Assembly (NCBI GenBank): GCA_044226485.1
Contig: JBGAGY010000007.1
Coordinates: forward strand, 195,060 to 259,059
Direction of reading: 5' to 3'
Length of the DNA stretch: 64,000 bases
Source: Anaerolineales bacterium
GTDB lineage: Bacteria > Chloroflexota > Anaerolineae > Anaerolineales > UBA6663
Shown here: in pieces, positions 1 through 64,000 of the stretch
Numbering within the stretch: position 1 is the stretch's first letter
Layout of the letters: the number at the start of each line of letters is the position of its first letter
The notes under the pieces: model-generated
Seen by the model: only the letters and a program-made list of their open reading frames with translations
Told to the model about the DNA's origin: nothing
The model's database searches: none
Made by a program: the position numbers and the translations under genes

Positions 1-1707
1 GTTGATCGTGACCGCTACTGGTTTCACTATCACCAGCTCTTCGCTCAGGCGCTGCGGCAGCGGCTTCAGCGCGCCGAGCCCGTTCTGGCGCGCACCCTTC
101 ATCGGCGGGCCAGCGATTGGTTCGCCCGGGCCGGTCAGATCGAGGAGGCGCTGCGGCAGGCCCTGGCCGCATCGGCCTATGCCGACGTGGCCGATCTATT
201 GCTGCATCATGCCATGCAGGAATTGCTGGAAGGGCGGGCCGCAACCGTGTTGAGCGCCCTCGACGCGATCCCGCCGGAGTTGTGGCCCGCTCGACCCCGC
301 CTCTACGTGCTGCGGGCCGCGACCCAGGTGTCGCTGGCCCGGTACCGCGACGTCGAGCCCGGTCTCCATGCGCTCGATGCGGCTCTGGCGACGTTACCAC
401 CCGCGGACGCGCAAGCGATCGCCAGTGAGCAGCGCGCCTTGCTGGCGGTTGCGCTCAGCTTCCTGATTGATCCACGCGCCCTGCCGCTTGCGCAGCAAGC
501 GCTCCGCGATCTCCCAGCGGAGAACCCGCTCTCCGCGCTGTTGCGTGTCAGCCTGAGCGCAGCGTATCTGGCAACGGGCGACCTGGCGACTGCGCGCGCC
601 ATCATCGAGCAGACGTTGGCCGGCGTTCCCAGTCAGCCGGAGACGCGTCTGCTGCGGCTTGGCCTGGTCACCAATCGGATCTTCGTCCTGTTGGCACAGG
701 GGCAGCTGGCCGAAGCGTCTGAGGCCATCACCACCCTCGACGCCGAGATGCCCGATCCGCCGCCGCCGCTGCCCGGTGTCGCCTTTCTCTTCGCGCAGCG
801 GGGCACGATCGCGCTGCATCGCAACCACATCGATGCCGCTGAACCCGATGTCCAGCTCGGGCTCGATCTGGCCCGCGCCACCGGTGATGTGTCAGCGGAG
901 CTGTATGCTCTCGCCACACTCGCGCTCGTCTATCAGGCCCGGGGTGACGCGTCGGCTGCCGATGCCGCCCTGTGTGAGGCGGAAGCCGTGGTGCGCGACG
1001 AACGGGTAGCTCCACCGCTGGCCAACGTTGTGATCGGAGTCAGAGGTCTGCTGACGGCCCGCCAGGGCGAGCGCAGTGATGCGCTCGATTGGCTTGAGAA
1101 CCATTACGATCGGGGGCAGGTGGCGGAAGCGCTTACACCCTACGACTGGCACCTGCCGGCTCGGGCCTGGGTGTTGTGGGCCTGCGGCGACCGTGCAGCG
1201 GCCCACCAGGAGCTCGTGGCGCTGCGGACGGCGGCTGAGGCCAACGGCCACATGTACTTCCAGCTTTGGGCCTGCATCGGGTTGGCGTTGACTGCCGACA
1301 GTGTGGCCGAGGCCCGCGCTGAGTGCGGGCGGGCGCTCGCTCTGGCGGCACCGCAAGGTTATGTGCGCGTGTTTCTCGATGAGGGCGAAGCGCTTCGCAT
1401 CATTGTGCGCGATTGGATCGACGCCGCGTCATCGAATGATCCGCGGCTCGCGTTCGCACGCCGTCTGCTGGCGGCCTTTCCAGCGCCGACTCCTGATCGG
1501 CCCGATCGTCTGGCGAGCCCGCTCAGTCCGCGCGAACGCGAGGTGCTGGGCCTGATCGTTGCGGGCAAGAGCAACCCCGAAATCGCGGAGCGCCTGGTTG
1601 TGGGCGTCAGCACGGTCAAGAAGCACGTCAACGCCATCTTCGCCAAGCTCGACGTGACTCATCGAGCTGCGGCAGCCGCCCGGGCACGCGATCTGGGCCT
1701 GGTCTGA
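1..1707 (+). CDS. LuxR/MalT-family transcriptional regulator, C-terminal part (5' end outside window)
   Basis: Frame 1 is open from base 1 (VDRDRYWFHYHQLFAQALRQ, the MalT-type motif). It runs through TPR-like helical repeats and ends in a LuxR HTH (SPREREVLGLIVAGKSNPEIAERLVVGVSTVKKHVNAIFAKL). The track start at 187 is only the first in-window Met. Confidence 0.85.
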   Translation, partial: VDRDRYWFHYHQLFAQALRQRLQRAEPVLARTLHRRASDWFARAGQIEEALRQALAASAYADVADLLLHHAMQELLEGRAATVLSALDAIPPELWPARPRLYVLRAATQVSLARYRDVEPGLHALDAALATLPPADAQAIASEQRALLAVALSFLIDPRALPLAQQALRDLPAENPLSALLRVSLSAAYLATGDLATARAIIEQTLAGVPSQPETRLLRLGLVTNRIFVLLAQGQLAEASEAITTLDAEMPDPPPPLPGVAFLFAQRGTIALHRNHIDAAEPDVQLGLDLARATGDVSAELYALATLALVYQARGDASAADAALCEAEAVVRDERVAPPLANVVIGVRGLLTARQGERSDALDWLENHYDRGQVAEALTPYDWHLPARAWVLWACGDRAAAHQELVALRTAAEANGHMYFQLWACIGLALTADSVAEARAECGRALALAAPQGYVRVFLDEGEALRIIVRDWIDAASSNDPRLAFARRLLAAFPAPTPDRPDRLASPLSPREREVLGLIVAGKSNPEIAERLVVGVSTVKKHVNAIFAKLDVTHRAAAAARARDLGLV

Positions 1708-1780
1708 GGGCGACGGCCGGGTCCGCTCTTCACCCTGGGGTGAATGCCGGCAACTGGCGGCGGGCGTATCCTCTCCGACG

Positions 1781-4444
1781 ATGTATGCCTTCACGCTCTC
1801 CCTCTCGTCTCCCAAACTCGCACTCGCGAATGCCGGCGGCAAAGGCCACAACCTGGGGCGCCTGATCGCCGGCGGCTTCCCGACGCCGGGCGGATTTGTC
1901 ATCACGACCGAGGCGTATCGGACCTTCGTCGAAGCCAACGGCCTGATGTCCGAAATCGTGCGACACAGCCAGGCAACGGATCCGACCCGCCCCGAGACGT
2001 ATGAAGTGGCCTCTCAGGCATTGCGCCTGGGCTTCGAACGCGGCATCGTCCCCGACCGGGTCGCGGCGGCCGTGCACGCCGCTTACGAGCAACTGCCCGG
2101 GCAGCAACCGGCTGTCGCTGTGCGATCGTCGGCGACGGCTGAGGACCTGCCCGAGGCGTCCTTCGCGGGTCAGCAAGACACGTATCTGCACATCATCGGC
2201 GCGATCGATGTTCTGTCGGCGGTGAAGCGCTGCTGGGGCAGCCTGTGGACCGCGCGGGCGATGGCGTACCGCGCGAAGCAGGGCCTCGCGCCCGAGGCCG
2301 TGGCGCTGGCGGTGGTCGTTCAGCCCCTGGTCGACGCGAGCTCGGCCGGCGTGTTGTTCACGCTCAACCCCGTCTCGGGTCGCCGCGATGAACAGGTCAT
2401 CAACGCGACCTGGGGATTAGGGGAGGCGCTCGTGTCGGGGCGGGTCAATCCCGACACACTGATCGTCGATCGCGAAACCGGCGTGATCAAGGAGCTTTTG
2501 ATCGGCGACAAGGAATGGATGACGGCGCCGGCTGCTGCAGGGACCAGCGAGGAGAAAGTCGCTGACGAGCGGCGCGGCCTTTCGGTGCTGACACCCGAGC
2601 AGGCCGCCGAGCTGGCGCGTCTCGGGCGCGAGATCGAAACTCACTTCGGCGCCCCACAGGATATCGAGTGGGCGATCGCCGACGGACGAATCGCGATCCT
2701 GCAGTCGCGTCCGATCACCACCCAGGGTGGTGTGCCCGGGGATGACGCCTGGCCTCCGCTGGCGCCGGCAACGCCTCAGTCGTTCGACTACTGGACGCAA
2801 AGCGATATGGGCGAGCGCTGGCCCGAGCCTGTCACGCCGCTTACCTGGTCCGTCTGGGAGACGTTGACCAACGAGAGCATGCGAACGACTCTCAAGGTCG
2901 TGCCCTCCGACCTGCCTCGGCGCGCGCAATGGGTGCGACGCGCGTATGGGCGCGTGTATATGAACGAGGGCGCGATGATGCACCTCTACACCCGCGAGCT
3001 CGGCATGCCGGCGAGCCGCGTGGCGATCACGCTGGGCAGCCAGACTCCACAGGCGACCGGCGCTCAGGCTGACCGATGGGACTGGGGTGTGGTGCTGCGC
3101 CGGCTGCCGGTCTGGCTGACGATGATGCGCACCATGCAGGCCGAGGCCCGTCGCTTCGAGGTCGACTTTCCGAAGATCGACGCCTGGGTCGACGACTTCA
3201 TGCGGCGTGACCTCAACCCGGTGAGCGATGTGGAGCTGTGGGCCGAGGGCCGCGACACATGGCGCGAGCGGGTGCTGAAGTACATCCAGTATCACACCTC
3301 GGTCACGGGGCTGTCGTCGAGCTATCTTTCGATGCTCGAGGACCTGGCCCAGAGCTGGCTTGGCGATCGTTCGCTGGGGCAGACCCTGCTGATCGGCCTG
3401 AGCGGCGTGATCCAGGCGGAGATGGTGCCGATGCTGCAGGACATGGCGCAGGCGTGCCGCGCGGCCGGCCTCGATGGGCTTCTTCGTGACGTCGAACCGG
3501 CCGAGGCGTTGGCGCGTCTGCGAGCGGCCCCGGCCGCTGCTCCGCTGCTGGCCCAACTCAACAGTTTCTTGCAGCGGCACGGCCACCGCTGTGCCACTGA
3601 AGCTGAGTGGCTCTACCCGCGCTGGATCGAGGCGCCCGAGCTTGTGATCGGCCTGGTCCAGGGATACCTGACGAACGCGGGGGCGCCGGCTGCGGCCGAC
3701 GGCGAGAACCGTCAGCGACAGCGACGAACCGAGGCCGAGGCTGCGGCGGCCGCCCGCCTTGACCCGTTCCGCCGCGGCTATTTCAAGTGGGTGCTGGTGC
3801 AGGCGCAGCAGATGATGCGCCTGCGCGACAACGGCCAGGGCTATCTCGTCAAGCTCATGCTGCCCTGGCGCGTCCTCGTCGCCGAGCTGGGCCGACGCTG
3901 GGCAGGGCGCGGCTGGCTCAACGCGGCGGACGATATCTTCTTCCTTGCTGAAGGCGAGATCGAGGCTGCCCTGAACCCGGCCGGCTCAGCGGCGAGCAGT
4001 CCGTCGTTCAAGACCGTCGTCGACCGGCGCCGTCGCGCGTACACCCACTGGTTCTCGGTGGTCGCGCCTGAGGTGCTCGATGCGGCCGGTCAGCCGGTCG
4101 CGGCGCCGGCGCCCGCTGAAGCGGCGGACGTGCTCAGCGGCATTGCCGCCAGCAGCGGCCGCGTGACCGGCGTGGCACGTTTGATCGCCAGCCCACGGGA
4201 CGCGGTGCGCCTGCAACCGGGCGAGATCCTTGTGACACGCGCCACGGATCCGGGCTGGACACCGGTCTTCTCATTGGTCAGCGGCGTTGTGCTCGAGGTG
4301 GGTGGCCCGCTATCGCACGGCGCGATTGTGGCCCGCGAGTACGGGTTGCCGGCCGCGGTCAACGTGTCTGGGGCGTTGCAGCGGATCCGAGATGGCCAGA
4401 CCATCACCCTGGATGGTGCGATCGGCCGCGTCTTCCTGTCGTGA
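1781..4444 (+). CDS. PEP-utilising enzyme family protein with rifampicin-phosphotransferase (RPH)-like three-domain layout
   Basis: 887 aa. The N-terminal PPDK_N/ATP-grasp motifs are [10 protein letters not shown] and [25 protein letters not shown]. A long helical middle region follows. The C-terminal swivel phosphohistidine domain reads [43 protein letters not shown]. Size and order match the RPH family; substrate is not determinable. Confidence 0.85.
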   Translation: [887 protein letters not shown]

Positions 4445-4486
4445 CACCGGCAGGGCAGGCGGGGTGGGTCTAAAGCGACTGAGCTG

Positions 4487-5236
4487 TTGGCCGGCTTTGC
4501 GGTAGAGTCGGTCCTCGTGGCAACAGCGTTGATCGTGGGCGCCTCATCGGGGATCGGCCGCTGCCTGGCTGTTCAACTCAGCGGTCGCGGCTATGAACTG
4601 GGCCTTGTGGCGCGCCGTGAGCAGCTTCTGCGGGATCTGGCCAGTGAACTGCCGACCCGGACCGTGTTCGAGGCGCTCGATGTCACCGACCTCGCGGCGG
4701 TCTCGCGCCAGCTCCCGGCTGTGATCCACGCGCTCGGGCAGCTGGATCTCTTCATATACTGCGCCGGAACCGGGCACCTCAATCCAGACCTGACGGCCGA
4801 ACCCGAACTCGAAACCATCGCGGTCAATGTGCAGGGCTTCGTGAATGCGACGGTCCTGGTCGCCCGGGTGTTCGAGCAGCAAGGCCTGGGCCACATCGTG
4901 GGCATCACGTCGATTGCTGGTCTGCGCGGCGGCCGTGCGGCGCCGGCGTACGGCGCATCCAAGGCCTTCATGTCGAACTATCTGGAGGCTTTGTACCTGC
5001 GCTATGCCAGATCCGGACAGCGCATCGTCGTGACGGATGTGCGGCCCGGCTTCGTGGACACGGCCATGGCCAAATCGCCTGTGAAGTTCTGGGTGGCCTC
5101 TCCCGAGAAAGCGTCGCGCCAGATCATCGATGCGATCATGGCCCGGAAGCGAATCGTCTACGTGACCCGGCGGTGGCGGCTGTATGCCTGGCTGATGCGA
5201 GTGTTGCCGGCCCGAGTGCTGGCGCGACTCGGATAG
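4487..5236 (+). CDS. short-chain dehydrogenase/reductase (SDR)
   Basis: Cofactor motif VGASSGIGR and catalytic YGASKAF are present. The track start at 4487 is a TTG; the true start may lie a few codons downstream. Confidence 0.85.
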   Translation: MAGFAVESVLVATALIVGASSGIGRCLAVQLSGRGYELGLVARREQLLRDLASELPTRTVFEALDVTDLAAVSRQLPAVIHALGQLDLFIYCAGTGHLNPDLTAEPELETIAVNVQGFVNATVLVARVFEQQGLGHIVGITSIAGLRGGRAAPAYGASKAFMSNYLEALYLRYARSGQRIVVTDVRPGFVDTAMAKSPVKFWVASPEKASRQIIDAIMARKRIVYVTRRWRLYAWLMRVLPARVLARLG

Positions 5237-5442
5237 CGCCGCATCGGCCGTGTCAGGTACGTTGGTATCCCGGACGCGCCCGCAGTGCCCCGATCCAAAT
5301 GGCCGCGATAGATCTCGTTTGCCCACCGCGCGACCAAAACCTCAGCATGAGTGCCCGATCGACGTGTGGTTCGGTTGGATGACCATCTCTCAAGCCCAAA
5401 GCGATATGGTATGAGCCTCAGGTTCAACTTGAGGGAGGCATC

Positions 5443-5829
5443 ATGAGTGAGATCACGTCGTCGACTTTTGTCCTGGCCGTGCGCGACTTCGCCGGCGCCA
5501 TCCGGTACTACACCGAGAGGTTGGGTTTTCGAGAAACCTTGCGGGTCGATGGTTGGGCGTTCCTGAACCGAGGCGCATGCAACGTGCGCCTTGGAGATTG
5601 CCCTGAGGCGCAGCCCATTTCGAAGAGCCCCGATCACTCCTGGTTCGCGTACCTGCATGTCAGCGACGCAGCCACCCTCTATGCGGAATACCGTTCAAAG
5701 GGTGTCGAGATCTGGCATGCGCTCGAGGACAAGCCCTGGGGAGTGCGTGAGTTCGCGATCGTCACGCCCGAGGGGCATCGGATCGTCTTCGGCGAGCCCG
5801 TCGATCGGGCCGTTGACCGTTCTCCTTGA
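5443..5829 (+). CDS. VOC family protein (glyoxalase/bleomycin-resistance fold)
   Basis: 128 aa; FVLAVRDFAGAIRYYTERLGFRE and a C-terminal WGVREFAIVTPEGHRIVFGE, typical of the family. Strong SD (GAGGGAGG) lies 4 nt upstream of the ATG. Confidence 0.85.
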   Translation: MSEITSSTFVLAVRDFAGAIRYYTERLGFRETLRVDGWAFLNRGACNVRLGDCPEAQPISKSPDHSWFAYLHVSDAATLYAEYRSKGVEIWHALEDKPWGVREFAIVTPEGHRIVFGEPVDRAVDRSP

Positions 5830-5903
5830 GGGGCGATGAAACCGGAACCGGTCGTAGGCACCGGCCCGACCGATGCCATCGGCCCGGTTGTGCCGTCACC
5901 CAC

Positions 5904-5941
5904 GACGAGGGCCCGACTCTTGCGAGAGCCTGGCCCTCGTC
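5904..5941. terminator. hairpin between convergent genes (possible bidirectional terminator)
   Basis: GACGAGGGCC (5904-5913) pairs with GGCCCTCGTC (5932-5941), with additional inner pairing CTCT/AGAG. No clear U-tract on either strand. Confidence 0.35.
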
Positions 5942-6082
5942 ATGGGCATGGGGCAGCCTTCGCATCGACCACCTGCGCCAGATCGCAACGCCTTGTCAAC
6001 CCAGCCGCGCCTGGGGGGCCAGAGAAGAACTCCCAGGCAACGGCTAGAAGCGTGCCAGGCAGCTGCTGAGGGCAACGGCATG

Positions 6083-6850
6083 CTACGCCCGCTTTCGATA
6101 GATCCGCATCGCCCAGATGTACGCCGCCAGCATGATGCCGATGCACCAGGCCAGGGCGACCCAGAGATCGCTCCCGACCGGCTGAGCCGATAGCAGGGCG
6201 CGGATGGCCTCGACGATCGCGGTGACTGGCTGATGTTCGGCAAAAGCCCGGACGAGGGGCGGCATCATCGCCGTGGGCACGAACGCCGAACTGATGAAGG
6301 GGAGGAAGATCAGCGGATACGAGAAGGCCCCAGCCCCATCCACTGAAGTGGCGGAAAGGCCGGCAATCGCCGCGACCCAGGTGAGGGCCAGCGTGAACAG
6401 GGTGAGGATGCCAGTCACGGCCAGCCAGGCCAGCACGCCCGCCGGCGAGCGGAAGCCGATCAGGAGCGCCACCAGGATGATCACGACGACGGAGATCGCG
6501 TTGGACACCAGTGAAGTCAGCACATGACCCCACAGCACCGCTGAACGCGCGATCGGCATGGAGTGGAACCGCTCGAAGATCCCACGTTGCTTGTCCATGA
6601 ACAAACGATACGAGGTGTAAGCGATGCCGCTGGCGATCGCGATCAGCAAGATGCCAGGCAGCAGATAGTTCACGTAATGGTCGGTGCCGGTTTGAATGGC
6701 GCCGCCAAAGACATAGACGAACAGCAGCATGAACGCGATCGGCATGATCGTGACCGTGATGATGGTGTCCAGGCTGCGAAACACATGTCGCATGGACCGG
6801 CCGAGCATCACGCTCAGATCGTTGATCAAGTGGGTGTGGCTGACGTCCAT
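6083..6850 (-). CDS. ABC-2 type exporter permease (DrrB-like)
   Basis: 255 aa with six predicted hydrophobic spans. The start abuts the stop of the upstream ATPase gene (0-nt gap). Confidence 0.85.
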   Translation of the reverse strand: MDVSHTHLINDLSVMLGRSMRHVFRSLDTIITVTIMPIAFMLLFVYVFGGAIQTGTDHYVNYLLPGILLIAIASGIAYTSYRLFMDKQRGIFERFHSMPIARSAVLWGHVLTSLVSNAISVVVIILVALLIGFRSPAGVLAWLAVTGILTLFTLALTWVAAIAGLSATSVDGAGAFSYPLIFLPFISSAFVPTAMMPPLVRAFAEHQPVTAIVEAIRALLSAQPVGSDLWVALAWCIGIMLAAYIWAMRIYRKRA

Positions 6851-7621
6851 TTAGGCGACCTCCTGATGGCCGATGATAGCGAGGAAGATCTCCTCAAGGC
6901 TCGGTTGCTTCTCGATGTATTCCACTTTTGCGGGCGGGAACTGCCGCTTCAGTTCCTCGAGGGTGCCGTTCGCGATGATCCGACCCTCATGCAGGATGGC
7001 AATGCGATCGGCGAGCTGCTCGGCCTCCTCGAGATATTGCGTGGTGAGAAAAACCGTCGTGCCGTTTTGGGCCAGCTCTTTGACCGTCTTCCAGACCTCG
7101 AGGCGCGCTTCAGGGTCGAGCCCAGTGGTCGGCTCGTCGAGGAAGATGAGCGGCGGTTTCCCGACCAGACTCATAGCGATGTCGAGCCTGCGGCGCATCC
7201 CTCCCGAGTAGGTGGACACCCTGCGGTCGGCGGCGGCCGCCAGGCCGAAGCGGTTCAACAACTCGTTCGCGATCGGACGCGGGGCTGCCAAATGCCGAAG
7301 CTCGGCGATCATGGTCACGTTTTCGCGCCCGGTCAGTATCTCGTCGACGGCGGCGAATTGCCCGGTCAGGCTGATCGACCCGCGCACCTGATCAGGCTGC
7401 GTCGCGACGTCGAAACCGTTGACCATGGCGGTGCCCCTGTCGTAGGGGAGCAGCGTGGTCAATATCTTGACGATCGTGGTCTTGCCTGCGCCGTTAGAAC
7501 CCAGCAGCGCGAACACGCTGCCCTTCTTGACCTCGAAATCGACGCCCTTGAGCACCTCGAGGGTTTTGTAGGACTTCTTCAGCCCGTTCACCTGGATGGC
7601 TTGATCGTGCAATGTGTTCAT
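6851..7621 (-). CDS. ABC transporter ATP-binding protein (DrrA-like)
   Basis: Walker A GSNGAGKTT, signature YSGGMRRRL, Walker B IFLDEPTTGLD. Confidence 0.9.
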   Translation of the reverse strand: MNTLHDQAIQVNGLKKSYKTLEVLKGVDFEVKKGSVFALLGSNGAGKTTIVKILTTLLPYDRGTAMVNGFDVATQPDQVRGSISLTGQFAAVDEILTGRENVTMIAELRHLAAPRPIANELLNRFGLAAAADRRVSTYSGGMRRRLDIAMSLVGKPPLIFLDEPTTGLDPEARLEVWKTVKELAQNGTTVFLTTQYLEEAEQLADRIAILHEGRIIANGTLEELKRQFPPAKVEYIEKQPSLEEIFLAIIGHQEVA

Positions 7622-7623
7622 CG

Positions 7624-8493
7624 TTAGACCACCGTCACCTTGGAGAGATCGGCCTCCATGCCCTTGAGCGAGGCATAGGTCAGCTTGTCCATCGTCGCGC
7701 CGTCAAAACAGATCGTTTTGATGGCCCTGTAGAAGCGCTTGGACCAGATGATCGGCGCGACGAACGACACGTTCTTGATGGTCGCGTTCCTGAACGTCGC
7801 GTCCTTCAGCGATGTCTTGTCGAACCTGACGCCGATGAACGTCTGCCCGTCGAAGCAGAGCCCCTCCAGGTCGCACTCCTTGAAGTCCACGCCCTGGAAG
7901 CTGCACTCTTCGAAGATCACGCCGCGCAGTTCCATCGTGGTCAGCTTGGCGTCGATCAGTCGCACGCCGGTGAACCTGGCCCCGTTGAGCGTCGACAGGG
8001 TGAGCGCCGTGCGGACCAGGACCGCGCGTTTGAAGCTCGCATTCGTCAGGTCAACCGTATGAAAGACGCAATCCGTCAGATCGGCCCTGTCGAAAACAGT
8101 GTCCCGGACGTCGCTGGCCTTGAAGGAACTGCCCGTCAGATCGGCGCCGGTGAAGTCGGACCCGTGCAGGTCACTGGCTTCGAACTTCCGTTGGCGCGCT
8201 GAGACGCCTGCGAGGTCGCTCTTTGGCAAGTTGCTCGCGCTGAAGCTGATGAGCACCTTGCGCTCCAACGCGTGCGAGACGTTCGCCACCTCCTGCACCG
8301 TTTGTTCGATGTCGCCGATGCTATCGATCGTCATCGCATAGGCGGTCTCATCGTCCTTGCCCTCGGCTTTCAGTTCGCGAAACCGCTCCTGCAAATCAGA
8401 GAGCAGGTCGGCCCTGAGTTCATCGACGCTCTTGAGCCCCTCGTAGGGCGCAAAGACGGCGGTCAGATACTGGTTGAGTTTGTCGTCCATCAC
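7624..8493 (-). CDS. HAAS/DUF1700-like N-terminal domain fused to pentapeptide-repeat domain
   Basis: The N-terminal ~85 aa form a helical domain (LNQYLTAVFAPYEGLKSVDELRADLLSDLQERFRELKAEGKDDETAYAMTIDSIGD) of the kind encoded after PadR genes. About 30 tandem pentapeptide repeats follow (ASDLHGSDFTGADLTGSSFKASDVRDTVFDRADLTDCVF...). No TM segment. Confidence 0.8.
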   Translation of the reverse strand: MMDDKLNQYLTAVFAPYEGLKSVDELRADLLSDLQERFRELKAEGKDDETAYAMTIDSIGDIEQTVQEVANVSHALERKVLISFSASNLPKSDLAGVSARQRKFEASDLHGSDFTGADLTGSSFKASDVRDTVFDRADLTDCVFHTVDLTNASFKRAVLVRTALTLSTLNGARFTGVRLIDAKLTTMELRGVIFEECSFQGVDFKECDLEGLCFDGQTFIGVRFDKTSLKDATFRNATIKNVSFVAPIIWSKRFYRAIKTICFDGATMDKLTYASLKGMEADLSKVTVV

Positions 8494-8502
8494 TACAGCT
8501 CC

Positions 8503-8832
8503 CTAGAGTAGATGATCGAGCACGCGCTTGGCATACTCCCAATTGCTTTTGTTGTGCGCATACGTGGATCTGCCTTTCTTCGTGACCCTGAAGTACTTGC
8601 GCCGCCCGCCCTGCGATTCGTCGCCCCAATACCATTCAATGTCGCCGTCTGCTTCAAGCCTGCGGACGCTCGAATACATCGTGGCTTCCTTGAGTTGATA
8701 CTCGCCGCGGGAACGCTCGGCGATCAGCTTCACGATCTCGTAGCCGTAGCGATCCGCCTCGCATAAGAGCCGCAGGATCATGGTATCGGTGTGGCCCCTT
8801 AGCAGGTCCGAAGTGATGTGGTTTTCGGTCAT
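8503..8832 (-). CDS. PadR family transcriptional regulator
   Basis: LLRGHTDTMILRLLCEADRYGYEIVKLIAERSRGEYQLKEATMYSSVRRLEADGDIEWYW. I chose the start at Met18 of the track ORF (ATG at 8832) because a consensus promoter occupies the upstream 'extension'. Confidence 0.9.
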   Translation of the reverse strand: MTENHITSDLLRGHTDTMILRLLCEADRYGYEIVKLIAERSRGEYQLKEATMYSSVRRLEADGDIEWYWGDESQGGRRKYFRVTKKGRSTYAHNKSNWEYAKRVLDHLL

Positions 8833-8854
8833 AGGTTCACCGTTTCGTGTGGGG

Positions 8855-8883
8855 ATTGTATGGCACACTACTGTGTCTGTCAA
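8855..8883 (-). promoter_or_regulatory. sigma-70-type promoter of the PadR operon
   Basis: Minus strand reads TTGACA-17 nt-TACAAT (TTGACAGACACAGTAGTGTGCCATACAAT), about 22 nt upstream of the ATG at 8832. The spacer contains a short dyad ACAC-N4-GTGT. Confidence 0.55.
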
Positions 8884-9027
8884 GGTACTATTTCAAGCAC
8901 GTTACATTGAGTTGAGCGACGTGAGTTGGCTGCGAGGGGCCGGAACTGAGTGAGGGCGCTGTTGATAGCGCCCACCCTGACGAAAGCTTTGGTTGCCTGC
9001 TGACGAAACTGATGTGCCTGGGGTCGA

Positions 9028-9570
9028 CTATCGATGTTTCATTCGGGCAAAGGCGTGTGGGGATGGGGGAGTCGCCATGGCATCGGCGACCCGTCGAGCG
9101 CACTCATCTATGTCAGCGACAGTCGTGTCAATCTCGATATCATAGATGGCGTCCTGGTGCACCTTGCTGAATTGCCGCCGCGCCAGGCCGGTCGAGCGAT
9201 CCCCGCGCAGGCGCTCGCGCTCCTCCAGAATCGCCAGATCGCAACGAAGCCCGACCGCAAAGACGTTCACCTCCCAAAGCGCATCCACGAAGCCGGATAG
9301 GCTTCCTGGATTCCAGGCGACCGTATCGACGATGACTCGATTGCCGCTTTCGACCATCGTCCGCACGCACCGCGTAAAGCCGTCATACAGGCGCGAGCCG
9401 TACAGGTACGCCTCAGCCTCTGTGTAGTCTCGGCCTGGGAGCCCCGCAAAGAACATGTCCTCCGGAAAGAAGATGTACGGTATCGAGAGGAGTTGCTGCA
9501 GACGGTGTGCCAGTGCCGACTTGCCACTGCTGGAAGGCCCATTCAGGAAGACCACCTGGATGTCTGTCAT
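9028..9570 (-). CDS. chloramphenicol phosphotransferase-like (CPT family) P-loop kinase
   Basis: P-loop LNGPSSSGKS; the C-terminal part (GLRCDLAILEERERLRGDRSTGLARRQFSKVHQDAIYDIEIDTT) parallels Streptomyces CPT. Start set at ATG 9570, because the track start is a TTG. Confidence 0.8.
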   Translation of the reverse strand: MTDIQVVFLNGPSSSGKSALAHRLQQLLSIPYIFFPEDMFFAGLPGRDYTEAEAYLYGSRLYDGFTRCVRTMVESGNRVIVDTVAWNPGSLSGFVDALWEVNVFAVGLRCDLAILEERERLRGDRSTGLARRQFSKVHQDAIYDIEIDTTVADIDECARRVADAMATPPSPHAFARMKHR

Positions 9571-10045
9571 TGAGCCGATTATATAGGGGGCCAACCCGGG
9601 GACCGGGCTATCTCATTGTTCGACCGAAAAGCGGCCGAGCGGCCCCGCATCAACTTCATGTCGGGTGAGGATGCCTCACAATCAATCCTCGTCGAACTCC
9701 CGCCGGGCACCCGAATCTCGCGGTATTGCGTCTTCTACCGCGAACTGCGGCCCAAAGGCGGGCGGCCGCTGCGGGTTGACCCAGACCGCGACGATCGAGG
9801 AACTGACGGTGCTCGGGGATGGCGGGCTGGAGTTGTCTCTGCCGGAGCGGCCTGGCCTTCGCGACGACCCACACACGGCAACCTTTGGATCGTCTTGCCC
9901 GACCTCTGCAAACGTTACTTTAAGCAGCGCGTCCCTCACAACCGAACCAAAGCGACACAGCAGCACAACCACATGGCTGGTCCATCAGACCTGTAGGACT
10001 AGCGATAGCGAACATCGTCAACGCAGAGCGTCTGCCACTTGGCGA

Positions 10046-10759
10046 TCAGGGCGGAGATTGGAGACGCGCAGCGCGCAAGTCATTCGCGAGTGCTTTGTTG
10101 AGCGACGTGATATAGGGGTACATGCCGTAGGTCACAAACCGCAGCGAGAAAAGTGAGATCTGTCGCGGCGGGATCTTCATGCCATCCTCGAGCCAACCAC
10201 TAATGATCCCTATCAACCAGCTTGCCAGGCCGACCGTCAACACCCTGTCATAGACCGGATCGGAGATATCGAGTTCTTCAGAGACCAAACCTTTAGACTC
10301 CTGTAAGCGGGAGTGCAGATTGCGAGCGAAGTCATCCCGCAGCTGAGCACTGAACCAGGAGCTTCCTCGCTTTCCGAGGAGCGATTTGTAGAGCCTGGCG
10401 TTCTCTGCGATATGCTCGAACAAGGCCGTATACGTGTTTAACACCCGATCCACTTCAGGCGTGATCGCCTGTTCGGCGAAGGCATCGTCTTTGTTGGCGA
10501 CGAATGGGACGATTCTCAGTCTCTGTTCCAGAGGACCCAAGTCGCTCACCAAATCCTTGATCGCCTTCTCATAGATGGCCGTGACCAACGCGTATTTGTC
10601 GCAATAGTGGCGATAAAACGTGGCGCGATGAATCATGGCCCGGTCTGCCAGGTCACCCACGGTGATCGCATCGAAGCCCTTTTCAGAGATCAAGGCAATC
10701 AGGGCGTCGTGCAGCATGATCTCGGTGCGCTTGCCGTGCCTATCGTGTTTGGCGTGCAT
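10046..10759 (-). CDS. TetR/AcrR family transcriptional regulator
   Basis: N-terminal HTH ALISEKGFDAITVGDLADRAMIHRATFYRHYCDKYALV. Confidence 0.9.
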   Translation of the reverse strand: MHAKHDRHGKRTEIMLHDALIALISEKGFDAITVGDLADRAMIHRATFYRHYCDKYALVTAIYEKAIKDLVSDLGPLEQRLRIVPFVANKDDAFAEQAITPEVDRVLNTYTALFEHIAENARLYKSLLGKRGSSWFSAQLRDDFARNLHSRLQESKGLVSEELDISDPVYDRVLTVGLASWLIGIISGWLEDGMKIPPRQISLFSLRFVTYGMYPYITSLNKALANDLRAARLQSPP

Positions 10760-11171
10760 CCAGCGGCCTCCGACCGGCTAGTCCGTGACGGTTCGGCCAC
10801 ACTGGCTGCGGGTGTTTGCCCTCCGTCGGACGTTTCATGACCGTGTACCAGTCTACTACCGATCAAACCTCCGTCACTTGCCGATCTGAAGTTCATTCGG
10901 TCGCTGCGAGGGCCGGCTGGCATGGGCTCAGGTCCGAGACGAAAGGCAGTGACCCCGAATCACTCGATGAGCCTGTGCCAACCGGTCGTCGTGGCACACC
11001 GCAAACGCACCGGCTGCAACGAGCGTGAGATGGCGATGCCCTTGCGGTGTCTGCGTCGATGAGCTCTGGTGAGTCCGACAGTGCGCGATGCAGCCCGCCA
11101 CACGCTGGGGGCTGCCCACCCCTAAGTGGACAGCCGTGTGCAGAGGACATGGCCACCATCAGACGAACGGG

Positions 11172-12710
11172 TCATGAGCCCTGCTTTCTCAAAATGCGCA
11201 TGAGTTCTTGCGCGGCCATCTTCCCCGGAATTCCAGTGACCCCGCCTCCGGGCTGCGTCCCCGCACCCGAGAGCACGAGGCCAGGCACATCCGTGACATG
11301 CTTGCCCCATCCACGGGCAGGGCGGAGAGGGCCCAATCTGCTCAGGGTGATGTCCACGTGATAGATGCACCCGTTCTTTGCCCCCAGTCGCTGTTCCAAG
11401 TCACCGGGAGTCTGCGCCCATCGTCCGATCTCGAGTGCCGAGATGCCTGGCATCACCTTTTCAGCCGCGCAGACGAGTGCGTTCGCCGCAGCTGTCCCAG
11501 CGTCGGCCGGCTCCCCTGCCGGCCAGACCGGCGCTGGAGCACCCAGATAGAGAGTGTCTTGCCCATCCGGTGCCACAGTCGGATCCGTCGCGGACAAGAT
11601 CGTGCCGCCCCACGGTGGATCCTGCACCACCCGTCCCGCGCGGGCCGCGGCATCGGCGGCCAGGACCTGCTCGAATGTTCCGCAGAACAGTGTGGGCTTG
11701 CGTAGATCCACCTGGTCAGTGCGGGCTCGCTGGTGCTCGCCGAGAGTCAGGCGGCCGCGCAGCGCCATGACCACCACCAGGCAGCCGAGTCCGGCATGGT
11801 TGGCTGGGGCATGTTCGAGAGCTGCCAGATGGGGCACGCCACTTCCGCTGAGCAGGCGGGCGGTGACTTGTGGCGGCGTCGCGGCGACCACGGCTCGCGC
11901 CAGGATCTCCTCTCCGGTTACCAGGCGGACACCGCGAACCCGACCGCCAGCGCAGAGGATCTCGGCCACTGGAGAGCTCACCCGCACCGTCCCACCGTAA
12001 GACTGCAAGCATCGATTCAGTGAGTCGGGGATCGCCTGCATGCCGCCCTCTGGGCGCCCGATTCCATGCCGATGCAAGGATGCGGTCGCTGCCATGAACA
12101 AGATCCCGCTACCCTCCACAGTAATCGAGCCGTAGAGCCAGAGCATCGACGCAAACACGCCGCGGAGTTGATCGGAGACGAACGTTGACTCGATGAGCTC
12201 CGCGGCCGGCGTTGTCAGGGCTTCTCCCAGGAGCCGCCGAACCCGACGATTTCCCAGTCCGCGGGCCGCTGCCAACAGAGTCGCGCCCACTGACGCGCCT
12301 CCCCGAATCGCCTGGACCGTTGCAGCCACTTCGGCATACTCACGATAGGTGCGCGCATCCTGAGCCGAGAACCTCTGAATCTCAGCGATCGTGCGATTCA
12401 CGTCTCGCGCCAACAGGATCGATTCGCCGCTCGGCCCGAGCCAGGCCCAGGCGGGGTCGTGGTCGATGATGCGCAGCCCGAACCGCGCCAGATCCAGGTC
12501 ATGCCCGATCGGCGACGCGCCCCAGACCACGTCGATCGCCCCGGGATTGAGCAGGTGTTCCGGCGCCGCTGAGACCAGGGCCCTCGTCTCTGTCATTCCG
12601 CCGATCGTTTCACTGGCTTCAAGGACGGTCACGGAGTATCCGCCCCGCGCCAAATAACACGCGGCCGCCAGGCCGTTGTGGCCTCCACCTATCACGATGA
12701 CATCCATCAT
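11172..12710 (-). CDS. FAD/NAD(P)-dependent oxidoreductase (phytoene desaturase/CrtI-like family)
   Basis: Rossmann motif MDVIVIGGGHNGLAAACYLARGGYSVTVLEASETIGG. Start set at ATG 12710, which is preceded by GGAGGA; the track ORF extends 27 codons further. Confidence 0.85.
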   Translation of the reverse strand: MMDVIVIGGGHNGLAAACYLARGGYSVTVLEASETIGGMTETRALVSAAPEHLLNPGAIDVVWGASPIGHDLDLARFGLRIIDHDPAWAWLGPSGESILLARDVNRTIAEIQRFSAQDARTYREYAEVAATVQAIRGGASVGATLLAAARGLGNRRVRRLLGEALTTPAAELIESTFVSDQLRGVFASMLWLYGSITVEGSGILFMAATASLHRHGIGRPEGGMQAIPDSLNRCLQSYGGTVRVSSPVAEILCAGGRVRGVRLVTGEEILARAVVAATPPQVTARLLSGSGVPHLAALEHAPANHAGLGCLVVVMALRGRLTLGEHQRARTDQVDLRKPTLFCGTFEQVLAADAAARAGRVVQDPPWGGTILSATDPTVAPDGQDTLYLGAPAPVWPAGEPADAGTAAANALVCAAEKVMPGISALEIGRWAQTPGDLEQRLGAKNGCIYHVDITLSRLGPLRPARGWGKHVTDVPGLVLSGAGTQPGGGVTGIPGKMAAQELMRILRKQGS

Positions 12711-13509
12711 TCGGTCCTCCCGTCGCATCGACGTGGCTGTTGCCGTATCAGTCGAGCGCTTCGAGAGACTATAGGGATTCGCTGGCCGCAAGACAATGAA
12801 GAAACTCGATCATCTGTCGCAATTGCGACGGAAACGGCAAACTGTCGCATGCGGGGGCAACCCTCGCTCCATCAGGAATGGGTTGTCGTTGGAGACATGA
12901 CGCCATGTTTCGCCCGGCGTGCCGTTGTTGTTGTGGACGTCTCGTTGGCTCGGAACCGTGAACCCTGGTTCAGCCGCGCGATGCAGTAGTTTCTCGGCCA
13001 GCACACAGCTCTAAAGTCGGCGAGTAGCCAGCCCGCCTGGTAGGGGCAAAGCAGACCCGGGATCAGGCAACCCAAACGGGCAAGGCCCCGGACCCTGACA
13101 CAGCGAGGATGGGCCCGTAGACCATCGAGTTGTTTGGCCGGAGGTCGTCAGTTCGAAGCCTGCCTTGCTACTAAAAGGCTGTGGTCTCAAGCGATCGCGG
13201 CCGTTGTTGTCGTGACCCTTTCCTGAAGGTGACGATTGACTACCCGCTATCAATACGTTCGATGGGTCAGGGCAGGGCTGCGCTGCTCCGGCCGGGCCCC
13301 GATCTGTCGCTCGGCTGCTTGTTCGATCGTTGCCTCGTGGTGAGTTGCCCCATCTGGCGGAGCCCATCGTTCTCCAGCTCCTACCCTGGCTTGCGCAAGG
13401 TCTCGATCAGTGTTTTAGTGGGGAGGTCATCGGCCGTCCGCGAGGGGTGGAGGCTAGAGGAGCCGATGACCCTCCTTGTCACGTCAGATCAAAGCTAGAG
13501 ACCGGATCC

Positions 13510-16221
13510 ATGGCTACTCCGTTGCTTGCCGCCAAGACCTACTTGCCAAGGCCCCAGAGAGACCGGGTGGATCGTGCCCGTTTGCGAGAGCGGCTCGACA
13601 AGGCCCTGGCCGACCAGGGAAGGTTGGTTTTGGTGTCGGCGCTGGCCGGATCGGGAAAAACGACTCTGCTGGCCGATTGGGCGGCACACGCCACATTGCC
13701 CTACGCCTGGCTGTCGCTCGACGCGCAGGACAATGTCGTTTCGCTGTTTTGGGCCTACCTGATCTCGGCAGTGCAAAAGCAGACGGCTGGTTTTGCTCAG
13801 GCGCTTCTGGCCGAGCTGTTATCGCCGCAAGCACCACCGCCGGAAACGATCGTGCCGGAATTCCTCAACCAGGCAGCGCAACTGCAGGGCCGGATGGTGA
13901 TCGTCCTGGATGATTACCACCTGATCGAAGATCCCACCATCCACGATAGCCTGATCTACCTGATCGAGCATCTGCCTGACAACCTGTTCGTCGCCCTCTG
14001 CACCCGATCCGATCCGCCCATGCCGCTCAGCCGTTGGCGGGTGCGCGGTTACCTGACAGAGGTTCGGCTGCCCGACTTGCGCTTCACCTCCGCCGAAACC
14101 CAGTCCTTTCTGCGGGATGTGATGCGATTACTCCTTGACGACGAAGATGTCGCCCGCCTTGAAACGCGTACGGAGGGCTGGGCGGCAGGCTTGCAGTTGG
14201 CGGCGTTGGCGCTGCAAGAATCGCCGGCGGTGAACGACCGAGAGGCGCAGAAAAGTTTCATCGCCCGCTTTTCGGCCAGCCACCAATACGTGTTGGATTT
14301 CTTGACGACCGAGGTGCTGGCGCATCTCCCCGAGGAAAGTCAACAGTTCTTGCTCCAGACTTCCATCCTGAAGCAGTTGTCCGGATCGCTGTGCCAGGCG
14401 GTGACTGGCAACCCAAACAGCGCCGAGACTTTGGCGACCCTTGTTCGCAAAAACCTTTTCCTCATACCGCTCGATATCGAAGGAACCTGGTTTCGGTTCC
14501 ACCACCTGTTTGCCGAAATGCTGCGGATGCGCCTGGAACGTCTGGGAGCCGAAGCCATTCCCCAACTGCACTTCCAGGCGGCCCAATGGTATGAGCAAGC
14601 TGGCCGGGTGGACGACGGCCTCTATCATGCCTTGCAAGCTGGAGCCGTGGAGTATGCCGTTGACATCATCTTGGCCAACTGGCAGCAAGCCATTTATCGA
14701 GGCTGGCCCAATCAGGTATTGAGTTGGCTTGAAGCCCTGCCGGCTCAGGCCGTTCTAGAGCATCCCGATTTGAGTATCGCCCTGGCCTGGACCCAGTGGA
14801 TCCGGGGGCAAGCCCATGCCGCCCAGGTGCACAACGATGACGCGCAACAGGCCTACGAGCGTTGGATGGCCCTGGGAAAAATCCCCCCGAAAGGATGGGC
14901 CGCCATCCCTGCGGAAGTCGCTACCCTCCGTGCGATGGCAGCCGTGCGCTACGAGCGTTTTGACGCAGCCCTGGAATACGCCACCCAGGCGATCCAGCTG
15001 TTGCCCGCCGACAAAGCGCACGAGAGGGCCTTCGGATTGGCACTGATGGCTCAAGCCGCTGCCATGCGTGGATCATGGAACATCGATGCGGCGATGGAGA
15101 TCTTTTTTCTGGCGATCGAAGCACTCCGTCAGGCTGGCAATCTCGTGGCGTTGGGCGCAAGCGGGCTTGCCTTAGGACACCTGTTTCTATTGCAGGGCCG
15201 CTTATCGGAAGCCGCCGATTTCTACAACGATTTGTTGGCGCAGATGGGGCCCACGGCCTCGTCGCCGGCCGTGGGTATCTTGCAGGTGGGGCTGGGAGAA
15301 GTGCTCTACGAACAAAACAATCTGGCACAGGCGTCCGAGTTGCTCAGATCGGTCTGGAACCACATGGATCGCAGAGGCTTCTGGGAACTGATCGCCACAA
15401 GTTGCCTTTTGCAGGCACGGTTGTTCCGCGCCGCCGGCCAGACTGACGATGCCCTCGCGGTACTCAAGGAAGGAACCGACAGCCTGCGGCGCTCCGATCC
15501 GCCGGACTTGCTGCGTGAACTCCAGTCTTTGCTGGCGGTCTACCTGGCCGAAGAAGGACATTGCGCAGATGCCTGGCCGTTGCTGCCGGATCCGCTGGTA
15601 GTCGGTGAGCGCCTCCCGGGTTCGTCACTTGGATGCAGACTGCTCAACCAGGCGCGCGTCTACCTTGCGGCCGGTCAGGCGGAGGTCACCCTGGCGTTTG
15701 CGATGCAGTGGGAACCCCTCGCGGAGAGCACGGGCTGCCGGCGCTGGCAAATGGAAGCTCAGCTGCTCGCTGCGCTGGCGCAAGCCAGGCTTGGCAAGCG
15801 CATCGCCGCGCAGGCTGCCCTTCAGAAGAGCCTGGCGCTGGCCCAACCCCAGGGCCATCTGCGTCTCTTCCTGGAGGGTGGTGAGGCCGTGCGGGATCTG
15901 ATTGTCGGCCTCTATCCGACGTTGACCGACCCAACCCAGGCGCAGTTTGCCCGACGCGTCCTGGAGGCCTTCCCGGCCCCTGTACCCCAAAAGCCGTTGG
16001 TGGCCACGCCGCAATCCGGAACGTTCGTTGAACCGTTGAGCGAACGCGAATTACAGGTGCTGAGGCTGCTCTCGCTGGGCCTGTCCAACCTGGCTGTGGC
16101 CGATCGATTGCACATTTCGCTTCCAACCGTCAAGACACATATTCGCCACATCTTCGAGAAGTTGGGTGCTGAGAATCGGATCGAGGCGCTGAACAAAGCG
16201 AAAGAGCTGCGCTTGTTCTGA
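13510..16221 (+). CDS. MalT-like STAND ATPase / LuxR family transcriptional regulator
   Basis: P-loop SALAGSGKTTLL, MalT motif WFRFHHLFAEML, TPR-like repeats, and a C-terminal LuxR HTH (LSERELQVLRLLSLGLSNLAVADRLHISLPTVKTHIRHIFEKL). Start set at ATG 13510 (MATPLLAAKTYLPRP). Confidence 0.9.
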   Translation: MATPLLAAKTYLPRPQRDRVDRARLRERLDKALADQGRLVLVSALAGSGKTTLLADWAAHATLPYAWLSLDAQDNVVSLFWAYLISAVQKQTAGFAQALLAELLSPQAPPPETIVPEFLNQAAQLQGRMVIVLDDYHLIEDPTIHDSLIYLIEHLPDNLFVALCTRSDPPMPLSRWRVRGYLTEVRLPDLRFTSAETQSFLRDVMRLLLDDEDVARLETRTEGWAAGLQLAALALQESPAVNDREAQKSFIARFSASHQYVLDFLTTEVLAHLPEESQQFLLQTSILKQLSGSLCQAVTGNPNSAETLATLVRKNLFLIPLDIEGTWFRFHHLFAEMLRMRLERLGAEAIPQLHFQAAQWYEQAGRVDDGLYHALQAGAVEYAVDIILANWQQAIYRGWPNQVLSWLEALPAQAVLEHPDLSIALAWTQWIRGQAHAAQVHNDDAQQAYERWMALGKIPPKGWAAIPAEVATLRAMAAVRYERFDAALEYATQAIQLLPADKAHERAFGLALMAQAAAMRGSWNIDAAMEIFFLAIEALRQAGNLVALGASGLALGHLFLLQGRLSEAADFYNDLLAQMGPTASSPAVGILQVGLGEVLYEQNNLAQASELLRSVWNHMDRRGFWELIATSCLLQARLFRAAGQTDDALAVLKEGTDSLRRSDPPDLLRELQSLLAVYLAEEGHCADAWPLLPDPLVVGERLPGSSLGCRLLNQARVYLAAGQAEVTLAFAMQWEPLAESTGCRRWQMEAQLLAALAQARLGKRIAAQAALQKSLALAQPQGHLRLFLEGGEAVRDLIVGLYPTLTDPTQAQFARRVLEAFPAPVPQKPLVATPQSGTFVEPLSERELQVLRLLSLGLSNLAVADRLHISLPTVKTHIRHIFEKLGAENRIEALNKAKELRLF

Positions 16222-16243
16222 TCGATGCGCCGAAAATCAACCC

Positions 16244-16273
16244 ACAGGCATCATCCCTCCGGTTGATGCCTGT
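16244..16273 (+). terminator. intrinsic terminator after the MalT-like gene
   Basis: ACAGGCATCA (16244-16253) pairs with TGATGCCTGT (16264-16273), followed by GTTTCTATTTG. Confidence 0.6.
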
Positions 16274-16488
16274 GTTTCTATTTGTCCCTAACATCCTCAT
16301 CATCACAGGAACTCGGGAATCCGAAACCAATTGAACTGAACATAGACTGGCGTTGTTCGCGACCTACACATCGCGCGGGCCTTGATCAGACGGCCCAGGC
16401 CGACGCCAGTGATGTTCCGCCACCGGTATCGGCGTTTCCCGACCTCCTGCGCACGATCGAAAACCGCTAGAAGATCCGAGAAAAACCG

Positions 16489-16737
16489 ATGACTGGAGAC
16501 CTTCATGCTCATGGCAATGACCTGGCAGACGGTTACCAGGTGCGCGTCAAGGGTTGGCTGAGCGAGGACCTCCTGGCCTGGCTCGATTTGACCGGGACCT
16601 ATGACCGGCCCTTGGACGAAACCGTCTTGTTGGTAACGACCACAGACCAGGCGGTGCTCTATGGCCTGCTCCACCGTCTGTGCGACCTGGGATTGACGTT
16701 GATTTCGGTGAGGACTCACCCCGTTCAACGTTCGTGA
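16489..16737 (+). CDS. small conserved hypothetical protein (82 aa)
   Basis: YQVRVKGWLSEDLLAWLDLTG...DQAVLYGLLHRLCDLGLTLISV resembles, from memory, a widespread uncharacterised small-protein family in high-GC Gram-positive, Chloroflexi-like and cyanobacterial genomes. Confidence 0.6.
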   Translation: MTGDLHAHGNDLADGYQVRVKGWLSEDLLAWLDLTGTYDRPLDETVLLVTTTDQAVLYGLLHRLCDLGLTLISVRTHPVQRS

Positions 16738-16762
16738 GTCCACATCCAAGGCGGACGAGTCT

Positions 16763-17623
16763 ATGACGACCTCTGAAAACAAAACCTTTCTGGTTCGCTA
16801 CCCGGTGCTGTCGTTCTACCTCATGAGTTGCATCTTCTTCTGGACACTCCTCATCCTGTTCGGGGTGATCGTGGTCGGCGTTCTGCACGTAGACGTGAAC
16901 GCTCAACCCTGGACGGTGTGGATCGTGACGATCCTGGGTTCATGGATGCCCTCTCTGTCGGCAGCCATCGTCGTTCGGGCGACACGCGGCCCGGATGCTG
17001 TCGCGGGTCTGTTTGCCGGGCTGGTCCGCTTCAAGCTGCCGGCGCGCTGGTACCTGGCGAGCCTGATCCCATTCGGCGTCGTCGCACTTGCTGTGCTGGG
17101 CTATCGGCTGACCGGTGGCGCGCCGGAAGGCAGGACGCCGCTTACGTTCACGCTCTGGTTCTATTTGCTGGTGGTCAACCTGCTCGCCGGCCCGACCGGT
17201 GAGGAGCCGGGTTGGCGCGGCTTTGCGTTGCCGCAGTTGCTCCAACGCTACAGCCCGCTGAAGGCTGGCCTTGTATTGGGACTGATGTGGAGCTTCTGGC
17301 ATCTGATGCTGTGGCTCGTGTCCTCGGGTTTTGCTGGGATGGACCTGCTGATTTACATGTTGGAGTTCACGGTGACCATCATCGCTCTGAACTTGCTGAT
17401 GGTCTGGATCTACCGGCATGTTCCCGATAGTTTGGTGCCCATGGTCGTCGTTCATTTTGTCTTCAACTTCGGTGCGACGTTGATCTTGCCCGGCGCGCTT
17501 GGTCTTGGCGCAAGGCTGCCACTCTTTGGGTGGCTGGCCGGCGCCTTTGGGCTGGTCGCGGTTTTGGTCTGGCGTCTTCAGGCGAGACGCTCTGGGGGTT
17601 CTGTCGCCGCCAGAACGACTTAG
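16763..17623 (+). CDS. CPBP family intramembrane glutamic endopeptidase (CAAX protease-like)
   Basis: Polytopic, with motif 1 EEPGWRGF, motif 2 FWH and a distal HFVFN. Confidence 0.85.
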   Translation: MTTSENKTFLVRYPVLSFYLMSCIFFWTLLILFGVIVVGVLHVDVNAQPWTVWIVTILGSWMPSLSAAIVVRATRGPDAVAGLFAGLVRFKLPARWYLASLIPFGVVALAVLGYRLTGGAPEGRTPLTFTLWFYLLVVNLLAGPTGEEPGWRGFALPQLLQRYSPLKAGLVLGLMWSFWHLMLWLVSSGFAGMDLLIYMLEFTVTIIALNLLMVWIYRHVPDSLVPMVVVHFVFNFGATLILPGALGLGARLPLFGWLAGAFGLVAVLVWRLQARRSGGSVAARTT

Positions 17624-17711
17624 CCCAGCCGCGATCCTGAGCCGGGGCAATCGCCCAACCGATCGGCATCGACCTTGTGAACAACAAGAGCTGATTGTGA
17701 GAAGGAGCCTT

Positions 17712-18332
17712 ATGAGACAGACCACACTCCACCAATTGAGTGCTTATTCGCTCATCGGCGGTGCCGTTTGCATGGCCGGATTCTGGATCCTGGCTGGCGT
17801 GCTCGGGTCGTTTGCCGGCGCCGCGGTGACTCATAGCCCGCTCTGGGTGCCGAGCCAGGCTCTCCACATTCTGGCCGCCCTGTTCACGCTCTTCGGCATC
17901 GCGGGTCTGTATGCGGTCCAACGGGAGCAGAGCGGTGCGCTGGGCCTGGTCGGCTTTGTGATCGCAACCGTCGGCACTGTGTTGTTCTTTGCTGACGGCT
18001 TGATCGCGCTGGCCATCTACCCCGCCCTCGCCGAAGCGGCGCCCGATCTTCTGGATGTGACCGGTGCGATGAACAGCGGCGGCGTTCTCATCGCCTTCAT
18101 CCTCATGGCGGCGACAGCGATGATCGGCTATGTCGTTTTCGGAGTGGCTGTCTGGCGCGCGGGAATCCTGCCGCGGGCAGCCGCTCTCTTGTTCCTGCTG
18201 GGCGGCATTTTGTTCAATCTGCCCCCAGGGCCGATCCCGATGCCGGTGCTGACGTTCGGCGGGGTGGTGTGGGCGGTCGGCGCCATCTGGCTGGGACAGA
18301 AGCTCCTGAAGGTGAAGGAGGACAGCCTCTGA
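17712..18332 (+). CDS. polytopic membrane protein, function unknown
   Basis: 206 aa, about 6 hydrophobic helices. ATG 17712 is preceded by GAAGGAG; the track ORF start at 17499 overlaps the CPBP gene. Confidence 0.7.
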   Translation: MRQTTLHQLSAYSLIGGAVCMAGFWILAGVLGSFAGAAVTHSPLWVPSQALHILAALFTLFGIAGLYAVQREQSGALGLVGFVIATVGTVLFFADGLIALAIYPALAEAAPDLLDVTGAMNSGGVLIAFILMAATAMIGYVVFGVAVWRAGILPRAAALLFLLGGILFNLPPGPIPMPVLTFGGVVWAVGAIWLGQKLLKVKEDSL

Positions 18333-18430
18333 GCGTTGTTTCCGACTCCCGACGTACCCGACCCTCAACCGACCCATCCGTCGAGCGGACCTGACACCCT
18401 CAATGACCCGAGCAGAAAGGATCTGACCGC

Positions 18431-19825
18431 ATGAACATCATCGTCCTGAACGGCAGCCCCAAAGGTGAGTTGAGCATCACCATGCAGTCTGTCGCCTACC
18501 TGGCCAAGCTGTATCCCCAGCACGCATTCAAGGTTCACCACATTGCGCAACGATTGCGACGCCTGGAGAACGACACGAAAGCTTTCGACGCCGTCATTGG
18601 CGATGTCCGATCTTCTGACGCGGTGCTGTGGGGCTTTCCACTGTACATCCTTCATGTGCATGCCAACTACAAGCGGTTCATCGAGCTCATTGCCGAGCGC
18701 CAGGTCCAGGATGCGTTCAGAGGGAAGTACGCGGCCTCGCTATCGACGTCCATTCACTTCTTTGACCATACCGCCCACAACTACATCCATGGCATCTGCG
18801 ATGACCTTGACATGCGCTTCGTCGACTCATTTGCGGCGGACATGTATGACCTGTTGACAGACGAGGGCCGCCAACAGCTTGAGCTCTTCGGCCGACAGTT
18901 CTTCGAAGCGGTCCACAACCAGATCCCTGTTCAGCGCCACTACCTGCCTCTCAAAGCCAGCGCGTTCAGCTACCAGCCGGTTCTGGCAACAGACCCTGCC
19001 GCCACCCAGGGCAAGAAAGTGGTCATCCTGCATGACGCTCAAGAGGATGACGGCAACCTGATCAACATGGTCAGGCGTTGTCGCGGCGCGTTCTCAGACG
19101 AGGTTCAGGTCGTCAACATCCACGACATCAGCATCAAGTCCGGCTGCCTGGGCTGCGTGGAATGTGGGTCCAACTACCGCTGCGCGCTCAGCGACACCGA
19201 CGATTACATCGAGTTCTATAGGTCGACGGTGATGACCGCGGATGTGTTGATCTACGCCGGCCGAATGGTGGATCGTTTTCTCTCAGCGCGATGGAAGATG
19301 TTCTTTGACCGCATCTTCTTCAACACCCACACCCCGGTGTTGGTCGGCAAGCAGGTTGCCCTTGTGGTGTCGGGTCCTTTGAGCCAGGAACCTAACTTGA
19401 TGGAGGTGTTCCGGGGTTTCTTCGAGTTTCAGGGCGCCAATCTCTCAGGCGCGGTCAGCGACGAGTGCGGATCATCTGAAGACCTCGACCGTCTCCTCGA
19501 CCAGTTGATGCACCAGGCGCTGGCCTATGCTCTGAACGGTTACCGGCGTCCGCAGACCTTCCTCGGCGTGGGAGGCATGAAGATCTTCCGCGATGACATC
19601 TACGGCCGCTTGCGGACGATCTTTCCCGCCGATCACCGGGCGTACAAGCGAAACGGCCTGTACAACACATTCCCGCAGGTGGATCTGGGCACCATGATGC
19701 TCAACACGTTTGGGATGCCCATCCTGAACCTTCCGCCGATCCGCAAGAAATTCGACAAGATGATCAAGAAGCAGATGGTCGAGCGCCACAAACAGGTGGT
19801 TGCTAAGGCAGCCCCATCGCTCTAG
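18431..19825 (+). CDS. tandem flavodoxin-fold (NAD(P)H-dependent FMN reductase / WrbA-like) protein
   Basis: The N-terminal MNIIVLNGSPKG is typical of FMN_red. The second module carries KKVVILHD... and the COG0655-like Cys motif GCLGCVECGSNYRCALSDTDD. Confidence 0.8.
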   Translation: MNIIVLNGSPKGELSITMQSVAYLAKLYPQHAFKVHHIAQRLRRLENDTKAFDAVIGDVRSSDAVLWGFPLYILHVHANYKRFIELIAERQVQDAFRGKYAASLSTSIHFFDHTAHNYIHGICDDLDMRFVDSFAADMYDLLTDEGRQQLELFGRQFFEAVHNQIPVQRHYLPLKASAFSYQPVLATDPAATQGKKVVILHDAQEDDGNLINMVRRCRGAFSDEVQVVNIHDISIKSGCLGCVECGSNYRCALSDTDDYIEFYRSTVMTADVLIYAGRMVDRFLSARWKMFFDRIFFNTHTPVLVGKQVALVVSGPLSQEPNLMEVFRGFFEFQGANLSGAVSDECGSSEDLDRLLDQLMHQALAYALNGYRRPQTFLGVGGMKIFRDDIYGRLRTIFPADHRAYKRNGLYNTFPQVDLGTMMLNTFGMPILNLPPIRKKFDKMIKKQMVERHKQVVAKAAPSL

Positions 19826-19846
19826 GACGTGACAAAGGAGTGCGCC

Positions 19847-21403
19847 ATGAAACAGTCAACACTCTTCCAACAGGCAAAAAACGCCACAGCCCAACCCTTC
19901 CACGCCTCGCTGTTCGCGCAAGATCGCTGGGCGTATCTCTGGTTATGCGTTGGCGCCGGATTGCTGCTCGTCTCCAACGGTCGCTGGTTCATCCCTCTGG
20001 CCACCTGGCTGGCCCCAGTCTTCCTCATCCGCTTTGCGCGCACCCAGCCGGCCCGCAGGGGTCTGGCGCTGCTGCTGGCGATCAACATCCTGGCGTCCGT
20101 CTTCATGTGGCAGGGGATCATCCCGGGAGGATTGCATCTGCCGGTCGCGAGTGGCATCGGCGTGGTTTTCTGGCTTCCCTATCTGGCCGATCGCTTGTTG
20201 GTCCGCCGGCTGGGTGGCTTTGTGTCCACACTGGTGTTCCCGCTGCTCCAGGTCAGTCTGGAGTACGTTCTGACCATCGCCAATCCCCTTGGGAGCTGGG
20301 GCTCGCTGGCGTACACCCAGCAAAGCCTTCTCCCGTTTCTTCAACTGCTCTCCGTGACCGGGATGTGGGGCCTCAGCTTCCTGATTGCCTGGTTGGCGCC
20401 GGTGGCCAATCTGGCCTGGGAACAAGGATTCGCACTGCACCGGGTCCGAAGCGGTGTGTTGACCTATGGCAGCATCCTGGCCCTGGTGTGGGTGGGGGGC
20501 AGCCTGCGGATGACGTTCTTTCCGCCCCAGTCAGAGACCCTGAAAGTCGTCTTGCTGACCACCGAGGTCAATCACTTCGCCGTGAAAGAGATGAGCACCT
20601 CGCGGGAGGAATCCCTGGTCGCAGGCGAGCGCCTGCTTCAGCAAACTCGCCAGCAAGCGCAGGCCGGGGCCGATGTGATCGTCTGGCAGGAAGGGGCTCT
20701 CATCATGCTCCAGGTAGACGAAGCGAGCTACATCGAACAGGCTCGCGCTCTGGCACAGGAGGAGAAGGTCTACCTCTTGCTGGGTCTGTACACCATCCCG
20801 GAAGGATTCCCTGGTGTCAAGGCACATAACCAGGCGGTCTGGATCGCGCCGGATGGCGAGGTGAAGTGGCACTATCTTAAAGCGCGTCCGGTGCCGGGCC
20901 CTGAACTGCAAACCATCGTTGCGGGTGATGGCATCATCCCCGTGGACCAGACCGGGTTTGGCGCCATCGCTTCGGTCATCTGCTTCGATATGGATCACCC
21001 GGCCTACATCCGTCAGGCTGGGCTTTCCGGCACCGATGTGATGCTGGTGCCCGCCGACGACTGGCACGACATTGTTCCGGTCCACACCTATATGGCGTCG
21101 TACCGCGGCATTGAGAACGGATTCTCGACAGTGAGGGCCGCGGGGAACGGCCTCTCCGCGGCTTTCGATTATCAGGGGCGCACCCTGGCGGCGGCAGAGG
21201 ACTCTGCGACGACGCATGCTGTGATCGCGTATGTTCCAACCCACGGGGTTACGACCATCTATGCGATGGTCGGCGATCTCTTCGCCTGGCTCAGCATGAT
21301 CGGGTTCGCGACGCTGGTGGGGTTGGCCCTGTTTCGGCCGGCCCGCGCAAACGTGGAGCAGAAGCTGATCGACGGGCAGCCGGCTGTTGCGCCAGCCGAC
21401 TGA
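19847..21403 (+). CDS. apolipoprotein N-acyltransferase (Lnt)-like membrane carbon-nitrogen hydrolase
   Basis: N-terminal polytopic domain plus a CN-hydrolase domain with candidate E-K-C triad (VIVWQEGA, HYLKARPVPG, VICFDMDHP). ATG 19847 is preceded by AAAGGAG. Confidence 0.8.
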   Translation: MKQSTLFQQAKNATAQPFHASLFAQDRWAYLWLCVGAGLLLVSNGRWFIPLATWLAPVFLIRFARTQPARRGLALLLAINILASVFMWQGIIPGGLHLPVASGIGVVFWLPYLADRLLVRRLGGFVSTLVFPLLQVSLEYVLTIANPLGSWGSLAYTQQSLLPFLQLLSVTGMWGLSFLIAWLAPVANLAWEQGFALHRVRSGVLTYGSILALVWVGGSLRMTFFPPQSETLKVVLLTTEVNHFAVKEMSTSREESLVAGERLLQQTRQQAQAGADVIVWQEGALIMLQVDEASYIEQARALAQEEKVYLLLGLYTIPEGFPGVKAHNQAVWIAPDGEVKWHYLKARPVPGPELQTIVAGDGIIPVDQTGFGAIASVICFDMDHPAYIRQAGLSGTDVMLVPADDWHDIVPVHTYMASYRGIENGFSTVRAAGNGLSAAFDYQGRTLAAAEDSATTHAVIAYVPTHGVTTIYAMVGDLFAWLSMIGFATLVGLALFRPARANVEQKLIDGQPAVAPAD

Positions 21404-21490
21404 CCGTGTGGGTTCGCGCCCATGTGGTCCGATCTGTGAACGACTTGCACACCGCGAGCAACGCAGTGGTGTGACCAGGTAGATGCAGAC

Positions 21491-21520
21491 GGGGCCCGAC
21501 TCTTTAAGGAGTTGGGCCCC
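21491..21520 (+). terminator. terminator-like hairpin after the Lnt-like gene
   Basis: GGGGCCCGACTC pairs with GAGTTGGGCCCC (one G-T pair) around loop TTTAAG, followed by a moderately T-rich tract. Confidence 0.45.
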
Positions 21521-21609
21521 GCCTGTTGATGTTTCCTGGCGTCCAAGGTGATGGCCTGGTGTTTGTTGCCCGACCGGCTCGTCAACAGCGGACAGAGCAC
21601 TTGATGGAG

Positions 21610-22010
21610 CTACTTTGCGAGCCGGCTGTGAGGAGAGCCCGCATGACTCTGAACTAAAGTGAGTTCGCCGATGACGAGGCCGTCGGTAGAGGGCAACCGG
21701 AGGACGAGCGTGTTCTCGTCAAGAACGACCAGACCCGTGGCGACCAGGCCAGCAACCGACCCAGCGTCGAGTGAATGCGCGTCGACGTTCCCGTGTGACC
21801 ATCAACGATTGTGATCCAGCCCTGATCCTCGACGGCAAATCGACCGGTCGCTCCGGGTTCCCATACCGGCTCACTTACGCTCAGGCTGCCTTCCGGAACG
21901 GTCCACAACGAGTCGACGCGAATCTGGTCGTGACGAAGTCCGGCGAGGTGCTTCAAGGACAGGATCGAACTGAGACGCTGAAGCTTCTGTGTGAGGCACT
22001 GATTCGACAA
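21610..22010 (-). pseudogene. small hypothetical gene, apparently frameshifted
   Basis: The track ORF 21654..22010 reads sensibly up to ...GRFAVEDQGWITIVDGHTG and then turns S/R/T-rich. A +1 frame instead reads NVDAHSLDAGSVAGLVATGLVVLDENTLVLRLPSTDGLVIGELTLVQ and stops at 21610. No family recognised. Confidence 0.3.
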
Positions 22011-22180
22011 CGGGCCGCAAGGGGGCCGTAGCCGGCTGTCCAGCCTGTGTTTTGGATATATAGGCGATGACGCGGGGCGTCGTCTGGCACAGTACCTAAC
22101 CAGCGTTCATCTTTCTGTCATGAAGGTGTGACCCCGGTGAGTGTGCCATATCTGCTCTTCTCATCTTGGATCCACCCTGG

Positions 22181-24820
22181 TCATTGGCGAATGAGTGAGG
22201 GAATCACCCGTGGGTTGGCCGGACTCGGCTGGAGTTCATGCACCATCGCTTCCACCGGGATCATCCGACCGTCTTGCGTGTGCATGTCCCATTCGTTAGC
22301 GGGCATCTGAGCGCGGGCCATCTCCGTCCAATAGACTTCCGAGGATCGACTGGCTGGCGACACGAACAACGTGGTTCTCTCTCGATACGCTGCCACACAG
22401 CCGAAGAGTCGCGCCGCGAGCTTGCCTTGTTTCATGGCCGCGGCCACGGCGCCAAATCCGACGAGACACTCGTACGTCGTGCTCACGGATCCCCGCGTCC
22501 AGGCGATCTCCAGAGCTTCGGCCCAGTGGGCTCTGGCAGCCTCGACCTCATTGAGTTGCAAGGCAGACCAGCCGAGGGCCGCCAGCGCTCGGCCCAATGC
22601 GCCCGTATAGCCTAGCGTGCGGCGGGCTTCGACGACCTTCTGCCACACGCGTCGGGCCCCGGCATAGTCTCCAGCCATGTACGCCAGGCGACCCAGGTTC
22701 TCCGCAACCGAGCTGAGGCCAAAGGCATCGCCCACGGATTCATAGAGCACCCGGCTTTCCTCGAGCAATGGGCGCGCTCGCTCGGCATCGCCTTGATCCA
22801 GGGCAAGGCGACCCAGGTCCTCGAGCGCGGCCGCACTCCCCCAGGGATTGTCGGCCGAGCGATACAGCGCCAGACACTGTGTCAGCGAAGCATGGGCCAC
22901 TGCATGGTCGCCTTCGGTGAGCGACGCCCAGCCGAGCATCAACAGGGCGTAGGCCGTCAACCGAGAATTCTCAAGCGTTGTGGCGATGCGCAGGCACTCC
23001 TCGAGCGGCGCCACAGCGCCGGCGCTGTCCCCCGTCGACGGAGCCAGACGGCCGATCACAGCCAGAGCTTCCGCGACATCGAGGCGGATGTCGGCGGAGG
23101 CCGAATCAATGGGTTGAGGCATTCGCGCCGCAAAGCCGCGCAGCCAGGCGAGCCCCTCGTCAAAATGTCCCCCGATGAACCAAACCCGACGCATGGCCGT
23201 CGCCAATCTCAGTCCCAGGTGGGCCGGCAGATTGAGTGCGCCGCCACGATGGATCTGCGCCTGTCCGTCGTACCAATCGAGGGCTGACCTGAGATTGCCA
23301 AGCTCAGCTATCAATCGCTGGATCCATTCGATCTGCTTCAGGCCCCAGTCTGCCCCTTGAGGTTGGATGAAGTGTCGATCTGCCTCGAGCGCGAGCGCCA
23401 GATAATGGCTGGCGTGACGCGCCCGAAATGACTCGACTTCTCCAGCTCGAGTCGCCTCCACGTGGGCAAAGTCCCGAATGGTCTCCAGCAGTCGATAGCG
23501 GGGTTCGTTGGCCTGGCCATTTGGAGCGACCGCCCCATCGGCGATCACCAGGTTCTTGTCGACCAGAGCGTCCAAACAGTCCACGATCGTCGCGTCGGGC
23601 GGCGGGTACGCCCGGGTCGTCTCGTTTTGGGATCGGGTGGCCTCGACGTCGTCGAGCGACCTGAGATCCGGCGCCAGGACGCCACCGACGAACGTGCTCA
23701 GGAATCTGAAAAGGCGTTGTTCATCGGACGAGAGCAGGTCATAGCTCCAGGCGATCGACGCTCGGAGCGTTCGCTGACGCGGGGGTAGATCGCGCGCCCC
23801 AGCGGTCAATAACCCAAGCGCATCGCTCAAGCCCTGAAGAAGGCCGGTGAGAACGCCTGGGCGCACCCGGGCCGCGGCCAGCTCAATCGCCAGAGGCAGC
23901 CCATGGAGCCGGATGCAGATGGCGATGACGTCTGCCACGTTGGCCTGGCTCAGCCCGAACGTTGGATCGACGTCCTGCGCGCGCTGGCAGAAGAGCGCCA
24001 CGGCCGGTGAGTCGAGCGCGCTCACGGCCGAGGCGACGTTCGCAGGATGCGGCACGCCGAGAGGCGCCACGACGAAACGGCGCTCGCCACGAATCCGCAG
24101 CGGCATCCGGCTCGTGATCAACAACTTGAGCCAGGGACTGGCCTGATGGAGCCGGGCCACCGCGACGGCGGCATCCAGGACGTGCTCGAAGTTATCCAGG
24201 ATCAGAAGGAGTCGTCGGCTCCGCACGAAGGCGTAGAGTGCGTCGACCAGAGATCGTCCAGGCTCTTCCTGCAATCCGAGTTCACGAGCAATGGTCGGCA
24301 ACACCTGATGGGGATCGAGCGTGGCCGCCAAATCGACAAAGAAGCAACCGTCGCTGAAGTGGTCCACCAGGCTCACCGCCACTTCTGTGGCCAGCCGCGT
24401 TTTCCCCACGCCACCGATCCCGGTGAGGGTGACCAGACGTGTTCGGGGCTGGAGCAGAAAGGCCCTCAGCGACTCGACCTCGCGCTCCCGTCCCACGAGG
24501 GGGTTGGGCCCGATGGGCACCCGACATTTCGTCGAAAAGTGCCTGAGCCACGGCGTCTCAGACCGATCCGCGGGCGACGCGTCGGCGTTGCCGGGGCCGG
24601 TGCGGGCGAAGGCCACAAAGGCTGCCCGCTCCTCGGACGGGATGGAGAACCAGTGGGCGATGACGGACGCCACCTGGACCGACGGGCGGCGTTCGCCGGC
24701 CTCCAACTTGCGCAACAAGGCCAACGAAATGTTCAACGGGGCAGCCAGCGCTTCTTGCGAGAGGCCCCGCGCCGCGCGTTGGTGTCGAAGCCAGGCTCCA
24801 AAATGTGAGGTTGGCATCAC
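22181..24820 (-). CDS. XRE-HTH / NB-ARC-type STAND ATPase / TPR regulator
   Basis: N-terminal HTH (WLRHQRAARGLSQEALAAPLNISLALLRKLEAGERRPS), P-loop LTGIGGVGKTRLATEVA, Walker B LLILDNFEH, and a long TPR region. Confidence 0.9.
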   Translation of the reverse strand: MMPTSHFGAWLRHQRAARGLSQEALAAPLNISLALLRKLEAGERRPSVQVASVIAHWFSIPSEERAAFVAFARTGPGNADASPADRSETPWLRHFSTKCRVPIGPNPLVGREREVESLRAFLLQPRTRLVTLTGIGGVGKTRLATEVAVSLVDHFSDGCFFVDLAATLDPHQVLPTIARELGLQEEPGRSLVDALYAFVRSRRLLLILDNFEHVLDAAVAVARLHQASPWLKLLITSRMPLRIRGERRFVVAPLGVPHPANVASAVSALDSPAVALFCQRAQDVDPTFGLSQANVADVIAICIRLHGLPLAIELAAARVRPGVLTGLLQGLSDALGLLTAGARDLPPRQRTLRASIAWSYDLLSSDEQRLFRFLSTFVGGVLAPDLRSLDDVEATRSQNETTRAYPPPDATIVDCLDALVDKNLVIADGAVAPNGQANEPRYRLLETIRDFAHVEATRAGEVESFRARHASHYLALALEADRHFIQPQGADWGLKQIEWIQRLIAELGNLRSALDWYDGQAQIHRGGALNLPAHLGLRLATAMRRVWFIGGHFDEGLAWLRGFAARMPQPIDSASADIRLDVAEALAVIGRLAPSTGDSAGAVAPLEECLRIATTLENSRLTAYALLMLGWASLTEGDHAVAHASLTQCLALYRSADNPWGSAAALEDLGRLALDQGDAERARPLLEESRVLYESVGDAFGLSSVAENLGRLAYMAGDYAGARRVWQKVVEARRTLGYTGALGRALAALGWSALQLNEVEAARAHWAEALEIAWTRGSVSTTYECLVGFGAVAAAMKQGKLAARLFGCVAAYRERTTLFVSPASRSSEVYWTEMARAQMPANEWDMHTQDGRMIPVEAMVHELQPSPANPRVIPSLIRQ

Positions 24821-24996
24821 GTGTTGGCGGGCCTCTCAACGACCGCACCCAGACCGCCAGTGGAGTGATGGGGCGCACGGCCGTTGCGAGATTTGTAGCA
24901 CTGTTGTAACGCACGAGTCAGCCCCCAATCGCCCTAGACTGGGTCGTCACACGCCGGATCGCGCTCCGAGTGGTGCAAACCGAAAGAGGCGACTTC

Positions 24997-25185
24997 ATGG
25001 CCGCAGAGACTCCGCGCGGACCTTCGCATCTCTTATTGATCCGAATCTGGGCTGCGACAACGCCAGACGGCGGCGTCACGTGGCGTGGCCGGGTGCAACG
25101 CGTCACCGACGGCATTCCCCATGCGTTTGCGGGACTGCCCGCATTGGTAGATGTGCTGTTACGCCTGCTGGTGCACACGCCATAG
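24997..25185 (+). CDS. small conserved hypothetical protein (62 aa)
   Basis: LLLIRIWAATTPDGGVTWRGRVQRVTDGIPHAFAGLPALVDVLLRLL. From memory this motif pattern (hydrophobic strand, WRG, acidic/G, FxxLxxL) recurs in small proteins next to STAND regulators. AAGAGG lies 7 nt upstream of the ATG. Confidence 0.55.
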   Translation: MAAETPRGPSHLLLIRIWAATTPDGGVTWRGRVQRVTDGIPHAFAGLPALVDVLLRLLVHTP

Positions 25186-25387
25186 GGGAGCCTTCAATGG
25201 CTGGTTCGACTTCCTTCGGAAGTGGCTTCGCATTTACTCAGGCTCCAGACGGGATGCCGTCAAAGGCGCGACCGGACCGACCCAGCCGTTCTCGACCCGA
25301 TCGTCGTTGCCACGCTCATGAATCGACACGTTGGATCGTCGCATCGAACAGGAGCGGACCAGGCACCCCTTACTCCAGGAAAGGACG

Positions 25388-25916
25388 ATGAACAACCCAT
25401 TCCTCGTTGTGCTTCGAGCCTCTCTGATCGTCACCCTATGCGTGATCTCGCCCGCGTCGCCGGCGCGGGCAGCCGGGGTGGTCGGCACCGGCACGCCGGC
25501 CAGCTGCACCGAAGCCGCGCTCACCGCAGCCCTGGTCGGCGGTGGCAGCATCACCTTCAACTGTGGCGGTGCGGCCCAGATCAACTTCACCAGCGCCAGA
25601 TCCATCACCCTCAGCGTGTGGCGGGTTCATTCAGGTCGCCGACGTCTTGTTGGGACCGCTGGCCATCAACGGCGGCGCGACCCTGACGTACCTGACTCAG
25701 TCCGGAAGCCCGGCGATCGATGTCGTCGCCGTCGCGGCCTGCCCAGCGCCCGTGACGGATCAGCGCGGCCTGGCACGCCCGATTGACGGAGACGGGGACG
25801 GCATCGGCCGCTGTGATGCGGGCGCCGTGGAGAAGCAGGCTGTGGGGCCCGAAAGGTTGTCACACGTGTATCTGACGCTGTTGACCCGGCAAGGGCGGCG
25901 AATGGCCACGCCCTGA
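25388..25916 (+). pseudogene. collapsed secreted beta-helix ('choice-of-anchor Q'-like) gene: N- and C-termini only, out of frame
   Basis: Frame 2 encodes a signal peptide plus GTGTPASCTEAALTAALVGGGSITFNCGG. From about 25615 the sense continues in frame 3 with LGPLAINGGATLTYLTQSGSPAIDVV..CPAPVTDQRGLARPIDGDGDGIGRCDAGAVE. Intact homologues carry hundreds of residues between these ends. Confidence 0.5.
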
Positions 25917-25934
25917 CGGCACGGGGAGGACACG

Positions 25935-26366
25935 ATGAACGATAAACCCTTGAGCGATACCGAAGCCATCATTCGCCGCCTCGAAGAGCAAGAGCGTCAA
26001 GCAGTGCTCCAACGAGACCTGACGGCGCTAGAGCAACTATGGTCCGAGGCGTTGATCGTGAACAACCCTCAAAATCAGATTTCGGCGAAACGGAGCGACG
26101 TCCTCGCGCTGGTCAGGCGAGGGCTGATCCGCTATGCGGCATTCGAACGGCGGATCGAGGCGATCCAGATCAGCGGCGATATCGCCGTCGTCATGGGCGC
26201 CGAAACGGTCGAACCGATCGGACATGCACCCCGTGCCGGAGCGACGGTGGAGCGGCGGTTCACGAATATCTGGAGGAAGCAGAAGGACTCGTGGCACATG
26301 ATGGCGCGTCACGCAAACGTCATTGTGCCTGCGCCGGGGGTGAATGAACCAGGCCAACGTGCGTGA
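25935..26366 (+). CDS. NTF2-like (SnoaL/DUF4440-type) protein
   Basis: 143 aa with a family-typical layout (IIRRLEEQERQAVLQRDLTALEQLWSEALIV...WRKQKDSWHMMARHANVI). Strong SD GGGGAGGA. Confidence 0.8.
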   Translation: MNDKPLSDTEAIIRRLEEQERQAVLQRDLTALEQLWSEALIVNNPQNQISAKRSDVLALVRRGLIRYAAFERRIEAIQISGDIAVVMGAETVEPIGHAPRAGATVERRFTNIWRKQKDSWHMMARHANVIVPAPGVNEPGQRA

Positions 26367-26607
26367 CGCCGAGATCGTGCGCGATCAAGGGACTTGCTCT
26401 TTCGGCGACACGCGCCTCTGGTGGCGGCACTCGCGCGAAGGTTTCCGCGGGGTGGGTCGTCTCGCAGTGAACACATGCCGTAAACACCGGTCACGCAGGC
26501 CGTAACACCGAGCCCCTGCCCAAACCGGACCGCTCCAGATGGCAGTCCCAGCACGTCGGCTCGCGATCGGACAACGGATCACCAGCGCCCCTGCGCGTTC
26601 GGTCTTG

Positions 26608-28680
26608 TTAGCGCACGGGCTCTGGCTCGTGACGCGCCCGCACGAGGACCGCGGTATCGGGCAAAGCCACGCCCGCGGTCGGCAATTTGAAGCGGGCGAC
26701 GAGGACGCGCAGACCGTCCGCCATCTCAGACAACGAGCTGGCTGAGGCCGCGACCTCCTCGACCTGAGCATGCATCTCCTCAGCGCTGGCCGAGACTTCT
26801 TCGACCGAGGCGTTATTCTCTTCGGAGACGCTGGCAATACCCTCAATCGCCTGCAAGATCTCATCGGATCCTGCGGCCATCTCCTCGGTGGCGGCGGTGT
26901 TCTCCTCCACCACGGCGCTGACGGCCTCGGTGGCTTCAACCATGTGGGTCGAGAGGTCGCCCATGCGTTGACTGGCGTCGAGCGCGGCCGCGGCCTGAGC
27001 TTGAACGGCCTGAGCCGCGGAGAGGATATGGGCCAAAGCGGCGCCCGCCTGGTTGGCGGCGGCGGCGCCGCGTTCCACCTCCCCCGCACCCTCATCCATG
27101 GCGCGGATGGCATCGGTGATCGTGTGGCGCATGCCCGTGATCAATTCGCCAATCTGCTTTGTGGCCGCCGAGGCATGCTCGGCAAGCTTACGGACTTCGT
27201 CAGCGACGACGGCAAAGCCTTTACCATGCTCGCCAGCGCGAGCCGCTTCAATGGCGGCGTTCAGGGCCAGTAGATTGGTCTGAGAGGCAATGTCGTCGAT
27301 CGTCTCAACGATGGCGCCGATCTGCTGCGAGCGCTCGCCCAGGTCGCGGACCTTGGCGACGGAGACGCCAACTTTGGTTTGGATGGCCTCCATGCCGGAG
27401 ATGGTGTCGGAGACGGTGTCGGCACCGACTCGGGCTGCATCCGAGGCCCGGGTGGATTCCACTGTGACGGCCTGGGCGTTGCCGGCGACCTGGCGGATGG
27501 CGCCGCTGAGACGTTCGGTGGTGGCCGCGACCTTGCCGACGGCCGAGGCCTGATCCTGGGCGCCGTGGGCGACCCCGTCGATGGCGCGTTTCATCTGTTC
27601 CATGGCGCTGGCCGTCTTTGTGACGCCGGCCGTCTGCTGCGTCGTGCCGCGCGCCACCTGCTGGATGGTGGCCGTGATCTGCGTTGTCGCCTGCCCAGCC
27701 TGGGTGGCTGCGGAAGCCAGCTGTGCCGAGGCCGCACCAAGCGCCGTGGCGCTTTGAGTCAACTGGCCGGCCAGACCACGCCAATGATCAATCATGCGGG
27801 CGAACGCCGTGCCGAGGATGTCGTGCTCAGATAGCGGGACCACCGTTTTCGTCAGATCGTTCTCGGCCACTTGCGCGGCGACGGCGGCCATGCCCTTCAA
27901 ATAGGCCACCATATCCGAAAACGCCTGGGCCATCTGGCCGATCTCGTCGCCGGACCGCACCTCAACGGCCTGGCGCAGATCGCCGGCAGCGATGCCGGCG
28001 GCGGCCCGAGCCACCTGGCCCAAGGGCACGGTGATCGTGCGCGTGATCAGGGCGCCCGATAGCACGGCCAGGATGATCGCGATGGTTGCGACCACGGCCA
28101 GGGTGAGGGTCGCAGCCGAAAACGTCGCCTCTCCATTGATGTGTTCTTCCTCGGCCACCCGCACGTTGATGGCCACGAGTGTGTCGAGGGCTGCGTCGAC
28201 GGCTTTGCGCGCATTGGCGGTCGCCGCGCCGTCGCGCAGGCTCTCGAGGGCGCTCTGTTCATCACCGGTATCGACGCGCCGGATCACGTTGTCGACCGCG
28301 ACCTGATAGTCATCCCAGGCGGCGTCGAACCTCGCCAGACCGGCGATTTCTTCGGGGACCAGGTAAGTCGCTCGGTAACGATCCAGCGCCTGGTCGATGT
28401 CAGCCCGACTGGCGTTTAGCGAGGCCAGGGTGGTGGCGCGTTCGTCCGGTATCAGAAGGTATTTGAAGACATCGCCGCGAATGGCGTACAACCGCTCACC
28501 GGCCATCCCAAGATACTCGATGGGCAAGGTCCGGTCCTCGTAGAGCGTCGTCAGTCCAGTGTTCAGGCTGCCCATGTTGACATACCCCACGACCGCGACG
28601 ACGAAGACCATCAGGGCGACCAGAAGGAAGCCCACGATCAGCTTGACACCTACTCTGAGGGATTGAAGAAAACGGACCAT
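26608..28680 (-). CDS. methyl-accepting chemotaxis protein (membrane, 4HB-type sensor, HAMP, signalling domain)
   Basis: TM1 ([22 protein letters not shown]), a periplasmic helical domain, TM2, HAMP, and the conserved hairpin [35 protein letters not shown]. Start set at ATG 28680, preceded by GGGGGGA. Confidence 0.9.
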
Positions 28681-29311
28681 TTGTCCCCCCAATTCATGCT
28701 CGTGTGTGCGGGCGGCAAGAGCGCCGGTGTCCCTGGCCGTCCGGATGGTGACCGCAGGGAGGGGAGGGTGAGGTCGAGCGCGCTCGCCGCTCCTCTGCCC
28801 ATTGACCCCTGACAATGATCGAACGCTTCGCGCCGACCCCGATCCGAACATGAGGATGTCCGGTCATCGGAGATCCGCGTTGACGCGGGATCAGCCGCCC
28901 TTCACGGTAACAAACAATCGCGGCGGACACCGTAAGCCGGCGCCCAAAACCGGCTCAAGTGCGCGTGAATACGGACGTCCGGAGCCACGCCGAGCAACAG
29001 CTCCACCGTGGTGGTCCCAAACGTTTCGGTCGGCTTGACCTTTCGCCCGCTCGGCGAGACACTCAGTGCACACGCTCCCGGTCAGCGGGTCAGCCTGATA
29101 GTCGGGTTGTTGACACCAAGGATCGTCGCCCTCACACCCGACCGCTGAAGACAACGTAACGGTTCGTTCTCATTTCTGACGGGTGCGTCGATGACGCATG
29201 ACGCCTTAGGACGAACGCATCCAGCTGACGTAGATGCTCGGGGCCCAACTCAAGTTGACGTCGGCTCATCCGCTACACAGCTGATGTAGGCCGTTCGGCG
29301 GCTTCACGCGA

Positions 29312-30601
29312 ATGATGATGGGTAGGTCAACCATGATCTACGACATGTACGAGCTTCTTGGACGCGGCATCATTGCGACGCGCTCGGGGCGATTCGAAGA
29401 AGGCGTCAGGTACCTGAGTCTGGCGGCTAAGATCGAGCCTCGGAATCCACGTGTATGGCTGTGGCTGGCCGCCGCAGACGACACTCTTGAGGAGAAGCGA
29501 AAGCACCTTCAACAAGCCCTCGAAGTTGACCCAAACACCCTGGTGGCTGAAGTGCTTCTGGATCGCCTGGACCGTCAAGAGATCCCTGCTGGCCAGCCAG
29601 CCACAGACTTTGTCTGCTTTACTTGCCCCAGTTGTGGCGGAAAACAACGCTTTGACCCTGACCTACCGGCTTTGGTATGTCAGTCATGCAACGAGGTTGA
29701 GTACATTGCGTTGCAGCTTCATGCCCCACAAGCGGAACTTGATCTGGACCTGGCCCTGGCGAGCGAATCTGGAAATTGGTCTGTACTGACCAGTGTGGCA
29801 TCGTGTGGGGCTTGCGGTGCCAAGACGTCCCTCCCGCCCCATCGCGCTACGTTGCGCTGTCCTTTCTGTGACTCGGATCTCATCACCGTTCGACCTGCCA
29901 CCCCGGGCCTCGTGACACCGACAGCGATCGCACCGTTTCACTACCACGAAGATGATGTGCTCGAGCTCTTAACGGAGCAATGGAGGATGCGGCCAGCCGA
30001 AGCGCGCCAACTGTATGAAAGTCGAGAAATCGTTGTTTCGGCTGTCTATCTGCCCTTCTGGTCGTTTGACGGGCAAGTGCAAATTCGGTGCGTTCTGGAG
30101 CGGCGCGTCTATCCTGAGACGTATTCAGCCACTGAGCGCGTCGTCACGCGCGACAGCTGGCCCGGTCGATCGAGTTGGTTTGAGTGCGACATAGACGATC
30201 TTCTGGTGTATGCCACGGCCGCACTCTCTGAGGATGAGGTCGGACGGATTCTGCCGTTTGACATGAGATCGCTCCTAGACTTCCGCCCTGCCATTCTGGC
30301 CGGCTGGCAGGCCGAGCACTATCAGATTGCTCTGGAAGATGCCGGGATCGTAGCCCACAAGCGCATGCGAGACGTGGCCTTCAATCGCGCAGCGCACCAC
30401 GGGCTCTTTTTGGAGCCAGCGGCGATGCTTCAAAGCGATATCTTCATCCTGGACCGGACGTACAAGCTGATCCTCCTTCCGATATTCCTCGTGAAGCGAA
30501 GCACGCCCGGCAACACCCGGCGACTCCTCATCAACGGCCAGACTGGCAAGGTGGCCGCAGAACATGGCAATTGGGTGGACCAACTGAAAAAGTGGTTCTA
30601 A
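29312..30601 (+). CDS. TPR + double zinc-ribbon protein (YdjG-like uncharacterised family)
   Basis: N-terminal TPR (RFEEGVRYLSLAAKIEPRNPRVWLWLA). Two CxxC...CxxC ribbons (CFTCPSCGG...CQSCN; CGACGA...CPFCDS). Conserved C-terminal core ending LLPIFLVKRSTPGNTRRLLINGQTGKVAAEHG. Confidence 0.7.
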   Translation: MMMGRSTMIYDMYELLGRGIIATRSGRFEEGVRYLSLAAKIEPRNPRVWLWLAAADDTLEEKRKHLQQALEVDPNTLVAEVLLDRLDRQEIPAGQPATDFVCFTCPSCGGKQRFDPDLPALVCQSCNEVEYIALQLHAPQAELDLDLALASESGNWSVLTSVASCGACGAKTSLPPHRATLRCPFCDSDLITVRPATPGLVTPTAIAPFHYHEDDVLELLTEQWRMRPAEARQLYESREIVVSAVYLPFWSFDGQVQIRCVLERRVYPETYSATERVVTRDSWPGRSSWFECDIDDLLVYATAALSEDEVGRILPFDMRSLLDFRPAILAGWQAEHYQIALEDAGIVAHKRMRDVAFNRAAHHGLFLEPAAMLQSDIFILDRTYKLILLPIFLVKRSTPGNTRRLLINGQTGKVAAEHGNWVDQLKKWF

Positions 30602-30778
30602 ACACTGCGAGTTCTGTAACAGCTACACATAAGCACTCCCAGCCCCCGAACAGTCGCATCCCGAGAAAACCTCGGCTTGCCAACCGAATCCCGCGCCTTC
30701 TCTACGTGTAGCAAACGACATCCCGCCCTAGGATGACCTTGGCCCACCGCTTCAATACCGGTCGGCTCTCGGACTTGC

Positions 30779-33319
30779 ATGATTCACTGGCGAGCTCTTC
30801 CCGGCAGCCTCACACACCCCGTCGAAGTGGATTCGGCCCACCTCCTGTGGGTCGGAGGTGGGCTGGGCACCTTGTTTCTGGCGCTCGGGTCCTTCATCGT
30901 TTACGGTATCGTCGATGCGACCACCCATGTCCTGATCAACAACTTGTTCTTTCCTGTGGTGGGGTTGTCCGCCACCCTGTGTTGGGGGTACGTGGCATGG
31001 AGGGCGCGTTCGCATCATCCGGAATTAAGTCGGGCCTGGTGGGTCCTGACCGCGGCTCAGTTCTGCTGGTTCCTGGGCGACACCACGTGGCTGATCCTCG
31101 AGAGTTTTCTCCATTGGGAGCCCTACCCGTCCCTGGCGGACGGGTTCTATCTAGCGTATTACGCCATCTTCTTGTACGGCGTGTTGCTGTTGCCCGGCCA
31201 ACGACGAACCCGCTTCGACCGGACCAAACGAGTCCTTGACGCGGCTGCCGTGTTTTTGTGCGTGAGTCTGTTTTACTGGGTGTTTTGGCTTGGTCCGTTA
31301 GCCCAGACGATGGACGCCTCGGATCCGGTCGGCCTATGGGTGTCGATAGCTTATCCCATCGGCGACCTGGTCCTGGTCTGGGCCCTTCTGACGTTGCTCA
31401 TGCGTCAGCTGCGAGGTTCATCGCGCGGGGCCTTGATGTTACTGGGTGCGAGCGCCTTGATCGGTGTGGCCTTCGACCTCCTGTATTCGCTCGAAGTCGC
31501 CCAGGGCACTTATGTGAGTGGAGGTTTCATCGATCTGGGATGGCTGATCGTCATGGTGGTATCGCTGTGGGCCGGGGTCATTCAGGCTGCCAACCCGCCC
31601 CGCGCTACTACCTTTCCCGAGACACCCGACTCGGAGTGGATCCAAGGCTGGCGTGCCCGGGTGCGGCGGTTCATGCCCTATGTCAGCTTGTTTGGCGTCC
31701 TGGCGCTGCAGGTGTATGTCCGTCATGGAGGGACCCCTGCGTGGCTTACACAAGCTGCATGGATCATTGATGTCGCTGTGATCGCACTGGTCTTGCTTGT
31801 CAGCGTTCGGCAACTCCTCACTCAGAGCGAGAATGCTCGCCTAACAGCCCAGCTACGCTCGGAGTTGAAGGAACGCCAGACGGTGGAGATGACTCTCCGT
31901 CAAGAGATTGAGCAACGCCAGCAGATTGAGGTCGCCCTTCACGAAAGCCAGGATCGGTTGTCTTATGAGATGGTCCACGATGCAGTGACGGGCCTGCCGA
32001 ACCGTGTGTTTTTCATGGACCGTCTGAGGCGGGCGATCGAACGCGCTGAACGAGAGCCGGAGTACCGGTTCGCGGTGCTCTTCCTGGACCTGGATGCCTT
32101 CAAGGTAGTCAATGACAGTCTTGGCCAATCCGCGGCCGATCTGGTGTTAAGAGGCGTCGCCGAGCGCCTGATCGGCTGTGCGCGCACCGGCGACGTCCTG
32201 GCGCGTTTTGGCGGCGACGAGTTTGTCTTGCTACTCGATCAGCTTCATGATCCGCGCGCAGTGACGGACGTGGCGGATCACATTCAGGCCGTGCTGGCCG
32301 GTGCCATCAGTGTGCCAGGCGGCGCGGCCCATTGCTCCGCCAGCATCGGCGTGTGTTACAGCGGCGTCGGATCTCAGGACGCCGAAGACATCGTCCGAAA
32401 TGCGGACCTGGCCATGTACCAGGCCAAGGAATCTGGCAAAGCACGCTATGCGGTCTTCGATACGGGGCTAGGAGCGCAGGCTCTAGCACGCAATTCGCTT
32501 GGCAGTGCTTTGCGTGGTGCTCTTGAACGGAACGAGCTACGCCTTGTCTATCAGCCGATCACGGACGCCATCAGCCATCGGGTGACTGGCGTCGAGGCGC
32601 TGCTGCGTTGGAGGCATCCCCGTCTGGGCGACGTGTCGCCAGCTGAGTTCATCCCGCTCGCCGAGGAAACAGGCCTGATCGTGCCCATTGGCTGGATGGT
32701 GCTGCGCGAGGCCTGCAACCAAATGTCGGCCTGGCACAAGAGTCAGATCTGTGGTGACCGAGCCTGCACGGTGAGTGTCAATCTATCGCCGCGCCAATTC
32801 CGGCAGCCCGATCTGGTCGAGCAGGTCATCCAGGCACTCCAGCAGGCCGACTTAGCGCCCGAGTATCTCGTCATTGAGGTTACCGAGAGCGTGATCATGG
32901 CAGACGCATCCTTGGCGGTGACCCACATGCGCCGCTTGCGCCAGATCGGCGTCGACCTGCAGGTCGACGACTTCGGCACCGGATATTCGTCGTTGAGCTA
33001 CTTGCAGCAGTTTCCGATCAGCGGGCTGAAGATCGATCGCGCCTTTGTGACGGATCTCGAACACGACGAGCGCAATCGCAGCATTGTGCAGACCATCGTG
33101 ACGCTCGCACACTCCCTGCACCTCCGTGTGATCGCCGAGGGAGTGGAGACTGCCGAGCAAGCCGCCCTCCTCACAGCGTTACAGGCCGACCGGATGCAGG
33201 GTTTCTGGATCTCAAAGGGTCTAGAGCCGAACGACTTCCCCTCGTTTTTGACCCACTTTCGTCTGGGCGGGACCGGGCGCCTGCCAGGACAGCGACCGGT
33301 GACCCGCCCCTTGGTGTAA
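30779..33319 (+). CDS. membrane-anchored GGDEF-EAL (diguanylate cyclase/phosphodiesterase) protein
   Basis: About 330 aa of polytopic N-terminal domain, a coiled linker, GGDEF (RFGGDEFVLLL) and EAL (GVEALLRWRHP ... DDFGTGYSSLSYL). Confidence 0.9.
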   Translation: MIHWRALPGSLTHPVEVDSAHLLWVGGGLGTLFLALGSFIVYGIVDATTHVLINNLFFPVVGLSATLCWGYVAWRARSHHPELSRAWWVLTAAQFCWFLGDTTWLILESFLHWEPYPSLADGFYLAYYAIFLYGVLLLPGQRRTRFDRTKRVLDAAAVFLCVSLFYWVFWLGPLAQTMDASDPVGLWVSIAYPIGDLVLVWALLTLLMRQLRGSSRGALMLLGASALIGVAFDLLYSLEVAQGTYVSGGFIDLGWLIVMVVSLWAGVIQAANPPRATTFPETPDSEWIQGWRARVRRFMPYVSLFGVLALQVYVRHGGTPAWLTQAAWIIDVAVIALVLLVSVRQLLTQSENARLTAQLRSELKERQTVEMTLRQEIEQRQQIEVALHESQDRLSYEMVHDAVTGLPNRVFFMDRLRRAIERAEREPEYRFAVLFLDLDAFKVVNDSLGQSAADLVLRGVAERLIGCARTGDVLARFGGDEFVLLLDQLHDPRAVTDVADHIQAVLAGAISVPGGAAHCSASIGVCYSGVGSQDAEDIVRNADLAMYQAKESGKARYAVFDTGLGAQALARNSLGSALRGALERNELRLVYQPITDAISHRVTGVEALLRWRHPRLGDVSPAEFIPLAEETGLIVPIGWMVLREACNQMSAWHKSQICGDRACTVSVNLSPRQFRQPDLVEQVIQALQQADLAPEYLVIEVTESVIMADASLAVTHMRRLRQIGVDLQVDDFGTGYSSLSYLQQFPISGLKIDRAFVTDLEHDERNRSIVQTIVTLAHSLHLRVIAEGVETAEQAALLTALQADRMQGFWISKGLEPNDFPSFLTHFRLGGTGRLPGQRPVTRPLV

Positions 33320-33677
33320 GGCGGAAGGACAGGCGCCAGGCCCCCTGCCTGTCGTCATCGATTCAAACGGCGAACGTTGCTCAAGGTCGCGTGTGCCGAC
33401 ATACTTTTCCCACCGCAAGACGCGTGACGCGTCGGATCACGGTCGCCTGCTTCTTCAAGCGGCTGCCTGCCACTGCGCCGTCGTCACACCCTCTCATCGG
33501 CCCCATGGAACCGCTCTCCGCACGCCACGTTCGGACGCTAGCGGGGATACCTGCGGTGCGAAAAAACATGTCGCAAGCTCTGATCTGACGGACGTGGATG
33601 ATCGGTCTGACGTGTGGCAGAGGTGTGCGTCCGCGTCAGGTTCATCCGCTGTTCCAGATGGCTAAGCCTGGTGTTAG

Positions 33678-34835
33678 TTAATTCGTATCCAAGGTGCCAG
33701 GCAACACAAGACTGAACGTCGTCCCATCCGCCTCGCTTGATTCGAACGATACCTGGCCACTCAAATAGCGTTCACCTATCAGCTTCAGGCTGTACGTGCC
33801 CAGGCCACGGCCGGCGCCCTTGGTCGAGAAGGACCGTAGGAACAGCTGGAGCTGGACGTTCCGAGGAATATAAGCGTGGTTGTGAACCCAGAAACAGACC
33901 CCGGACCCACGCCGATCGCAGCCGATCGTCACGGTCTCGCCGGGCATCGAGGCCTCAAGGGCATTCTTGAGCATGTTGCCCAAGACACGACCCAGTAACG
34001 TTGAGTCTGTCACCAGTGAAAGGTTATCCGAGACGGGCACGACGGCAATCTGCCGCCCAGCGGCCACTTCGTGCTGACCATAGAGCTGGGCCAGCGCATC
34101 CAGCAAGCCCGCAGGTTCGACGGTTTGGAGGTTGAGCTGGAGCTCGTTGTTCTCAGCCTCTACCAGTTGCCGTTGAGCCTGGATCTCGTCTCGTAATCGA
34201 TCCGCTGCCTGCGCGAGCATGTCGGGTATCGGCAATTCGACGGCCGTTTCGGAGGCGTGGCTCAGGATGTAGGCCAGATTGCTGATGATCCCGGCGGTGT
34301 TGTTGAGATCGTGGAAGAACGTTCGCTCCAAGATCAGACGCCGTTTCTCGTGGCTGATGTCCGTGATCGCGAAGATCGTGAAGAGTTCGCCTTCGAAGGT
34401 GAAGGGCGTCGCCTGCACCCGTAGATCCAGCGCTTCGTCTGCGTCGCCGCGGTGGCGCGTGATGCGGCACTCGCGCACAGCCGCATGCCCGGCCTGGGCG
34501 GCCAGGGTCGCTCGGACAGCGCCACACTCCTGGCAGAATTCGCTGGTTCCGCACCCTCCCACGTTTTCGGTCGCATGAACACAGGCCAGGGCCTCTCCAG
34601 GCCGCAAGCTGACCCAGGCGGCTGACCTGGGCTCTGGGGCGAACGAGTCCATCCGGGCATTGAAATACACGATCTGACGCTGGGCGTTGAGGATCAAGAC
34701 ACCGGTCGGAACGGCGTCCGAGAACGCCGCCAGGACATCGGCGTGGGCCAGGCGCTCGGCCTGGCGTTGGATGTCACCGGCATCGGCCCGTTCGGCGGGG
34801 GCAAATGCAGTCGGCAGGAAGGTTTGTGCAGGCAT
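33678..34835 (-). CDS. soluble sensor histidine kinase with Cys-rich PAS-like input domain
   Basis: The PAS-like region carries C-x9-C-x5-C-x2-C (ACVHATENVGGCGTSEFCQECGAV). H-box FFHDLNNTAG; ATPase boxes LKNALEA and GRGLGTYSLKL. No TM segments and no adjacent response regulator. Confidence 0.85.
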   Translation of the reverse strand: MPAQTFLPTAFAPAERADAGDIQRQAERLAHADVLAAFSDAVPTGVLILNAQRQIVYFNARMDSFAPEPRSAAWVSLRPGEALACVHATENVGGCGTSEFCQECGAVRATLAAQAGHAAVRECRITRHRGDADEALDLRVQATPFTFEGELFTIFAITDISHEKRRLILERTFFHDLNNTAGIISNLAYILSHASETAVELPIPDMLAQAADRLRDEIQAQRQLVEAENNELQLNLQTVEPAGLLDALAQLYGQHEVAAGRQIAVVPVSDNLSLVTDSTLLGRVLGNMLKNALEASMPGETVTIGCDRRGSGVCFWVHNHAYIPRNVQLQLFLRSFSTKGAGRGLGTYSLKLIGERYLSGQVSFESSEADGTTFSLVLPGTLDTN

Positions 34836-35341
34836 CTTGGATCGCAGACTCCCGTCCGTTTCAGTGCACAGGCTATTCCCGAAACAGAACCGTAACCCTC
34901 AAAAAACCGCCCAAGATCTGATCGGTCCAAACACCCGTTGCGCATGCGGCCCGATCTGCGCCGGACGGGGTTGTTCCGATGATTGCGGAGCGATGAGCAA
35001 TGCGCCGATCGTGAGCATCCATCGCCACAATCATGTCTGGCAGGTCGGGTTCAACTAAAGCCGGACCGTCGAGATCCGCTTACTCTTCTACAGTCTTGGC
35101 CAGATCGATGATGGGCCAGCCAGGCGGATAGGCTGAGCCATGAAGCGATGTGCAGCTTTTGGATCGCGCTTGCCTTCGCCTTTCTCGCTGGGCGAACGCT
35201 CCGCTTATGGCGCCGAGTTCAGGTGGCTCAAGCACAGCTGCAGCCGGGCGTTCGATAGCTTCTCCCGACCGAGCCATCGGTCCAGCCGCAGAAACCAGGC
35301 GCGGGCAGCGGTGGGCGTCCGAGGCATATATCGGGTGAGAG

Positions 35342-35376
35342 CGAGATCGCGGTGGCCCGATGCCACCGCGATCTCG
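35342..35376 (-). terminator. 15-bp-stem hairpin directly after the hemerythrin gene
   Basis: CGAGATCGCGGTGGC (35342-35356) pairs with GCCACCGCGATCTCG (35362-35376), 8 nt after the TAA stop. No clear U-tract. Confidence 0.5.
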
Positions 35377-35384
35377 GACGGCGC

Positions 35385-35795
35385 TTATGCGGGCAGCTTC
35401 GCTTTGGCGCAGGCACGCAGCTTGGTGTCGACGCGCAGGATGTGGTTCACCAGCCAGGCAGAGGTCTGCTGCTGGAGATCGACGGCCAGGGCTGTCGTGG
35501 GCCCTTCGACCGCAAAGCGCTTCTGCATGGACGTGAACAGCTCGACAAACTGGGCGTGGGCCAGCTTGTTGGCGGATGCCGCCGGGCAGCGATGCTCCTC
35601 CATGCAGGTCTCTTCCTTGCCGAAGTGCATCACGGCGTACTGGCCGAGGAAGTTCAGGATCTTGCCGATCTCGTCCTTGCCCTGCCCGGCTGCCATCGCG
35701 GCATACAGCTGGTTGAGCTGCCGAACCAGTTCCTTGTGCTGAGTGTCGATCTCTTCCACGCCGGTGCTGAACGAGTCATTCCATTCGAGTTTCAT
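35385..35795 (-). CDS. bacteriohemerythrin (stand-alone hemerythrin-like O2/metal-binding protein)
   Basis: MKLEWNDSFSTGVEEIDTQHKELV...HFGKEE...HAQF...WLVNHILRVD carries the hemerythrin His/Glu ligand pattern. SD GAGGA lies 6 nt upstream. Confidence 0.9.
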   Translation of the reverse strand: MKLEWNDSFSTGVEEIDTQHKELVRQLNQLYAAMAAGQGKDEIGKILNFLGQYAVMHFGKEETCMEEHRCPAASANKLAHAQFVELFTSMQKRFAVEGPTTALAVDLQQQTSAWLVNHILRVDTKLRACAKAKLPA

Positions 35796-35804
35796 CGTGC
35801 ATCC

Positions 35805-36707
35805 TCACAAGTTCTGTGGCCGATCACCGGACGGTTGATCCGGTGTATGGCGCCCGCCGGCTGGCCACGGCTCGGCGAGGCGACAGAGAGCCTCGTTGAG
35901 GCTCTTGAGTTGCGTGGTGGACTCGGCGTTCCGGTCACTGAAGGCGGCGATGGACGTGAACGTCTGGATCAGGCTCTCGTTGGCGTCCTCGATGTCGCGC
36001 AGGGTGGATTGAGCGGCCTGGATGCTGGCCAGCGAGGCAGCGGCGTCGCTGCCGATCGCGACGAACGCTTCCTCTGAGTTGGCGGTGAGCTGTAAGGCCT
36101 GTTCGACGTCGACTGCCACGCGCTCCATGGCCTGTACCAGGTCGTCGGCATCGCGGTGAACCAGCTGGGTCAGTTGCGAGATCTCTTTGGTGCGGCCCTT
36201 GGAGCGCTCGGCGAGCTTGCGCATCTCGGCCGCGACGACCGCGAAGCCGCGCCCGTTGTCGCCGGCATGGGCCGCCTCGATGGCGGCGTTCAGCGACAGC
36301 AAGGTGCTCTGAGACGCGATCTCCTCAATCGTCTCCGACATCGCGTCGATTTCGCGGAAGTGCTTGCCGAGTTGACGAACGCGTTGCGCCAGTTCGGTCG
36401 AGGCTTCTTTCATGTGACGCATGCCGATGGCGAGTTGAGCGGACACGGCCTTGCCGTCGTCGGCCGTCTGCACCGAATGCTCAGCACCCGCCGTGACGTC
36501 TTCCATGGCGGAGGTCGTTTGTCCAACGGAGATCAGCAGCATGCTACGGGCGAGGCTGGCCTGCTCAATGACAAGCCGTTGTCGATCCGTGCTCTCCTGA
36601 AGCTCCGTGATCAGCCGGGCCGACTCACGCGCAGCGGCCGCCATCGTCTCGAAGGAATCTCGGGTGGCGGGCATGGCCTCGGCAGAGAGAAAGGTGTCGT
36701 TTGGCAC
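35805..36707 (-). CDS. soluble methyl-accepting chemotaxis protein (signalling domain only)
   Basis: 300 aa with no TM or sensor domain; conserved hairpin [35 protein letters not shown]. Confidence 0.85.
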
Positions 36708-36888
36708 GTCGACTCGGACATACTCAAGTTGTCAGTCCGCTGTGACAGACAACTTCAGCGATCCTACATCCGCTCATTGGAGGTGACCAGAAAAGGCCTG
36801 TAAATACGGCCGGAAGTGTGCGTTTTCCGAGCGATCGGATCAGCTTTGACTCAATGAGCGCGCCGGCGTCTGCGGTTATGCGACCGTA

Positions 36889-37335
36889 TTGGAATATCGG
36901 AGCGTCGAAGTGGGGCTGGTCAGCAAGCCATTGCCATTGACCACGGTGTCCAGCAACGTGGTGCAGGTCGCGACGGCTGCCGGCAAGTTGGCCGCTACAG
37001 CGGGACAGACCGGATTGGCCACCCCTCAGATCGGAACAGCCATGCAGCAGGTGGCGGGCGGTACGCAGAAGGAGCCGCTGGTACTGAGCGAAGAGACTTC
37101 CGCGGTCGTCGAAGAGGTCAGTGCGAGCGCCGAGGAAATGAGTGCCCAGGTTGAGGAAGTGGGCGCCAGCGCTCGGTCGCTAAACGACATGGCCGGAAAT
37201 CTCCAACAGGTGGTTAGCCTGTTCCGGGTAGGACCAGAGGGTGGAGCAGTCTTCGATCCGACGACATCTGATGCGACCGTGACGTTGCCCGTGACCTACG
37301 AGTTGAACTCGGTTGCGAGGGCTTCCAGGGCATAG
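36889..37335 (+). pseudogene. C-terminal fragment of an MCP gene
   Basis: Only the distal signalling helix is present ([47 protein letters not shown]). It is closely parallel to the C-terminus of the 26608..28680 MCP. There is no sensor, HAMP or hairpin tip, and the start is non-ATG. Confidence 0.6.
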
Positions 37336-37990
37336 ACGATTGCGTCGGCGCGAAACTGGATCCACCTGGACGAGGCGACGTCACGGTACTGATTCTCTTC
37401 AGTCGATGCGTGGACTGACGAAGGCCCGGCCGTTGTGCGGCTCGGGCCTTCTCGGTGAGGCGGCTCAGGTTCCTGCGGCGACCTGGGCTGTACCAATCGT
37501 GACCTCGAAGCAGCGCGCTCAAGTGTTCTGGAACGAGGCCGACAGGCAGGGGAGACTGCTCCACCACTCGGATGATGCCCCTTGTCTCAGAAGGCGAACG
37601 CCGGATCAGGCGTTCCATGGATTCTCCCGACCCAGCAAGTTGATTTCGTGCATGCGGTTCTCAAGCGAGACCTCAGCGACCAGCTGCTTGAGCTGATTCA
37701 CCTCGCGGCGCAGCTTGCTGCGCCGCGCTGTTCAGAGACATCGTGCGTATCAGCCTGGCGTTCGGTGTCGCCCACCAGGCGCTTCTTGCCAGCATCGAGG
37801 AACTCTTTGCTCCAGGAGTCTTAGAGGTTGGTGGCGATGCCTTCTCGCCGGCAGAGTGCGGACCATGTCCGCACGCACAGCCGGTCTCGCCACGGATACC
37901 TTCGAGGACAAGGCGGATCTTTTTTCAAACTGAGAATATCTGCGCGGTCAACGACCGACGGTCACCCGCCGGGTGGGGCGAACGGTCTCC
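37296..37990 (-). mobile_element. decayed IS3-family insertion sequence remnant (orfA plus start of orfB)
   Basis: Minus-strand pieces in three frames: RRYSQFEK / KIRLVLEGIRGET / ALCRREGIATNL*DSWSKEFLDAGKKRLVGDTERQADTHDV / LRREVNQLKQLVAEVSLENR (IS3 OrfA HTH plus leucine zipper). Then ERLIRRSPSETRGIIRVVEQSPLPV (OrfB N-terminus). There are several frameshifts and an in-frame TAA, and the catalytic DDE part is missing. Ends are approximate. Confidence 0.65.
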
Positions 37991-38182
37991 TCAACGGACG
38001 TCTTCTTCCTCGGAATAGCGGCCCTCCATTAGGCAATATTACGGCCAGAAGTGTAACAATCTCATAGACTATTGTGACCGTGTTCGGCTGACGTACAGGC
38101 GGCGAGCCCTCGGCTGACTCGCCCTGCAACAGTTGTCACCGAAACCTGTCAAAACAATGAACCTTCGATTGGAGCGTGTGGT

Positions 38183-38515
38183 ATGTACAAGGACATCCTC
38201 TTAGCGAAATGGACGGGACGAGCCGTCAACGACAACGGGTTTGAACTCGACGTCGTGATCGACTTTAGCGGACCCATTGAGGTCGGGGAGCTGTGCGGGT
38301 CATTCTCGATCCCGACCAACCCGTGCTCGGGCATATTCCGTCTTCTGGGCGTCGAAGGTAACACTCTCGTCCTTCACGCGGAGCAGAAGCAGGGCGATTG
38401 TGGTGAGGATGAAACGATATTTGACTCGGTTGAGCTCCTCTCGGATGGAACGCTGCTCTATGTTTCCCGTGGTCACGGTTGGGAAGCCCGAGGCCGGTTG
38501 CAGCGCACGGTCTGA
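38183..38515 (+). CDS. hypothetical protein (110 aa)
   Basis: Clean ORF with ordinary amino-acid composition in a locally lower-GC patch next to the IS remnant. No family recognised. Confidence 0.5.
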   Translation: MYKDILLAKWTGRAVNDNGFELDVVIDFSGPIEVGELCGSFSIPTNPCSGIFRLLGVEGNTLVLHAEQKQGDCGEDETIFDSVELLSDGTLLYVSRGHGWEARGRLQRTV

Positions 38516-39026
38516 TCCTGATAACGGGCGCAACGACGAGCCCAGTGCCTGTCGACGTTGCCCGAGAGTGGGAGTGGTGCATGTTTTTCAGCGGCTCGCG
38601 CACGCCCCTATCGATGCGGCGCGCTGAGCAGTTGGCGGGCCGCAGGCCAGGGACCCTGGGCGCAGACAGTATGCATCGCCGTCGTTGCCCAAGCGATCGG
38701 ATCTCGCTGGGTCTCATTCCGTTTCGGCAGAAAGCCAGCCCGGCGCTGATCGGCGAAGAACCTATGCTTCATCGAACCCCGCTCTTGCCAGTGGGGCATG
38801 CCCAGCCTCCGACAGCTTCAGACGTCATGGATTTGAGACGTTGTGGAGCAGGGCGCTCCCTGGCACGACGCATGTAGCCGCACCCGTCTCCAGCTGAGCA
38901 TGGCGTTTGACGTTACCGTAGGCTCCTCTTCAATTGATGGGCCGCGGAAATCGGAGCTGTGGTGTTCGCCGCCCACGCCCCGCTTCCTCTTGACAAATGC
39001 CTCTCCGTTGGTCTATACTGAACCAC

Positions 39027-39392
39027 ATGGTTCAGTATCAACGAGCCCACCTGGATGCCTCTTTTGCTGCGCTTTCGGATGCCACCCGACGCGGGATTCT
39101 GGAGCGGCTGGGGAAGGCGGACGCTTCGATTACTGCCCTTGCCGAGGCGTTCCATATGACCCTCACGGGCATGAAGAAACACGTCGGTGTTTTGGAGCAG
39201 GCGGGGCTCGTCATCACGGAAAAGGTCGGGCGGGTGCGGACGTGCAAGCTCGGCCCGCGCCGGCTGGAGGAAGAGGCGGCCTGGATCGAGTGGTACCGCC
39301 AGCTCTGGGACGCACGCTTCAACGAACTTGACGAGATCGTTGAGGAGTTGAAACGGCAGGACAAAGTCCATGGAAAACGAAAAGGAAAGTGA
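39027..39392 (+). CDS. ArsR/SmtB family transcriptional regulator
   Basis: FAALSDATRRGILERLGKADASITALAEAFHMTLTGMKKHVGVLEQAGLVITEKVGRVRTCKL. Start set at the Met of MVQYQRAHLD. Confidence 0.85.
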   Translation: MVQYQRAHLDASFAALSDATRRGILERLGKADASITALAEAFHMTLTGMKKHVGVLEQAGLVITEKVGRVRTCKLGPRRLEEEAAWIEWYRQLWDARFNELDEIVEELKRQDKVHGKRKGK

Positions 39393-39402
39393 GCCTAACC
39401 CC

Positions 39403-39888
39403 ATGAAGAATCCCACGACGGTCGAACGAACGTCTGAGCGTGAGCTCATCGTCACGCGCACATTCAATGGCCCCGCGCACATCGTATTCGAGGCCTGGTC
39501 CAACCCTGAGTTGCTCCAGCGGTGGTGGGCGCCGAAATCGTTTGGCATAGCGTTCGTCTCCTGCGAGGCCGATGTCCGCACGGGCGGCACTTACCGTTTC
39601 GTGTTCAGCCACCCTGCCGCCGAGCAACCCATGGCGTTCTTCGGCAGGTACATCGAAGTGACGCCCCCGTCGCGCATCGTCTGGACGAACGAGGAGGGCG
39701 CCGATGGCCCCATCAGCACAGTAACCTTTGAGGAAATGGATGGAAAGACGCGACTTGTCCTGCGCGAACTCTATCCGTCCAAGCAAGCCCTTGACGACGC
39801 CATTGCCTCCGGCAGCACGGGCACGGGCGGGGCGGGCGAGCAGTTCGAGTCGTTGGACGAGCTTCTCGTCACCCTGGTGAAACCGTAA
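39403..39888 (+). CDS. SRPBCC (AHSA1/START-like) domain protein
   Basis: ELIVTRTFNGPAHIVFEAWSNPELLQRWWAPKSF...GGTYRFVF...GRYIEVTPPSRIVWT. This is the common ArsR-SRPBCC gene pair. Confidence 0.85.
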   Translation: MKNPTTVERTSERELIVTRTFNGPAHIVFEAWSNPELLQRWWAPKSFGIAFVSCEADVRTGGTYRFVFSHPAAEQPMAFFGRYIEVTPPSRIVWTNEEGADGPISTVTFEEMDGKTRLVLRELYPSKQALDDAIASGSTGTGGAGEQFESLDELLVTLVKP

Positions 39889-40190
39889 GAAGGCCCCGAC
39901 CTGAGCCTGGAGCCCAACGCGATCGGGTACAAACCTGCCGGTCATGGTGATCGGCAGGTCTGTGCTGCGAAGGTTGCACGGCCCTGGCCGATATGAAGCC
40001 GTCGAAATGCGCCACGCGAGGGCGACTTGACTCTCGATGATGACAGCGACGATGTGACCGATCGCATCGGCCAGGTGTCGATCCAGCAGGGTGGGTTTGG
40101 CCTGGAGCACCAACTGATTGTGTTATTCGAATTGTCTAAGCCCAGGTGTTGTGCAGTGTTGGGGGGTGCTGTGGCGGTTGATTCGCGCGT

Positions 40191-40784
40191 TTACGAGGCG
40201 CCGATTGTCCCCGTAGGTTCAAACTTGGTGTGGACGCAAGCATTCCACAACTCTTGCGGGAATACGATGCGAGCGAGCAAACCATCAGGAGTCCCCTGAT
40301 TGGTGTTCAGATTGATCCCTTCCGCTCGATAGGCTTTGTAAATCAACTGGCTGCAGTAATAGGCCCCATCGGTGTCCGGATCGAAGAAGTTGAGGTTATA
40401 GGGCTTGCTGAAGGTCGCCTGCTCCAGGCAGAAGTTAGCGACGTTCTCGCGGATGCGGTGTTCGTCATCCGTGGGTATTCCCCGACCCGCCAATGGGTAA
40501 GCCACGCCGTAGAAGCAGTCCAACATCCAGCGTTCATAGAACAGGGCGGCGGCATCCCAGACTTCAGCGGGCATCGCGAAGACGATCACACCTTTGGGTC
40601 CGGATTCGATACAGCGCCCGTCCGGACCGATGTACATGATGCAGTGGTCAACGTCACCGGGCGCCAGCCTGCCCATCATCCGCCAGAATTGGCCGAGCAG
40701 GCTGTCTTCTTCACCGTCGGTGGTGCAGATGACGTCGCCGGTGGTCAAGGGGACGCCACAAAAGGATGCGCTGTAGAGGGTCAT
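40191..40784 (-). CDS. YiiX/YebB-like permuted papain-fold (NlpC/P60 superfamily) hydrolase
   Basis: GDVIC...PGDVDHCIMYIGPDGRCIESGPKGV (His region) lies upstream of YYCSQLIYKAYRAEGI (catalytic Cys region), which is the permuted order. Start set at ATG 40784, because the track start is a TTG. Confidence 0.7.
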   Translation of the reverse strand: MTLYSASFCGVPLTTGDVICTTDGEEDSLLGQFWRMMGRLAPGDVDHCIMYIGPDGRCIESGPKGVIVFAMPAEVWDAAALFYERWMLDCFYGVAYPLAGRGIPTDDEHRIRENVANFCLEQATFSKPYNLNFFDPDTDGAYYCSQLIYKAYRAEGINLNTNQGTPDGLLARIVFPQELWNACVHTKFEPTGTIGAS

Positions 40785-41078
40785 GTGGAGTCGATTGTAA
40801 GGCAATCACATGAGCGCCAATCCACGGCGTTTGCGGTAGACGTGGCCATACGTAGCGGCGTCGGCGCAGTGGACGAGCACCTGAAGAGGCGAGCCCTACC
40901 TCCGGTTGTCCGAAATCCCAGTCAGTCATCCATGATCAGCAAACGGTGAAGATGCTCGTGTCGTGACGACGGAGGGCCACGGCGTGTCGAGTCGGTGAGA
41001 GGAGTTCAGGTGGTAAGTCGGAAGCGCCAAGTAAGAACGGATCGCTCGTCGCCTGCTCCTGCGGTCGAGGCCGCGGGC

Positions 41079-42410
41079 CTAGCCCGCCAGATACTTCCGC
41101 CCGGTCGCCACATACTGCTGCGCCCAGGTGTCGGCCGGGTACCTCTCGGCTATGTCGACCGCTTCCCGCCACATCGGCTCGGCCTGGCCACGCTTCCCTT
41201 GCACCTCGAGGAGTTCGCCGAGTGTGATGAGGACGCTGGCCACTTCCACCTCATCGTCGAGTTCACGATGGAGCGCCAGCGCTTCGATCAGTTTAGCCTC
41301 GGCTTCAGGCAGCCGGCCCATGTGCCGGTAAACGTTGCCCAGATTGTGGGCGGCCACGGCAACCTGGGATCGAAAGCCGTGCCGGCGAAGCGCGTCCACG
41401 TCAATCGCATGAAGAGTCGATTCGGCATCTTGAAGTTGGCCAAGCCCCAGGTAAATGGCTCCTTTCGTCAGGCTGATCGTCGTCCGATCAGACGTGGCAT
41501 CTGGAAGCGATGCGAGAGAGACCAGCGCCTGGTCTAGAGCCGAAAGCGCCTCAGCCAGGCGACCCGCCGTCCATAGCACGTGGGCCATGTTGATCGAAAT
41601 CCGGCTGGCTTCGAGGAGTCGATGATCCGTCTCCGCGAGCTGCGCGGCCTGACGCAAACATGGCAAACCCTCTTCGGGCCGGCCCGTAAACCCCAAGACC
41701 ATTCCCAGCGTGGTGAGCACGGCCATCTTGACCAATCGGAACTGGGGCGTGTCCTCCAGTTGCGCGAGGCCTTCCAGCGCCAGCCGTCCGGTCCGCTCGG
41801 CTGGTTCCGTTCGACGCAGAAGACGAAGGCTCTCGGCCAGGCTGACGCGGTTGCGAACAATGAGCTCCTGGTCACCGACGGCGAGGGCCACGTGCTCGGC
41901 TTCCTCAAGGACCTCAGCTGCTCGCTCGGGTCGTCCGTCCAAGAACAGGCATTGCCCGACCTGTCCGAGCACACGGCTGCGCAAGGCAGGCTCTTCGGTC
42001 AAAGCGGCGGCGACGCGCTGCAGCACGGCACTCCACTCGTGCCAGGCGCCGCGATGCTGCATGTGGCCAAACAGGCCGATCGCGAGTTGCGCGGCTTCGA
42101 CCCGGGTGCTCCGTTCTTCGCAGGCGTACAGGATCGCGCGGACGACGCTCTGCCAGGCGTGGTCGCTGACTGGGTTGGCCGGTGGTGTGGACCGCAAGGA
42201 GTTGCGCCAGTAGGTCACATTCGCGCGGATGCTCCGGCGAAAGGCGTCGGCGCGTTGGTCAAGCGTGGCCAGCACGGGTTGAGGATAGCACAACAGTGCG
42301 ATCGCACATATCACATCGAAGGATGCGCATCGGCGATTCGATGATCGCGGATCAGGCTTCGCGGCCACTCGGCGGGGTGGGGCCCTGTGGTTGAGCACCG
42401 GACCTGACAC
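41079..42410 (-). CDS. TPR-repeat protein (STAND-regulator-like C-terminal region without NTPase domain)
   Basis: About 350 aa of TPR-type repeats resembling the sensor arms of the neighbouring STAND regulators. The N-terminal ~90 aa are of odd composition with no P-loop. Confidence 0.7.
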   Translation of the reverse strand: MSGPVLNHRAPPRRVAAKPDPRSSNRRCASFDVICAIALLCYPQPVLATLDQRADAFRRSIRANVTYWRNSLRSTPPANPVSDHAWQSVVRAILYACEERSTRVEAAQLAIGLFGHMQHRGAWHEWSAVLQRVAAALTEEPALRSRVLGQVGQCLFLDGRPERAAEVLEEAEHVALAVGDQELIVRNRVSLAESLRLLRRTEPAERTGRLALEGLAQLEDTPQFRLVKMAVLTTLGMVLGFTGRPEEGLPCLRQAAQLAETDHRLLEASRISINMAHVLWTAGRLAEALSALDQALVSLASLPDATSDRTTISLTKGAIYLGLGQLQDAESTLHAIDVDALRRHGFRSQVAVAAHNLGNVYRHMGRLPEAEAKLIEALALHRELDDEVEVASVLITLGELLEVQGKRGQAEPMWREAVDIAERYPADTWAQQYVATGRKYLAG

Positions 42411-42846
42411 ACACTGTTTCAGAAGTAACCGGCTTCACCATCCGTTTCGTTTCACGACGGTTGCGGAGAGCGCCACGCGGGTAAGCTGGGCAAGAGACCT
42501 TGAATGCGTGCTGCGGTATCGCTGGCGCGGATGAGTTGCATACAACTCCCAGTCATCGGCTTGTCGCAAATGCTGGTCGGCGAGGTTGGTGATTGAGCCT
42601 TCGATATCAAGTCTGAAGCTCCGTCTGCGCGAGACATAGCCATAGGTTGAGAAGGGTGACAGAGTCGAGGAAATGAGCCTCTGGACGCGACGATCATGTA
42701 GCGCTTATAGGGTATCTCTCTCAACGTTACGGCACGGGGACCAGCGGGCTCTTCAATGCCGGAAAGCAGCGTCTTGTGCACCGTACGCGGGGCTGAGCAT
42801 CGCGATGCGTCTGAGTTGTGCACGGAGTTCGTCGCCAACCACCTTT

Positions 42847-43458
42847 TTAGGCGGCCTCCGGTCGATAACAGGCCAGGATGTTGCCACAGCCTTGCCAGGT
42901 CCGCGTATGGAGCAATTTGAGTGCGACCGGTGGGCGGCCCTCGAAGAGCGGCGTGCCTTCGCCAGCAATCAGCGGGAAGATCACAAAATGGAGTTCGTCG
43001 ACCAGCCCCTGCCGCAGCAGATCGTTCCACAGCAGGCGACCGCTATACAGATAGATATCTCGACCGGGCTGTTCTTTCAGCGCTCGAACCGCGTCATACG
43101 TGTCGGCCCGTTTCACAATCCGGGTATTGTGCCAGGGAGATACCTCTTCGGGCTGAAGCGAGTCGGAGATCACGACCTTATCGATGGTCGCTATCCGGCT
43201 TGCGAATTCCCGCCGGATCGTCGTGGACGCCGGGTCATGCGGGACGCTGGTCCAATACTCCTTGTTGCCCAAGTACGACGTACGGCCGCTCAGAATCAGG
43301 GTGTCGGATGCCCGCATGCGCTCCGTCATGTAATGGTCGAAGTGCTCGTCGCCTTGATAGTCGGGATGGAGATAGTCGAACAAAGCGTTCAGATTGCGGT
43401 CTTTGCCTTCGTAGTAGCCATCCAGTGTCGTGAGATTACCGACAATCAGTTTTCGCAT
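42847..43458 (-). CDS. dihydrofolate reductase family protein (RibD C-terminal domain)
   Basis: [18 protein letters not shown]...[11 protein letters not shown]...[38 protein letters not shown]. Start set at ATG 43458; the track ORF extends into the upstream gene. Confidence 0.85.
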
Positions 43459-43660
43459 CTGCTGGTGTTCCTTGAGAAGATCCGCGCGGGCGCCAGCGCC
43501 CCAGGCCGCGGGATACCGCCCTGGTTTTGACGGGATGCCCCTGGGGGTGCCAGGAGACAACGCGGATAGCTTAGACGTTTGGTGACCTGAGCGCATACAC
43601 CCAGGGTGGTATTTCGGGGCGGGAAGACGAAATGATCCGCGCAGGGCGCTGCACAGAGAC

Positions 43661-46057
43661 CTATAGCAATCCCAGTCTTTGTGCCTGCACAATGGCTTGA
43701 GCGCGGGTATGGGCGCCGAGTTTGCCGTAGATGTTGCGCGTGTGCACCTTCACCGTCGCGATCGACAGAAACAGCTTCTTGGCGATCTCGGCATTGGAAA
43801 GGCCATCCCTCACGAGCTCCAGGAGCTGCGTTTCGCGAGGACTCAGCGGCTCGGCGAGTCCGGACCCTGTCGCGGCCCTGACGATCCAGGTTTCTGCCAG
43901 CGCCTCGTCAACGGCAAGATCGAGGGAGGCGTTACTCCCGGCGGTCCAGGCGGGCTCGAAGGTCCCGGCTTCCAGCCGAGCGCGGGCGACATCGACTGCC
44001 GTGTGGAACGTGTCCTCGAGCAGCAAGAGACGAGTGCGATACTGACCGGAGTCGAACGCAGCCTGAACAGCCCCTAGAAGACGGACGCCGCGCTCGGGTT
44101 CGTCTCGCTCTAAGGAGAGCCTGCCGATCCCGACGAGCGCCATCAGCGTCAAATGATCGTGAACGCCGAGCGAACGCTGCGCCATCAGGAGTTCCTGATA
44201 ATGAGCAAAGGCGCGACTTCGCTGGTTCTGGGCTCGCTCCACGTCTGCGAGCAGGACAAGCGGATGAGTCCGCCCGCGTCTATCGCCCAGGGATGCAAAC
44301 AGCGCCATGCTTTCGCGAAAGAGCGGAATGACGTCGCCCGGCCGATGGTGCTCTGACCACAAGGCCGCACCGCGAAAGCAAAGGTCCCATGCTACGGCCA
44401 GGTCGTCGCCCGCCTGACGATCTTGACTCAGCGCCTGCGCGAGTAAGTTGAGCGCATAGCGGTGGCGACCCTGGCTCATGGCACCACCCGCCAGCCGGCG
44501 TCGACAGTGACTGAGGCCGAGGGGGATCTCCAGCGTTTGGAAGAGCGCCAGGCTTTCCTCGAGGTGGGCCATGGCTTGTTCCACATCCGGCTCGGAAAAG
44601 TACGCGCCGCACAGTGACCACGCCAGGGTCACCGTGTCGCCGTTCTCACGGGAGAGTCGGCGAGCCTCATCGATCCAGGCGGCAGCCTGGCCCTCGAGCG
44701 CTAATTGGCCCGCAAGCTCACCGGCGTGATGCAAGGCTTGGGCCCGGACACGCGTGTGCCGGTCGTGGGCGGGATGCTCCAACAGCTTTTTGAACCAGGA
44801 AAACCCCTCGCTCAGATAACCACGCGTTTCCCAGAACCAGCGTAAGGCGATCGCGAGGCGCAGGCCTGAGTCGAGCTCAGCCTGTTCCAGGCACAAGGCG
44901 AGTACGGCACGGAGGTTGTCGACATCCTGGTTCAAGCGGTCAAACCAGGCCTTCTGGACTCGACCGTAGATGTGGGCCGCTCCGTCTTCAGCGACCTTGA
45001 GGAAGTGCTTCAGGTAGCGCTGGAGCGTTGGCAGGGTCTGTTGTGCATCCGCCAGTTTTTCGCTCACATACTGTCGGAGGAGCTGGTGGATCGTATAACG
45101 TCCGCTCGCCTCCAGACGGATCAGCGCCCGGTCCATCAGCCGCCTCAGGACGGCAGGCGTGGCGCCGGCGACGTCTTCGGCCGCCTGCAGGTCGCAGCCG
45201 CCATGGAACACGCTCAAGCCACAAAGCACGGCCTGTTCCTCGACCGATAACAGGGTCCAGGTCTGCTGAAAGATGACTCGAAGGCTGCGATGCCGCTCCG
45301 GTTGTCGTCGATCAGGTGCCGTCAAGAAATCGAGGTTACTGGCCATTCGGGCGGCCACCTGTTCGCACGACATGACGTGCAACCAGCTGGCCGCCAACTC
45401 CAGGCCAAGGGGCATTCCTTCCACCTGCCGGCAGATGGATCGAACCGCGTCGGCATGATCCTGCCACTCAAAATCTCGATTCGCCTGCCTGGCGCGCTGG
45501 ATGAACAACTGCATGGCGTCGTAGGTCGCCAGGTCGCGGTCGGACGGTGAGCTGGGATAGGTAAGGCCATCCAGAACGAACAGCCACTCCCCTGGGCAAT
45601 TGAGGCGTTCGCGAGACGTGACCAGCACCTTGAGTTTCGGCAAGACGCTCAGCCACTCTGGCAAGAATCCGAGCCCGTCCAACACATGTTCGGCATTGTC
45701 TAGCACGAGAAGCGTCGACTGACGTTGAAGAACACGATGGATCTGGGCTGTGGGCACGCCAGGCTCGAGCTGCGGAAGGCCAAGCGCCGCGCCGATCGAC
45801 GAAAGGATCAACTCAGCCGAATCGATCGTACCGAGCGACACCACATACACGCGTGTCTGGAAACGGCCTGTCTGTCGGGACGCGACCTCCTGGGCCAGAC
45901 GTGTCTTGCCGATCCCGCCTGGGCCGACCACCGTCACGAGTTGAACGCGCGAATCGGCCAGGAGCGAGGCGATCTCATTCAGTTCTCGTTCGCGGCCGAC
46001 GAACGTGCTGGGCGTCAGCTGGCCTGGAGTAGGCTTGATCGGCACGCTACTTCTCAC
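43661..46057 (-). CDS. STAND ATPase / TPR / LuxR-HTH transcriptional regulator
   Basis: P-loop [17 protein letters not shown], Walker [13 protein letters not shown] region, and C-terminal [43 protein letters not shown]. Confidence 0.9.
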
Positions 46058-46363
46058 TGGAAGGGATGTCCATCGTGCTCAGGCTGAATCATTCTGCCCA
46101 TTTTAGTGGACCGACGCTCGGCGCACTGGCGACAGCCTCTCCGAGGAGCGCTGCAGCCGGATCAACCCCGGTCTAGCCGACGACCGCACGTTCGATCCCA
46201 GGGTTGGGCTTGTCGGGAAGCCGAAGGACTGCTCCTGGTCGAGCACGCTGGTGAGATGCCCTATTTGCTTGTGACCACGCTTGTCTGGCGCGCGATGGAC
46301 GATCGGCTCAGAAACGTGTCGCGTGATGAGACATCGTCGCATTGGTTTCTTTTGACGCGCGTG

Positions 46364-46817
46364 TCAGTAGCGTCTTGGAAATGGGCTGCTCTGCATGACA
46401 TCGTTGACCCAGTGATCACAGGCGCGGTTGAGGTACAGGTGGTGACATCGATGCCCGAACGTTGGCCGAGCGGCTTGGGTCGGCAGAGGCGTCGAGCCCC
46501 ATACGTTGACGATGCCGCGGCAGCATGGATAGTGAGCCACCCCAGAAGTGAGCGCCGGCATTGGCTCCGGTCTTGGCCGTTCGACGCACCAGCTCCCCGC
46601 ATGTCGGACAGCATGGCGTGGATCCCGACTCGGTCGGATCCAGCTTGTGTCCCGCCGCTCGAGGATCGATGAGTCTGCTGCCAGGTGCCCCCGAAAGGGG
46701 ATCGGATCTCCGGCACCGATTAGGCGACACGGACCAGAATGCGGATGTGGGGCAGGTTGGTCGCGAGAAAGACACCTCAGCCAGCAGGTCGGCGATCCAG
46801 GTCACGATATTGTCCAC
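46364..46817 (-). pseudogene. frameshifted remnant encoding a topoisomerase-type C4 zinc ribbon
   Basis: CPTCGELVRRTAKTGANAGAHFWG in one frame continues as AHYPCCRGIVNV only after a 1-nt shift. The intact motif would be CPxCG...FWGCxxYPxCRG. The flanks are non-coding-looking. Confidence 0.35.
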
Positions 46818-47001
46818 TTCCTCGGCGGATGGCCAAAGGTTTTCGGCTTCTGTTCATACCCCGACGAGGCCGCGACGTTCAACCGTCGAGGTCGTTTGTA
46901 CTCTGAAGTCATGTGTTACTGTCCATGATGGCGGCTGTTGCCTGCCTTCCCAGCGTGGATAGCGGCGAATACCTCGTAGCGCTGCGGTATAGTTGATCTC
47001 C

Positions 47002-47484
47002 ATGACCATCAAGCAGCCCAATTCCCGCATGTGTTTCGTCTGCGGTCTGGAGAATCCGGCAGGCCTTTGCCTGCATTTCTATGATGACGGGAAGGACACG
47101 GTCTGGTCGGATTTCATCGTGGCGCCCTCCCATCAAGGGTTCCCCGGTGTGGTGCATGGCGGCATCTGCGCCGCGATCCTTGACGAGGTGGGTTGTCGGT
47201 CGATGATGATCAACGCGCCCGATCGGTTCGGGATGACGGCCAAGATGGAGCTGCGCTATCGCCAGCCCGTGCCGCAGGGTGTGCCGCTCAAGGCCATCGG
47301 GCGGTTGGTGAAAGACCGCGGGCGGCTTGTCACGGCCGAGGCCGTCCTGCAGACCGCTGAAGGCCAGCTGCTGACCGAGGCCTCCATCCTGGTGGCCGAC
47401 CTGCCGCCAGGCAAGCTGCATCTCAATGAGGTCGATGTCCTCGGCTGGCGCGTCTATCCCGACCCGGCAGAGTCGGTCCGGTGA
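47002..47484 (+). CDS. PaaI/hotdog-fold thioesterase
   Basis: RMCFVCGLENPAGLCLHF...FPGVVHGGICAAILDEVG is family-typical. ATG at 47002; the track start is a TTG. Confidence 0.8.
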   Translation: MTIKQPNSRMCFVCGLENPAGLCLHFYDDGKDTVWSDFIVAPSHQGFPGVVHGGICAAILDEVGCRSMMINAPDRFGMTAKMELRYRQPVPQGVPLKAIGRLVKDRGRLVTAEAVLQTAEGQLLTEASILVADLPPGKLHLNEVDVLGWRVYPDPAESVR

Positions 47485-47574
47485 CCGCGTAGGTTCTGGC
47501 ACCTGCAAGACGATGCCGACCTCACAGCCCTGCCGTCGGCACCCGACGGGCTTCGATCGCAGCGGGACGCCACG

Positions 47575-50500
47575 ATGTCCCTGACGACCCCCGTGAGGCC
47601 CCGCGATCGCTGGAACGCTCTGGCGTTCGTCGTGTTCATCAGCGCCCTGGTGATCCCTCTGGCGCTTACCCCACTGCCGTTCACTGCCGATGGTCGCAAC
47701 CACATCCTGCGGACCCTGCTCGTCGAGCGCGCGCTCGCCAGCGGCGATGGGTTCCCGCGTTACTTCCCGGAACTGGCTTACGGCTTCGGCGCGCCGCTCC
47801 TCAATTACTATGCGCCATTGACGTACTACCTGACCGCCGCGATGAGCGCGACTGGCATCGGCCTCAGCTATGCGTTTCAGCTCACGCTGGCGATCAGCCT
47901 GGTGGCCGGAGCGCTCGGCGCTGCCGCCTGGGCCGGCGCCTTGTATGGCGACAGGGCCCGTCTTCCGGCCGCCGTGCTGTGGACGGCCGCGCCCTATACG
48001 CTCTTCAACGTGTACTCCCGTGGCGCCGGACCCGAAGCGCTCGGCCTCGCCTGGCTGCCCTGGCTGGCCTGGGCCATCACCGAAGCCATTCAGCACGGCA
48101 CGCTGCGCGCTCGCCTCACGATCTGCATCGGCGCGGCCGGCCTCATGCTCACCCACAACCTGACGGCCCTGCTTGGCTTTGCGTTGCTCGCCATCCTCGC
48201 CGTCGGCGAAGTTGTCGCAGCGCTGCGTCAGGATCCTCGCAACGGCCTCGGCGCTCGCGTCGCCTGGGCTGTGGCATTCGGCCTGCTCGGTCTCGCGGCC
48301 TCTTCCTTCTTCTGGGTGCCGGCGATCCTCGAGACCTCTGCCGTGCAACTGAGCGCCATCACCGGGCCGGCCGGCTATGACTTCCGCGGCAACTTCCTCA
48401 GCCTTGAGACTCTCCTGGCGGGTCCGTTCACGTACGACCCTCACCGCGTGCTGACCCCTATGCCCACCGCCATCGGCCGGGGCACTCTTGCCTGCGCGGT
48501 TCTCGGCCTTCTGTCATTGGTCCCCGGGCTGGCCACGCGTCGCGCGACATCTGACGCTCAGGGACGAGATGGCCGAGCCATGCTGCTGCTCGCGCTGGGC
48601 ATGGCCTGCCTGGCCATGACGCTCAGGTCTTCACAGGCCGTGTGGGAAGTGCTCCCCATGGCACAGTTGATCCAGTTCCCGTACCGCTGGCTCGGGCCGG
48701 CGACGCTCTTCCTGGCGCCGTTCGGCGCCCGCGGCATGGTCTGGTTGCAGGAGCAGTTCGACGACTTGCCATGGCCGAACGCGTTTCGACAGGGCCTGCC
48801 GATCCTGCTTCTGGCCGTGATCGTCGGGCTGGCCTGGCCATGGACGTTTTCGAAGGCCGACCCTACGCTTCCGGCTCGGCCCGTCATCGCCGATCTGTAC
48901 GACGCCGAGACCCGCCTCAGCACCGTCGGCCTTACCTCGAACGGAGAGTTCCTGCCGGTCGGCGCCGTGTTGCCGGAGCCGGATCCAACATGGGCGCAGG
49001 CCGTCTACGTCGGCACCGCCGAGCGACTCGATCGAACCGCTCTTCCAGAGAACGCGCTCGTCACATCGGTCACACAGGACCGCCTGGCCGCCGTGGTGGA
49101 CGTAGATCTGGCGGCGGCATCGCCCCTGGTCTTCCGGTGGTTCGAATGGCCTGGCTGGCAGGCAACGATCGATGGCGCGCCGACTCGCGTGACGGCAGCG
49201 ACGGGATCGGGCTTCGTCACGGTCGACGTCCCGGCTGGGCGGCACCAGGTCGCCGTCTGGTTGGGGTTCACGTCGCTTCGACAGATCGTCAGCGTCGTTT
49301 CGGGTCTGGCCCTCATGGTCGCGCTGGCGTTGGCGATCGGGCTCTATCGGCGCAGGTCGATCACGCCGCGGTCACAGTCGTCGCGGCCGGCGGGCGTGCC
49401 CGGCCCGCAGGTCATGCTCGCGATCGGGCTCGTGTTGTGCGTAAGTCGCGTGGCGCTGGCCTTCACGCCCAGCCCGTTCTCACAGTCGCGCTTCGATGGC
49501 TCTACCATCTCGGGCGTCGCAAGGCCGCTGCGTGTCGTCTTCGGCGGCGAACTCGCGTTGTTGGGCCTCGACCTGACGCCCACCTTCGCCGCGGACGAGC
49601 CGCTCGCTTTGACAGCCTACTGGGCGCTCACGTCGTCACCGCTGGATCACGATCTCAGCTACAGCTTTCAACTGTGGGACGCGTTTGATCGGCCGGTCGG
49701 ACACGTCGACGTGCAGCATCCCGGCGGCTGGCCGACGCGGCGTTGGTTCGCCGGAGACTACGCGATCGACAACCTCTCAGTCGTCGTTGACCCCGCGACG
49801 GCGCCCGGCACGTATCGCCTGATGGTGACGGCTTACGGCGCCGATGCCAACCATGCCACGTTCACGGGCCGCGTGGATGGCGGGCCTGAACAGGCATACG
49901 TGCCGCTCGGTAACGTGCAGGTGACGCGCGCCTCACACAGGGCAGCCCCGGCTGACCTGCCAGACGTGACCTGGCACTCCCAGGCAGCGGGACCGTTCGC
50001 GGCAGTCGGCGTGGCGCGCCTGCCCATCGAAGCGCAATCGGGCGATGTCGTGCTCGTCGATCTGTATTGGCAGGCGCGCTTGTCGGGCCCGGCCGTCGAG
50101 CCGCGACTCGTGTTGCGCGACTCCTTGAACGGCGACTACGATCTCGGCCCGGCACGGCTGACGACCGATGGCCTTGGCCTCGCCGACTGGCGCGCCGATG
50201 ATCTGTTCGCCTTGACGACCCCGATCGTCATCTCACCCGATGCGGTCGCCGGCCCCGCCGATCTGCTTCTGACGGGCAGCGGCCCCGATGTCTTGCTCGG
50301 CAGCATCGATATCGGCATCCCGACCCGCTATTACGATGTGCCCGACGACATCACGCCCGCCAGGTTCAGCTTCGCCGAGGCCGCCGATCTCCTGGGATAT
50401 CGCCTGTCAGGCGACCTCGCGCCGGGCGGGGCGCTCACCGTGGATCTCATCTGGCTTTCTCGAGACGTCACAGCACGGTCACTGAAGGTCTTCGTTCATC

Positions 50501-50775
50501 TGATCGGCGCCGACGGCCTCCCGGCCGCGCAATCGGATTCGGTTCCGGTGGAAGGGCTGCGACAGACGACCGGCTGGCTGCCGCCTGAAGTCATCGTCGA
50601 CACGCATCGGATCGCGCTGCCGGCCACGCTTTCTCCAGGCTCCTATCTCCTCGAAATCGGCCTGTACGACCCCGCCACTGGGGCTCGAGTTGCCGCCACG
50701 TCGGCCGATACCAACGCCAACGGCCCGGCCCAGGACACTGTCGAGCTTCAGGCGATCGTCCTTCTGGCACGCTAA
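47575..50775 (+). CDS. large polytopic membrane protein, GT-C-fold-like (putative glycosyl/arabinosyl-transferase, YfhO/PMT-like) with ~550-aa extracytoplasmic C-terminal region
   Basis: 1066 aa. The N-terminal half has more than 10 TM helices, with the early loop ADGRNHILRTLLVERALASGDGFPRYFPELAYGFGAPLLNYYAPL. The C-terminal half is beta-rich and soluble. Confidence 0.75.
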   Translation: MSLTTPVRPRDRWNALAFVVFISALVIPLALTPLPFTADGRNHILRTLLVERALASGDGFPRYFPELAYGFGAPLLNYYAPLTYYLTAAMSATGIGLSYAFQLTLAISLVAGALGAAAWAGALYGDRARLPAAVLWTAAPYTLFNVYSRGAGPEALGLAWLPWLAWAITEAIQHGTLRARLTICIGAAGLMLTHNLTALLGFALLAILAVGEVVAALRQDPRNGLGARVAWAVAFGLLGLAASSFFWVPAILETSAVQLSAITGPAGYDFRGNFLSLETLLAGPFTYDPHRVLTPMPTAIGRGTLACAVLGLLSLVPGLATRRATSDAQGRDGRAMLLLALGMACLAMTLRSSQAVWEVLPMAQLIQFPYRWLGPATLFLAPFGARGMVWLQEQFDDLPWPNAFRQGLPILLLAVIVGLAWPWTFSKADPTLPARPVIADLYDAETRLSTVGLTSNGEFLPVGAVLPEPDPTWAQAVYVGTAERLDRTALPENALVTSVTQDRLAAVVDVDLAAASPLVFRWFEWPGWQATIDGAPTRVTAATGSGFVTVDVPAGRHQVAVWLGFTSLRQIVSVVSGLALMVALALAIGLYRRRSITPRSQSSRPAGVPGPQVMLAIGLVLCVSRVALAFTPSPFSQSRFDGSTISGVARPLRVVFGGELALLGLDLTPTFAADEPLALTAYWALTSSPLDHDLSYSFQLWDAFDRPVGHVDVQHPGGWPTRRWFAGDYAIDNLSVVVDPATAPGTYRLMVTAYGADANHATFTGRVDGGPEQAYVPLGNVQVTRASHRAAPADLPDVTWHSQAAGPFAAVGVARLPIEAQSGDVVLVDLYWQARLSGPAVEPRLVLRDSLNGDYDLGPARLTTDGLGLADWRADDLFALTTPIVISPDAVAGPADLLLTGSGPDVLLGSIDIGIPTRYYDVPDDITPARFSFAEAADLLGYRLSGDLAPGGALTVDLIWLSRDVTARSLKVFVHLIGADGLPAAQSDSVPVEGLRQTTGWLPPEVIVDTHRIALPATLSPGSYLLEIGLYDPATGARVAATSADTNANGPAQDTVELQAIVLLAR

Positions 50776-50877
50776 GTGCAAACCCTGGGGGCACGGGCCA
50801 CGCGGCGTCAACGTCGCAGGGTATGGCCCGCCATACGCAGCCCGTTCCCCGGGCCGCGCACGTTCGCGGAGGGTGTG

Positions 50878-51345
50878 ATGCGCACTTATAAGGTTCCTGA
50901 GAAACCCAACAACAAAGGACTCAACCCGATCTGGCGCGGCGTGGGCCTCGTGATCCTGGTCGCCCTGACGGTCGGTAGCTATTTCGCCGTCAGCAGTGGG
51001 ATCAAGGTCATCAACGCCGCCAATCGGGAGAAGGTTTTTCTGCCGGCGCCGTTTGGCGCTGCCGGCGTCCCCACGCTCGAGCTTCAGCTCGGCACTTACA
51101 CGTTTCCGCGCCCGGTGAACGAGTGGCCCGTGCCCGGTTATGGCCCGTTCAAGCTGTCCGAGCCTCTGCGTCAGATCGGCCCGGTGTCCGTCGAGGTCAC
51201 CAGCCTGGCCCTGACCGTGCTCGTCAGCCTGCTCGCATACGCCCTCATGTCCCTGGTCTGGGGCATCCTGGCGAACCCCACTCAGCTCGGTCCGCAAGAC
51301 GCCCCGCCGCCGCCCCGCAAGCGCCGCACCAACATGGCGCGTTAG
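50878..51345 (+). CDS. small two-TM membrane protein, function unknown
   Basis: MRTYKVPEKPNNKGLNPIWRGVGLVILVALTVGSYF... plus a second TM near the C-terminus. GGAGGG lies upstream of ATG 50878. Confidence 0.6.
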   Translation: MRTYKVPEKPNNKGLNPIWRGVGLVILVALTVGSYFAVSSGIKVINAANREKVFLPAPFGAAGVPTLELQLGTYTFPRPVNEWPVPGYGPFKLSEPLRQIGPVSVEVTSLALTVLVSLLAYALMSLVWGILANPTQLGPQDAPPPPRKRRTNMAR

Positions 51346-51378
51346 CCAGCGGCGGACTGCAGAAGGCGTCTGATCTCT

Positions 51379-51442
51379 GACGAATGACGAAGGACGAAGG
51401 TTGAGTGAGACAACCTTCGTCCTTCGTCCTTCGTCATTCGTC
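51379..51442. repeat. heptamer-periodic hairpin repeat, copy a (GACGAAG units, 3 vs 4 units in the arms)
   Basis: Left arm GACGAAT-GACGAAG-GACGAAG-GTTG, loop AGTGAGA. The right arm is the complement of GACGAAT-(GACGAAG)x3-GTTG. Lies between convergent genes. Confidence 0.9.
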
Positions 51443-51472
51443 GAACTGCGGTCGGCGGTCCGCCGTCGACCC

Positions 51473-52648
51473 TTACTTCCCCGAATTCCGCGTCGCCACG
51501 TCGAAGATCACGGCCGCGACCAGGACAGCGCCACGCAGGATGTACTGGTAGGCGATGCCGGTTCCCATCAGGTTCATGCCCGAGATCAAAGAACCCATCA
51601 CCAGAGCGCCGATGAGCGAGCCGGTCACCTTGCCGACGCCGCCCGCCGCCGACACGCCGCCGACATAGGCCGCCGCGATCGCGTCGAGCTCGAACAGATT
51701 GCCGGCCGTGGTCGTCGCCGATTGCAGCCGCGAGGTGAAGAGGATCCCCGAGAGCGCCGCGAGCATGCCCATTGAGCCGAACACCACATACGTGATCCGG
51801 CTGAAGCTGATGCCGCTGAGCTCGGCCGCCTCCGGGTTGCCGCCCACGGCGTAGATGTGCCGGCCGAGCACGGTCTCGGAGGTGATGAAGTGGTACAGGC
51901 CGACGATGATCAGGACGACGACCACCGTCCACGACAACCCGTTGTAGCCGGCCATGACCCAGGTGACGCCAGCCAGAATCAGCGAGACCACCACCAGCTT
52001 GACCATGAATATCTGGGAGGGCAGCACCTCGAAGTCGTACGACTGCTTCTTGCGCCGGTTGTTGAACTCACTGGCGATGTAGAGCACGATCGCCACAAGG
52101 CCGATGACCAGGGTCAGCACATGCACGCCAGCGCCCTGCACGATGTCCGGGATGTACCCGTTGCCGATCGCGTTGAAGATCGGATCGGGCACAATGATCG
52201 TGCCGGTGCCTTCGGTGGCGAGCAGCAGGGCGCCGCGATAGATCAGCCAGCCGGCCAGCGAGGCGACGAAGGCCGGGATTTTCATCCGTGCGACCAGGAA
52301 GCCCGTGATCAGGCCGCCAAACGCGCCGAGGACGAGCACCAACGGAATCGCGACGTAGACCGGCAACGACCAGGCGGTCAGGGCGATCGCCGCCAGCGCG
52401 CCGATGAAACCCGCCAGGAAGCCGACCGAGAGGTCGATCTGCCGGATGACGATAACGAGTGTCATGCCGACCGCGAGCACTGCGATGTACCCGGTCTGGT
52501 TGAACAGGTTGCTGATGTTGCGCGACGACAGGAACACGCCGTTGGTCAACACCCCGAACATGACCATGATCACGAACAGGGCGATCAACATCCCGTAGTC
52601 GCGGATGTTTTGGCGCAGGACTTTGCCAAGGCTCTGGGTAAATGACAT
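51473..52648 (-). CDS. CUT2 sugar ABC transporter permease (XylH/GguB-like)
   Basis: 391 aa, about 10-12 TM, typical family sequence. 12 nt downstream of the ATPase gene. Confidence 0.9.
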   Translation of the reverse strand: MSFTQSLGKVLRQNIRDYGMLIALFVIMVMFGVLTNGVFLSSRNISNLFNQTGYIAVLAVGMTLVIVIRQIDLSVGFLAGFIGALAAIALTAWSLPVYVAIPLVLVLGAFGGLITGFLVARMKIPAFVASLAGWLIYRGALLLATEGTGTIIVPDPIFNAIGNGYIPDIVQGAGVHVLTLVIGLVAIVLYIASEFNNRRKKQSYDFEVLPSQIFMVKLVVVSLILAGVTWVMAGYNGLSWTVVVVLIIVGLYHFITSETVLGRHIYAVGGNPEAAELSGISFSRITYVVFGSMGMLAALSGILFTSRLQSATTTAGNLFELDAIAAAYVGGVSAAGGVGKVTGSLIGALVMGSLISGMNLMGTGIAYQYILRGAVLVAAVIFDVATRNSGK

Positions 52649-52660
52649 CTTCGGCTCCCC

Positions 52661-54181
52661 CTAGTTCGTGGCCAGGTGCATGATCTTTTCTTGCGTCGCC
52701 TCGCCGATCGGCATTTCGCCGGCGATCCGTCCAGAGGCGACGATATAAATGCGATCGCTCATGCCCAGGATCTCGGGCAATTCAGACGAGATCATGAGGA
52801 TGCTCAGGCCTTGCTGAACGAGCTGATTCATGATCGTGTAGATCTCGTACTTCGCGCCGACGTCGATGCCGCGCGTCGGTTCGTCAAGGATCAGCAGGCT
52901 CGGGCTGACGAACAGCCACTTGCCCAGCGATACTTTCTGCTGGTTGCCGCCGCTCAGGTTGCCCACGGTCTGCTCGACGCTCGGCGTTTTGATGTTCAGC
53001 GATGAGCGATAGCCGTTGGCAACCTGGATTTCGCGGTTGGCGTCGACCACGCCGCGCTCGGCGAGCGCGCGCAGGTTGGCCAGGCTGATGTTCTGCTTGA
53101 CGTCCTGGATCAGGATCAGGCCGTCTCCCTTGCGGTCTTCGGTGACGTAGGCGATGCCGGCGCGGATGGCGTCCTCCGGCGTGCGCAGATCGCGGCGCGA
53201 TCCGTTGAGGTAAAGCTCGCCATTCAGCCGGTAGCCATCCGGGTTTCCGAAGACGCTCAGCGCGAGTTCAGTACGGCCGGAGCCCATCAGGCCGGCGAGC
53301 CCGACGATCTCGCCCTTGCGCACGTTGAGGTTCACGTCGCGCAGGATGCGGCGGCCACTGCCCGACTCGATGGCGTTCCAGTCGCGCAGTTCGAGCACCG
53401 TCTCGCCGAATGCGTGAGCCTCGCGGGCCGGGTAGACGTTGTCGATCTCGCGGCCGACCATGTGCTTGATCAGCATGCCCTCGGTGACGCTGTCGCCTTC
53501 CTTGTCGAGCGTGCAAATCGTCTGCCCGTCGCGCAGCACCGTGATGGTGTCGGCGATGGCCATGACCTCTTTGAGCTTGTGCGAGATCATGATGCAGGTC
53601 ACGCCGTGGGTGCGCAGATCGCGCAACAGGTCGAGCAGGTTGGCGCTGTCGTCCTCGTTGAGCGCCGCGGTCGGCTCATCGAGGATCAGGAGCTTGACGT
53701 CCTTGCTCAGCGCCTTGGCGATCTCGACAAGCTGCTGCTTGCCGACGCCGAGCTCGCGGATCGTGGCCGCCGGGTTGACGTTCAGACGCACCTTCTTGAG
53801 CATCTCGACCGACTGTTTGATCGTCTCATTCCAGTCGACGAGCAAGCCGTTGCGGACTTCATGGCCCAGGAAGATGTTCTCGTAGACCGTCAGGTCGGGC
53901 ACGAGCGCCAGTTCTTGATAAATGATGGCGATGCCGGCGCGCTCGCTGTCGGCGATGCCCGAGAAGCGTTGAGGCACCCCGGCGAAAAGGATCTCGCCCG
54001 AATATGAGCCGTGCGGGTAGACGCCGCTGAGCACCTTCATCAGCGTCGACTTGCCGGCGCCGTTCTCGCCGACGAGGCAGTGGATCTCGCCCTCGGCGAC
54101 CTTGAAGCTGACGTTGTTCAGGGCTTTGACGCCCGGAAATTCCTTGGTGATGTTGCGCATCTCAAGGATCGGGGGTTTCAT
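52661..54181 (-). CDS. CUT2 sugar ABC transporter ATP-binding protein, tandem NBD (XylG/GguA/MmsA-like)
   Basis: 506 aa. NBD1 has GENGAGKST, LSVGKQQ-type signature and ILDEPTAAL; NBD2 has GLMGSGRTE, LSGGNQQK and LILDEPTRGID. Confidence 0.95.
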   Translation of the reverse strand: MKPPILEMRNITKEFPGVKALNNVSFKVAEGEIHCLVGENGAGKSTLMKVLSGVYPHGSYSGEILFAGVPQRFSGIADSERAGIAIIYQELALVPDLTVYENIFLGHEVRNGLLVDWNETIKQSVEMLKKVRLNVNPAATIRELGVGKQQLVEIAKALSKDVKLLILDEPTAALNEDDSANLLDLLRDLRTHGVTCIMISHKLKEVMAIADTITVLRDGQTICTLDKEGDSVTEGMLIKHMVGREIDNVYPAREAHAFGETVLELRDWNAIESGSGRRILRDVNLNVRKGEIVGLAGLMGSGRTELALSVFGNPDGYRLNGELYLNGSRRDLRTPEDAIRAGIAYVTEDRKGDGLILIQDVKQNISLANLRALAERGVVDANREIQVANGYRSSLNIKTPSVEQTVGNLSGGNQQKVSLGKWLFVSPSLLILDEPTRGIDVGAKYEIYTIMNQLVQQGLSILMISSELPEILGMSDRIYIVASGRIAGEMPIGEATQEKIMHLATN

Positions 54182-54213
54182 AGGCGGGTGGCTCCCTGAA
54201 CGCGAAGCGGGGG

Positions 54214-54247
54214 CAGGCGGGGCGAAGGTATTCCTTCGCCCCGCCTG
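54214..54247 (-). repeat. intercistronic 15-bp-stem hairpin after the binding-protein gene (minimal member of the heptamer family)
   Basis: CAGGCGGGGCGAAGG-TATT-CCTTCGCCCCGCCTG, 18 nt after the SBP stop and 32 nt before the ATPase start. No U-tract. Confidence 0.8.
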
Positions 54248-54265
54248 TTTCAGACAGTGGTTAGT

Positions 54266-55414
54266 TTACGGCAAACCGGTGAAGTCGGAAGCCTGGTAGT
54301 AGCCGGAGTCGATCAACGCGGCCTTGACGTTGTCCTTGTCGACCGAGATGACCTCGGACTGCTTGGCAGGGACGTCGATCTTGCCGTTGTTGTACGAGCC
54401 GGTCGTCGCGGGCTTCTCGTCCTTCAGCAGGGCCACGGCCATGGTAATGGCGTCGGCCACGAGCGTGCGGACGTCCTTGAAGACCGTCATCGACTGCTTG
54501 CCGTCGATGATGTACTGCACTGAAGCCTTCTCGGCGTCCTGGCCGGTGACGACGTAGGACGCGACGTCCTTGTCGGCGGCGAAGGCGTCGGCGATGGCGC
54601 GGGCCGTGCCGTCGTTCGGCGCGAGGATGAAGACGTTGCCCTTGTCGGCGGCGGCTGTGGCGGTCAGGTTGGCTTCAGCCAGGCCCTTGGCCGTGTTGAA
54701 GTCCCAGTTCGTCGTGACCTGGCCGATGATCGTGCTCATCTCATCGCGGCTCAGCTCGGCCTTGCCCTGCAGGGCCACGGCTTCGCTCGAGTTCTTGATC
54801 ACGTACGTGCCGTCAGCGATCTTGGGCTGCAGCACCGACCACGCGCCCTGGAAGAACAGGAAGGCGTTGTTGTCGGTCGCCGCGCCAGCGTAAAGGAAGA
54901 GCGGGTTGCCGGTGCCCGTGGTCTTGTTGACCAGGTACTGGGCCTGGGCGGCGCCCACTGCCACGCTGTCGAACGTCACGTAGTAGTCGACGGCGTCGGT
55001 GTCGGTGATCAGGCGGTCATACGACACGACCTTGATGCCGGCGGCGCGGGCGGCCTCAGCGGCGGCAGCGGCGGCAGCGCCGTCCTGCGGGCAGATGATG
55101 AGGACCTTGATGCCCTTGGTGATCAGAGCTTCGACGTTGGCCTTCTCCTTCGCGGAGTCGCCCTGGCTGAACAGGATCTCGACGTCGTAGCCGGCCTTGG
55201 TCAGCGCGTCCTTGAAGCGGGTCTCGTCCTGTACCCAGCGGGGCTCGTCCTTGGTCGGAAGCACGATGCCGACCGCGAGCTTCTCGCCCGTCTCGCCAGA
55301 ACCTGAAGGCGCGGCGGTGGGGGCGGCTGCCGGCGTGCAGGCGGTCATCAGAAGGGAAGCGCTGGCCACGAGGGACAGGGCACCCATAGCAAACCGATTG
55401 AATGTGCGACTCAT
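54266..55414 (-). CDS. ChvE-like multiple-monosaccharide ABC substrate-binding lipoprotein
   Basis: Signal plus lipobox LLMTAC. Whole-length resemblance to ChvE (VVSYDRLITDTDAVDYYVTFDSVAVG, DNNAFLFFQGAWSVLQPKI, VTGQDAEKASVQYIIDGKQSMTVFKD). SD AAAGGAGAG. Confidence 0.9.
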   Translation of the reverse strand: MSRTFNRFAMGALSLVASASLLMTACTPAAAPTAAPSGSGETGEKLAVGIVLPTKDEPRWVQDETRFKDALTKAGYDVEILFSQGDSAKEKANVEALITKGIKVLIICPQDGAAAAAAAEAARAAGIKVVSYDRLITDTDAVDYYVTFDSVAVGAAQAQYLVNKTTGTGNPLFLYAGAATDNNAFLFFQGAWSVLQPKIADGTYVIKNSSEAVALQGKAELSRDEMSTIIGQVTTNWDFNTAKGLAEANLTATAAADKGNVFILAPNDGTARAIADAFAADKDVASYVVTGQDAEKASVQYIIDGKQSMTVFKDVRTLVADAITMAVALLKDEKPATTGSYNNGKIDVPAKQSEVISVDKDNVKAALIDSGYYQASDFTGLP

Positions 55415-55500
55415 CTTTCTCTCCTTTAGATCATGCGGTTCGAACGAGGTGGATGCGATGGTCCGGTTTTTCTCGCGCGCATCACCTCCCTTCGTCAGAT

Positions 55501-56565
55501 CTAGTGGCTCGGATCGCTCAACGAGCCCAAAGTGTCTTGGATGACCTGCCGCAGCGCCGCCACGTCAAGGTCTTTTTTGTCGAGATAGGCCACGGCGCCG
55601 GCATTGAAACCGAGCCGTCGGAACTCCCGATCCGGGTAAGCGCTGATCAGCACGACGCGCGTCTCCGGCGAAATCGCCTTCAGGCGCCGCGTGCATTGGA
55701 TGCCGTCTTCATCGCGCAGCACTACGTCGATGAATGCCAGATGCGGATGGGTCCGCTCGGCCGCGACCAGCGCGTCGGCGATGTCGCCGGCTTCAACCAC
55801 ATGCGACGATGGATGAGTCTTGCCGATCAGCCGCGCCATCTGCTCGCGGTAGCGCGGGTTGTCGTCGACGAGCAGCACGTTCAGCTGCCCGGCCGGCCTG
55901 ACTTCGGGCACCTGGCTCACCGGCTCCGGATCGCGCAGCACATCCGGATAGCGCATCGCGAAGTTCGTGGCCTCGAGCCGGCTCTCGACCGCCAGCGATC
56001 GATACAGGCTGGTCAGGTGGTTCTCGACCGTCTTGACGCTCAGGTCCATCGCCTGCGCGATCTTGCGGTTGTCGAAGCCCTGCATCAGCAGCCGCAGCAA
56101 CTCACGCTGCCGTCGCGTGAGCACCGGCGTCGCTCGCGGCGGGGCGGGCTGACGGTGCACCAGCCGATCGACCAGTTGCGCCGGGATCCAGCGCTCGCCT
56201 GCCACAACGCGCGCCACCGCCAGCTGCAGGTCCGCCAGCGGCTGATCCTTCAGGTGGTAACCGTCCACGCCCGCGCCCAACAGACCTACCAGGTAGGCCT
56301 CGTCGGCGTAGGCGCTGACCACCAGGATCTTCATCGTCGGGTACTGTGTTTTGAAGGTGCGGACCGCCTCGACGGGCTCGAACTCCGGCATCGCCACGTC
56401 GATGACGATCAAATCCGGCTGCCACTCGGCCACTGCCGCGACAAGATCCGGCCCGTTGCCGACCTCGGCAACAACCTCGAGCTCGGGCCGGCCGGTCAGG
56501 GCGTTCCTCAGACCCGCCCTCACGACCGCGTGGTCGTCGGCGAGAACAATTCGAATGGCAGCCAT
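55501..56565 (-). CDS. response regulator with REC - LuxR/NarL HTH - REC architecture
   Basis: REC1 (LADDH..IVIDVAMP..VVSAY..YHLKD), HTH (LTRRQRELLRLLMQGFDNRKIAQAMDLSVKTVENHLTSLY), REC2 (LVDDN..AFIDVVL..LISAY..YLDKKD). Confidence 0.9.
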   Translation of the reverse strand: MAAIRIVLADDHAVVRAGLRNALTGRPELEVVAEVGNGPDLVAAVAEWQPDLIVIDVAMPEFEPVEAVRTFKTQYPTMKILVVSAYADEAYLVGLLGAGVDGYHLKDQPLADLQLAVARVVAGERWIPAQLVDRLVHRQPAPPRATPVLTRRQRELLRLLMQGFDNRKIAQAMDLSVKTVENHLTSLYRSLAVESRLEATNFAMRYPDVLRDPEPVSQVPEVRPAGQLNVLLVDDNPRYREQMARLIGKTHPSSHVVEAGDIADALVAAERTHPHLAFIDVVLRDEDGIQCTRRLKAISPETRVVLISAYPDREFRRLGFNAGAVAYLDKKDLDVAALRQVIQDTLGSLSDPSH

Positions 56566-56610
56566 ACCGTGACCCTTTCTATGTAACAGAACCCACCCCT
56601 TCAGGTCATT

Positions 56611-56638
56611 GGGGGATGCCCCCTAGGGGGATTTCCCC
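56611..56638. promoter_or_regulatory. G5-CTAG-C5 quasi-palindrome in the divergent control region (operator candidate)
   Basis: GGGGGATGCCCCCTAGGGGGATTTCCCC; the core CCCCCTAGGGGG (56619-56630) is a perfect 12-nt palindrome. Confidence 0.3.
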
Positions 56639-56679
56639 TAATGCGGAGTGGGCTAATCGGGTAGGAAAATGACGGAAGA

Positions 56680-56769
56680 GCGAGGAGCGTAGAGCGAGGA
56701 GCGAACGCTGCCGCGCAAGTTCGAGCGCGAGATCGCGGTAGCGTTCGCTCTTCGCTCTACGCTCCTCGC
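56680..56769. repeat. heptamer-periodic hairpin repeat, copy b (30-bp stem, 30-nt loop)
   Basis: Left arm GCGAGGAGCGTAGAGCGAGGAGCGAACGCT pairs with right arm AGCGTTCGCTCTTCGCTCTACGCTCCTCGC with a single G-T pair. Heptads are GAGCGAG/GAGCGTA/GAGCGAG/GAGCGAA. Confidence 0.9.
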
Positions 56770-56797
56770 CACTCGAGTATTATCTACCCAAGCCACC

Positions 56798-57880
56798 ATG
56801 CCTATTCGACTGGTCCTCTGCTCGATCCTCGTGTTCGTGCTGGTCGGCTGTGTCCCGCCGACGCCGGCGTCGACGCAGGGCAAGATCGCGTTGCTGTTGC
56901 CCGAGACGAAGACGACGCGTTACGAGTCGCACGACCTGCCGATCTTTCGCGCGCAGCTTGCCGCTCGCGGCTTCAACGTCGACCGTGACCTCATCTACAG
57001 CAACGCCACCCAGGATGCCGCGGCGCAGCAGCAGCAGGCCGAAGCGGCGCTGACCAACGGCGCGAAGGTGCTCGTCCTCGATCCGGTCGACTCCAGCTCG
57101 GCCACGGCCATCGCCGAGCTGGCCCAGTCACGCGGCGTTCCCGTGATCGCGTACGATCGATTGATCACCGACTCGTCGGCCGTCGATTACTACGTGTCGT
57201 TCGATAACGTCATGGTCGGGCGGTTGCAGGCCGAAGCGCTGCTCGACGCGCTCAAGGATGTGAAAGACCCGCGCATCGTGATGTTGAACGGCTCGCCGCT
57301 CGACAGCAACACGACCCAGTATCGTTTGGGGGCGATGGCCGTGCTGGGCAGCCGTGTGACGATCGCGCAGAGTTTCGACGTGCCCGACTGGAGTCCTGAC
57401 AAGGCCCAGGAGTTCATGGCCCAGGCGCTCACTGCCCTCGGCAATCGCGTCGACGGCGTCTACGTCGCCAACGATGGCATGGCCGGCGGCGCGATCGCGG
57501 CGATGAAAGCCGCGGGCCTCGAGCCACTGCCGCCCGTGACCGGCCAGGACGCCGAGCTGGCGGCCATCCAACGCATCCTCGTCGGCGAGCAGTACATGAC
57601 CGTCTATAAGGCGATCCACCGCGAAGCCACCGCCGCCGCTGACCTGGCCTACGTGCTCTGGCAGGGCGGCAAGCCGGACGAGGGGCTCTTCAACAGCCAC
57701 GTCGACAACGGGCGCATCAAAGTGCCCGCGATCCTGCTTCAACCCGTCAGCGTCACCCGTGATAACCTGCGCGCCACGATCTTCGCCGACAAGTTCTGGG
57801 ACCCGAGCGAGGTCTGCGTCGGCGAGGTCGCGGCCGCCTGCAGTGAGACCGGCATCGACCTCGGGGAGGGCGCTCCATGA
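56798..57880 (+). CDS. XylF-like sugar-binding lipoprotein (sensor-module binding protein)
   Basis: Signal plus lipobox VLVGC. Collinear with E. coli XylF (VIAYDRLITDSSAVDYYVSFDNVMVGRLQAEAL; GSPLDSNTTQYRLGAMAVL; VTGQDAELAAIQRILVGEQYMTVYKAI; NNGRIKVPAILLQPVSV). Confidence 0.9.
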   Translation: MPIRLVLCSILVFVLVGCVPPTPASTQGKIALLLPETKTTRYESHDLPIFRAQLAARGFNVDRDLIYSNATQDAAAQQQQAEAALTNGAKVLVLDPVDSSSATAIAELAQSRGVPVIAYDRLITDSSAVDYYVSFDNVMVGRLQAEALLDALKDVKDPRIVMLNGSPLDSNTTQYRLGAMAVLGSRVTIAQSFDVPDWSPDKAQEFMAQALTALGNRVDGVYVANDGMAGGAIAAMKAAGLEPLPPVTGQDAELAAIQRILVGEQYMTVYKAIHREATAAADLAYVLWQGGKPDEGLFNSHVDNGRIKVPAILLQPVSVTRDNLRATIFADKFWDPSEVCVGEVAAACSETGIDLGEGAP

Positions 57881-59088
57881 CCACCGCCGGCGCCAGCCAT
57901 CTGCCGCGTGTGCTCGGCCAGGCGTGGGCGCGCATCAACCGCCCTGACTTCGCCTACGTGCCGACCGTTGTCGGCCTCGCGTTGGTCTGGCTGGTCCTTC
58001 AACTCGTCAATCCCAACTTCCTCAGCCCGCTCAACCTGACCAACCTGATGCTGCAGATCGCGGCCATGGGCACGATCGCGGTTGGTCTCGTGCTCGTGTT
58101 GTTGCTGGGCGAAATCGACCTCTCGGTCGGCGTGGTCAGCGGCCTGGCCGCCGTCGTCATGGCCGTCCTCAACGTCAAGGCCGGCGTCCCCGGCACGATC
58201 GCGGTGATGGCCGGTGTCGGGACCGGGCTGGCGATCGGGCTCGTTCAGGGCAGCTGGATCACCAAACTGCGGATCCCATCGTTCATCGTCACGTTGGCAG
58301 GGCAGTTGGCCTGGCAGGGAGCTTTGCTGTACGTCCTTGGCAATACCGGCACCGTCAACCTGCGTGATCCGTTCATCCTCAGCCTGGCCGGCACGTTCTT
58401 CAAACGCGATGTGCCCGGCGGTGAGGCGCTGAGTTGGGTGATTGGCGGCGTGTTCGTCAGCGTGTACGCGATCGGGTTGGGGTGGGAACGTCGCCAGCGC
58501 TTGAGCGCCGGCCTTGCCGCGCGTTCGTTACGGGCGGTGATCGTGCAGGTGGTCGTGATCGCCGTCGCCGGGCTCGGCGCCATCGTGATCCTCAATGCGG
58601 ACCGCGGGTTGCCGTCGGCGCTCGTGTTGTTCATCGGCGTGGTGGTCGTGTTCGACTTCATCACGCGGCGGACGGTCTTCGGGCGCAGCATCGCCGTCGT
58701 CGGCGGGAACCCTGAGGCGGCCCGGCAGGCAGGCCTCGACGTCGACCTGATCCGCATCACGGTCTTCGGCCTGGCGTCGATGCTGGCGGCCTTCGGCGGC
58801 ATCCTGGCGGCCTCGCGTTTGCTGGCCGTTCACCAGGCCTCAGGCAGCGGCGACGTGTTGTTGAACGCCATCGCGGCCGCCGTCATCGGGGGTGTGAGTG
58901 TCTTCGGCGGCCGCGGCAGCGTGTGGTCGGCTGTCCTCGGCGCTTTGGTCGTCGGCTCGATCTCGAACGGCATGGATCTGCTCGTCGTGGCGGCGCCGGT
59001 CAAGTTCATGGTCACCGGGGCTGTGTTGCTCGGCGCCGTCACGCTCGACGTCCTGGCGCGTCGCCGTCGCATTGCCGCCGGCGAGTAA
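57877..59088 (+). CDS. CUT2 sugar ABC permease (XylH/RbsC-like)
   Basis: 403 aa polytopic. The start overlaps the upstream stop (ATGA), indicating translational coupling. Confidence 0.9.
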   Translation: MTTAGASHLPRVLGQAWARINRPDFAYVPTVVGLALVWLVLQLVNPNFLSPLNLTNLMLQIAAMGTIAVGLVLVLLLGEIDLSVGVVSGLAAVVMAVLNVKAGVPGTIAVMAGVGTGLAIGLVQGSWITKLRIPSFIVTLAGQLAWQGALLYVLGNTGTVNLRDPFILSLAGTFFKRDVPGGEALSWVIGGVFVSVYAIGLGWERRQRLSAGLAARSLRAVIVQVVVIAVAGLGAIVILNADRGLPSALVLFIGVVVVFDFITRRTVFGRSIAVVGGNPEAARQAGLDVDLIRITVFGLASMLAAFGGILAASRLLAVHQASGSGDVLLNAIAAAVIGGVSVFGGRGSVWSAVLGALVVGSISNGMDLLVVAAPVKFMVTGAVLLGAVTLDVLARRRRIAAGE

Positions 59089-59094
59089 GGGTTG

Positions 59095-59198
59095 TTGCCA
59101 CGAATGACACGACTTGAAAAGGATGGGCCCGGGTGGCCAGGTGAGTTGTCCGAGTCAACTGGGTGCCGGTTCGTTTCAATGTGTCCAATTCGTGGCAA
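59095..59198 (+). promoter_or_regulatory. long-range inverted repeat enclosing a structured intercistronic region upstream of the NBD::kinase gene
   Basis: TTGCCACGAAT-GACAC (59095-59110) is complementary to GTGTC-c-AATTCGTGGCAA (59181-59198): 16 bp with one bulge, enclosing 70 nt that include an inner AGTTG/CAACT hairpin. Confidence 0.35.
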
Positions 59199-59235
59199 AG
59201 CTCTTCGCTGACAGGGTATCCGATAGGAAGTGGAC

Positions 59236-60819
59236 ATGAGCGAACCTGTGCTCCGCGCACTTAACCTCTCGAAACGTTTCGGGCGCCTCTGGGCCCTCGA
59301 GAACGTCAGCTTCGAGGTGCAGCCGGGCGAGGTGGTCGGCGTCGTCGGTCGGCGTGCCTCGGGCAAATCGACCCTGCTGCACGTCGTCGCCGGAACGTAT
59401 CCGCCGCAGACGGGTGAGATCTGGCTGGGCGACCAGCGTCTGCGCTTCGCGGGGCCGCCGGCGTCGCGGCGGTATGGCATCGAGCTCGTTCATCAGCGTC
59501 CCGTCTTGTCCGATCAGATCGACGTCACCCAGAACATCTTCCTTGGACGCGATCGCAGCTGGCGCGCGCAAATCGGGTTCCCGGATCTGGCCTGTCAGGC
59601 GCGTCGCGCTCGCGAGTTGCTGGCCGAGCTCGATACTCCAGCGGATCTGCTCTACGCGCGGCTCGATGGCCTTTCGGACGAACAGCGTCAGATCGTGGCG
59701 TTGGCCAGGGCCTTCTGCCAGCCGGCTCGCGTCATCCTGCTCGACGAGGCGCTGGCCGCGCTCAGCTTCCAACGCCAGGAGCGCTGCCTCACGCTGATCC
59801 GACGCCTGTCGGCGCAGGGCATTGCCTTCCTCATCGCCAGCGACAACCTCAAGCACCTGTTCGAGGTGACCCACCGCATCCTCGTGCTCTACGAAGGGCG
59901 GCTTGTCGCTGATCAACCGACCAGCGAGGCCACGCCGCGCGAAATCGTCGAACGCATCGTCGGCGCCGCGCAACATGAGCAGGTGACGCCCGTGATCTGG
60001 GCGCTCGAGAGCTATCACCAGTTGCAGCAACAGGCTGAAGACCTGCGACGCAAGCAGACGGCGCTTCAGGAAGATCTGCAGGTACAGGGTTCGCTCAACC
60101 AGCAACTGCTTGTGCGGATGCGCAATCAGGTCGACGCGCTCGATCGGCTCAACGTCGCTCTGCAGGCCGCGCAGCGCCGCCTGATGACCGAACGCGAGCA
60201 GGAGCGCAAAGCGCTGGCTCGTGAACTGCATGACTCGATGATCCAGGACCTGCTCAGCTTCAACTACCGGCTCGAAGACCTCGAGGGCCACACCGCCGAC
60301 GTCCAGCAGCGCGCCGAGCTGGCAGAACTGCGCGAAGACATCCGCACCATCGTCAGCGACCTGCGCCGGCTGTGCAGCGACCTGCGCCCGCCGACGATCG
60401 ACAGCCACGGCCTCACCGCGGCGATTCGTTCGCACGCGCAGGAATGGGCTGACAAGCACCGCGTCGGCCTGGACCTCGACGTCGATAGCGCCCTCGGCCG
60501 CCTGCCCGAACCGATCGAGTTGTCGATCTTCCGCATCGTGCAGGAGGCGTTGAACAACGTGCGCAAGCACGCCTCAGCCCGGCATGTGCGTCTTTCGCTT
60601 CAGCGCACGGCGTCAGCGCACCTGCTCCTGCGCCTCGAAGATGACGGCCTCGGGATGACCGAGCCCGTCAACCTTGCGACTCTCTCGGCCACCAAACACT
60701 TCGGCCTGCTTGGGATCAGCGAACGCGTGGCCCTGTTGGGCGGCACCATGCGCGTCGACACCGCCCAGCAAGGCGGGGTGTCGCTCAGCATCGAGATCCC
60801 CAGCCCGTCGCCGACTTGA
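59236..60819 (+). CDS. ABC nucleotide-binding domain fused to HisKA_3/HATPase_c histidine kinase (NBD::HK)
   Basis: Residues 1-~245 are a single CUT2-type NBD (GRRASGKST, VHQRP, LSDEQRQ, VILLDEA). About 80 aa of heptad-rich helix follow. Then H-box LARELHDSMIQDL, N-box QEALNNVRKHA, DDGLGM and GLLGISERV. The ORF is uninterrupted. ATG 59236 is preceded by GGAAG (a GTG at 59230 is also possible). Confidence 0.85.
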   Translation: MSEPVLRALNLSKRFGRLWALENVSFEVQPGEVVGVVGRRASGKSTLLHVVAGTYPPQTGEIWLGDQRLRFAGPPASRRYGIELVHQRPVLSDQIDVTQNIFLGRDRSWRAQIGFPDLACQARRARELLAELDTPADLLYARLDGLSDEQRQIVALARAFCQPARVILLDEALAALSFQRQERCLTLIRRLSAQGIAFLIASDNLKHLFEVTHRILVLYEGRLVADQPTSEATPREIVERIVGAAQHEQVTPVIWALESYHQLQQQAEDLRRKQTALQEDLQVQGSLNQQLLVRMRNQVDALDRLNVALQAAQRRLMTEREQERKALARELHDSMIQDLLSFNYRLEDLEGHTADVQQRAELAELREDIRTIVSDLRRLCSDLRPPTIDSHGLTAAIRSHAQEWADKHRVGLDLDVDSALGRLPEPIELSIFRIVQEALNNVRKHASARHVRLSLQRTASAHLLLRLEDDGLGMTEPVNLATLSATKHFGLLGISERVALLGGTMRVDTAQQGGVSLSIEIPSPSPT

Positions 60820-60820
60820 G

Positions 60821-60869
60821 AGCGAGGGGAGGAGTGCGAGGGGCGAAGGGCGAGGGGCGAGGGGCGATC
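60821..60869 (+). repeat. heptamer tandem array, copy c (seven GGCGAGG-type units, no complementary arm)
   Basis: AGCGAGG GGAGGAG TGCGAGG GGCGAAG GGCGAGG GGCGAGG GGCGATC, starting 1 nt after the TGA of the NBD::HK gene. Confidence 0.9.
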
Positions 60870-61000
60870 AAGAAGGGCTTGACCGGACCGAAAGACAGAT
60901 CGCGTCTTGATGACGCTTCCGCGCGCATCCCACGTTGCCGCCGACTTCAAATACAATTCAGGAATCACGCAACGATCCGGCGATCGTCAAGGAAACCAAT

Positions 61001-61996
61001 ATGAAGGCCGTTGAAACGTTCACGCTCGAAGACACAAGCAGCGCGCGGTTGAGCGCCTCGCCCGAAGGGGTGCGCCGCTTTCAGGAGGCGCAATTCGGCC
61101 TCTCTGTGCACTGGGGCCTGTACAGCCTCGGTCACAGCGGCAATGAATGGACCTACTTCATCGATCGGATCCCGTTCGAAACCTATCGGTCCCGCATGAG
61201 CCAGTTCAACCCCGTGCGCTTCAATGCCGACGAGTGGGGCGACCTGATGCTCGAGGCCGGCCAGAAGTTCCTGATCATCACCACGAAGCACCACGATGGA
61301 TTCTGTCTTTTTGATTCGGCGCTGACCGAGTTCAAGAGCACGCGTGCGCCGTTCATGCGCGACATCATCGGTGAACTCGCGCCGGCGCTGGCCGCGCGCG
61401 GCATCGCCCTGCATTTCTATTACTCGCTGGTCGACTGGACCCATCCCGCCTACCGAAGCGATTGGCCGGCCTATGTCGCCTACTATCAGGGCCAGATCCG
61501 CGAACTGTGCACGCACTACGGCGAGATCGGCGGTTTCGTCTTCGACGGTTACTGGCCTCGCAACGTGTTGGAGACCGACGACGAACGCGACTACTTCGCG
61601 GCGCGCGGTGATTGGGACCTGGCCGGCACCTATGACCTGATCCACAGCCTGCAGCCCAACGCCGTCGTCGGCAACAACACTCATGTGCTGCCGATGCAGG
61701 GCGAGGACTATCAGGTGTGGGAGCTCGATCTTCCGGGCGAGAACACCATCGGCTTCAACACCACCGATGTCGGCAACAAGCCGCTGGCCTCCTGGTGGAA
61801 CATCAACGTCGGCTGGTCGTATCAACCCTGGAACCACCGTCTGCGCAGCGCCGACGACATCCTCGCGCTTCACCGCAAGATCCGCGAGCGCAACGCCACC
61901 TTCATCCTCAACGTCGGCCCGCGCCCGTGGGGCGACATCCACCCCGACGAGCAGAGTGTCCTGAGGCAGGTGGGGCAGGGGCTTCGAAAGGCGTAG
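61001..61996 (+). CDS. alpha-L-fucosidase (GH29 family)
   Basis: [12 protein letters not shown]...[33 protein letters not shown]...[14 protein letters not shown] is typical of GH29. Start set at ATG 61001 (MKAVETF). Confidence 0.85.
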
Positions 61997-62116
61997 AGCG
62001 AGGGGGAAAAGCGGGGGGCGAGGAGCGAGAGGCGAAGGGCGAGGGGCGAGAGGCGAAGGGCGAAGGGCGAAATTCGCGTAAGCGTTCGCCCTTCGCCTCT
62101 CGCCTCTCGCCCCTCG
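61997..62116. repeat. heptamer-periodic hairpin repeat, copy d (8+ units vs 4.5 units)
   Basis: Starts directly after the TAG of the fucosidase gene. The left arm has contiguous GGCGAGG AGCGAGA GGCGAAG GGCGAGG GGCGAGA GGCGAAG GGCGAAG GGCGAAA (62017-62072). Loop TTCGCGTAAGCG. Right arm TTCGCCC TTCGCCT CTCGCCT CTCGCCC CTCG (62085-62116). Confidence 0.9.
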
Positions 62117-62163
62117 TATGGTACAGTTCTCCTCCGACTCACAATCCCTTAGAAGGATCCCGA

Positions 62164-63000
62164 ATGCCCGCTCGTCCACCGTTTCCCGGCCAGCAGCCCG
62201 CGCCGCTGCTGACTCCGGCCAAGAAGATCATCGCCATCGCGTCCGGCAAGGGCGGCGTTGGCAAAAGCACAGTTGCCGCCAATCTCGCGGTCGCCATGGC
62301 GCGCGCCGGCCGTAAGGTCGGCCTGCTTGACGCCGACATCTACGGCCCGAACGCCCCGATCATGCTCGGCGCCAGCGACTACGCGCCGGTGGCCGTCAAC
62401 AACAAGCTGCCGCCCGCGCACGTGCATGGCATCGAGTTGTTCTCGATGGGCTTCATCGTGCGACCGGAGCAGGCCATCATCTGGCGCGGCCCGATGCTCG
62501 ACAAGGCCATCCGCCAGTTCGTCACCGACGTCGCCTGGGGCGACCTTGACGTGATGTTGATCGACATGCCACCCGGCACCGGCGACGCGCAGCTGGCGGT
62601 CTCGCAGTCGTTCGCGATGACCGGCGCTGTGATCGTCACGCTGCCGCAGGCAGTCTCGCAGGCCGACGCCCGGCGCGGCCTCGAAGGCTTCCGCGAGATG
62701 CAGGTGCCGATCCTGGGCATCATCGAGAACATGAGCTACATGCTCATGCCCGACGGCAGCAAGCTCGACGTCTTCGGCCATGGCGGCGGCAAGCAGCTGG
62801 CCCGCGACGCCGGTGCCGAGTTCCTGGGCGAAGTGCCGCTCGATCCGCAGGTGCGCGTCGGCGGCGACGCCGGCGTACCGGTCGTCGTCAGCCAGCCCGA
62901 GTCGTCGGTGGCGCTGGCTTTCGAGGCCCTGGCCCGCGCCGTCTACGAGCGCGCCGACGCCGAGCCCGACGACGGGCCGGTGACGATCTCGGAAATCTAG
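62164..63000 (+). CDS. Mrp/ApbC/NBP35 family Fe-S cluster carrier ATPase
   Basis: [42 protein letters not shown], and [33 protein letters not shown]. Start set at ATG 62164; the 427-aa track ORF is a read-through of repeat d. Confidence 0.9.
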
Positions 63001-63002
63001 CG

Positions 63003-63062
63003 GCGATGGGCGAGAGTCGAGGAGCGAGAGGCGCCTCTCGCTCCTCGACTCTCGCCCATCGC
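63003..63062. repeat. heptamer-periodic repeat, copy e (perfect 60-nt palindrome)
   Basis: GCGATGGGCGAGAGTCGAGGAGCGAGAGGC followed immediately by its exact reverse complement. It lies 2 nt after the Mrp stop and 7 nt before the next ATG. Confidence 0.95.
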
Positions 63063-63069
63063 TCTTCGC

Positions 63070-63924
63070 ATGACGATCCTCGCCCTGGGGCTCCTCCTCC
63101 TCTCAGCGGCGCTGCACGCCACCTGGAATCTGCTCCTCAAACAGGCTCAAGACAAACAGGCCGCCGCGTGGTGGGCCATGTTGTTCGGCGCTGCCCTGTT
63201 CCTGCCGGCCCTGGCTTTTTTTCCGCCGCTGCCGGCCTCGATCTGGCCCTTCGTGTTGGGAAGCGCCGCCGCCGAGGCAGCCTACTACTTCTTGCTGGCC
63301 ACGGCCTATGACGCGACGGATTTCTCAGTGGCCTATCCGATCGCGCGCGGCACCGCCCCAGGCCTGCTGGCGATGTGGGCGCTCGTCTTCCTCGGCGAGT
63401 CGCCAAGCCCGGCCGGTTGGGCCGGCATGGCGCTGCTGGCCGTCGGCCTGATGGTGACGGGCGGCGTGTTCTCGCGGCGCCCCGGTTCGGTGGGCCTCGC
63501 CCCGCGCGGCGTGCTCTATGCCCTCGGCGTCGCGGTCTGCATCTCAACGTACTCGATCATCGACGGCGCCGCCGTGCGGCAGGTGCCGGCGCTGCCGTAT
63601 ACGTCACTGGCGTTCCTTTGGACGGCCGTCTTCCTGACCCCGCTGGTCGCCTGGCGCTCAGGCTTCGCGGCCATGCGCGCCGAGGGTCGGCGGCATGCCG
63701 GCCGGCTGGCCCTGATCGGCGTGCTGTCGTTGACGGCCTATCTGCTCGTGCTCGTGGCCTATAGCTTCGCGCCGATCGCGTATGTCGGAGCGGTGCGCGA
63801 GCTCAACATCCTCTTCGGCGTGGCGCTCGGCGCGATCGTGTTGAAGGAACCTGTCGGGCGGGGGCGGCTGGCGGGCGTCCTGTTGATCGCCGCGGGCGTC
63901 CTCGTGATTGCGTTGGTCGGGTGA
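63070..63924 (+). CDS. EamA/DMT family transporter
   Basis: 284 aa, about 10 TM helices with two EamA-like halves. Confidence 0.85.
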   Translation: MTILALGLLLLSAALHATWNLLLKQAQDKQAAAWWAMLFGAALFLPALAFFPPLPASIWPFVLGSAAAEAAYYFLLATAYDATDFSVAYPIARGTAPGLLAMWALVFLGESPSPAGWAGMALLAVGLMVTGGVFSRRPGSVGLAPRGVLYALGVAVCISTYSIIDGAAVRQVPALPYTSLAFLWTAVFLTPLVAWRSGFAAMRAEGRRHAGRLALIGVLSLTAYLLVLVAYSFAPIAYVGAVRELNILFGVALGAIVLKEPVGRGRLAGVLLIAAGVLVIALVG

Positions 63925-63930
63925 GGGGGA

Positions 63931-64000
63931 CTACTCGGTCGGCCTGAAGCCCGCGGCGAAGGGCGCCACGGGCGCGTTCATCTCGGGGAAGCCGCTGCCG
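63931..64000 (-). CDS. 3' end of an unidentified minus-strand gene (partial)
   Basis: The minus strand reads ...GSGFPEMNAPVAPFAAGFRPTE-TAG with high GC3. Only 23 codons lie in the window. Confidence 0.25.
   Translation of the reverse strand, partial: GSGFPEMNAPVAPFAAGFRPTE

Follow-up and report, generated by a model that had tools for sequence, protein, structure and literature searches.

Six short intergenic sites in an Anaerolineales (Chloroflexota) MAG carry variants of one 7-nt unit, and most of them can fold back on themselves. This raises the question of what these elements are, how they arise and whether they might serve the genes whose ends they adjoin. The elements are known here from the window alone, that is, from the whole 64-kb stretch of DNA that was analysed, in which the copies are clustered (six in 12 kb, none in 51 kb). 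A preliminary description had regarded them as a lineage-specific REP-like element that expands by heptamer slippage, and had seen no clear copy in the first 51 kb; on the latter point the period, inverted-repeat, pattern and stem scans agree.

Arrays, hairpins and gene context in the window

Period 7 is the sole enriched tandem period of the 64-kb window. A scan of periods 4 to 12 gave four hits for period 7, all within the reported sites, and one hit for period 9, a GCGGC-rich stretch inside a binding-protein gene (55049-55082); the other periods had no hits in the window. Period-7 arrays were placed by TRF at 51379-51442, 56675-56769, 60822-60867 and 61985-62116. The pattern GCGARNN in four consecutive copies, with at most two mismatches, matched 20 times in the window against 0.03 expected, and all matches fall in four of the six sites (Table 1). 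Tandem heptamers had been reported for all six sites, but they were found at five; the site at 54214-54247 (E2) holds a single GGCGAAG unit in a 15-nt arm; it lacks periodicity, and its membership in the repeat family is doubtful.

Table 1. Heptamer elements of the window, with their structure and surroundings.
Element	Coordinates	Strand	Structure	Placement
E1	51379..51442	.	heptamer hairpin: GACGAAT/GACGAAG x3, loop, CCTTCGT x4	between convergent genes 50776-51345 (+) and 51473-52648 (-, ABC permease); stop codons 33 and 30 nt away
E2	54214..54247	-	perfect 15-bp GC-rich hairpin, loop 4 nt, one GGCGAAG unit per arm	19 nt past stop of sugar-binding-protein gene (54266-55414, -); 33 nt before ABC ATPase start (54181)
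E3	56680..56769	.	36-bp stem, GAGCGAG/GAGCGTA units, centre 18 nt	between divergent response-regulator gene (55501-56565, -) and binding-protein gene (56798-57880, +)
E4	60821..60869	+	purine array, ~7 units GCGAGGG/GCGAAGG, unpaired	begins 1-2 nt past TGA of ABC-histidine-kinase fusion gene (59230-60819)
E5, purine arm	61997..62075	+	~11 units, GGCGARG type	
E5, pyrimidine arm	62085..62116	+	TTCGCCC/TTCGCCT/CTCGCCT...	
E6	63003..63062	.	perfect 30+30 nt palindrome, no spacer; GGCGAGA/GTCGAGG/AGCGAGA units; 100% complementary	starts 2 nt past Mrp stop (63000); ends 7 nt ahead of EamA ATG (63070)

Four reported sites account for all of the window's seven longest inverted-repeat pairs, 54214-54247 is pair I15, and the five longest hairpins are all at reported sites. 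An independent scan of the whole window for stems yielded none as long as 17 bp outside these sites. There are five hairpins in total, four of them made of 7-base tandem repeats, plus one unpaired array (E4). The arms of E1 (22-26 nt) are 96-100% complementary in the inverted-repeat scan, and those of E5 pair in at least three registers 7 nt apart, with 32-bp stems. The purine-rich arm comes first in five of five window hairpins, the 5' arms being 73-86% purine in the stem scan; this is the arrangement originally described, but the upper stem length of 32 bp given with it has to be raised, the longest stem having 36 bp (56680-56769). RNA folding yielded -45 kcal/mol (z -8.1) for E1, -34.3 (z -7.6) for E2, -83.8 (z -11.3) for E3, -82.7 (z -8.0) for E5 and -65.2 (z -9.7) for E6. 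E4, which had been implied not to pair, has no complementary arm and forms no hairpin (z +0.75). Pairing between arms is almost wholly Watson-Crick, with G.U nearly absent, and the sense strand has no consistent advantage. A pure DNA-level process, without RNA selection, would also be expected to leave hardly any G.U pairs and two equally stable strands.

According to the ORFs and the Pfam assignment of the flanking genes, all six sites are intergenic, and the gene context reads as first reported: one site is convergent, one intercistronic, one divergent, and three begin 0-2 nt after a stop codon. For the others the distance to the stop codon is 19 nt or 30/33 nt, with the exception of E3, which lies between divergent starts. 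The stop codon TAG of the fucosidase gene (61994-61996) itself belongs to a GGCGTAG unit of E5. The array ORFs were rightly suspected of being spurious: Pfam matches none of those that overlap the arrays, and Mrp homologues (278 aa) begin at ATG 62164, which makes the N-terminal extension of the Mrp ORF spurious as well. A conserved TATTAT box lies 8 nt downstream of E3. A conserved extended -10-like TGGTACAGT starts 5 nt past the end of E5, upstream of Mrp, where a TGGTACA box is kept in the relatives L001, L128 and L210.

A U-tract 3' of the stem is absent from the sequence at all six sites, as stated before, and the terminator scan picks up none of them. Terminators with a U-tract are no commoner in the window than in shuffles (13 vs 13.1, 13 vs 12.5 and 14 vs 10.0). 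Rfam families gave no hits at gathering thresholds; below threshold, the matches, on both strands, were confined to generic ones with eukaryotic and viral hairpin models of miRNA precursors and to a single HCV stem-loop model.

Orthologous sites in relatives and arrays in other phyla

Close relatives have hairpins at matching intergenic positions, with other units, other unit numbers and even period 8. The comparison of orthologous intergenic regions, proposed in the preliminary description, shows that position is retained while sequence and unit number vary (L210, L001, L128-L130, L124). Between the window and the near-identical strain L210, 791 of 837 positions of the Mrp coding sequence are identical (94.5%), vs 46 of 71 and 82 of 151 in the elements (54-65%), and the array upstream of Mrp has about 5 units in L210 vs about 11 in the window. 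This contrast between a conserved gene and divergent elements supports slippage-type turnover, and the earlier proposal of heptamer slippage is backed by orthologous sites that keep the element and differ in unit numbers and variants.

At the Mrp 3' site (the position of E6) a hairpin is also found in L001, L128/L130, L124 and L210. Five hairpins of relatives, folded against dinucleotide shuffles, gave z -4.1 to -12.1; the L210 hairpin has -64.9 kcal/mol. Directly past the Mrp stop, many lower-GC orthologues have classical hairpin plus T-tract terminators (L131, L132, L163, L170, L171, L178, L179, L186 and L189), and the same position in GC-rich relatives is occupied by periodic hairpins. In the case of E3, identity to L001 is about 90% in the flanks, the element itself being expanded or decayed, and the L001 orthologue is degenerate (folding z -1.75). 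E4 is missing from the orthologous spacer of L001/L002, and L128-L130 carry a (GGGCGAA)7 array.

Among the matches listed, GCGAR heptamer arrays, often in the form of purine-to-pyrimidine hairpins, occur in Acidobacteriota, Planctomycetota, Bacteroidota, Alphaproteobacteria, Cyanobacteria, Actinomycetota and other Chloroflexota. Their presence in many phyla means that the elements are not lineage-specific, contrary to what had been supposed. About one third of these arrays are inverted pairs and most arrays across phyla are unpaired (85 of 129), again among the matches listed, where 30 inverted pairs are purine-first vs 9 pyrimidine-first (p = 0.001). In the cross-phylum sample, the stop of a long ORF is at most 60 nt away in 23 of 26 purine-to-pyrimidine hairpins, vs 25% of random positions. 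In 526 kb picked without regard to repeats, period 7 is represented by 10 arrays and every other period by 0-1. Judged from sequence, the elements are a new example of a widespread class of bacterial intergenic heptanucleotide repeats and not a lineage-specific REP element.

Origin and possible role

We favour, with a probability of roughly 0.55, the interpretation that these are slippage-generated palindromes which would act as U-tract-less 3'-end hairpins. There is good support for their origin: units of 7 nt are gained, lost and reshuffled in the arrays via replication slippage, so that the sequence of an element changes much more quickly than the DNA on either side. Pairing may be renewed by intrastrand template switching or conversion between the arms rather than by slow compensatory mutation, and the almost purely Watson-Crick arms point to such a DNA-level copying step. 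Once transcribed, the palindromes would fold into stem-loops of -34 to -84 kcal/mol directly past stop codons, which might stop or attenuate read-through and block 3'-to-5' exonucleases; from its position, a role as terminator or stabiliser is plausible. E1 would act in both directions between convergent genes, E2 and E6, inside operons, may provide differential stability or attenuation, and E5 may insulate the next promoter. A full terminator at E6, which ends so close to the EamA start (7 nt), would silence EamA unless there is read-through. In other GC-rich bacteria, it is disputed whether hairpins terminate transcription when no U-tract follows.

Two sites stand apart from a 3'-end role. 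No 3' end is expected at E3, given its place between divergent promoters, and the L001 orthologue of E3 is decayed; E4 has no hairpin. The unpaired E4 and the location of E3 show that the generating process is not confined to functional sites.

The elements could instead be a neutral or selfish by-product without cellular function, with slippage and palindrome-templated repair inflating arrays wherever selection permits, mainly in stop-to-promoter gaps. Such a tentative explanation would account for the hypervariability between near-identical strains, the decayed E3 orthologue, the absence of E4 in L001/L002, the predominance of unpaired arrays across phyla (85 of 129 among the matches listed), the many unrelated units present together in single genomes, the occupation of the entire spacer up to coding boundaries and the purely Watson-Crick arms. 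However, a strong Mrp 3' hairpin persists in the window, L210, L001, L128/L130 and L124 despite near-complete sequence turnover, at a site positionally equivalent to the canonical terminators of other lineages, and the purine-first bias (30 vs 9, p = 0.001, among the matches listed) also argues for more than a by-product. An unlikely alternative places the action in DNA, where cruciform or slipped-structure extrusion, or binding of nucleoid- or topoisomerase-type proteins as in BIMEs, would buffer supercoiling or insulate promoters. The spacer-free perfect palindrome of E6, Watson-Crick-only arms of equal stability on both strands, the -10-like boxes adjoining E3 and E5 and the position of E3 between divergent promoters are consistent with it, but the copies have no conserved sequence for protein recognition, and for the placement 3' of stops the RNA level offers the simpler explanation.

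That the G-rich arm folds as a G-quadruplex (G4) in DNA or RNA and modulates expression is very unlikely: runs of G3 are missing from E1 (GACGAAG), E3 (GAGCGAG) and E6, and the 30-bp duplex of paired elements would outcompete a G4. The sequence pattern of four or more G3+ tracts with loops of 1-7 nt (G3+N1-7) does fit E4 (GGGG CGAA GGG CGA GGGG CGA GGGG; 60836-60867), there as G3+N3-4, as well as the (GGGCGAA)7 array found in L128-L130, and G4 has already been proposed for the Xanthomonas and Nostoc G3N4 heptamers (PMC4692102). A mobile origin is hardly credible, whether REP/REPIN dispersal by a RAYT (Y1 transposase) or some other hairpin-dependent mobility of the kind known from MITEs, integron attC sites and IS200/605 ends. 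Several intergenic palindromes do occur within 12 kb, GCGTAG is present in E3 and E5, and L124, one of the relatives, contains a 101-nt palindrome family in dispersed copies; yet the arms differ at all six sites beyond the NNCGARR unit, GTAG is internal and limited to two of six sites (inside E3, and as the fucosidase stop in E5; none in E1, E2, E4 or E6), and the whole element is palindrome, with no TIR-plus-core, target duplication or attC core (RYYYAAC...GTTRRRY) seen. Pfam finds no Y1 transposase (RAYT), integrase or TnpB in 40 window ORFs, and the elements are orthologous in relatives, not inserted. Of the REP-like label, therefore, the structured intergenic family in REP-like positions survives, but REP membership does not, for want of a common palindrome and a consistent GTAG tag.

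The 3'-end hairpin interpretation could be extended across phyla, with purine-arm-first heptamer palindromes as bidirectional, U-tract-independent stop or 3'-end elements whose orientation bias is mechanistic. In this doubtful extension, a weak rY:dR hybrid during synthesis of the pyrimidine arm would let the purine arm strip the transcript, and perfect pairing would be renewed at the DNA level by a template-switch process dedicated to it and coupled to slippage of the polymerase by 7 nt. If true, it would account for the long-standing heptanucleotide over-representation in bacterial genomes.

Comparison with known systems

Like intrinsic (Rho-independent) terminators, the elements place a GC-rich hairpin directly 3' of a stop codon; unlike them, they have no U-tract, their stems are 15-36 bp vs about 5-12, and their arms are periodic and symmetric, so potentially bidirectional. 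With the REP, BIME and REPIN sequences of Enterobacteria and Pseudomonas they share the form of intergenic palindromes past gene ends and between ABC-transporter cistrons, and E2 is placed comparably to the malE-malF and hisJ-hisQ REPs. REPs are likewise stable stem-loops without a U-tract, serving as mRNA 3' stabilisers or partial terminators. In contrast to REPs, whose copies within a genome have in common one conserved imperfect palindrome of 20-40 nt, the arms here are internally periodic and highly variable in length, and turnover appears to proceed via unit slippage, not transposition. A GTAG or CGTC tetranucleotide tags the end of REP palindromes (PMC3733652), whereas the elements here have no such tag at the palindrome end.

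Cyanobacterial STRR and the TAACTGA repeats of Beggiatoaceae are also intergenic tandem heptamers, phylogenetically scattered and with several unit types per genome, but those repeats are essentially direct (one indirect set among 170 in the Beggiatoaceae genome), often upstream of start codons, and AT-richer (PMC4679880). An over-representation of heptanucleotide SSRs was described by Mrazek et al. 2007 (summarised in PMC4692102 and in PMC4679880), and according to the summary in PMC4679880 slippage was proposed there for heptamers. Repeats of this class consist of at least 2-4 heptamers placed head to tail, an arrangement seen at five of the six window sites.

The closest likeness is to the intergenic heptamers GGGAATC of Xanthomonas and GGGGA(C/T)T of Nostoc, which form part of this over-representation and occur singly or as inverted pairs (Rehm et al. 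2015, PMC4692102). These are about 90% intergenic, lie just past the stop of the upstream ORF and have no association with mobile genes; the GGGAATC repeats are transcribed, length-variable and include many inverted pairs (PMC4692102). The unit here was rightly called different, but its kind had already been described in these two genera. In both groups the tandem unit is 7 nt long, with a core that is conserved and other positions that vary; both show many inverted pairs in 'convergent' orientation (G-rich or purine arm first), and a position kept between related species where length is not. Unlike the G3N4 repeats, the elements here have the unit GNCGARR (GGCGAAG, GGCGAGG, GAGCGAG, GACGAAG), most copies would be unable to form a G4, hairpins predominate (five of six sites in the window), and the host belongs to the Chloroflexota.

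Heptamer arrays and hairpins in the window

The preliminary description recognized heptamer-periodic hairpin repeats at six sites, designated here E1 to E6, and this is borne out by Tandem Repeats Finder (TRF), a period scan, GCGARNN counts, inverted repeats and RNA folding. TRF located four period-7 arrays (see table). A sliding scan of the entire window for periods of 4-12 gave four matches of period 7, every one within the E sites, and a single intragenic match of period 9 (55049-55082), with zero matches for the remaining periods. Four consecutive GCGARNN units with at most two mismatches occur 20 times, against 0.03 expected by shuffling, and are confined to four of the six sites. When the inverted repeats of the 64 kb are ordered by length, the first seven are all located at E sites; E2 is pair I15. 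An independent stem scan of the window found no stem of 17 bp or longer outside them. In the stem scan, purines make up 73-86% of the 5' arm in each of the five hairpins, whose RNA folds are extremely stable (z-scores of -7.6 to -11.3); 60817-60905, containing the unpaired purine array E4, yields no hairpin fold (z +0.75). Two details are revised: E2 is not built of tandem units but is a plain, non-periodic 15-bp GC hairpin with one GGCGAAG unit per arm, and the longest stem measures 36 bp rather than 32 bp. The elements have no match in Rfam at gathering thresholds; at E<=1, only generic miRNA-precursor hairpin models and one HCV stem-loop model were hit, on both strands.

According to the gene map of 50.7-64 kb, which rests on Pfam-supported ORFs, all six sites are intergenic. 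As had been described, one site lies between convergent genes (E1), one between divergent gene starts (E3) and one between cistrons (E2, separating the binding-protein and ATPase cistrons), while three (E4, E5 and E6) begin 0-2 nt past stop codons. The reported lack of a U-tract also holds, as no T-run follows any of the six sites. Terminator-like sites, consisting of a hairpin and a T-run, show no excess over shuffles in the whole window (13 vs. 13.1, 13 vs. 12.5 and 14 vs. 10.0). A coding explanation of the arrays was rejected: Pfam matched none of the overlapping ORFs, which were already suspected to be spurious, and homologues of Mrp begin at 62164. The 427-aa ORF, with its supposed N-terminal extension of Mrp, is an artefact, because Mrp homologues are 278 aa long and start at ATG 62164.

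Elements and neighbouring genes (window positions; arrays of period 7 by TRF; folding energies in kcal/mol)
Feature	Positions	Strand	Basis	TRF array	Folding energy
E1	51379-51442			51379-51442	-45
ABC permease	51473-52648	-	Pfam		
ABC ATPase	52661-54181	-	Pfam		
E2	54214-54247				-34.3
Sugar-binding protein	54266-55414	-	Pfam		
Response regulator	55501-56565	-	Pfam		
E3	56680-56769			56675-56769	-83.8
Binding protein	56798-57880	+	Pfam		
Permease	57877-59088	+	Pfam		
ABC-ATPase/histidine-kinase fusion	59230-60819	+	Pfam		
E4	60821-60869			60822-60867	
Alpha-L-fucosidase	61001-61996	+	Pfam		
E5	61997-62116			61985-62116	-82.7
Mrp/NBP35 ATPase	62164-63000	+	Pfam		
E6	63003-63062				-65.2
EamA transporter	63070-63924	+	Pfam		

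In agreement with the preliminary description, the window scans found no element copy in the first 51 kb, and the clustering is significant (~11 vs. ~35 intergenic gaps, Fisher p ~5e-5). The GC content is 0.59-0.62 across ~6-46 kb vs. 0.63-0.69 at both window ends, and Pfam-assigned genes prevalent in the first 51 kb encode STAND/NB-ARC and MalT-type LuxR regulators, MCPs and GGDEF/EAL proteins. The 6000-46000 region also has a pentapeptide protein and a chloramphenicol-phosphotransferase-like gene; its spacers are long yet free of heptamer arrays, and its gene ends bear short hairpins, some with T-rich tails (e.g. 16243-16274). A tRNA-like stretch at ~13.1 kb was considered as an island boundary and rejected, having neither a tRNA nor an Rfam match.

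Several other features were observed. Two normal-sized intergenic hairpins (5899-5946 and 21486-21525) have the motif GGGCCCGACTCT in common in their 5' arms and may be members of a second small repeat family. The ORF at 59230-60819, like its counterpart in the related locus L001 (6012-7595; 93% Mrp identity), joins ABC-transporter ATPase, HisKA_3 and HATPase_c domains in an unusual transporter-sensor fusion. This ORF follows a binding-protein/permease pair and is oriented divergently to a GerE response regulator with two receivers. In the spacer between the response regulator and the binding protein, TTGGGGGATGCCCCCTAGGGGGATTTCCCCTAA (56603-56646) consists of overlapping G5/C5 palindromes and is identical in L001, adjacent bases being variable; it is likely an operator or promoter element for the neighbouring LuxR-type regulator.

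Orthologous sites in related lineages

The closest Mrp homologues belong to Anaerolineales MAGs, and five related lineages were compared with the window: L210 (Mrp 98% aa identity, CDS 94.5% nt identity), L001-L003 (93%; GCA_044224715.1, 13.7 kb syntenic), L128-L130 (91%), L124-L126 (77%) and L127 (71%). Downstream of the Mrp stop codon, where E6 forms a spacer-less, perfect 30-bp palindrome, L210 has 32 consecutive pairs including four G.U (-64.9 kcal/mol) with the unit variants reshuffled, L001 a 23-bp perfect stem with the 8-nt unit GGGAGCGC/AGGAGCGC, L128 a stem of ~25 bp, and L124 a 26-bp perfect stem with the unit ACAGGCGG next to a different downstream gene; nothing comparable was found there in L127. 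Upstream of Mrp, E5 comprises ~11 purine units and a 4.5-unit pyrimidine arm, against ~5 + 3 units in L210, an unpaired (GGGCGAA)7 array in L128-L130 and a 14-bp GCGGGGAGCG hairpin in L001. The TGGTACA(G/T)T box directly 3' of this site is kept in all four. The repeat period is 8 instead of 7 in two close relatives. Around E3, the flanking DNA of the window and of L001 is ~90% identical, the 36-bp stem being represented in L001 by a degenerate remnant (z -1.75), and E4 has no counterpart in L001/L002.

Between the window and L210, the Mrp CDS is identical at 791 of 837 positions and the adjoining coding ends at 20/21 and 40/43, compared with 46/71 for the element downstream of Mrp and 82/151 for that upstream. 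The elements are thus orthologous and hypervariable. The unit numbers and variants differ at these orthologous sites, in line with the unit-wise change by slippage proposed earlier.

A GCGTAG unit variant is recurrent in Anaerolineales arrays (window 61990-61996 and 56692-56700, L004:6520-6550, L210:45-70); since its TAG is the fucosidase stop codon, E5 and the L210 array extend into the fucosidase CDS. In L001, the adjacent segments 171-1177 and 1209-2215 match the binding-protein gene at 54276-55282 at 90% and 81%, and are annotated as a single 781-aa gene, representing a tandem duplication/fusion or a contig-end assembly artefact. L124 (JGI Ga0394876_0004519) carries within 20 kb five non-periodic palindromes (5245-5357, 8941-9049, 11950-12050, 12757-12857 and 19088-19194; arms of 49-55 nt, 96-100% complementary, loops of 3-7 nt), each of which fills or nearly fills its intergenic region. 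The 11950 and 12757 copies are almost identical in sequence and so make up a dispersed family of palindromic repeats; in this lineage, long hairpins seem to have come to occupy spacers in more than one way.

Heptamer arrays across phyla

The elements had been proposed to be lineage-specific; however, a scan for exact GCGARNN x4, with one genome per species, found at least 120 stretches in many phyla. The matches listed include Acidobacteriota, Planctomycetota, Bacteroidota, Verrucomicrobiota, Gemmatimonadota, Alpha-, Beta- and Gammaproteobacteria, Cyanobacteria, Actinomycetota and at least six Chloroflexota, with Bradyrhizobium, Devosia, Shinella, Rhodoplanes, Vibrio and Streptomyces among the cultured isolates. 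Among these matches, 36 of 129 GCGAR arrays have a complementary array within 200 nt downstream, eight have one upstream and 85 on neither side, at a score threshold of 13, which control flanks attain in at most 1/182 trials. After dropping hairpins counted on both strands, 30 are purine-first (purine-rich arm 5') and nine pyrimidine-first (binomial p = 0.001). A stop codon of an ORF of at least 100 codons lies within 60 nt of 23 of 26 purine-first hairpins listed vs. 25% of random positions; the same count is not significantly above the ~75% expected of any intergenic site (p = 0.08), so stop proximity mainly reflects closeness to gene ends.

In the repeat-selected loci of the matches listed, heptamer arrays number 263, vs. 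5-18 for periods 5, 6, 8 and 9, and the units of the additional arrays are mutually unrelated. Meanwhile, in 526 kb of metagenome loci chosen solely for encoding an Mrp relative (L130-L209), ten arrays of at least four units have period 7, and periods 5, 6 and 8-12 have 0-1 each. This sample, drawn regardless of repeat content, independently confirms the heptamer excess. The generality thus concerns the period rather than the CGAR core; a universal CGAR core was rejected, many unrelated units occurring in the same genomes and in the Mrp-selected sample. Four arrays, with units ATCAGTT and GGGTGTA, come from the single locus L169, and in an Acidobacteria MAG (L073:2871-3261) the heptamers CAGTCGA/CAGTCGC/CAGTGGA/CCGTGGA are nested within a 42-nt higher-order repeat.

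Origin, function and relation to known repeats

The hairpins contain 0-4 G.U per 25-40 pairs, and both strands pair equally well. Selection on the sense-strand RNA through G.U pairs was rejected because the two strands do not differ consistently. The arms are near-purely Watson-Crick and both strands are alike despite fast sequence turnover, suggesting that a DNA-level process, e.g. intrastrand template switching or inter-arm conversion, probably restores complementarity, in keeping with perfect palindromes that lack a spacer, such as E6. As for the purine-first bias, a weak pyrimidine-RNA:purine-DNA hybrid during 3'-arm synthesis may favour hairpin-driven release, or G-rich nascent DNA strands may fold back more readily.

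Downstream of Mrp, many lower-GC orthologues have textbook hairpin and T-tract terminators, and GC-rich relatives have periodic hairpins. Because this site holds terminators elsewhere and the window lacks an excess of U-tract terminators, the hairpins would most plausibly serve as 3'-end structures aiding termination or attenuation and forming a barrier to exonucleases, a role resembling that of REP stem-loops in ABC-transporter operons of E. coli. E5 would additionally shield the conserved Mrp promoter against read-through. A purely functional view meets problems, since E3 lies between divergent promoters and is decayed in L001, E4 is unpaired, and E6 stops 7 nt short of the EamA start codon. 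For these reasons the generating process is taken as primary, and function would be a co-option. That the elements are a neutral by-product is a tentative possibility, if a rather unlikely one against the proposed 3'-end role. It is doubtful that they act as DNA-level structures, and a G-quadruplex role appears improbable. Least probable is REP-type mobility: REP/BIME elements have a shared palindrome and a GTAG tag (PMC3733652), whereas the window elements, earlier called REP-like, have neither, and Pfam detected no transposase, integrase or Y1 (RAYT) domain among 40 window ORFs. REP/RAYT, MITE, attC and IS200/605 elements were rejected on anatomical grounds and because such genes are missing from the window ORFs scanned.

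Among longer bacterial SSRs, heptanucleotide repeats show the strongest over-representation; work on the few studied cases (Xanthomonas, Nostoc and Beggiatoaceae) closed with 'function remains to be elucidated'. To these the window adds a case from Chloroflexota, dominated by the paired hairpin form. The comparisons add that orthologous gene ends retain the hairpin with replacement of its sequence and even of the repeat period, that Watson-Crick pairing of the arms is maintained, and that pairs among the matches listed across phyla are strongly biased to the purine arm first, three testable constraints for any model. For annotation, such arrays are a source of spurious ORFs rich in G/E/R/A and of wrongly extended N-termini.

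A literature search with the exact unit strings gave no relevant match, only one unrelated paper on pseudorabies virus. As cited in PMC4692102 and PMC4679880 (MacGregor 2015), Mrazek et al. (2007) found heptanucleotide repeats to be the commonest longer SSRs in most genomes, and 7 nt may be the polymerase-contacting stretch in slippage. A Nostoc preprint reports that upstream heptamer repeats affect reporter expression, with no mechanism given. Of the GGGAATC heptamers of Xanthomonas (~185 copies per genome; Rehm et al. 2015, PMC4692102), 89-93% are intergenic; their mean distance to the preceding ORF is 28 nt and to the following ORF 160 nt, and they form 70-75 stem-loop-capable inverted pairs 'in convergent orientation'. 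Their positions are 83% conserved across two species with lengths changed; they are transcribed for the most part, have no mobile-element linkage, and their function 'remains to be elucidated' (PMC4692102). As judged on features other than genome-wide copy number, the window elements agree with this intergenic class in every defining feature tested. They are neither lineage-specific nor REP elements, but members of the known intergenic heptanucleotide repeat/inverted-pair class, represented in Anaerolineales by the unit GNCGARR.

Follow-up and report, generated by a model that had tools for sequence, protein, structure and literature searches.

The window, that is, the whole 64-kb stretch of DNA analysed, carries three forward-strand genes (56798-57880, 57877-59088 and 59236-60819), all recovered as ORFs as the first-pass annotation had described them. 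They lie next to a regulator gene and a complete CUT2 importer on the reverse strand:

51473..55414, reverse strand: presumed target, a canonical CUT2 importer, co-directional with the regulator gene and 86 nt downstream of it
51473-52648, reverse strand: GguB-like permease of the target importer
52661-54181, reverse strand: GguA-like tandem ATPase, canonical GguA/XylG-like, 506 aa (764 bits)
54266-55414, reverse strand: ChvE-like solute-binding protein (SBP) of the target importer
55501..56565, reverse strand: putative cognate response regulator, REC-GerE(LuxR HTH)-REC by domain matches; both receivers look phosphorylatable; adjoins the kinase wherever the locus has enough context
56627..56638, no strand: candidate operator GGGGATTTCCCC in the divergent regulator/SBP promoter region; consensus GGGG-NWWT-CCCC, fuller form TAGGGGAWWTCCCCTA
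56798..57880, forward strand: XylF/ChvE-like solute-binding lipoprotein of the putative sensor module, 360 aa (Peripla_BP_4, E=1.3e-58)
57877..59088, forward strand: CUT2 permease of the putative sensor module, 403 aa (BPD_transp_2, GguB/XylH-like)
59236..60819, forward strand: NBD::HK fusion, 527 aa from ATG, a single uninterrupted ORF (ABC NBD + HisKA_3 + HATPase_c)
59245..59964, forward strand: degenerate ABC nucleotide-binding domain (NBD), residues 6-245; P-loop and Q-loop kept
59965..60195, forward strand: conserved helical linker, predicted dimeric coiled coil (residues 250-333; 84 residues, 12 heptads)
60196..60384, forward strand: DHp (HisKA_3), phospho-acceptor His334 (codon 60229-60231)
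60385..60804, forward strand: catalytic ATP-binding domain (HATPase_c); N443, D471, G473 and G475 invariant

Sequence inspection found a lipobox in the N-terminus MPIRLVLCSILVFVLVGC of the lipoprotein. Among named proteins this lipoprotein matched XylF and ChvE best, in both cases under the equivalog cut-off, and among solved structures it was nearest to E. coli XylF (3M9W, E=1.7e-50). Its gene overlaps the permease gene by ATGA, and the permease retains an EAA/NBD-docking loop (VGGNPEAARQAG from residue 274; GGNPEAA at 276) despite an operon without an ATPase gene. The lipoprotein shared 61% identity with the first SBP of three related loci (L005, L146 and L149) but only 30% with the transport SBP (54266-55414), and the permease shared 59-62% with the permeases of the same loci compared to 36% with GguB (51473-52648). 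Within the sensor permease lineage identity was 67%, and the two permease lineages had systematically different EAA loops (EAAR[QR]AG vs EAA[EQ]LSG). By sequence comparison, the SBP and permease of the sensor operon thus form a conserved orthologous lineage apart from the transport pair (30-36% identity).

The fusion protein and its degenerate NBD

The fusion gene can start at GTG 59230 or ATG 59236; the ATG was favoured because of an AGGAA Shine-Dalgarno-like sequence (59225-59229) and because the closest homologues are 527 aa long, while residues are numbered here from the GTG (529 aa). Pfam placed PF00005 (23-175, E=5e-25), PF07730 HisKA_3 (325-388) and PF02518 (431-525) on this one product, confirming that a single ORF encodes both NBD and kinase, and the motifs quoted earlier were all present (GRRASGKST, VHQRP, LSDEQRQ, VILLDEA, LARELHDSMIQDL, QEALNNVRKHA, DDGLGM and GLLGISERV). 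The kinase half matched, among other NCBIfam models, UhpB, and the kinase catalytic residues were all invariant in 137 aligned sequences. Sequence analysis, domain analysis and the AF2 model revealed no transmembrane, periplasmic or extracytoplasmic sensor domain, and the ABC NBD is, on this domain assignment, the only input domain of the histidine kinase. The helical joint between NBD and kinase, previously put at about 80 aa, was found to measure exactly 84 residues in 137/137 sequences, with zero indels at the junction, a comparison of homologues that took the place of the read-support check first proposed. Its a/d ladder is continuous (L272, Q276, L279, L283, Q286, N290, L293, L297, Q300, L304, L307, L311, A314, L318); the AF2 model is of a monomer, in which the linker has low confidence (pLDDT 44-62). 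Mean pairwise identity was 0.56 for the NBD, 0.68 for the linker, 0.68 for the DHp and 0.67 for the catalytic domain.

More than 130 collinear homologues (42-96% identity) were found in independent assemblies from NCBI, JGI, ENA and Logan, on contigs of up to 669 kb, and the named ones were all Chloroflexota/Anaerolineae MAGs. The best 120 matches were 498-574 aa long (most 525-560), and 113 of these had all three Pfam domains, the other seven lacking only a recorded HATPase_c match; the NBD-kinase design itself recurs in thousands of metagenomic sequences. Judged by this conservation, the fusion is real and under selection. The searched literature held no description of the architecture, in line with the first-pass annotation, which was aware of no characterised example.

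The NBD aligned with the N-terminal half of the CUT2 ATPases YtfR, XylG and AraG (~137 bits, model positions 1-245), and its structural neighbours include MalK and MetN. Its earlier description as an ordinary CUT2 NBD holds for this alignment but not for the signature, the H-loop or, in most relatives, the catalytic residue. The window protein has an LSDEQ signature, Asp205 in place of the H-loop His and DE in Walker B (DD in most relatives). Among the 137 sequences, P-loop K46 and Walker B D172 were kept in all and Q-loop Q89 in 126; the fourth signature position was Glu in 136 and Gly in none; the catalytic position was D in 114, E in 20 and another residue in 3; and the H-loop position was D in 125, E in 7, N in 3 and K in 2, never His. 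The GguA N-half and the half-ATPases of L146, L147 and L149, used as a comparison set, had canonical motifs. The NBD, as its motifs indicate, keeps the binding residues without the catalytic ones and is catalytically crippled. Since Walker-side and signature-side motifs are both altered, no dimer containing this NBD should have a consensus site, and we argue that a fusion with such motifs signals rather than pumps, although residual hydrolysis is possible in the window protein because it keeps the catalytic Glu. No NBD positions that track the type of partner permease were found.

Gene neighbourhoods and the candidate operator

Every kinase locus with enough context contained a CUT2 SBP/permease set and a REC-GerE-REC regulator. 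In 13 loci a CUT2 permease gene lay immediately 5' of the kinase gene, the two overlapping by up to 41 nt or standing as much as ~230 nt apart, while in type B loci the kinase gene was apart from the permease gene and beside the regulator. Loci of types B, C and D had only one permease beside the kinase, together with an ATPase that was either tandem or half-size. Overall, 13 of ~19 distinct loci had a complete importer (tandem or half-size ATPase) in or beside the kinase locus, so that the claimed absence of a transport ATPase applies to the window operon but is not general. This distribution suggests, as the basic mode of the family, an NBD tethered to a kinase and sharing, or competing for, the permease of a transporter; with a functional ATPase in the same operon or sharing the single permease in most relatives, a non-transporting receptor cannot be the general mode.

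The ATPase at 52661-54181 is the tandem-NBD CUT2 enzyme it was said to be, but the rule that CUT2 importers are powered by a ~500-aa tandem ATPase fails, since CUT2 systems with half-size ATPases were seen in relatives, where a dedicated half-ATPase, not a tandem enzyme, serves the sensor-type permease. The window SBP and permease have their orthologues elsewhere in a module with a canonical half-ATPase, and this half-ATPase is the closest to the kinase NBD (38% identity, 144 bits, vs 106 bits for the N-half and 72 bits for the C-half of GguA). No other suitable ATPase for the sensor operon was found within the 64-kb window; the product of 6851-7621 was rejected as an unrelated DrrA-like exporter ATPase. 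The SBP and permease pair has stayed together with the kinase, in one operon and without an ATPase, at identities of 62-96%. Synteny indicates that the ATPase-less module is a derived, lineage-specific state, the ATPase gene evidently having been lost cleanly in two or more lineages, among them the window clade and L005, which left the SBP/permease ATGA overlap. The kinase NBD would then have arisen by duplication of the half-size ATPase that some relatives still encode with the orthologous module, and loss of that half-ATPase would have left a pure receptor in the window lineage.

A conserved palindrome, GGGGNWWTCCCC, accompanies the REC-GerE-REC regulator as a candidate operator, once per fusion locus and in the promoter region. 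It was matched 17 times in 357 kb of fusion loci compared to four times in 1.55 Mb of other loci, two of these four adjoining regulator homologues, and once in the window vs 0.21 expected. The window copy is ~60 nt from the regulator gene but 160 nt from the sensor operon, with a repeat hairpin in the latter interval, and none was found in the window directly upstream of the ChvE-like gene; the regulon is therefore deduced only from co-directionality.

A proposed receptor, its alternatives and known systems

The presence of an SBP and a permease in the kinase operon without a motor ATPase suggests a sugar importer apparently turned into a receptor. We propose, with a probability of roughly one half, that the products of the three genes make up a transmembrane sugar receptor remodelled from a CUT2 ABC importer, which controls the adjacent ChvE-GguAB-like transporter. 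The observations behind this proposal are gene anatomy, motif states, linker constraint, synteny, orthology and operator conservation; from them we infer NBD-permease docking, ATP binding without hydrolysis, the direction of signalling, the ligand and the regulon. The lipoprotein would bind a monosaccharide outside the cell and dock on a homodimer of its dedicated permease, whose cytoplasmic EAA loops would hold the two kinase NBDs in place of a motor ATPase. The NBD would still bind ATP while having lost the residues for fast hydrolysis, so that ligand-dependent closing and opening of the NBD pair would act as a reversible switch and not as a power stroke. A precedent is PstB, in which E179Q and Q160K gave opposite PhoR outputs without transport (PMC5775613), so that there the conformation of a transport-dead NBD sufficed for signalling. 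NBD movement would pass through the rigid parallel coiled coil, fixed at 12 heptads, to the HisKA_3 DHp and set its autokinase/phosphatase balance; the phosphoryl group would go to the adjacent REC-GerE-REC regulator, which would bind the GGGGNWWTCCCC palindrome and control its own operon, running into the ChvE-GguA-GguB-type importer. The sensor interpretation of the first-pass annotation is thus partly supported, permease docking and read-out of NBD closure by the kinase being the steps that we infer.

An alternative explanation, unlikely but with substantial points in its favour, is that the window SBP and permease still work as a sugar importer, with GguA supplying the energy in trans, while the NBD::HK dimer competes for permease dimers and reports the fraction engaged or cycling. 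GguA, whose complete gene is 2.6 kb away, could indeed still energise the sensor permease; ATPase sharing is established for CUT1 importers (e.g. MsiK, MsmK), the canonical EAA loop and the 67% identity within the permease lineage are compatible with a working translocator, and in the single-permease relatives (types B, C and D) NBD::HK must, on this explanation, compete with the ATPase and report permease occupancy. The systematic EAA loop differences, the service of sensor-type permeases by their own half-ATPase and the clean ATPase gene losses argue against it. Rather doubtful is a kinase NBD that makes no permease contact, a cytoplasmic input that senses nucleotide or energy state or binds the transport ATPase, its location beside regulated sugar transporters being incidental. 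The type B gene order, the NBD's lack of detected permease-specific covariation and the strictly conserved P-loop, which implies that nucleotide binding matters, are consistent with this. However, it leaves unexplained why an ATPase-less SBP and permease with an intact docking loop stay with the kinase, and why the kinase gene so often immediately follows the permease gene; the Q-loop Gln, which contacts the coupling helix in ABC systems, is also largely kept. It is quite improbable that NBD::HK is the real motor of a half-size-ATPase importer, with two chains hydrolysing ATP and a kinase appendage reporting flux, as proposed for BceAB-BceS. Walker A Lys, Walker B Asp-Glu and the Q-loop are all intact in the window protein, which carries the operon's only NBD, and C-terminal regulatory additions are common on importer NBDs (e.g. 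MalK, MetN), but the H-loop, signature and catalytic substitutions affect both sites of a homodimer, and a canonical ATPase encoded alongside in relatives makes the kinase NBD redundant as a motor. Finally, a mis-assembly or frameshift that merged separate ATPase and kinase genes, or a pseudogene in decay, was rejected with near certainty: such artefacts do occur in these data, as two look-alike singletons on ~2-kb contigs are probably chimeras (P0130, NBD-TPR-HTH; P0159, NBD-GAF-HisKA), but the HisKA_3 fusion recurs across four independent sources with conserved motifs and an invariant junction as conserved as the kinase core.

The proposed receptor resembles PstSCAB-PhoU-PhoR of E. coli in that a kinase without an extracytoplasmic sensor takes its signal from the conformational state of importer NBDs, transport-dead PstB variants locked open or closed giving opposite kinase outputs (PMC5775613). 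There, however, the transporter carries phosphate and a working-motor NBD is coupled non-covalently via PhoU and a PAS domain, whereas NBD::HK has a fused, degenerate NBD, no PhoU and a sugar CUT2 system as partner. In BceAB-BceS-type modules of Firmicutes, an intramembrane or input-less kinase likewise relies on an ABC transporter encoded by adjacent genes as its sensor (bioRxiv 10.1101/2020.02.28.969956). BceAB is a type VII exporter-like transporter with an active ATPase, and its permease contacts the kinase transmembrane helices; NBD::HK has no membrane segment, and contact would be made by the fused NBD on an importer permease. XylFII-LytS/YesN, LuxP-LuxQ, TorT-TorS, ChvE-VirA and HptA-HptS are binding-protein-dependent kinases, and signalling via an ATPase or NBD does not figure in a review of them (PMC8050422). 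They share a dedicated non-transporting Peripla_BP_4 sugar-SBP paralogue that acts via a two-component system to induce a CUT2 importer (PMC8050422), but in all of them the SBP touches a periplasmic domain of a membrane kinase, while NBD::HK is soluble and the permease would be the transmembrane relay. UhpC of E. coli is also a transporter homologue turned receptor that signals to a HisKA_3-family kinase, UhpB, but UhpC belongs to the MFS and is a separate polypeptide from its kinase, and UhpB is a membrane protein. Degenerate NBD sites that have lost the H-loop His, catalytic Glu or signature residues but keep ATP binding occur in the C-terminal NBD of CUT2 ATPases (GSGRTE and ISSEL in the GguA C-half of the window), TAP1 and CFTR NBD1; in these one consensus site remains and drives the cycle, unlike in NBD::HK, where alteration of the Walker and signature sides of the same NBD leaves no consensus site possible. 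SLC5-STAC kinases (CbrA, CrbS, RpuS) and the Amt-kinase Ks-Amt5 combine a transporter module and a histidine kinase in one polypeptide with the transporter part as sensor (PMC7096432, PMC9100948, PMC5764959). In them the kinase is joined to a membrane-embedded translocator, that of a secondary transporter or of a channel, whereas the part fused in NBD::HK is just the soluble subunit that energises a primary (ABC) transporter, translocator and receptor being separate proteins.

The putative sensor operon in the window

We confirmed the three co-directional open reading frames that the first-pass annotation had placed here, with exactly its coordinates. As it had also claimed, the third runs uninterrupted through an ABC nucleotide-binding domain (NBD) and a histidine kinase, and its product, NBD::HK, scored above the Pfam cut-offs for PF00005, PF07730 and PF02518. 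The genes are as follows.

55501-56565, minus strand: response regulator, 354 aa, REC-GerE-REC; upstream of the sensor operon and divergent from it
56798-57880, plus strand: binding-protein lipoprotein (SBP), 360 aa, Peripla_BP_4, with lipobox; best named relatives XylF and ChvE
57877-59088, plus strand: permease, 403 aa, BPD_transp_2, GguB/XylH type; ATGA overlap with the SBP gene
59230 (GTG) or 59236 (ATG) to 60819, plus strand: NBD::HK, single open frame; ABC_tran 23-175, HisKA_3 325-388, HATPase_c 431-525

The closest solved structure for the SBP was E. coli XylF (3M9W, E=1.7e-50), while no solved PDB sequence relative of the CUT2 permease was found. The permease keeps its EAA loop (VGGNPEAARQAG), the form of which differs by permease lineage (EAAR[QR]AG in the sensor lineage versus EAA[EQ]LSG). 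For NBD::HK, the ATG at 59236 is favoured as the start because of the AGGAA at 59225-59229 and because the closest homologues are 527 aa long; residue numbers nevertheless start at the GTG at 59230. The protein begins directly with beta-strand 1 of the NBD and has no hydrophobic segment. A domain search found no transmembrane, PAS, GAF or Cache domain in it, and a periplasmic or membrane ligand-binding domain, as in XylFII-LytS-type kinases, is absent.

Downstream of the regulator gene, on its strand, come the genes of a canonical ChvE/GguA/GguB-like importer. The tandem ATPase of this importer (52661-54181) scored 764 bits, in agreement with the earlier description of this neighbour. No other plausible ATPase for the sensor SBP and permease was found within the 64-kb window. 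The ATPase at 6851-7621 was considered as a missing half-size ATPase and set aside as unrelated because of its low identity to half-ATPases (27-32%), its DrrA-like motifs and the putative ABC-2 permease alongside. This region (6083-7621, minus strand) comprises a DrrA-like single-NBD ABC ATPase (256 aa) and an adjoining 255-aa frame, probably an ABC-2 exporter pair. Directly downstream of the kinase gene, beyond a heptamer repeat, lies an alpha-L-fucosidase gene (60935-61996, plus strand; PF01120, E=3e-56) with no operator site ahead of it, which may hint at fucose-containing substrates.

The NBD::HK family and its degenerate NBD

In a search of 5.8 billion proteins, the best 120 matches to NBD::HK were 498-574 aa long (most 525-560) and 56-96% identical to it; all three Pfam domains were recorded in 113 of these 120, the other 7 lacking only a recorded HATPase_c match. 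Among genome contigs searched with the single NBD::HK protein, the matches listed were all relatives at 84-95% identity (loci L006-L009, of which L009, from an Anaerolineales MAG, carries a gene 95% identical to that of the window), and a metagenome contig search returned about 10 full-length loci, which extended the reach of the family to 42% identity. All named members come from uncultured Anaerolineales, Anaerolineae or Chloroflexi MAGs, where their annotation goes no further than "ATP-binding cassette domain-containing protein", "ABC transporter" or "signal transduction histidine kinase". Clustering at 50% reduced the full-length family to about 5 representatives, so the family is abundant but phylogenetically compact.

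A representative search also found a similar NBD fused to TPR_MalT+GerE (P0130), GAF+HisKA (P0159) and 3xPAS+HisKA_3 (P0142), and a canonical-type NBD joined to HisKA_3 (P0145). P0130 and P0159 are each one sequence on a contig of about 2 kb, without an architectural relative among the 5.8 billion proteins, and are probably chimeras; the idea that the NBD is a portable input domain was therefore dropped. P0142 (842 aa, NBD-3xPAS-HisKA_3) and P0145 (539 aa, NBD-HisKA_3, 32% identity; positions 190-1809 of the 1976-bp contig L150) both have a near-canonical NBD of the CUT2 N-half type; each may represent a separate fusion event or a chimera created in assembly. At L071, a distant locus (47% identity), a gene for a 610-aa FG-GAP/ASPIC-UnbV protein (1240-3072) is inserted between the sensor-type permease and NBD::HK genes.

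The N-terminal part of NBD::HK is CUT2-type, as first proposed. It is a single NBD where CUT2 transport ATPases such as XylG, GguA and RbsA have a tandem NBD of about 500 aa (or, as in FrcA-like systems, a canonical half-size one), and it matches only the N-half of these ATPases, with a best score of about 137 bits against cut-offs of 690-850. The window protein retains a Walker A motif (GRRASGKST) and a Walker B motif (VILLD), in line with its assignment to the superfamily (PF00005), and among 137 aligned family members the Walker A Lys (K46) and the Walker B Asp (D172) are invariant and the Q-loop Gln is kept in 126. The view of this domain as an ordinary CUT2 NBD did not hold, since the remaining motifs are degenerate. 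The signature reads LSDEQ instead of LSGGQ, its fourth position (the second Gly) being Glu in 136 of the 137, Asp in one and Gly in none. The position of the catalytic Glu after Walker B is Asp in 114, Glu in 20 (the window included) and another residue in 3, and the H-loop position is never His (Asp 125, Glu 7, Asn 3, Lys 2; Asp205 in the window). The canonical motifs are all present in the N-half of the GguA-like ATPase next door and in the half-size ATPases of relatives. ABC proteins can bind ATP without the signature Gly, the catalytic Glu and the H-loop His but need them to hydrolyse it. Since this NBD is altered on its Walker side as well as on its signature side, no dimer containing it should form a consensus site. 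Despite its degeneracy the domain is under purifying selection (56% mean pairwise identity); in an AF2 model it folds as a standard NBD (pLDDT 80-93), with structural matches to the CbiO, MalK, MetN and FtsE NBDs (TM(target) 0.5-0.85).

Residues 250-333, between the NBD and the kinase core, number exactly 84 (12 heptads) in all 137 sequences, with zero indels. The a/d ladder is unbroken (L272, Q276, L279, L283, Q286, N290, L293, L297, Q300, L304, L307, L311, A314, L318). N290, which occupies an "a" position, shows 99% conservation, and the linker matches the kinase core in mean pairwise identity (0.68 against 0.67-0.68). These features are those expected of a parallel coiled coil whose register is critical and which leads into the DHp domain, and the AF2 monomer model placed long helices over it with low confidence. 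The kinase core belongs to the HisKA_3 type (NarX/DegS/UhpB/LiaS-type, HPK7), with PF07730 and PF02518 both above cut-offs and H334, N443, D471, G473 and G475 invariant (137/137). No PDB chain covering NBD and kinase together was found.

Locus arrangements, regulator and candidate operator

Arrangements of the window locus and of homologous loci (L numbers and the P0116 locus)
Type A: SBP, permease, NBD::HK, no ATPase; window, L006-L009, L005
Type B: kinase and regulator adjoining a full importer; L001, L003, L067, L072, L073, P0116 locus
Type C: SBP, tandem ATPase, permease, NBD::HK; L065, L066, L145, L148
Type D: SBP, canonical half-size ATPase (about 260 aa), permease, NBD::HK, usually then a full importer; L146, L149, L147

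The three-gene arrangement without an ATPase recurs in relatives (type A). The claim that no transport ATPase is present stood for the operon but failed as a general premise, since types B, C and D carry a tandem or half-size ATPase; given the four arrangements, its absence is a lineage-specific state. The SBP and permease of the window share 59-62% identity with their counterparts in L005, L146 and L149 but only 30-36% with the transport pair, and form a distinct module, here called the sensor module; L147 has an unrelated SBP and permease. A canonical half-ATPase (GDNGAGKST, LSGGQRQ, LLDEPT, VSHQL) is still part of the sensor module in L146 and L149, and it is this type of half-ATPase to which the kinase NBD is closest (38% identity to that of L146, 144 bits; GguA N-half 106 bits, C-half 72 bits). 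On the simplest history, one copy of a duplicated half-ATPase became joined to a HisKA_3 kinase, its catalytic residues were then lost, and the original ATPase was finally deleted in the lineage of the window. In a neighbour-joining tree the types were interleaved, and neither a single origin of the ATPase-less arrangement nor a number of deletions was resolved. Retention of the catalytic Glu did not correlate with the ATPase-less operon (DD in L005 and L008, type A; DE in L003, type B, and L066, type C). When NBD positions that track the partner permease type were sought, only columns 146 and 294 separated the groups, neither within the Q-loop groove, and no residues of the NBD that would determine specificity emerged.

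Other unusual domain combinations were also seen. The transport SBP has two tandem ChvE-like Peripla_BP_4 domains (717-804 aa) in many relatives (L001 10885-13050, L003 10955-13123, L006 1-2416, L145 4796-6985, L146 11786-13996, L148 4878-7031, L149 6296-8473), the window copy being single-domain (382 aa). L149 also encodes an 853-aa ATPase (8662-11223) with a Peripla_BP_4 match between its two ABC domains. P0143, P0171 and P0192 are CUT2 fusions of about 866 aa, and P0143, the one scanned, joins a BPD_transp_2 permease and two ABC domains in one chain.

The REC-GerE-REC regulator is genetically paired with the kinase, its gene adjoining the kinase gene in every locus with enough context. The window regulator matched PF00072 and PF00196 and scored 162-165 bits with the NarL and MctR models, below their equivalog cut-offs. 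It differs from the NarL/FixJ family in an extra C-terminal REC domain, an architecture kept in all 16 orthologues examined. The acidic pocket, Asp, Ser/Thr and Lys are conserved in both receivers of all 16, so the two domains flanking the HTH look phosphorylatable; the second may act as a phosphate sink, as a second kinase input or in dimerisation control. Comparison of promoter regions yielded the palindrome GGGG-NWWT-CCCC (fuller form TAGGGGAWWTCCCCTA), often with a TAGGGG(G)A half-site downstream. This candidate operator occurs once in the 64-kb window (56627-56638; 0.21 expected) and a single time in each fusion locus, where it precedes the operon that begins with the SBP gene; L005 has a second copy before its downstream transporter. 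Overall, 17 matches were found in 357 kb of fusion loci versus 4 in 1.55 Mb of unrelated loci, and two of these 4 abut homologues of the same regulator. Because the window palindrome lies about 60 nt from the regulator gene, with the ChvE-GguAB genes co-directional and 86 nt downstream of that gene, the regulator output is likely autoregulation plus importer induction.

A hairpin with 36-nt arms at 56680-56769 was rejected as the operator, being part of a heptamer-periodic palindromic repeat present in five intergenic regions, and its Rfam "miRNA" matches were below threshold and spurious. These GC-rich hairpins (51378-51442, 56680-56769, 60820-60881, 62012-62116 and 63003-63062) are built of 7-nt units (CGAGGGG/CGAAGGG/GAGCGAG) with arms of 26-36 nt that are 94-100% complementary, resemble REP/MITE-like genome-wide repeats and give spurious frames with "REAKGEGR" and "RPSPLAP" repeats. 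The corresponding stretch between the regulator and SBP genes is hypervariable in close relatives. Besides the proximal ribosome-binding site, the leader of the transport SBP gene contains a conserved Shine-Dalgarno-like GAAGGAGGTG motif some 70-150 nt before the start codon, both in the window (55415-55500, minus strand) and in L001, L003, L065, L066, L145, L146, L148 and L149. The window copy pairs with CGCATCCACCTC; a hairpin or riboswitch in this leader was rejected, the fold being no more stable than shuffles (z = -1.1) and without an Rfam match. Scans for sigma-70 promoters and terminators returned nothing useful.

Proposed mechanism and comparison with known systems

The first interpretation of the operon was thus partly supported: it was right in spirit, with a key premise that is lineage-specific and an NBD that is not ordinary. 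In the reading we favour, which is about as likely as not, the binding protein would report external sugar to a permease dimer whose EAA loops would hold two kinase-borne NBDs. The closure and opening of these NBDs would be ATP-dependent yet non-hydrolytic and would pass through the coiled coil to the DHp domain, after which the regulator would act at the palindrome. In the most far-reaching version, to which we give a probability of roughly 35%, a whole ABC importer has been turned into a non-transporting, equilibrium transmembrane receptor: docking of the loaded binding protein would be relayed by a non-translocating permease, ATP would serve as a structural ligand instead of fuel in the doubly degenerate NBD dimer, and tweezers-like closure of the NBDs would set the register of the 12-heptad coiled coil and so switch the kinase. 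An alternative explanation, markedly less probable for the window than the favoured reading, is that transport persists with GguA acting in trans and that the kinase samples permease occupancy, which must be near the truth for types B to D. That the NBD senses a cytoplasmic nucleotide or partner without contacting the permease is doubtful, and that NBD::HK is the actual motor is quite improbable, as the motif data count against it. A mis-assembly or pseudogene is refuted by the collinear length of the best 120 matches, their spread over NCBI, JGI, ENA and Logan assemblies on contigs of up to 669 kb and the invariant junction length, which bear out the original view of the fusion as real.

How kinases read the state of an ABC transporter (Pst-PhoR, BceAB-BceS) is a long-standing question. 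Studying it has been difficult, since the contacts involved are weak and indirect and are not easily separated from transport. In the present system the NBD is fused to the kinase, its catalytic residues have been removed and the motor ATPase is deleted in the lineage of the window, so that a four-protein system (binding protein, permease, NBD::HK and regulator, plus a defined candidate operator) should isolate the signalling step. If the receptor reading is true, NBD::HK is a natural covalent model for kinases that read ABC-transporter conformations, and the family preserves intermediates from a kinase on a full importer through one on a half-ATPase sensor module to an ATPase-less receptor. 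The system would then show that an ABC NBD can provide the input to a two-component system, add a third route from SBP to kinase (via permease and NBD) and document a stepwise conversion of transporter into receptor. Thousands of Chloroflexota proteins labelled "ATP-binding cassette domain-containing protein" would be re-annotated, and a modular sugar-sensor chassis would be on offer. Should the mechanism be wrong, the family is still an unexplained and strongly constrained architecture.

In line with the first-pass annotation, which was aware of no characterised example of the fusion, searches of open-access papers and bioRxiv found no account of a histidine kinase joined to an ABC NBD. A 2021 review of binding-protein-dependent signalling treats only kinases with extracytoplasmic docking domains and does not mention a route through the ATPase (PMC8050422). 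PstSCAB-PhoR is the closest functional precedent for a kinase reading NBD conformation: in transport-dead PstB variants the signalling output is reversed between the locked-open and the locked-closed state (PMC5775613). Kinases of the XylFII-LytS type have an SBP-docking periplasmic or membrane domain, whereas NBD::HK has none. Conventional wiring, with a sugar-binding fold in the kinase chain, is present in the same phylum, in Chloroflexota GAF-HisKA kinases of about 1190-1250 aa with Peripla_BP_4 or Peripla_BP_1 (P0379, P0390, P0394, P0396, P0409). In the known covalent transporter-kinase fusions (SLC5-STAC, Amt), the membrane translocator is in the kinase chain, while NBD::HK contains only the soluble NBD and the permease is a separate gene. 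With transporter-dependent ("co-sensing" or trigger-transporter) two-component systems, NBD::HK shares the lack of a sensory domain of its own and the adjacent CUT2 genes, the latter in all loci with context. The system, with unusually clean support at the level of sequence, is a variant of transporter-coupled two-component sensing for which the literature searched has no description.

Follow-up and report, generated by a model that had tools for sequence, protein, structure and literature searches.

What does a sugar importer's nucleotide-binding domain (NBD) do when it is fused to a histidine kinase, and is it still an ATP-driven motor? The question is raised by a gene at 59236..60819 (+ strand) of the 64,000-nucleotide stretch of Anaerolineales DNA analysed here, hereafter the window. 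The open reading frame, stop codon included, encodes a 527-aa protein referred to below as the NBD-kinase. Residue numbering begins with the ATG at 59236; the GTG at 59230 could serve as start codon instead. The protein consists of an ABC NBD, a helix of ~80 residues and a HisKA_3/HATPase_c kinase, Pfam placing ABC_tran at residues 23-175, HisKA_3 at 325-388 and HATPase_c at 431-525. Full-length homologs of 96-56% identity have the identical architecture.

The NBD (residues 1-245; 59236..59970, +) was delineated with NCBIfam, AF2 and Foldseek; it scores 89 bits against the ABC_tran cut-off of 25 (Pfam), has 547 sequence matches to NBDs in the PDB, and is matched by Foldseek to MalK, MetN, CbiO, PhnK and LptB with E values of ~1e-17 to 1e-18, the AF2 model reaching a pLDDT of ~80-90 over this region. 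The helical linker that joins it to the DHp domain (residues 244-320; 59965..60195, +) is modelled as helices 244-281 and 287-352, with a pLDDT of only ~50-64. The HisKA_3 dimerisation and phospho-acceptor domain (60208..60399, +; His332 at 60229-60231) and the HATPase_c catalytic domain (60526..60810, +) score 45 and 36.8 bits, both above the Pfam cut-offs, and no substitution occurs in 121 sequences at the kinase-box residues H332, D333, N441, D469, G471 and G473. The protein has no transmembrane segment, residues 1-243 forming a soluble NBD; it lacks the transmembrane or periplasmic sensor input that characterised HisKA_3 kinases typically have, and no further domain was detected with Pfam or AF2. 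Current annotation gives such proteins no more than the label 'ATP-binding cassette domain-containing protein' or that of a 'histidine kinase'.

The NBD was compared with 204 fused relatives (120 metagenomic and 84 from genomes), 124 tandem CUT2 ATPases and 11 free single NBDs. Its H-loop stretch reads LIASDNLKHLFEV, exactly as given in an earlier sequence-only reading, which had claimed that the switch His is missing. The alignments bear this out: the H-loop column of the NBD-kinase is occupied by Asp203 (59842..59844, +). HMMER alignments to solved NBDs place the query 'asdnl' opposite 'vshdl' without a gap. MAFFT with the neighbouring CUT2 ATPase (52661..54181, -) sets D203 under the His of its NBD1 (ISHKL) and the Ser of its NBD2 (ISSEL), and hmmalign with the 124 tandem CUT2 ATPases puts D203 in the H-loop column again. 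The column stands 33 residues from the Walker-B Asp in the NBD-kinase and equally in the neighbour's NBD1, and the AF2 model shows a strand (197-201), a loop (S202-D203-N204) and a helix (205-211), with D203 at the switch position.

The loss of His is shared across the fused relatives compared. His was found at this column in none of the 120 metagenomic and none of the 84 genome relatives (0/204), as against 123/124 tandem CUT2 NBD1 domains (Fisher's exact test, p ~3e-95), and all 11 free single-NBD proteins examined carry SH, NH, TH or DH. The metagenomic relatives have Asp in 113 cases, Glu in six and Asn in one, so that the column is acidic in 119/120 sequences within the clade of the NBD-kinase. 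The genome relatives are more diverse (D43/N19/K6/Q5/other): T, G and S also occur across subclades, and the other major subclade often has Asn or Gln (24/84). The sequence-only reading had proposed to check whether the H of KHLFEV falls in the H-loop column. This residue, His207 (KHLF; 59854..59856, +), was rejected as a displaced H-loop His: every alignment puts it four residues downstream, within the following helix (205-211), and it is substituted elsewhere in the family. It is kept as His in 114/120 metagenomic and 69/84 genome relatives; members that differ here have Q, S, C, L or D, the more distant fused representatives Q, S or C.

The LSGGQ signature of ABC NBDs is replaced as well, residues L146-Q150 (59671..59685, +) reading LSDEQ. 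Glu149, which takes the place of the fourth-position Gly, is present in 120/120 and 83/84 relatives (203/204) and Asp148 in 110/120; GG is kept in 124/124 tandem NBD2 domains, and the free single NBDs read LSGGQRQ. This degenerate signature had been overlooked in the sequence-only reading, which did record ALAALS after Walker B where CUT2 proteins have PTAAL. That sequence is found at 59749..59766 (+; D-loop region A172-S177), in the position of PTAALN in CUT2 NBD1, the neighbour's NBD1 reading P-T-A-A-L-N, and it is conserved among relatives (L173 in 109/120, L176 in 119/120, S177 in 111/120).

The catalytic Glu is a different case, since the NBD-kinase possesses it (Glu171), as do 124/124 tandem CUT2 NBD1 domains. 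Of the 120 metagenomic relatives, 108 have Asp at column 171 and just 10 have Glu; the 84 genome relatives show D50/E28/N6, that is Asp or Asn in 56/84. The intact Walker-B Glu171 is peculiar to the NBD-kinase and a few relatives.

The residues that hold the nucleotide have followed another course. Walker A (G38-T46; 59347..59373, +) reads GRRASGKST and Walker B (I167-E171; 59734..59748, +) reads ILLDE, with Asp170 next to Glu171; both motifs (GxxGxGK[ST] and hhhhD) are present and intact, as had been stated before. G38, G43 and K44 are invariant in the 120 metagenomic relatives, and the genome relatives keep the Lys in 81/84 and the two Gly in at least 81/84. Asp170 is found in 120/120 and 83/84 sequences, the Q-loop Gln87 (59494..59496, +) in 109/120 and 81/84 (190/204 in total) and an A-loop aromatic residue, Phe15 in the NBD-kinase, as F or Y in 113/120. 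Overall, conservation of the nucleotide-binding residues among relatives exceeds 95%. The NBD, which belongs to the CUT2 sugar-importer lineage, is thus predicted to keep adenine nucleotide binding and to have lost the residues acting on the gamma-phosphate.

These traits point to a conserved pseudo-ATPase and not to a decaying one, because the H-loop column holds His in 0/204 relatives, Glu149 is near-invariant and the nucleotide-binding residues are kept. Decay or pseudogenisation was considered and rejected in view of the intact reading frame, of purifying selection on the NBD (56% mean pairwise identity, 28% of columns at least 90% conserved) and of the conservation of E149 and, within the clade, of D/E203. 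The linker shows a constraint like that of the DHp domain, with 70% mean pairwise identity and a conservation of 90% or more in 45% of its columns.

The sequence-only reading had proposed that the domain is not a motor. This is well supported: it is not built as one, three elements acting on the gamma-phosphate or in catalysis being changed among the relatives, namely the H-loop His (0/204), the signature Gly (Glu in 203/204) and the catalytic Glu (mostly Asp or Asn). Its further argument, that loss of the H-loop His leaves ATP bound without turnover, stands in part. Deviations in H-loop and signature with Walker A kept are the pattern described for degenerate sites, and those of asymmetric ABC exporters hold ATP, hydrolyse little and keep the NBDs associated; there are nevertheless exceptions, since Asn or Gln substitutions in the canonical-site H-loop of MRP1 left transport intact and H-loop changes are tolerated in Pdr5 (PMC7756269). 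The ATP-dependent dimerisation switch that it envisaged is a plausible proposal, and its argument from 2:2 stoichiometry is reasonable: among unfused proteins the nearest relatives are single-NBD ATPases, presumably homodimeric.

The same exceptions lend some credit to another interpretation, in which the NBD is a slowed motor, an ATPase timer whose Glu171 hydrolyses ATP to reset the sensor after each docking of the binding protein. The NBD-kinase retains Glu171, Walker A, the Walker B Asp and the Q-loop, the H-loop changes of MRP1 (Asn/Gln) and Pdr5 show that such changes are not always fatal (PMC7756269), and Asn or Gln is what the other major subclade often carries. However, ~90% of the 120 closest relatives and 56 of the 84 genomes have Asp or Asn at column 171, so that hydrolysis is not what selection maintains. 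Moreover, the NBD-kinase itself has neither Asn nor Gln but Asp203, a negative charge beside the gamma-phosphate, and the signature Glu would stand in every composite site of the homodimer, a position where Gly to Ala is already reported to disturb catalysis (PMC3268037). We therefore regard a slow timer as unlikely.

At the opposite extreme, the NBD could be an adaptor to the coupling helices of the permease that operates independently of nucleotide, Walker A being kept for fold stability only. Walker A is indeed lost in a few full-length fused relatives, P0125 (DHESQAIFE) and P0129 (ERDETGIST), and key residues are missing in L076 and L072; nucleotide binding is therefore dispensable in some lineages. 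The free variation of the H-loop column across subclades would also suit an adaptor. Against it stand the invariance of the Walker A Gly, Gly and Lys and the conservation of the A-loop aromatic residue, the Walker-B Asp (203/204) and the Q-loop Gln, which are hard to explain other than by nucleotide and Mg binding, and the strictly acidic H-loop column in the clade of the NBD-kinase. An adaptor indifferent to nucleotide is, in our judgement, quite improbable.

Where did this pseudo-ATPase come from? The best NCBIfam matches of the NBD are to the N-terminal half of XylG, YtfR, AraG, RbsA and GguA, all far below the cut-offs; the CUT2 ATPase equivalog threshold was not reached, the best score being 139.8 bits against 699 (XylG PRK13549, NCBIfam). 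A tandem NBD1-NBD2 arrangement was not found in the NBD-kinase, in which a single ABC_tran stretch is followed by the kinase domains. The profile evidence points to tandem NBD1 as the origin and BLAST to a free single NBD, with 38% identity (E 2e-52) versus 30% to the neighbour's NBD1. In a BLOSUM62 neighbour-joining tree, which is rough and carries no support values, the fused family forms its own clade, sister to tandem NBD1 and free single NBD.

The family is large, with at least 578 loci of the NBD-kinase type in species-level genomes; several hundred genomes show the pattern of kept binding and lost hydrolysis residues, and a cultured organism, Ornatilinea apprima P3M-1 (L022), is among the carriers. 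The NBD is also found fused to PAS or GAF kinases and, in degenerate form in P0130, joined directly to TPR_MalT and GerE, as in a MalT-like transcription factor. The motifs form a graded series, from P0144 and P0150, which are canonical, through the NBD-kinase, which has lost H-loop and signature, to P0125, which has lost Walker A too. A description of an NBD-kinase fusion was not found in the searchable full-text literature, which takes in a minority of the subscription journals; the class has apparently not yet been described.

The genomic context suggests what the NBD might bind. Upstream of the NBD-kinase lie the genes of a XylF/ChvE-like sugar-binding protein (56798..57880, +; Pfam Peripla_BP_4, with xylF/ChvE as best NCBIfam matches, below cut-off) and of a CUT2-type permease (57877..59088, +; BPD_transp_2 in Pfam, GguB/XylH-like in NCBIfam), the presumed docking partner. 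The N-terminus of the binding protein (…LVGC) looks like a lipoprotein signal. Because the last 4 nt of the binding-protein gene overlap the start of the permease gene, there is no ATPase gene between them. The sensor operon of this window thus consists of binding protein, permease and NBD-kinase. No motor ATPase for it was found by tblastn of the window with a free NBD, which matched only the fusion, each half of the tandem ATPase nearby and, near 6980-7597, an unrelated ABC gene. Divergently transcribed is a REC-GerE-REC response regulator (55501..56565, -; Pfam), followed by an adjacent complete CUT2 transporter (51473..55414, -; from ORFs and Pfam), the likely regulated target, with a binding protein (54266..55414, -), the tandem ATPase mentioned above (52661..54181, -; its NBD2 with LSGGNQQ) and a permease (51473..52648, -). 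A scan of 56400-61100 returned 0 promoter-like sites, and terminator-like sites at chance level.

These associations recur. Of 35 well-flanked homologous loci, 34 have a CUT2 permease gene in their flanks and 32 have the cognate regulator, the latter at a median distance of 189 nt. In most other loci the NBD-kinase is flanked by orthologs of the adjacent transporter (70-85% identity). The motor-less sensor operon of this window is a minority arrangement. In the majority (type B loci) the NBD-kinase has no dedicated permease, and in type A' loci a canonical free single NBD is encoded beside it. P0150, an independently derived NBD-PAS-kinase, is encoded together with regulator, binding protein and permease in an operon that has no ATPase. 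In most well-flanked loci there is also a complete transporter that has a canonical ATPase of its own, so that the NBD-kinase there appears to be an alternative permease partner and not a converted transporter.

That the NBD-kinase works away from any permease, as a soluble reporter of ATP/ADP or in a heterodimer with the transporter ATPase or a free NBD, would agree with its lack of a transmembrane segment, with type B loci and with the free single NBD of type A' loci, which could supply an intact LSGGQ and His, but is very unlikely in view of the permease linkage in 34/35 loci, of the operons here and at P0150 that have binding protein and permease and no other NBD, of the conserved Q-loop, which is the contact to membrane domains, and of the heterodimer being unworkable with tandem ATPases and at odds with an obligate kinase homodimer.

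Starting from the motif states, conservation and neighbourhood observed, we arrive at a model, which we hold to be somewhat probable as a whole, in which the pseudo-ATPase NBD docks on a CUT2 permease and drives the kinase; docking, ATP occlusion and the direction of signalling are what we infer. Two NBD-kinase chains would pair through their HisKA_3 helices, and the paired NBDs would dock under a dimer of the permease encoded at 57877..59088, in the place of the motor ATPase. Docking of the sugar-loaded binding protein (56798..57880) would shift the permease to a state permitting the NBDs to close on ATP, which would be kept as a glue, with slow turnover or none. The change in NBD spacing would be passed on to the DHp domain by the conserved 80-residue helix, setting the balance between kinase and phosphatase output, and the kinase would act on the REC-GerE-REC regulator (55501..56565, -) to control the neighbouring true transporter operon.

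Several points call for caution within this model. Slow hydrolysis is possible in the NBD-kinase because Glu171 is kept. The two acidic signature residues might hinder ATP-dependent closure instead of allowing it, and ATP-driven closure should not be assumed because the composite sites of the homodimer are degenerate on both faces (LSDEQ). In type B loci, the NBD-kinase would depend on sharing a permease that belongs to a transporter with a tandem ATPase of its own, which speaks against the model. The wider proposal is accordingly made more tentatively, as a possibility that we would not yet favour: a large undescribed class of Chloroflexota sensor kinases, in which a pseudo-ATPase NBD replaces or competes with the motor on a CUT2 permease, ATP serves only as glue and the binding protein's occupancy on the permease is read out directly by the kinase.

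Degenerate ATP sites are familiar, but to our knowledge always as a silent partner to the catalytic site of a functioning ABC pump. Both sites of the presumed NBD-kinase dimer would be degenerate, and its output is a histidine kinase. If the model is true, the coupling of an importer, from binding protein to permease to NBD closure, becomes signalling without energy cost, and NBD closure can be followed biochemically in a natural system, through kinase phosphorylation. The model would also define a widespread type of input domain for Chloroflexota two-component systems, and the graded motif series of the family lets the contribution of nucleotide binding be dissected.

The motif states can be compared with those of asymmetric exporters. 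Like Pdr5/Cdr1 NBS1, TAP1, CFTR NBD1 and MRP1 NBD1, the family has replaced the H-loop His and the catalytic Glu (which is Asp, Asn or Ser in those exporters) and has a non-LSGGQ signature. Pdr5/Cdr1 NBS1 combines the signature LNVEQ with Asn for the Walker-B Glu and Tyr for the H-loop His (PMC7756269); the fourth-position Glu that it shares with the LSDEQ of the NBD-kinase is functionally essential in Cdr1 (PMC3268037). Asymmetric exporters, however, pair one degenerate with one canonical site in a working pump, whereas an NBD-kinase homodimer would have two degenerate sites and none canonical, is of importer lineage and is fused to a kinase; it also keeps the Walker A Lys, which is Cys in Pdr5.

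A kinase reads the state of a transporter and not the ligand itself in BceAB-BceS and in the SLC5-STAC-kinase fusions CbrA and CrbS, the latter two having the transporter domain fused (PMC9100948). The Bce kinase is a separate membrane protein and the transporter ATPase is active, in contrast to a fusion with a degenerate NBD, and the fused part of CbrA and CrbS is a membrane symporter, whereas that of the NBD-kinase is a cytoplasmic, catalytically degenerate ABC ATPase subunit.

The CUT2 ATPases (RbsA, XylG, GguA, AraG and MglA) give the best profile matches, through their N-terminal half, and have the same types of partner (XylF/ChvE-like and GguB/XylH-like). In their NBD2, too, the H-loop His is naturally missing, with Ser there in 111/124, and Walker A is degenerate. 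They are tandem proteins, whereas the NBD-kinase has a single NBD scoring ~140 against ~700 bits, and the His (123/124) and Glu (124/124) of CUT2 NBD1 are neither of them family traits of the fused domain. The free single NBDs of related loci, encoded next to the NBD-kinase (L035, 5767-6564, and L044, 7455-8225, among others), are the closest unfused relatives by BLAST, are single-domain like the NBD-kinase and share with the fused family N-L-x-x-[ILV]-F-E-V after the H-loop; unlike it, they are fully canonical (GDNGAGKST, LSGGQRQ, ILDEPTAALG, ISHNL) and have no output domain.

Finally, in E. coli the importer NBD subunit MalK passes the status of its transporter to the regulator MalT, which is of LuxR type and has MalT-like repeats. 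As an ATPase MalK is fully active, and the two are separate proteins. In one relative of the NBD-kinase, P0130, the degenerate NBD and the TPR_MalT and GerE domains are united in one chain.

The open reading frame 59236..60819 (+) is intact and encodes the 527-aa NBD-kinase, in which a single ABC nucleotide-binding domain (NBD; ABC_tran, residues 23-175) is followed by a linker helix and by the kinase domains HisKA_3 (325-388) and HATPase_c (431-525), each Pfam match exceeding its cut-off. Residues are counted from the ATG at 59236, a GTG at 59230 being an alternative start, and the interval 59236-59970 corresponds to codons 1-245. The gene is the third and final member of a co-oriented trio with those of a XylF/ChvE-like sugar-binding protein (56798..57880) and a GguB/XylH-like BPD_transp_2 permease (57877..59088), which overlap by 4 nt. 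A response regulator is encoded divergently (55501..56565, -); its REC-GerE-REC layout, with an extra receiver domain C-terminal to the DNA-binding domain, is unusual and recurs with the NBD-kinase in other loci. Past the regulator lies a complete sugar transporter of the CUT2 class, composed of a binding protein (54266..55414), a tandem NBD1-NBD2 ATPase (52661..54181) and a permease (51473..52648). G-rich tandem repeats of 7-nt period (GGGCGAR units; 60806-60881) begin at the NBD-kinase stop codon and a second array of this type occurs ~1.2 kb downstream (61995-62116), the two bracketing an alpha-L-fucosidase gene (60998..61996); after the second array comes an inverted copy, giving 32-nt arms with 94% complementarity and a 13-nt spacing.

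The sequence-only reading had proposed that the NBD keeps its ATP-binding motifs and lacks the H-loop histidine. All the sequence strings it quoted are found in the protein, and the missing histidine is borne out by alignments, spacing and structure prediction. In the H-loop stretch, L199-IASDNLKHLFEV, five lines concur in assigning the column to Asp203 (nt 59842-59844). HMMER alignments to solved NBDs place 'asdnl' opposite 'vshdl' without gaps; MAFFT alignment with the neighbouring CUT2 ATPase sets D203 against the histidine of NBD1 (ISHKL) and a serine of NBD2 (ISSEL); hmmalign of 124 tandem CUT2 ATPases on the family profile again returns Asp203; and the distance from the Walker-B aspartate to this column is exactly 33 residues both here and in the neighbour's NBD1. 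In the AF2 model (NBD pLDDT about 80-90) residues 197-201 form a strand and 205-211 a helix, joined by a loop (202-204), which puts D203 at the switch-histidine position. H207 was rejected as the H-loop histidine, being one turn inside the following helix in the model. A histidine in the column, the outcome that the sequence-only reading had named as refuting it, was sought by alignment across the family and found in none of 204 relatives (Fisher's exact test, p about 3e-95); the free single-NBD proteins examined carry SH, NH, TH or DH at the H-loop in 11 cases out of 11.

The motifs were counted in 120 metagenomic homologs (56-96% identity, all with the identical three-domain architecture), in 84 genome loci and in the 124 tandem CUT2 ATPases. 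The H-loop column holds Asp in 113, Glu in six and Asn in one of the homologs; in the loci it holds Asp (43), Asn (19), Lys (6), Gln (5) and scattered Thr, Gly, Ser, Pro, Tyr, Val or Ala; in tandem NBD1 it is His in 123 and Gln in one. Degeneration of the signature motif had been overlooked: L146-S-D-E-Q150 (nt 59671-59685) stands where LSGGQ is expected, with Glu at position 4 in all 120 homologs and 83 of the loci, against GG in the NBD2 of all 124 tandem proteins. The Walker-B Asp-Glu is intact as described (I167-LLD170-E171), with the aspartate present in 120 homologs and 83 loci, and is followed by A172-LAAL-S177 instead of the PTAAL of CUT2 NBD1 domains. Glu171 is itself atypical, since 108 of the 120 homologs have Asp in this catalytic column and just 10 have Glu (Asp 50, Glu 28 and Asn 6 in the loci; Glu in 124 tandem NBD1). 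Walker A is likewise intact (G38-RRAS-G43-K44-S45-T46), its lysine being found in 120 homologs, 81 loci and 124 tandem NBD1; the Q-loop glutamine is kept in 109 homologs and 81 loci, and an A-loop Phe or Tyr in 113 homologs. Purifying selection acts on the whole NBD (mean pairwise identity 56%; conservation of 90% or more in 28% of columns), and the linker helix is 70% conserved, on par with the dimerisation/phospho-acceptor (DHp) domain of a kinase that is intact (H332, N441, D469, G471 and G473 invariant). Judged from these sequences, the NBD is re-specified rather than decaying: residues holding nucleotide and Mg are retained, those attacking or sensing the gamma-phosphate are lost, and Glu149 is a new residue, now a hallmark of the family.

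Walker A positions 2-3 are mostly basic or polar in this clade (R/Q39, R40; GRRGAGKS, GQRGSGKS) versus GENGAGKS in ordinary CUT2 NBD1; the degenerate site of Pdr5 reads GRPGSGC. In some full-length relatives Walker A is destroyed (P0125, DHESQAIFE; P0129, ERDETGIST; L076, DRTGTSKST; L072, GRSGSGITT), the NBD fold evidently being kept without the P-loop Lys or Gly.

Among NCBIfam profiles the NBD best matches those of XylG, YtfR, AraG, RbsA and GguA, each in its N-terminal half, and scores about 125-140 bits where the cut-offs lie at ~700-850. The protein does not belong to these CUT2 equivalogs, scoring far under the cut-off and missing the tandem format, and fails two defining ABC catalytic motifs. 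By BLAST the NBD is 38% identical (E 2e-52) to small free single-NBD ATPases of some related loci, which are fully canonical (GDNGAGKST, LSGGQRQ, ILDEPTAALG, ISHNL), and 30% identical to the neighbour's NBD1. A rough NJ tree with NBD2 as outgroup groups the fused domains in a single clade, whose sister comprises the free NBDs and tandem NBD1. This clade takes in a GAF-HisKA fusion (P0158) and a MalT-like TPR and GerE fusion (P0130; metagenomic, 549 aa, NBD 51% identical over residues 2-307, with LSAEQ, LLLDN and SSDDL); joining NBD and TPR-GerE directly, P0130 is a one-component counterpart reminiscent of MalK-MalT. A further three fusions (P0144, P0150 and P0142; NBD-HisKA_3 or NBD-PAS-HisKA_3) are nested within tandem NBD1 and look like independent events. 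Since P0144 and P0150 retain GENGAGKST, DEPT and SHRL, H-loop histidine included, loss of the histidine was not a prerequisite for fusion; it is a shared derived trait of a large Chloroflexota family. This family comprises 2,458 matches at E <=1e-5 among scored candidates and at least 578 loci in GTDB species genomes; among the matches listed, 80 of 80 loci are from Chloroflexota, cultured Ornatilinea apprima included, and the nearest genome match, at 87% identity, comes from an Anaerolineales MAG (L007).

With the proteins of the window as tblastn queries, the gene neighbourhoods of 86 loci were assigned to types. In type A (the window, L005, L006 and L007) the regulator is followed by binding protein, permease and NBD-kinase, with no ATPase in the sensor operon; in L005, from another metagenome, the NBD-kinase is 96% identical and synteny is full. 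Across the 64-kb window tblastn found no candidate NBD beyond the neighbouring tandem ATPase and one unrelated ABC gene. Type A' (L035, L040-L042, L044, L058, L068, L070 and L085) has binding protein, free canonical NBD, permease and NBD-kinase, and is a complete transporter plus kinase. In type B, the commonest, the NBD-kinase and regulator genes adjoin orthologs (70-85% identical) of the window's other transporter or follow immediately 3' of them; this transporter has an often tandem double binding protein, tandem ATPase and permease; a dedicated permease is absent. The double protein (~720 aa, two Peripla_BP_4) is seen in L001 (10955-13123), L003 (10885-13050) and many type-B loci, with two neighbouring genes for binding proteins as the alternative; in the window, a single binding-protein copy adjoins the transporter and a diverged one (31% identical) belongs to the sensor operon. 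The operon of P0150 (L088, 615-5278), made of regulator, binding protein and permease without ATPase, repeats the motorless layout by convergence. Where both flanks extend for at least 6 kb (35 loci), a CUT2 permease gene is present in 34 cases and the cognate regulator in 32. The feature shared by all arrangements is an NBD-kinase adjoining a CUT2 permease, most simply read as the degenerate NBD taking the place of the ATPase below the permease dimer. The permease would be dedicated in some genomes, including this one, and shared with the motor ATPase elsewhere.

In ABC proteins one NBD supplies an ATP site with Walker A and B as well as its A-, Q- and H-loops, and the partner NBD supplies the signature, ATP acting as glue. 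Degenerate sites typically deviate at the catalytic Glu, H-loop and signature, ATP staying bound and the NBDs associated; in Pdr5 NBS1, Glu is replaced by Asn, His by Tyr, and the signature is LNVEQ (PMC7756269). Cdr1 cannot function without the fourth-position Glu of LNVEQ, and at this position of a canonical signature a mere Gly to Ala change already disturbs catalysis (PMC3268037). That the NBD is not a motor is well supported, on wider grounds than the H-loop originally invoked: H-loop, signature and catalytic-Glu column across relatives. An ATP-dependent dimerisation switch, as first suggested, is the best available candidate model. Two chains would dimerise via the DHp domain and seat their paired NBDs on the permease; when the binding protein docks with its sugar, the permease would shift in favour of NBD closure on non-hydrolysed ATP, and NBD movement, relayed by the linker helix, would determine whether kinase or phosphatase activity acts on the REC-GerE-REC regulator, which may control the adjacent true transporter. 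Caution is warranted because every homodimer site is degenerate on both faces, because retained Glu171 makes slow turnover possible, because P0125, P0129, L076 and L072 have no P-loop, and because H-loop loss is not universally disabling, Asn and Gln mutants of MRP1 NBS2 and H-loop changes in Pdr5 being tolerated (PMC7756269).

A full-text literature search, with most subscription journals outside its scope, found no description of an ABC NBD-histidine kinase fusion, a result that is therefore provisional. The degenerate NBD itself is familiar and its role here unfamiliar. In site chemistry the NBD-kinase is similar to asymmetric exporters at their degenerate sites, and in protein context to the CUT2 importers. 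Its logic of transporter-coupled sensing is like that of MalK-MalT, of BceAB-BceS and of the SLC5-kinase fusions CbrA and CrbS.
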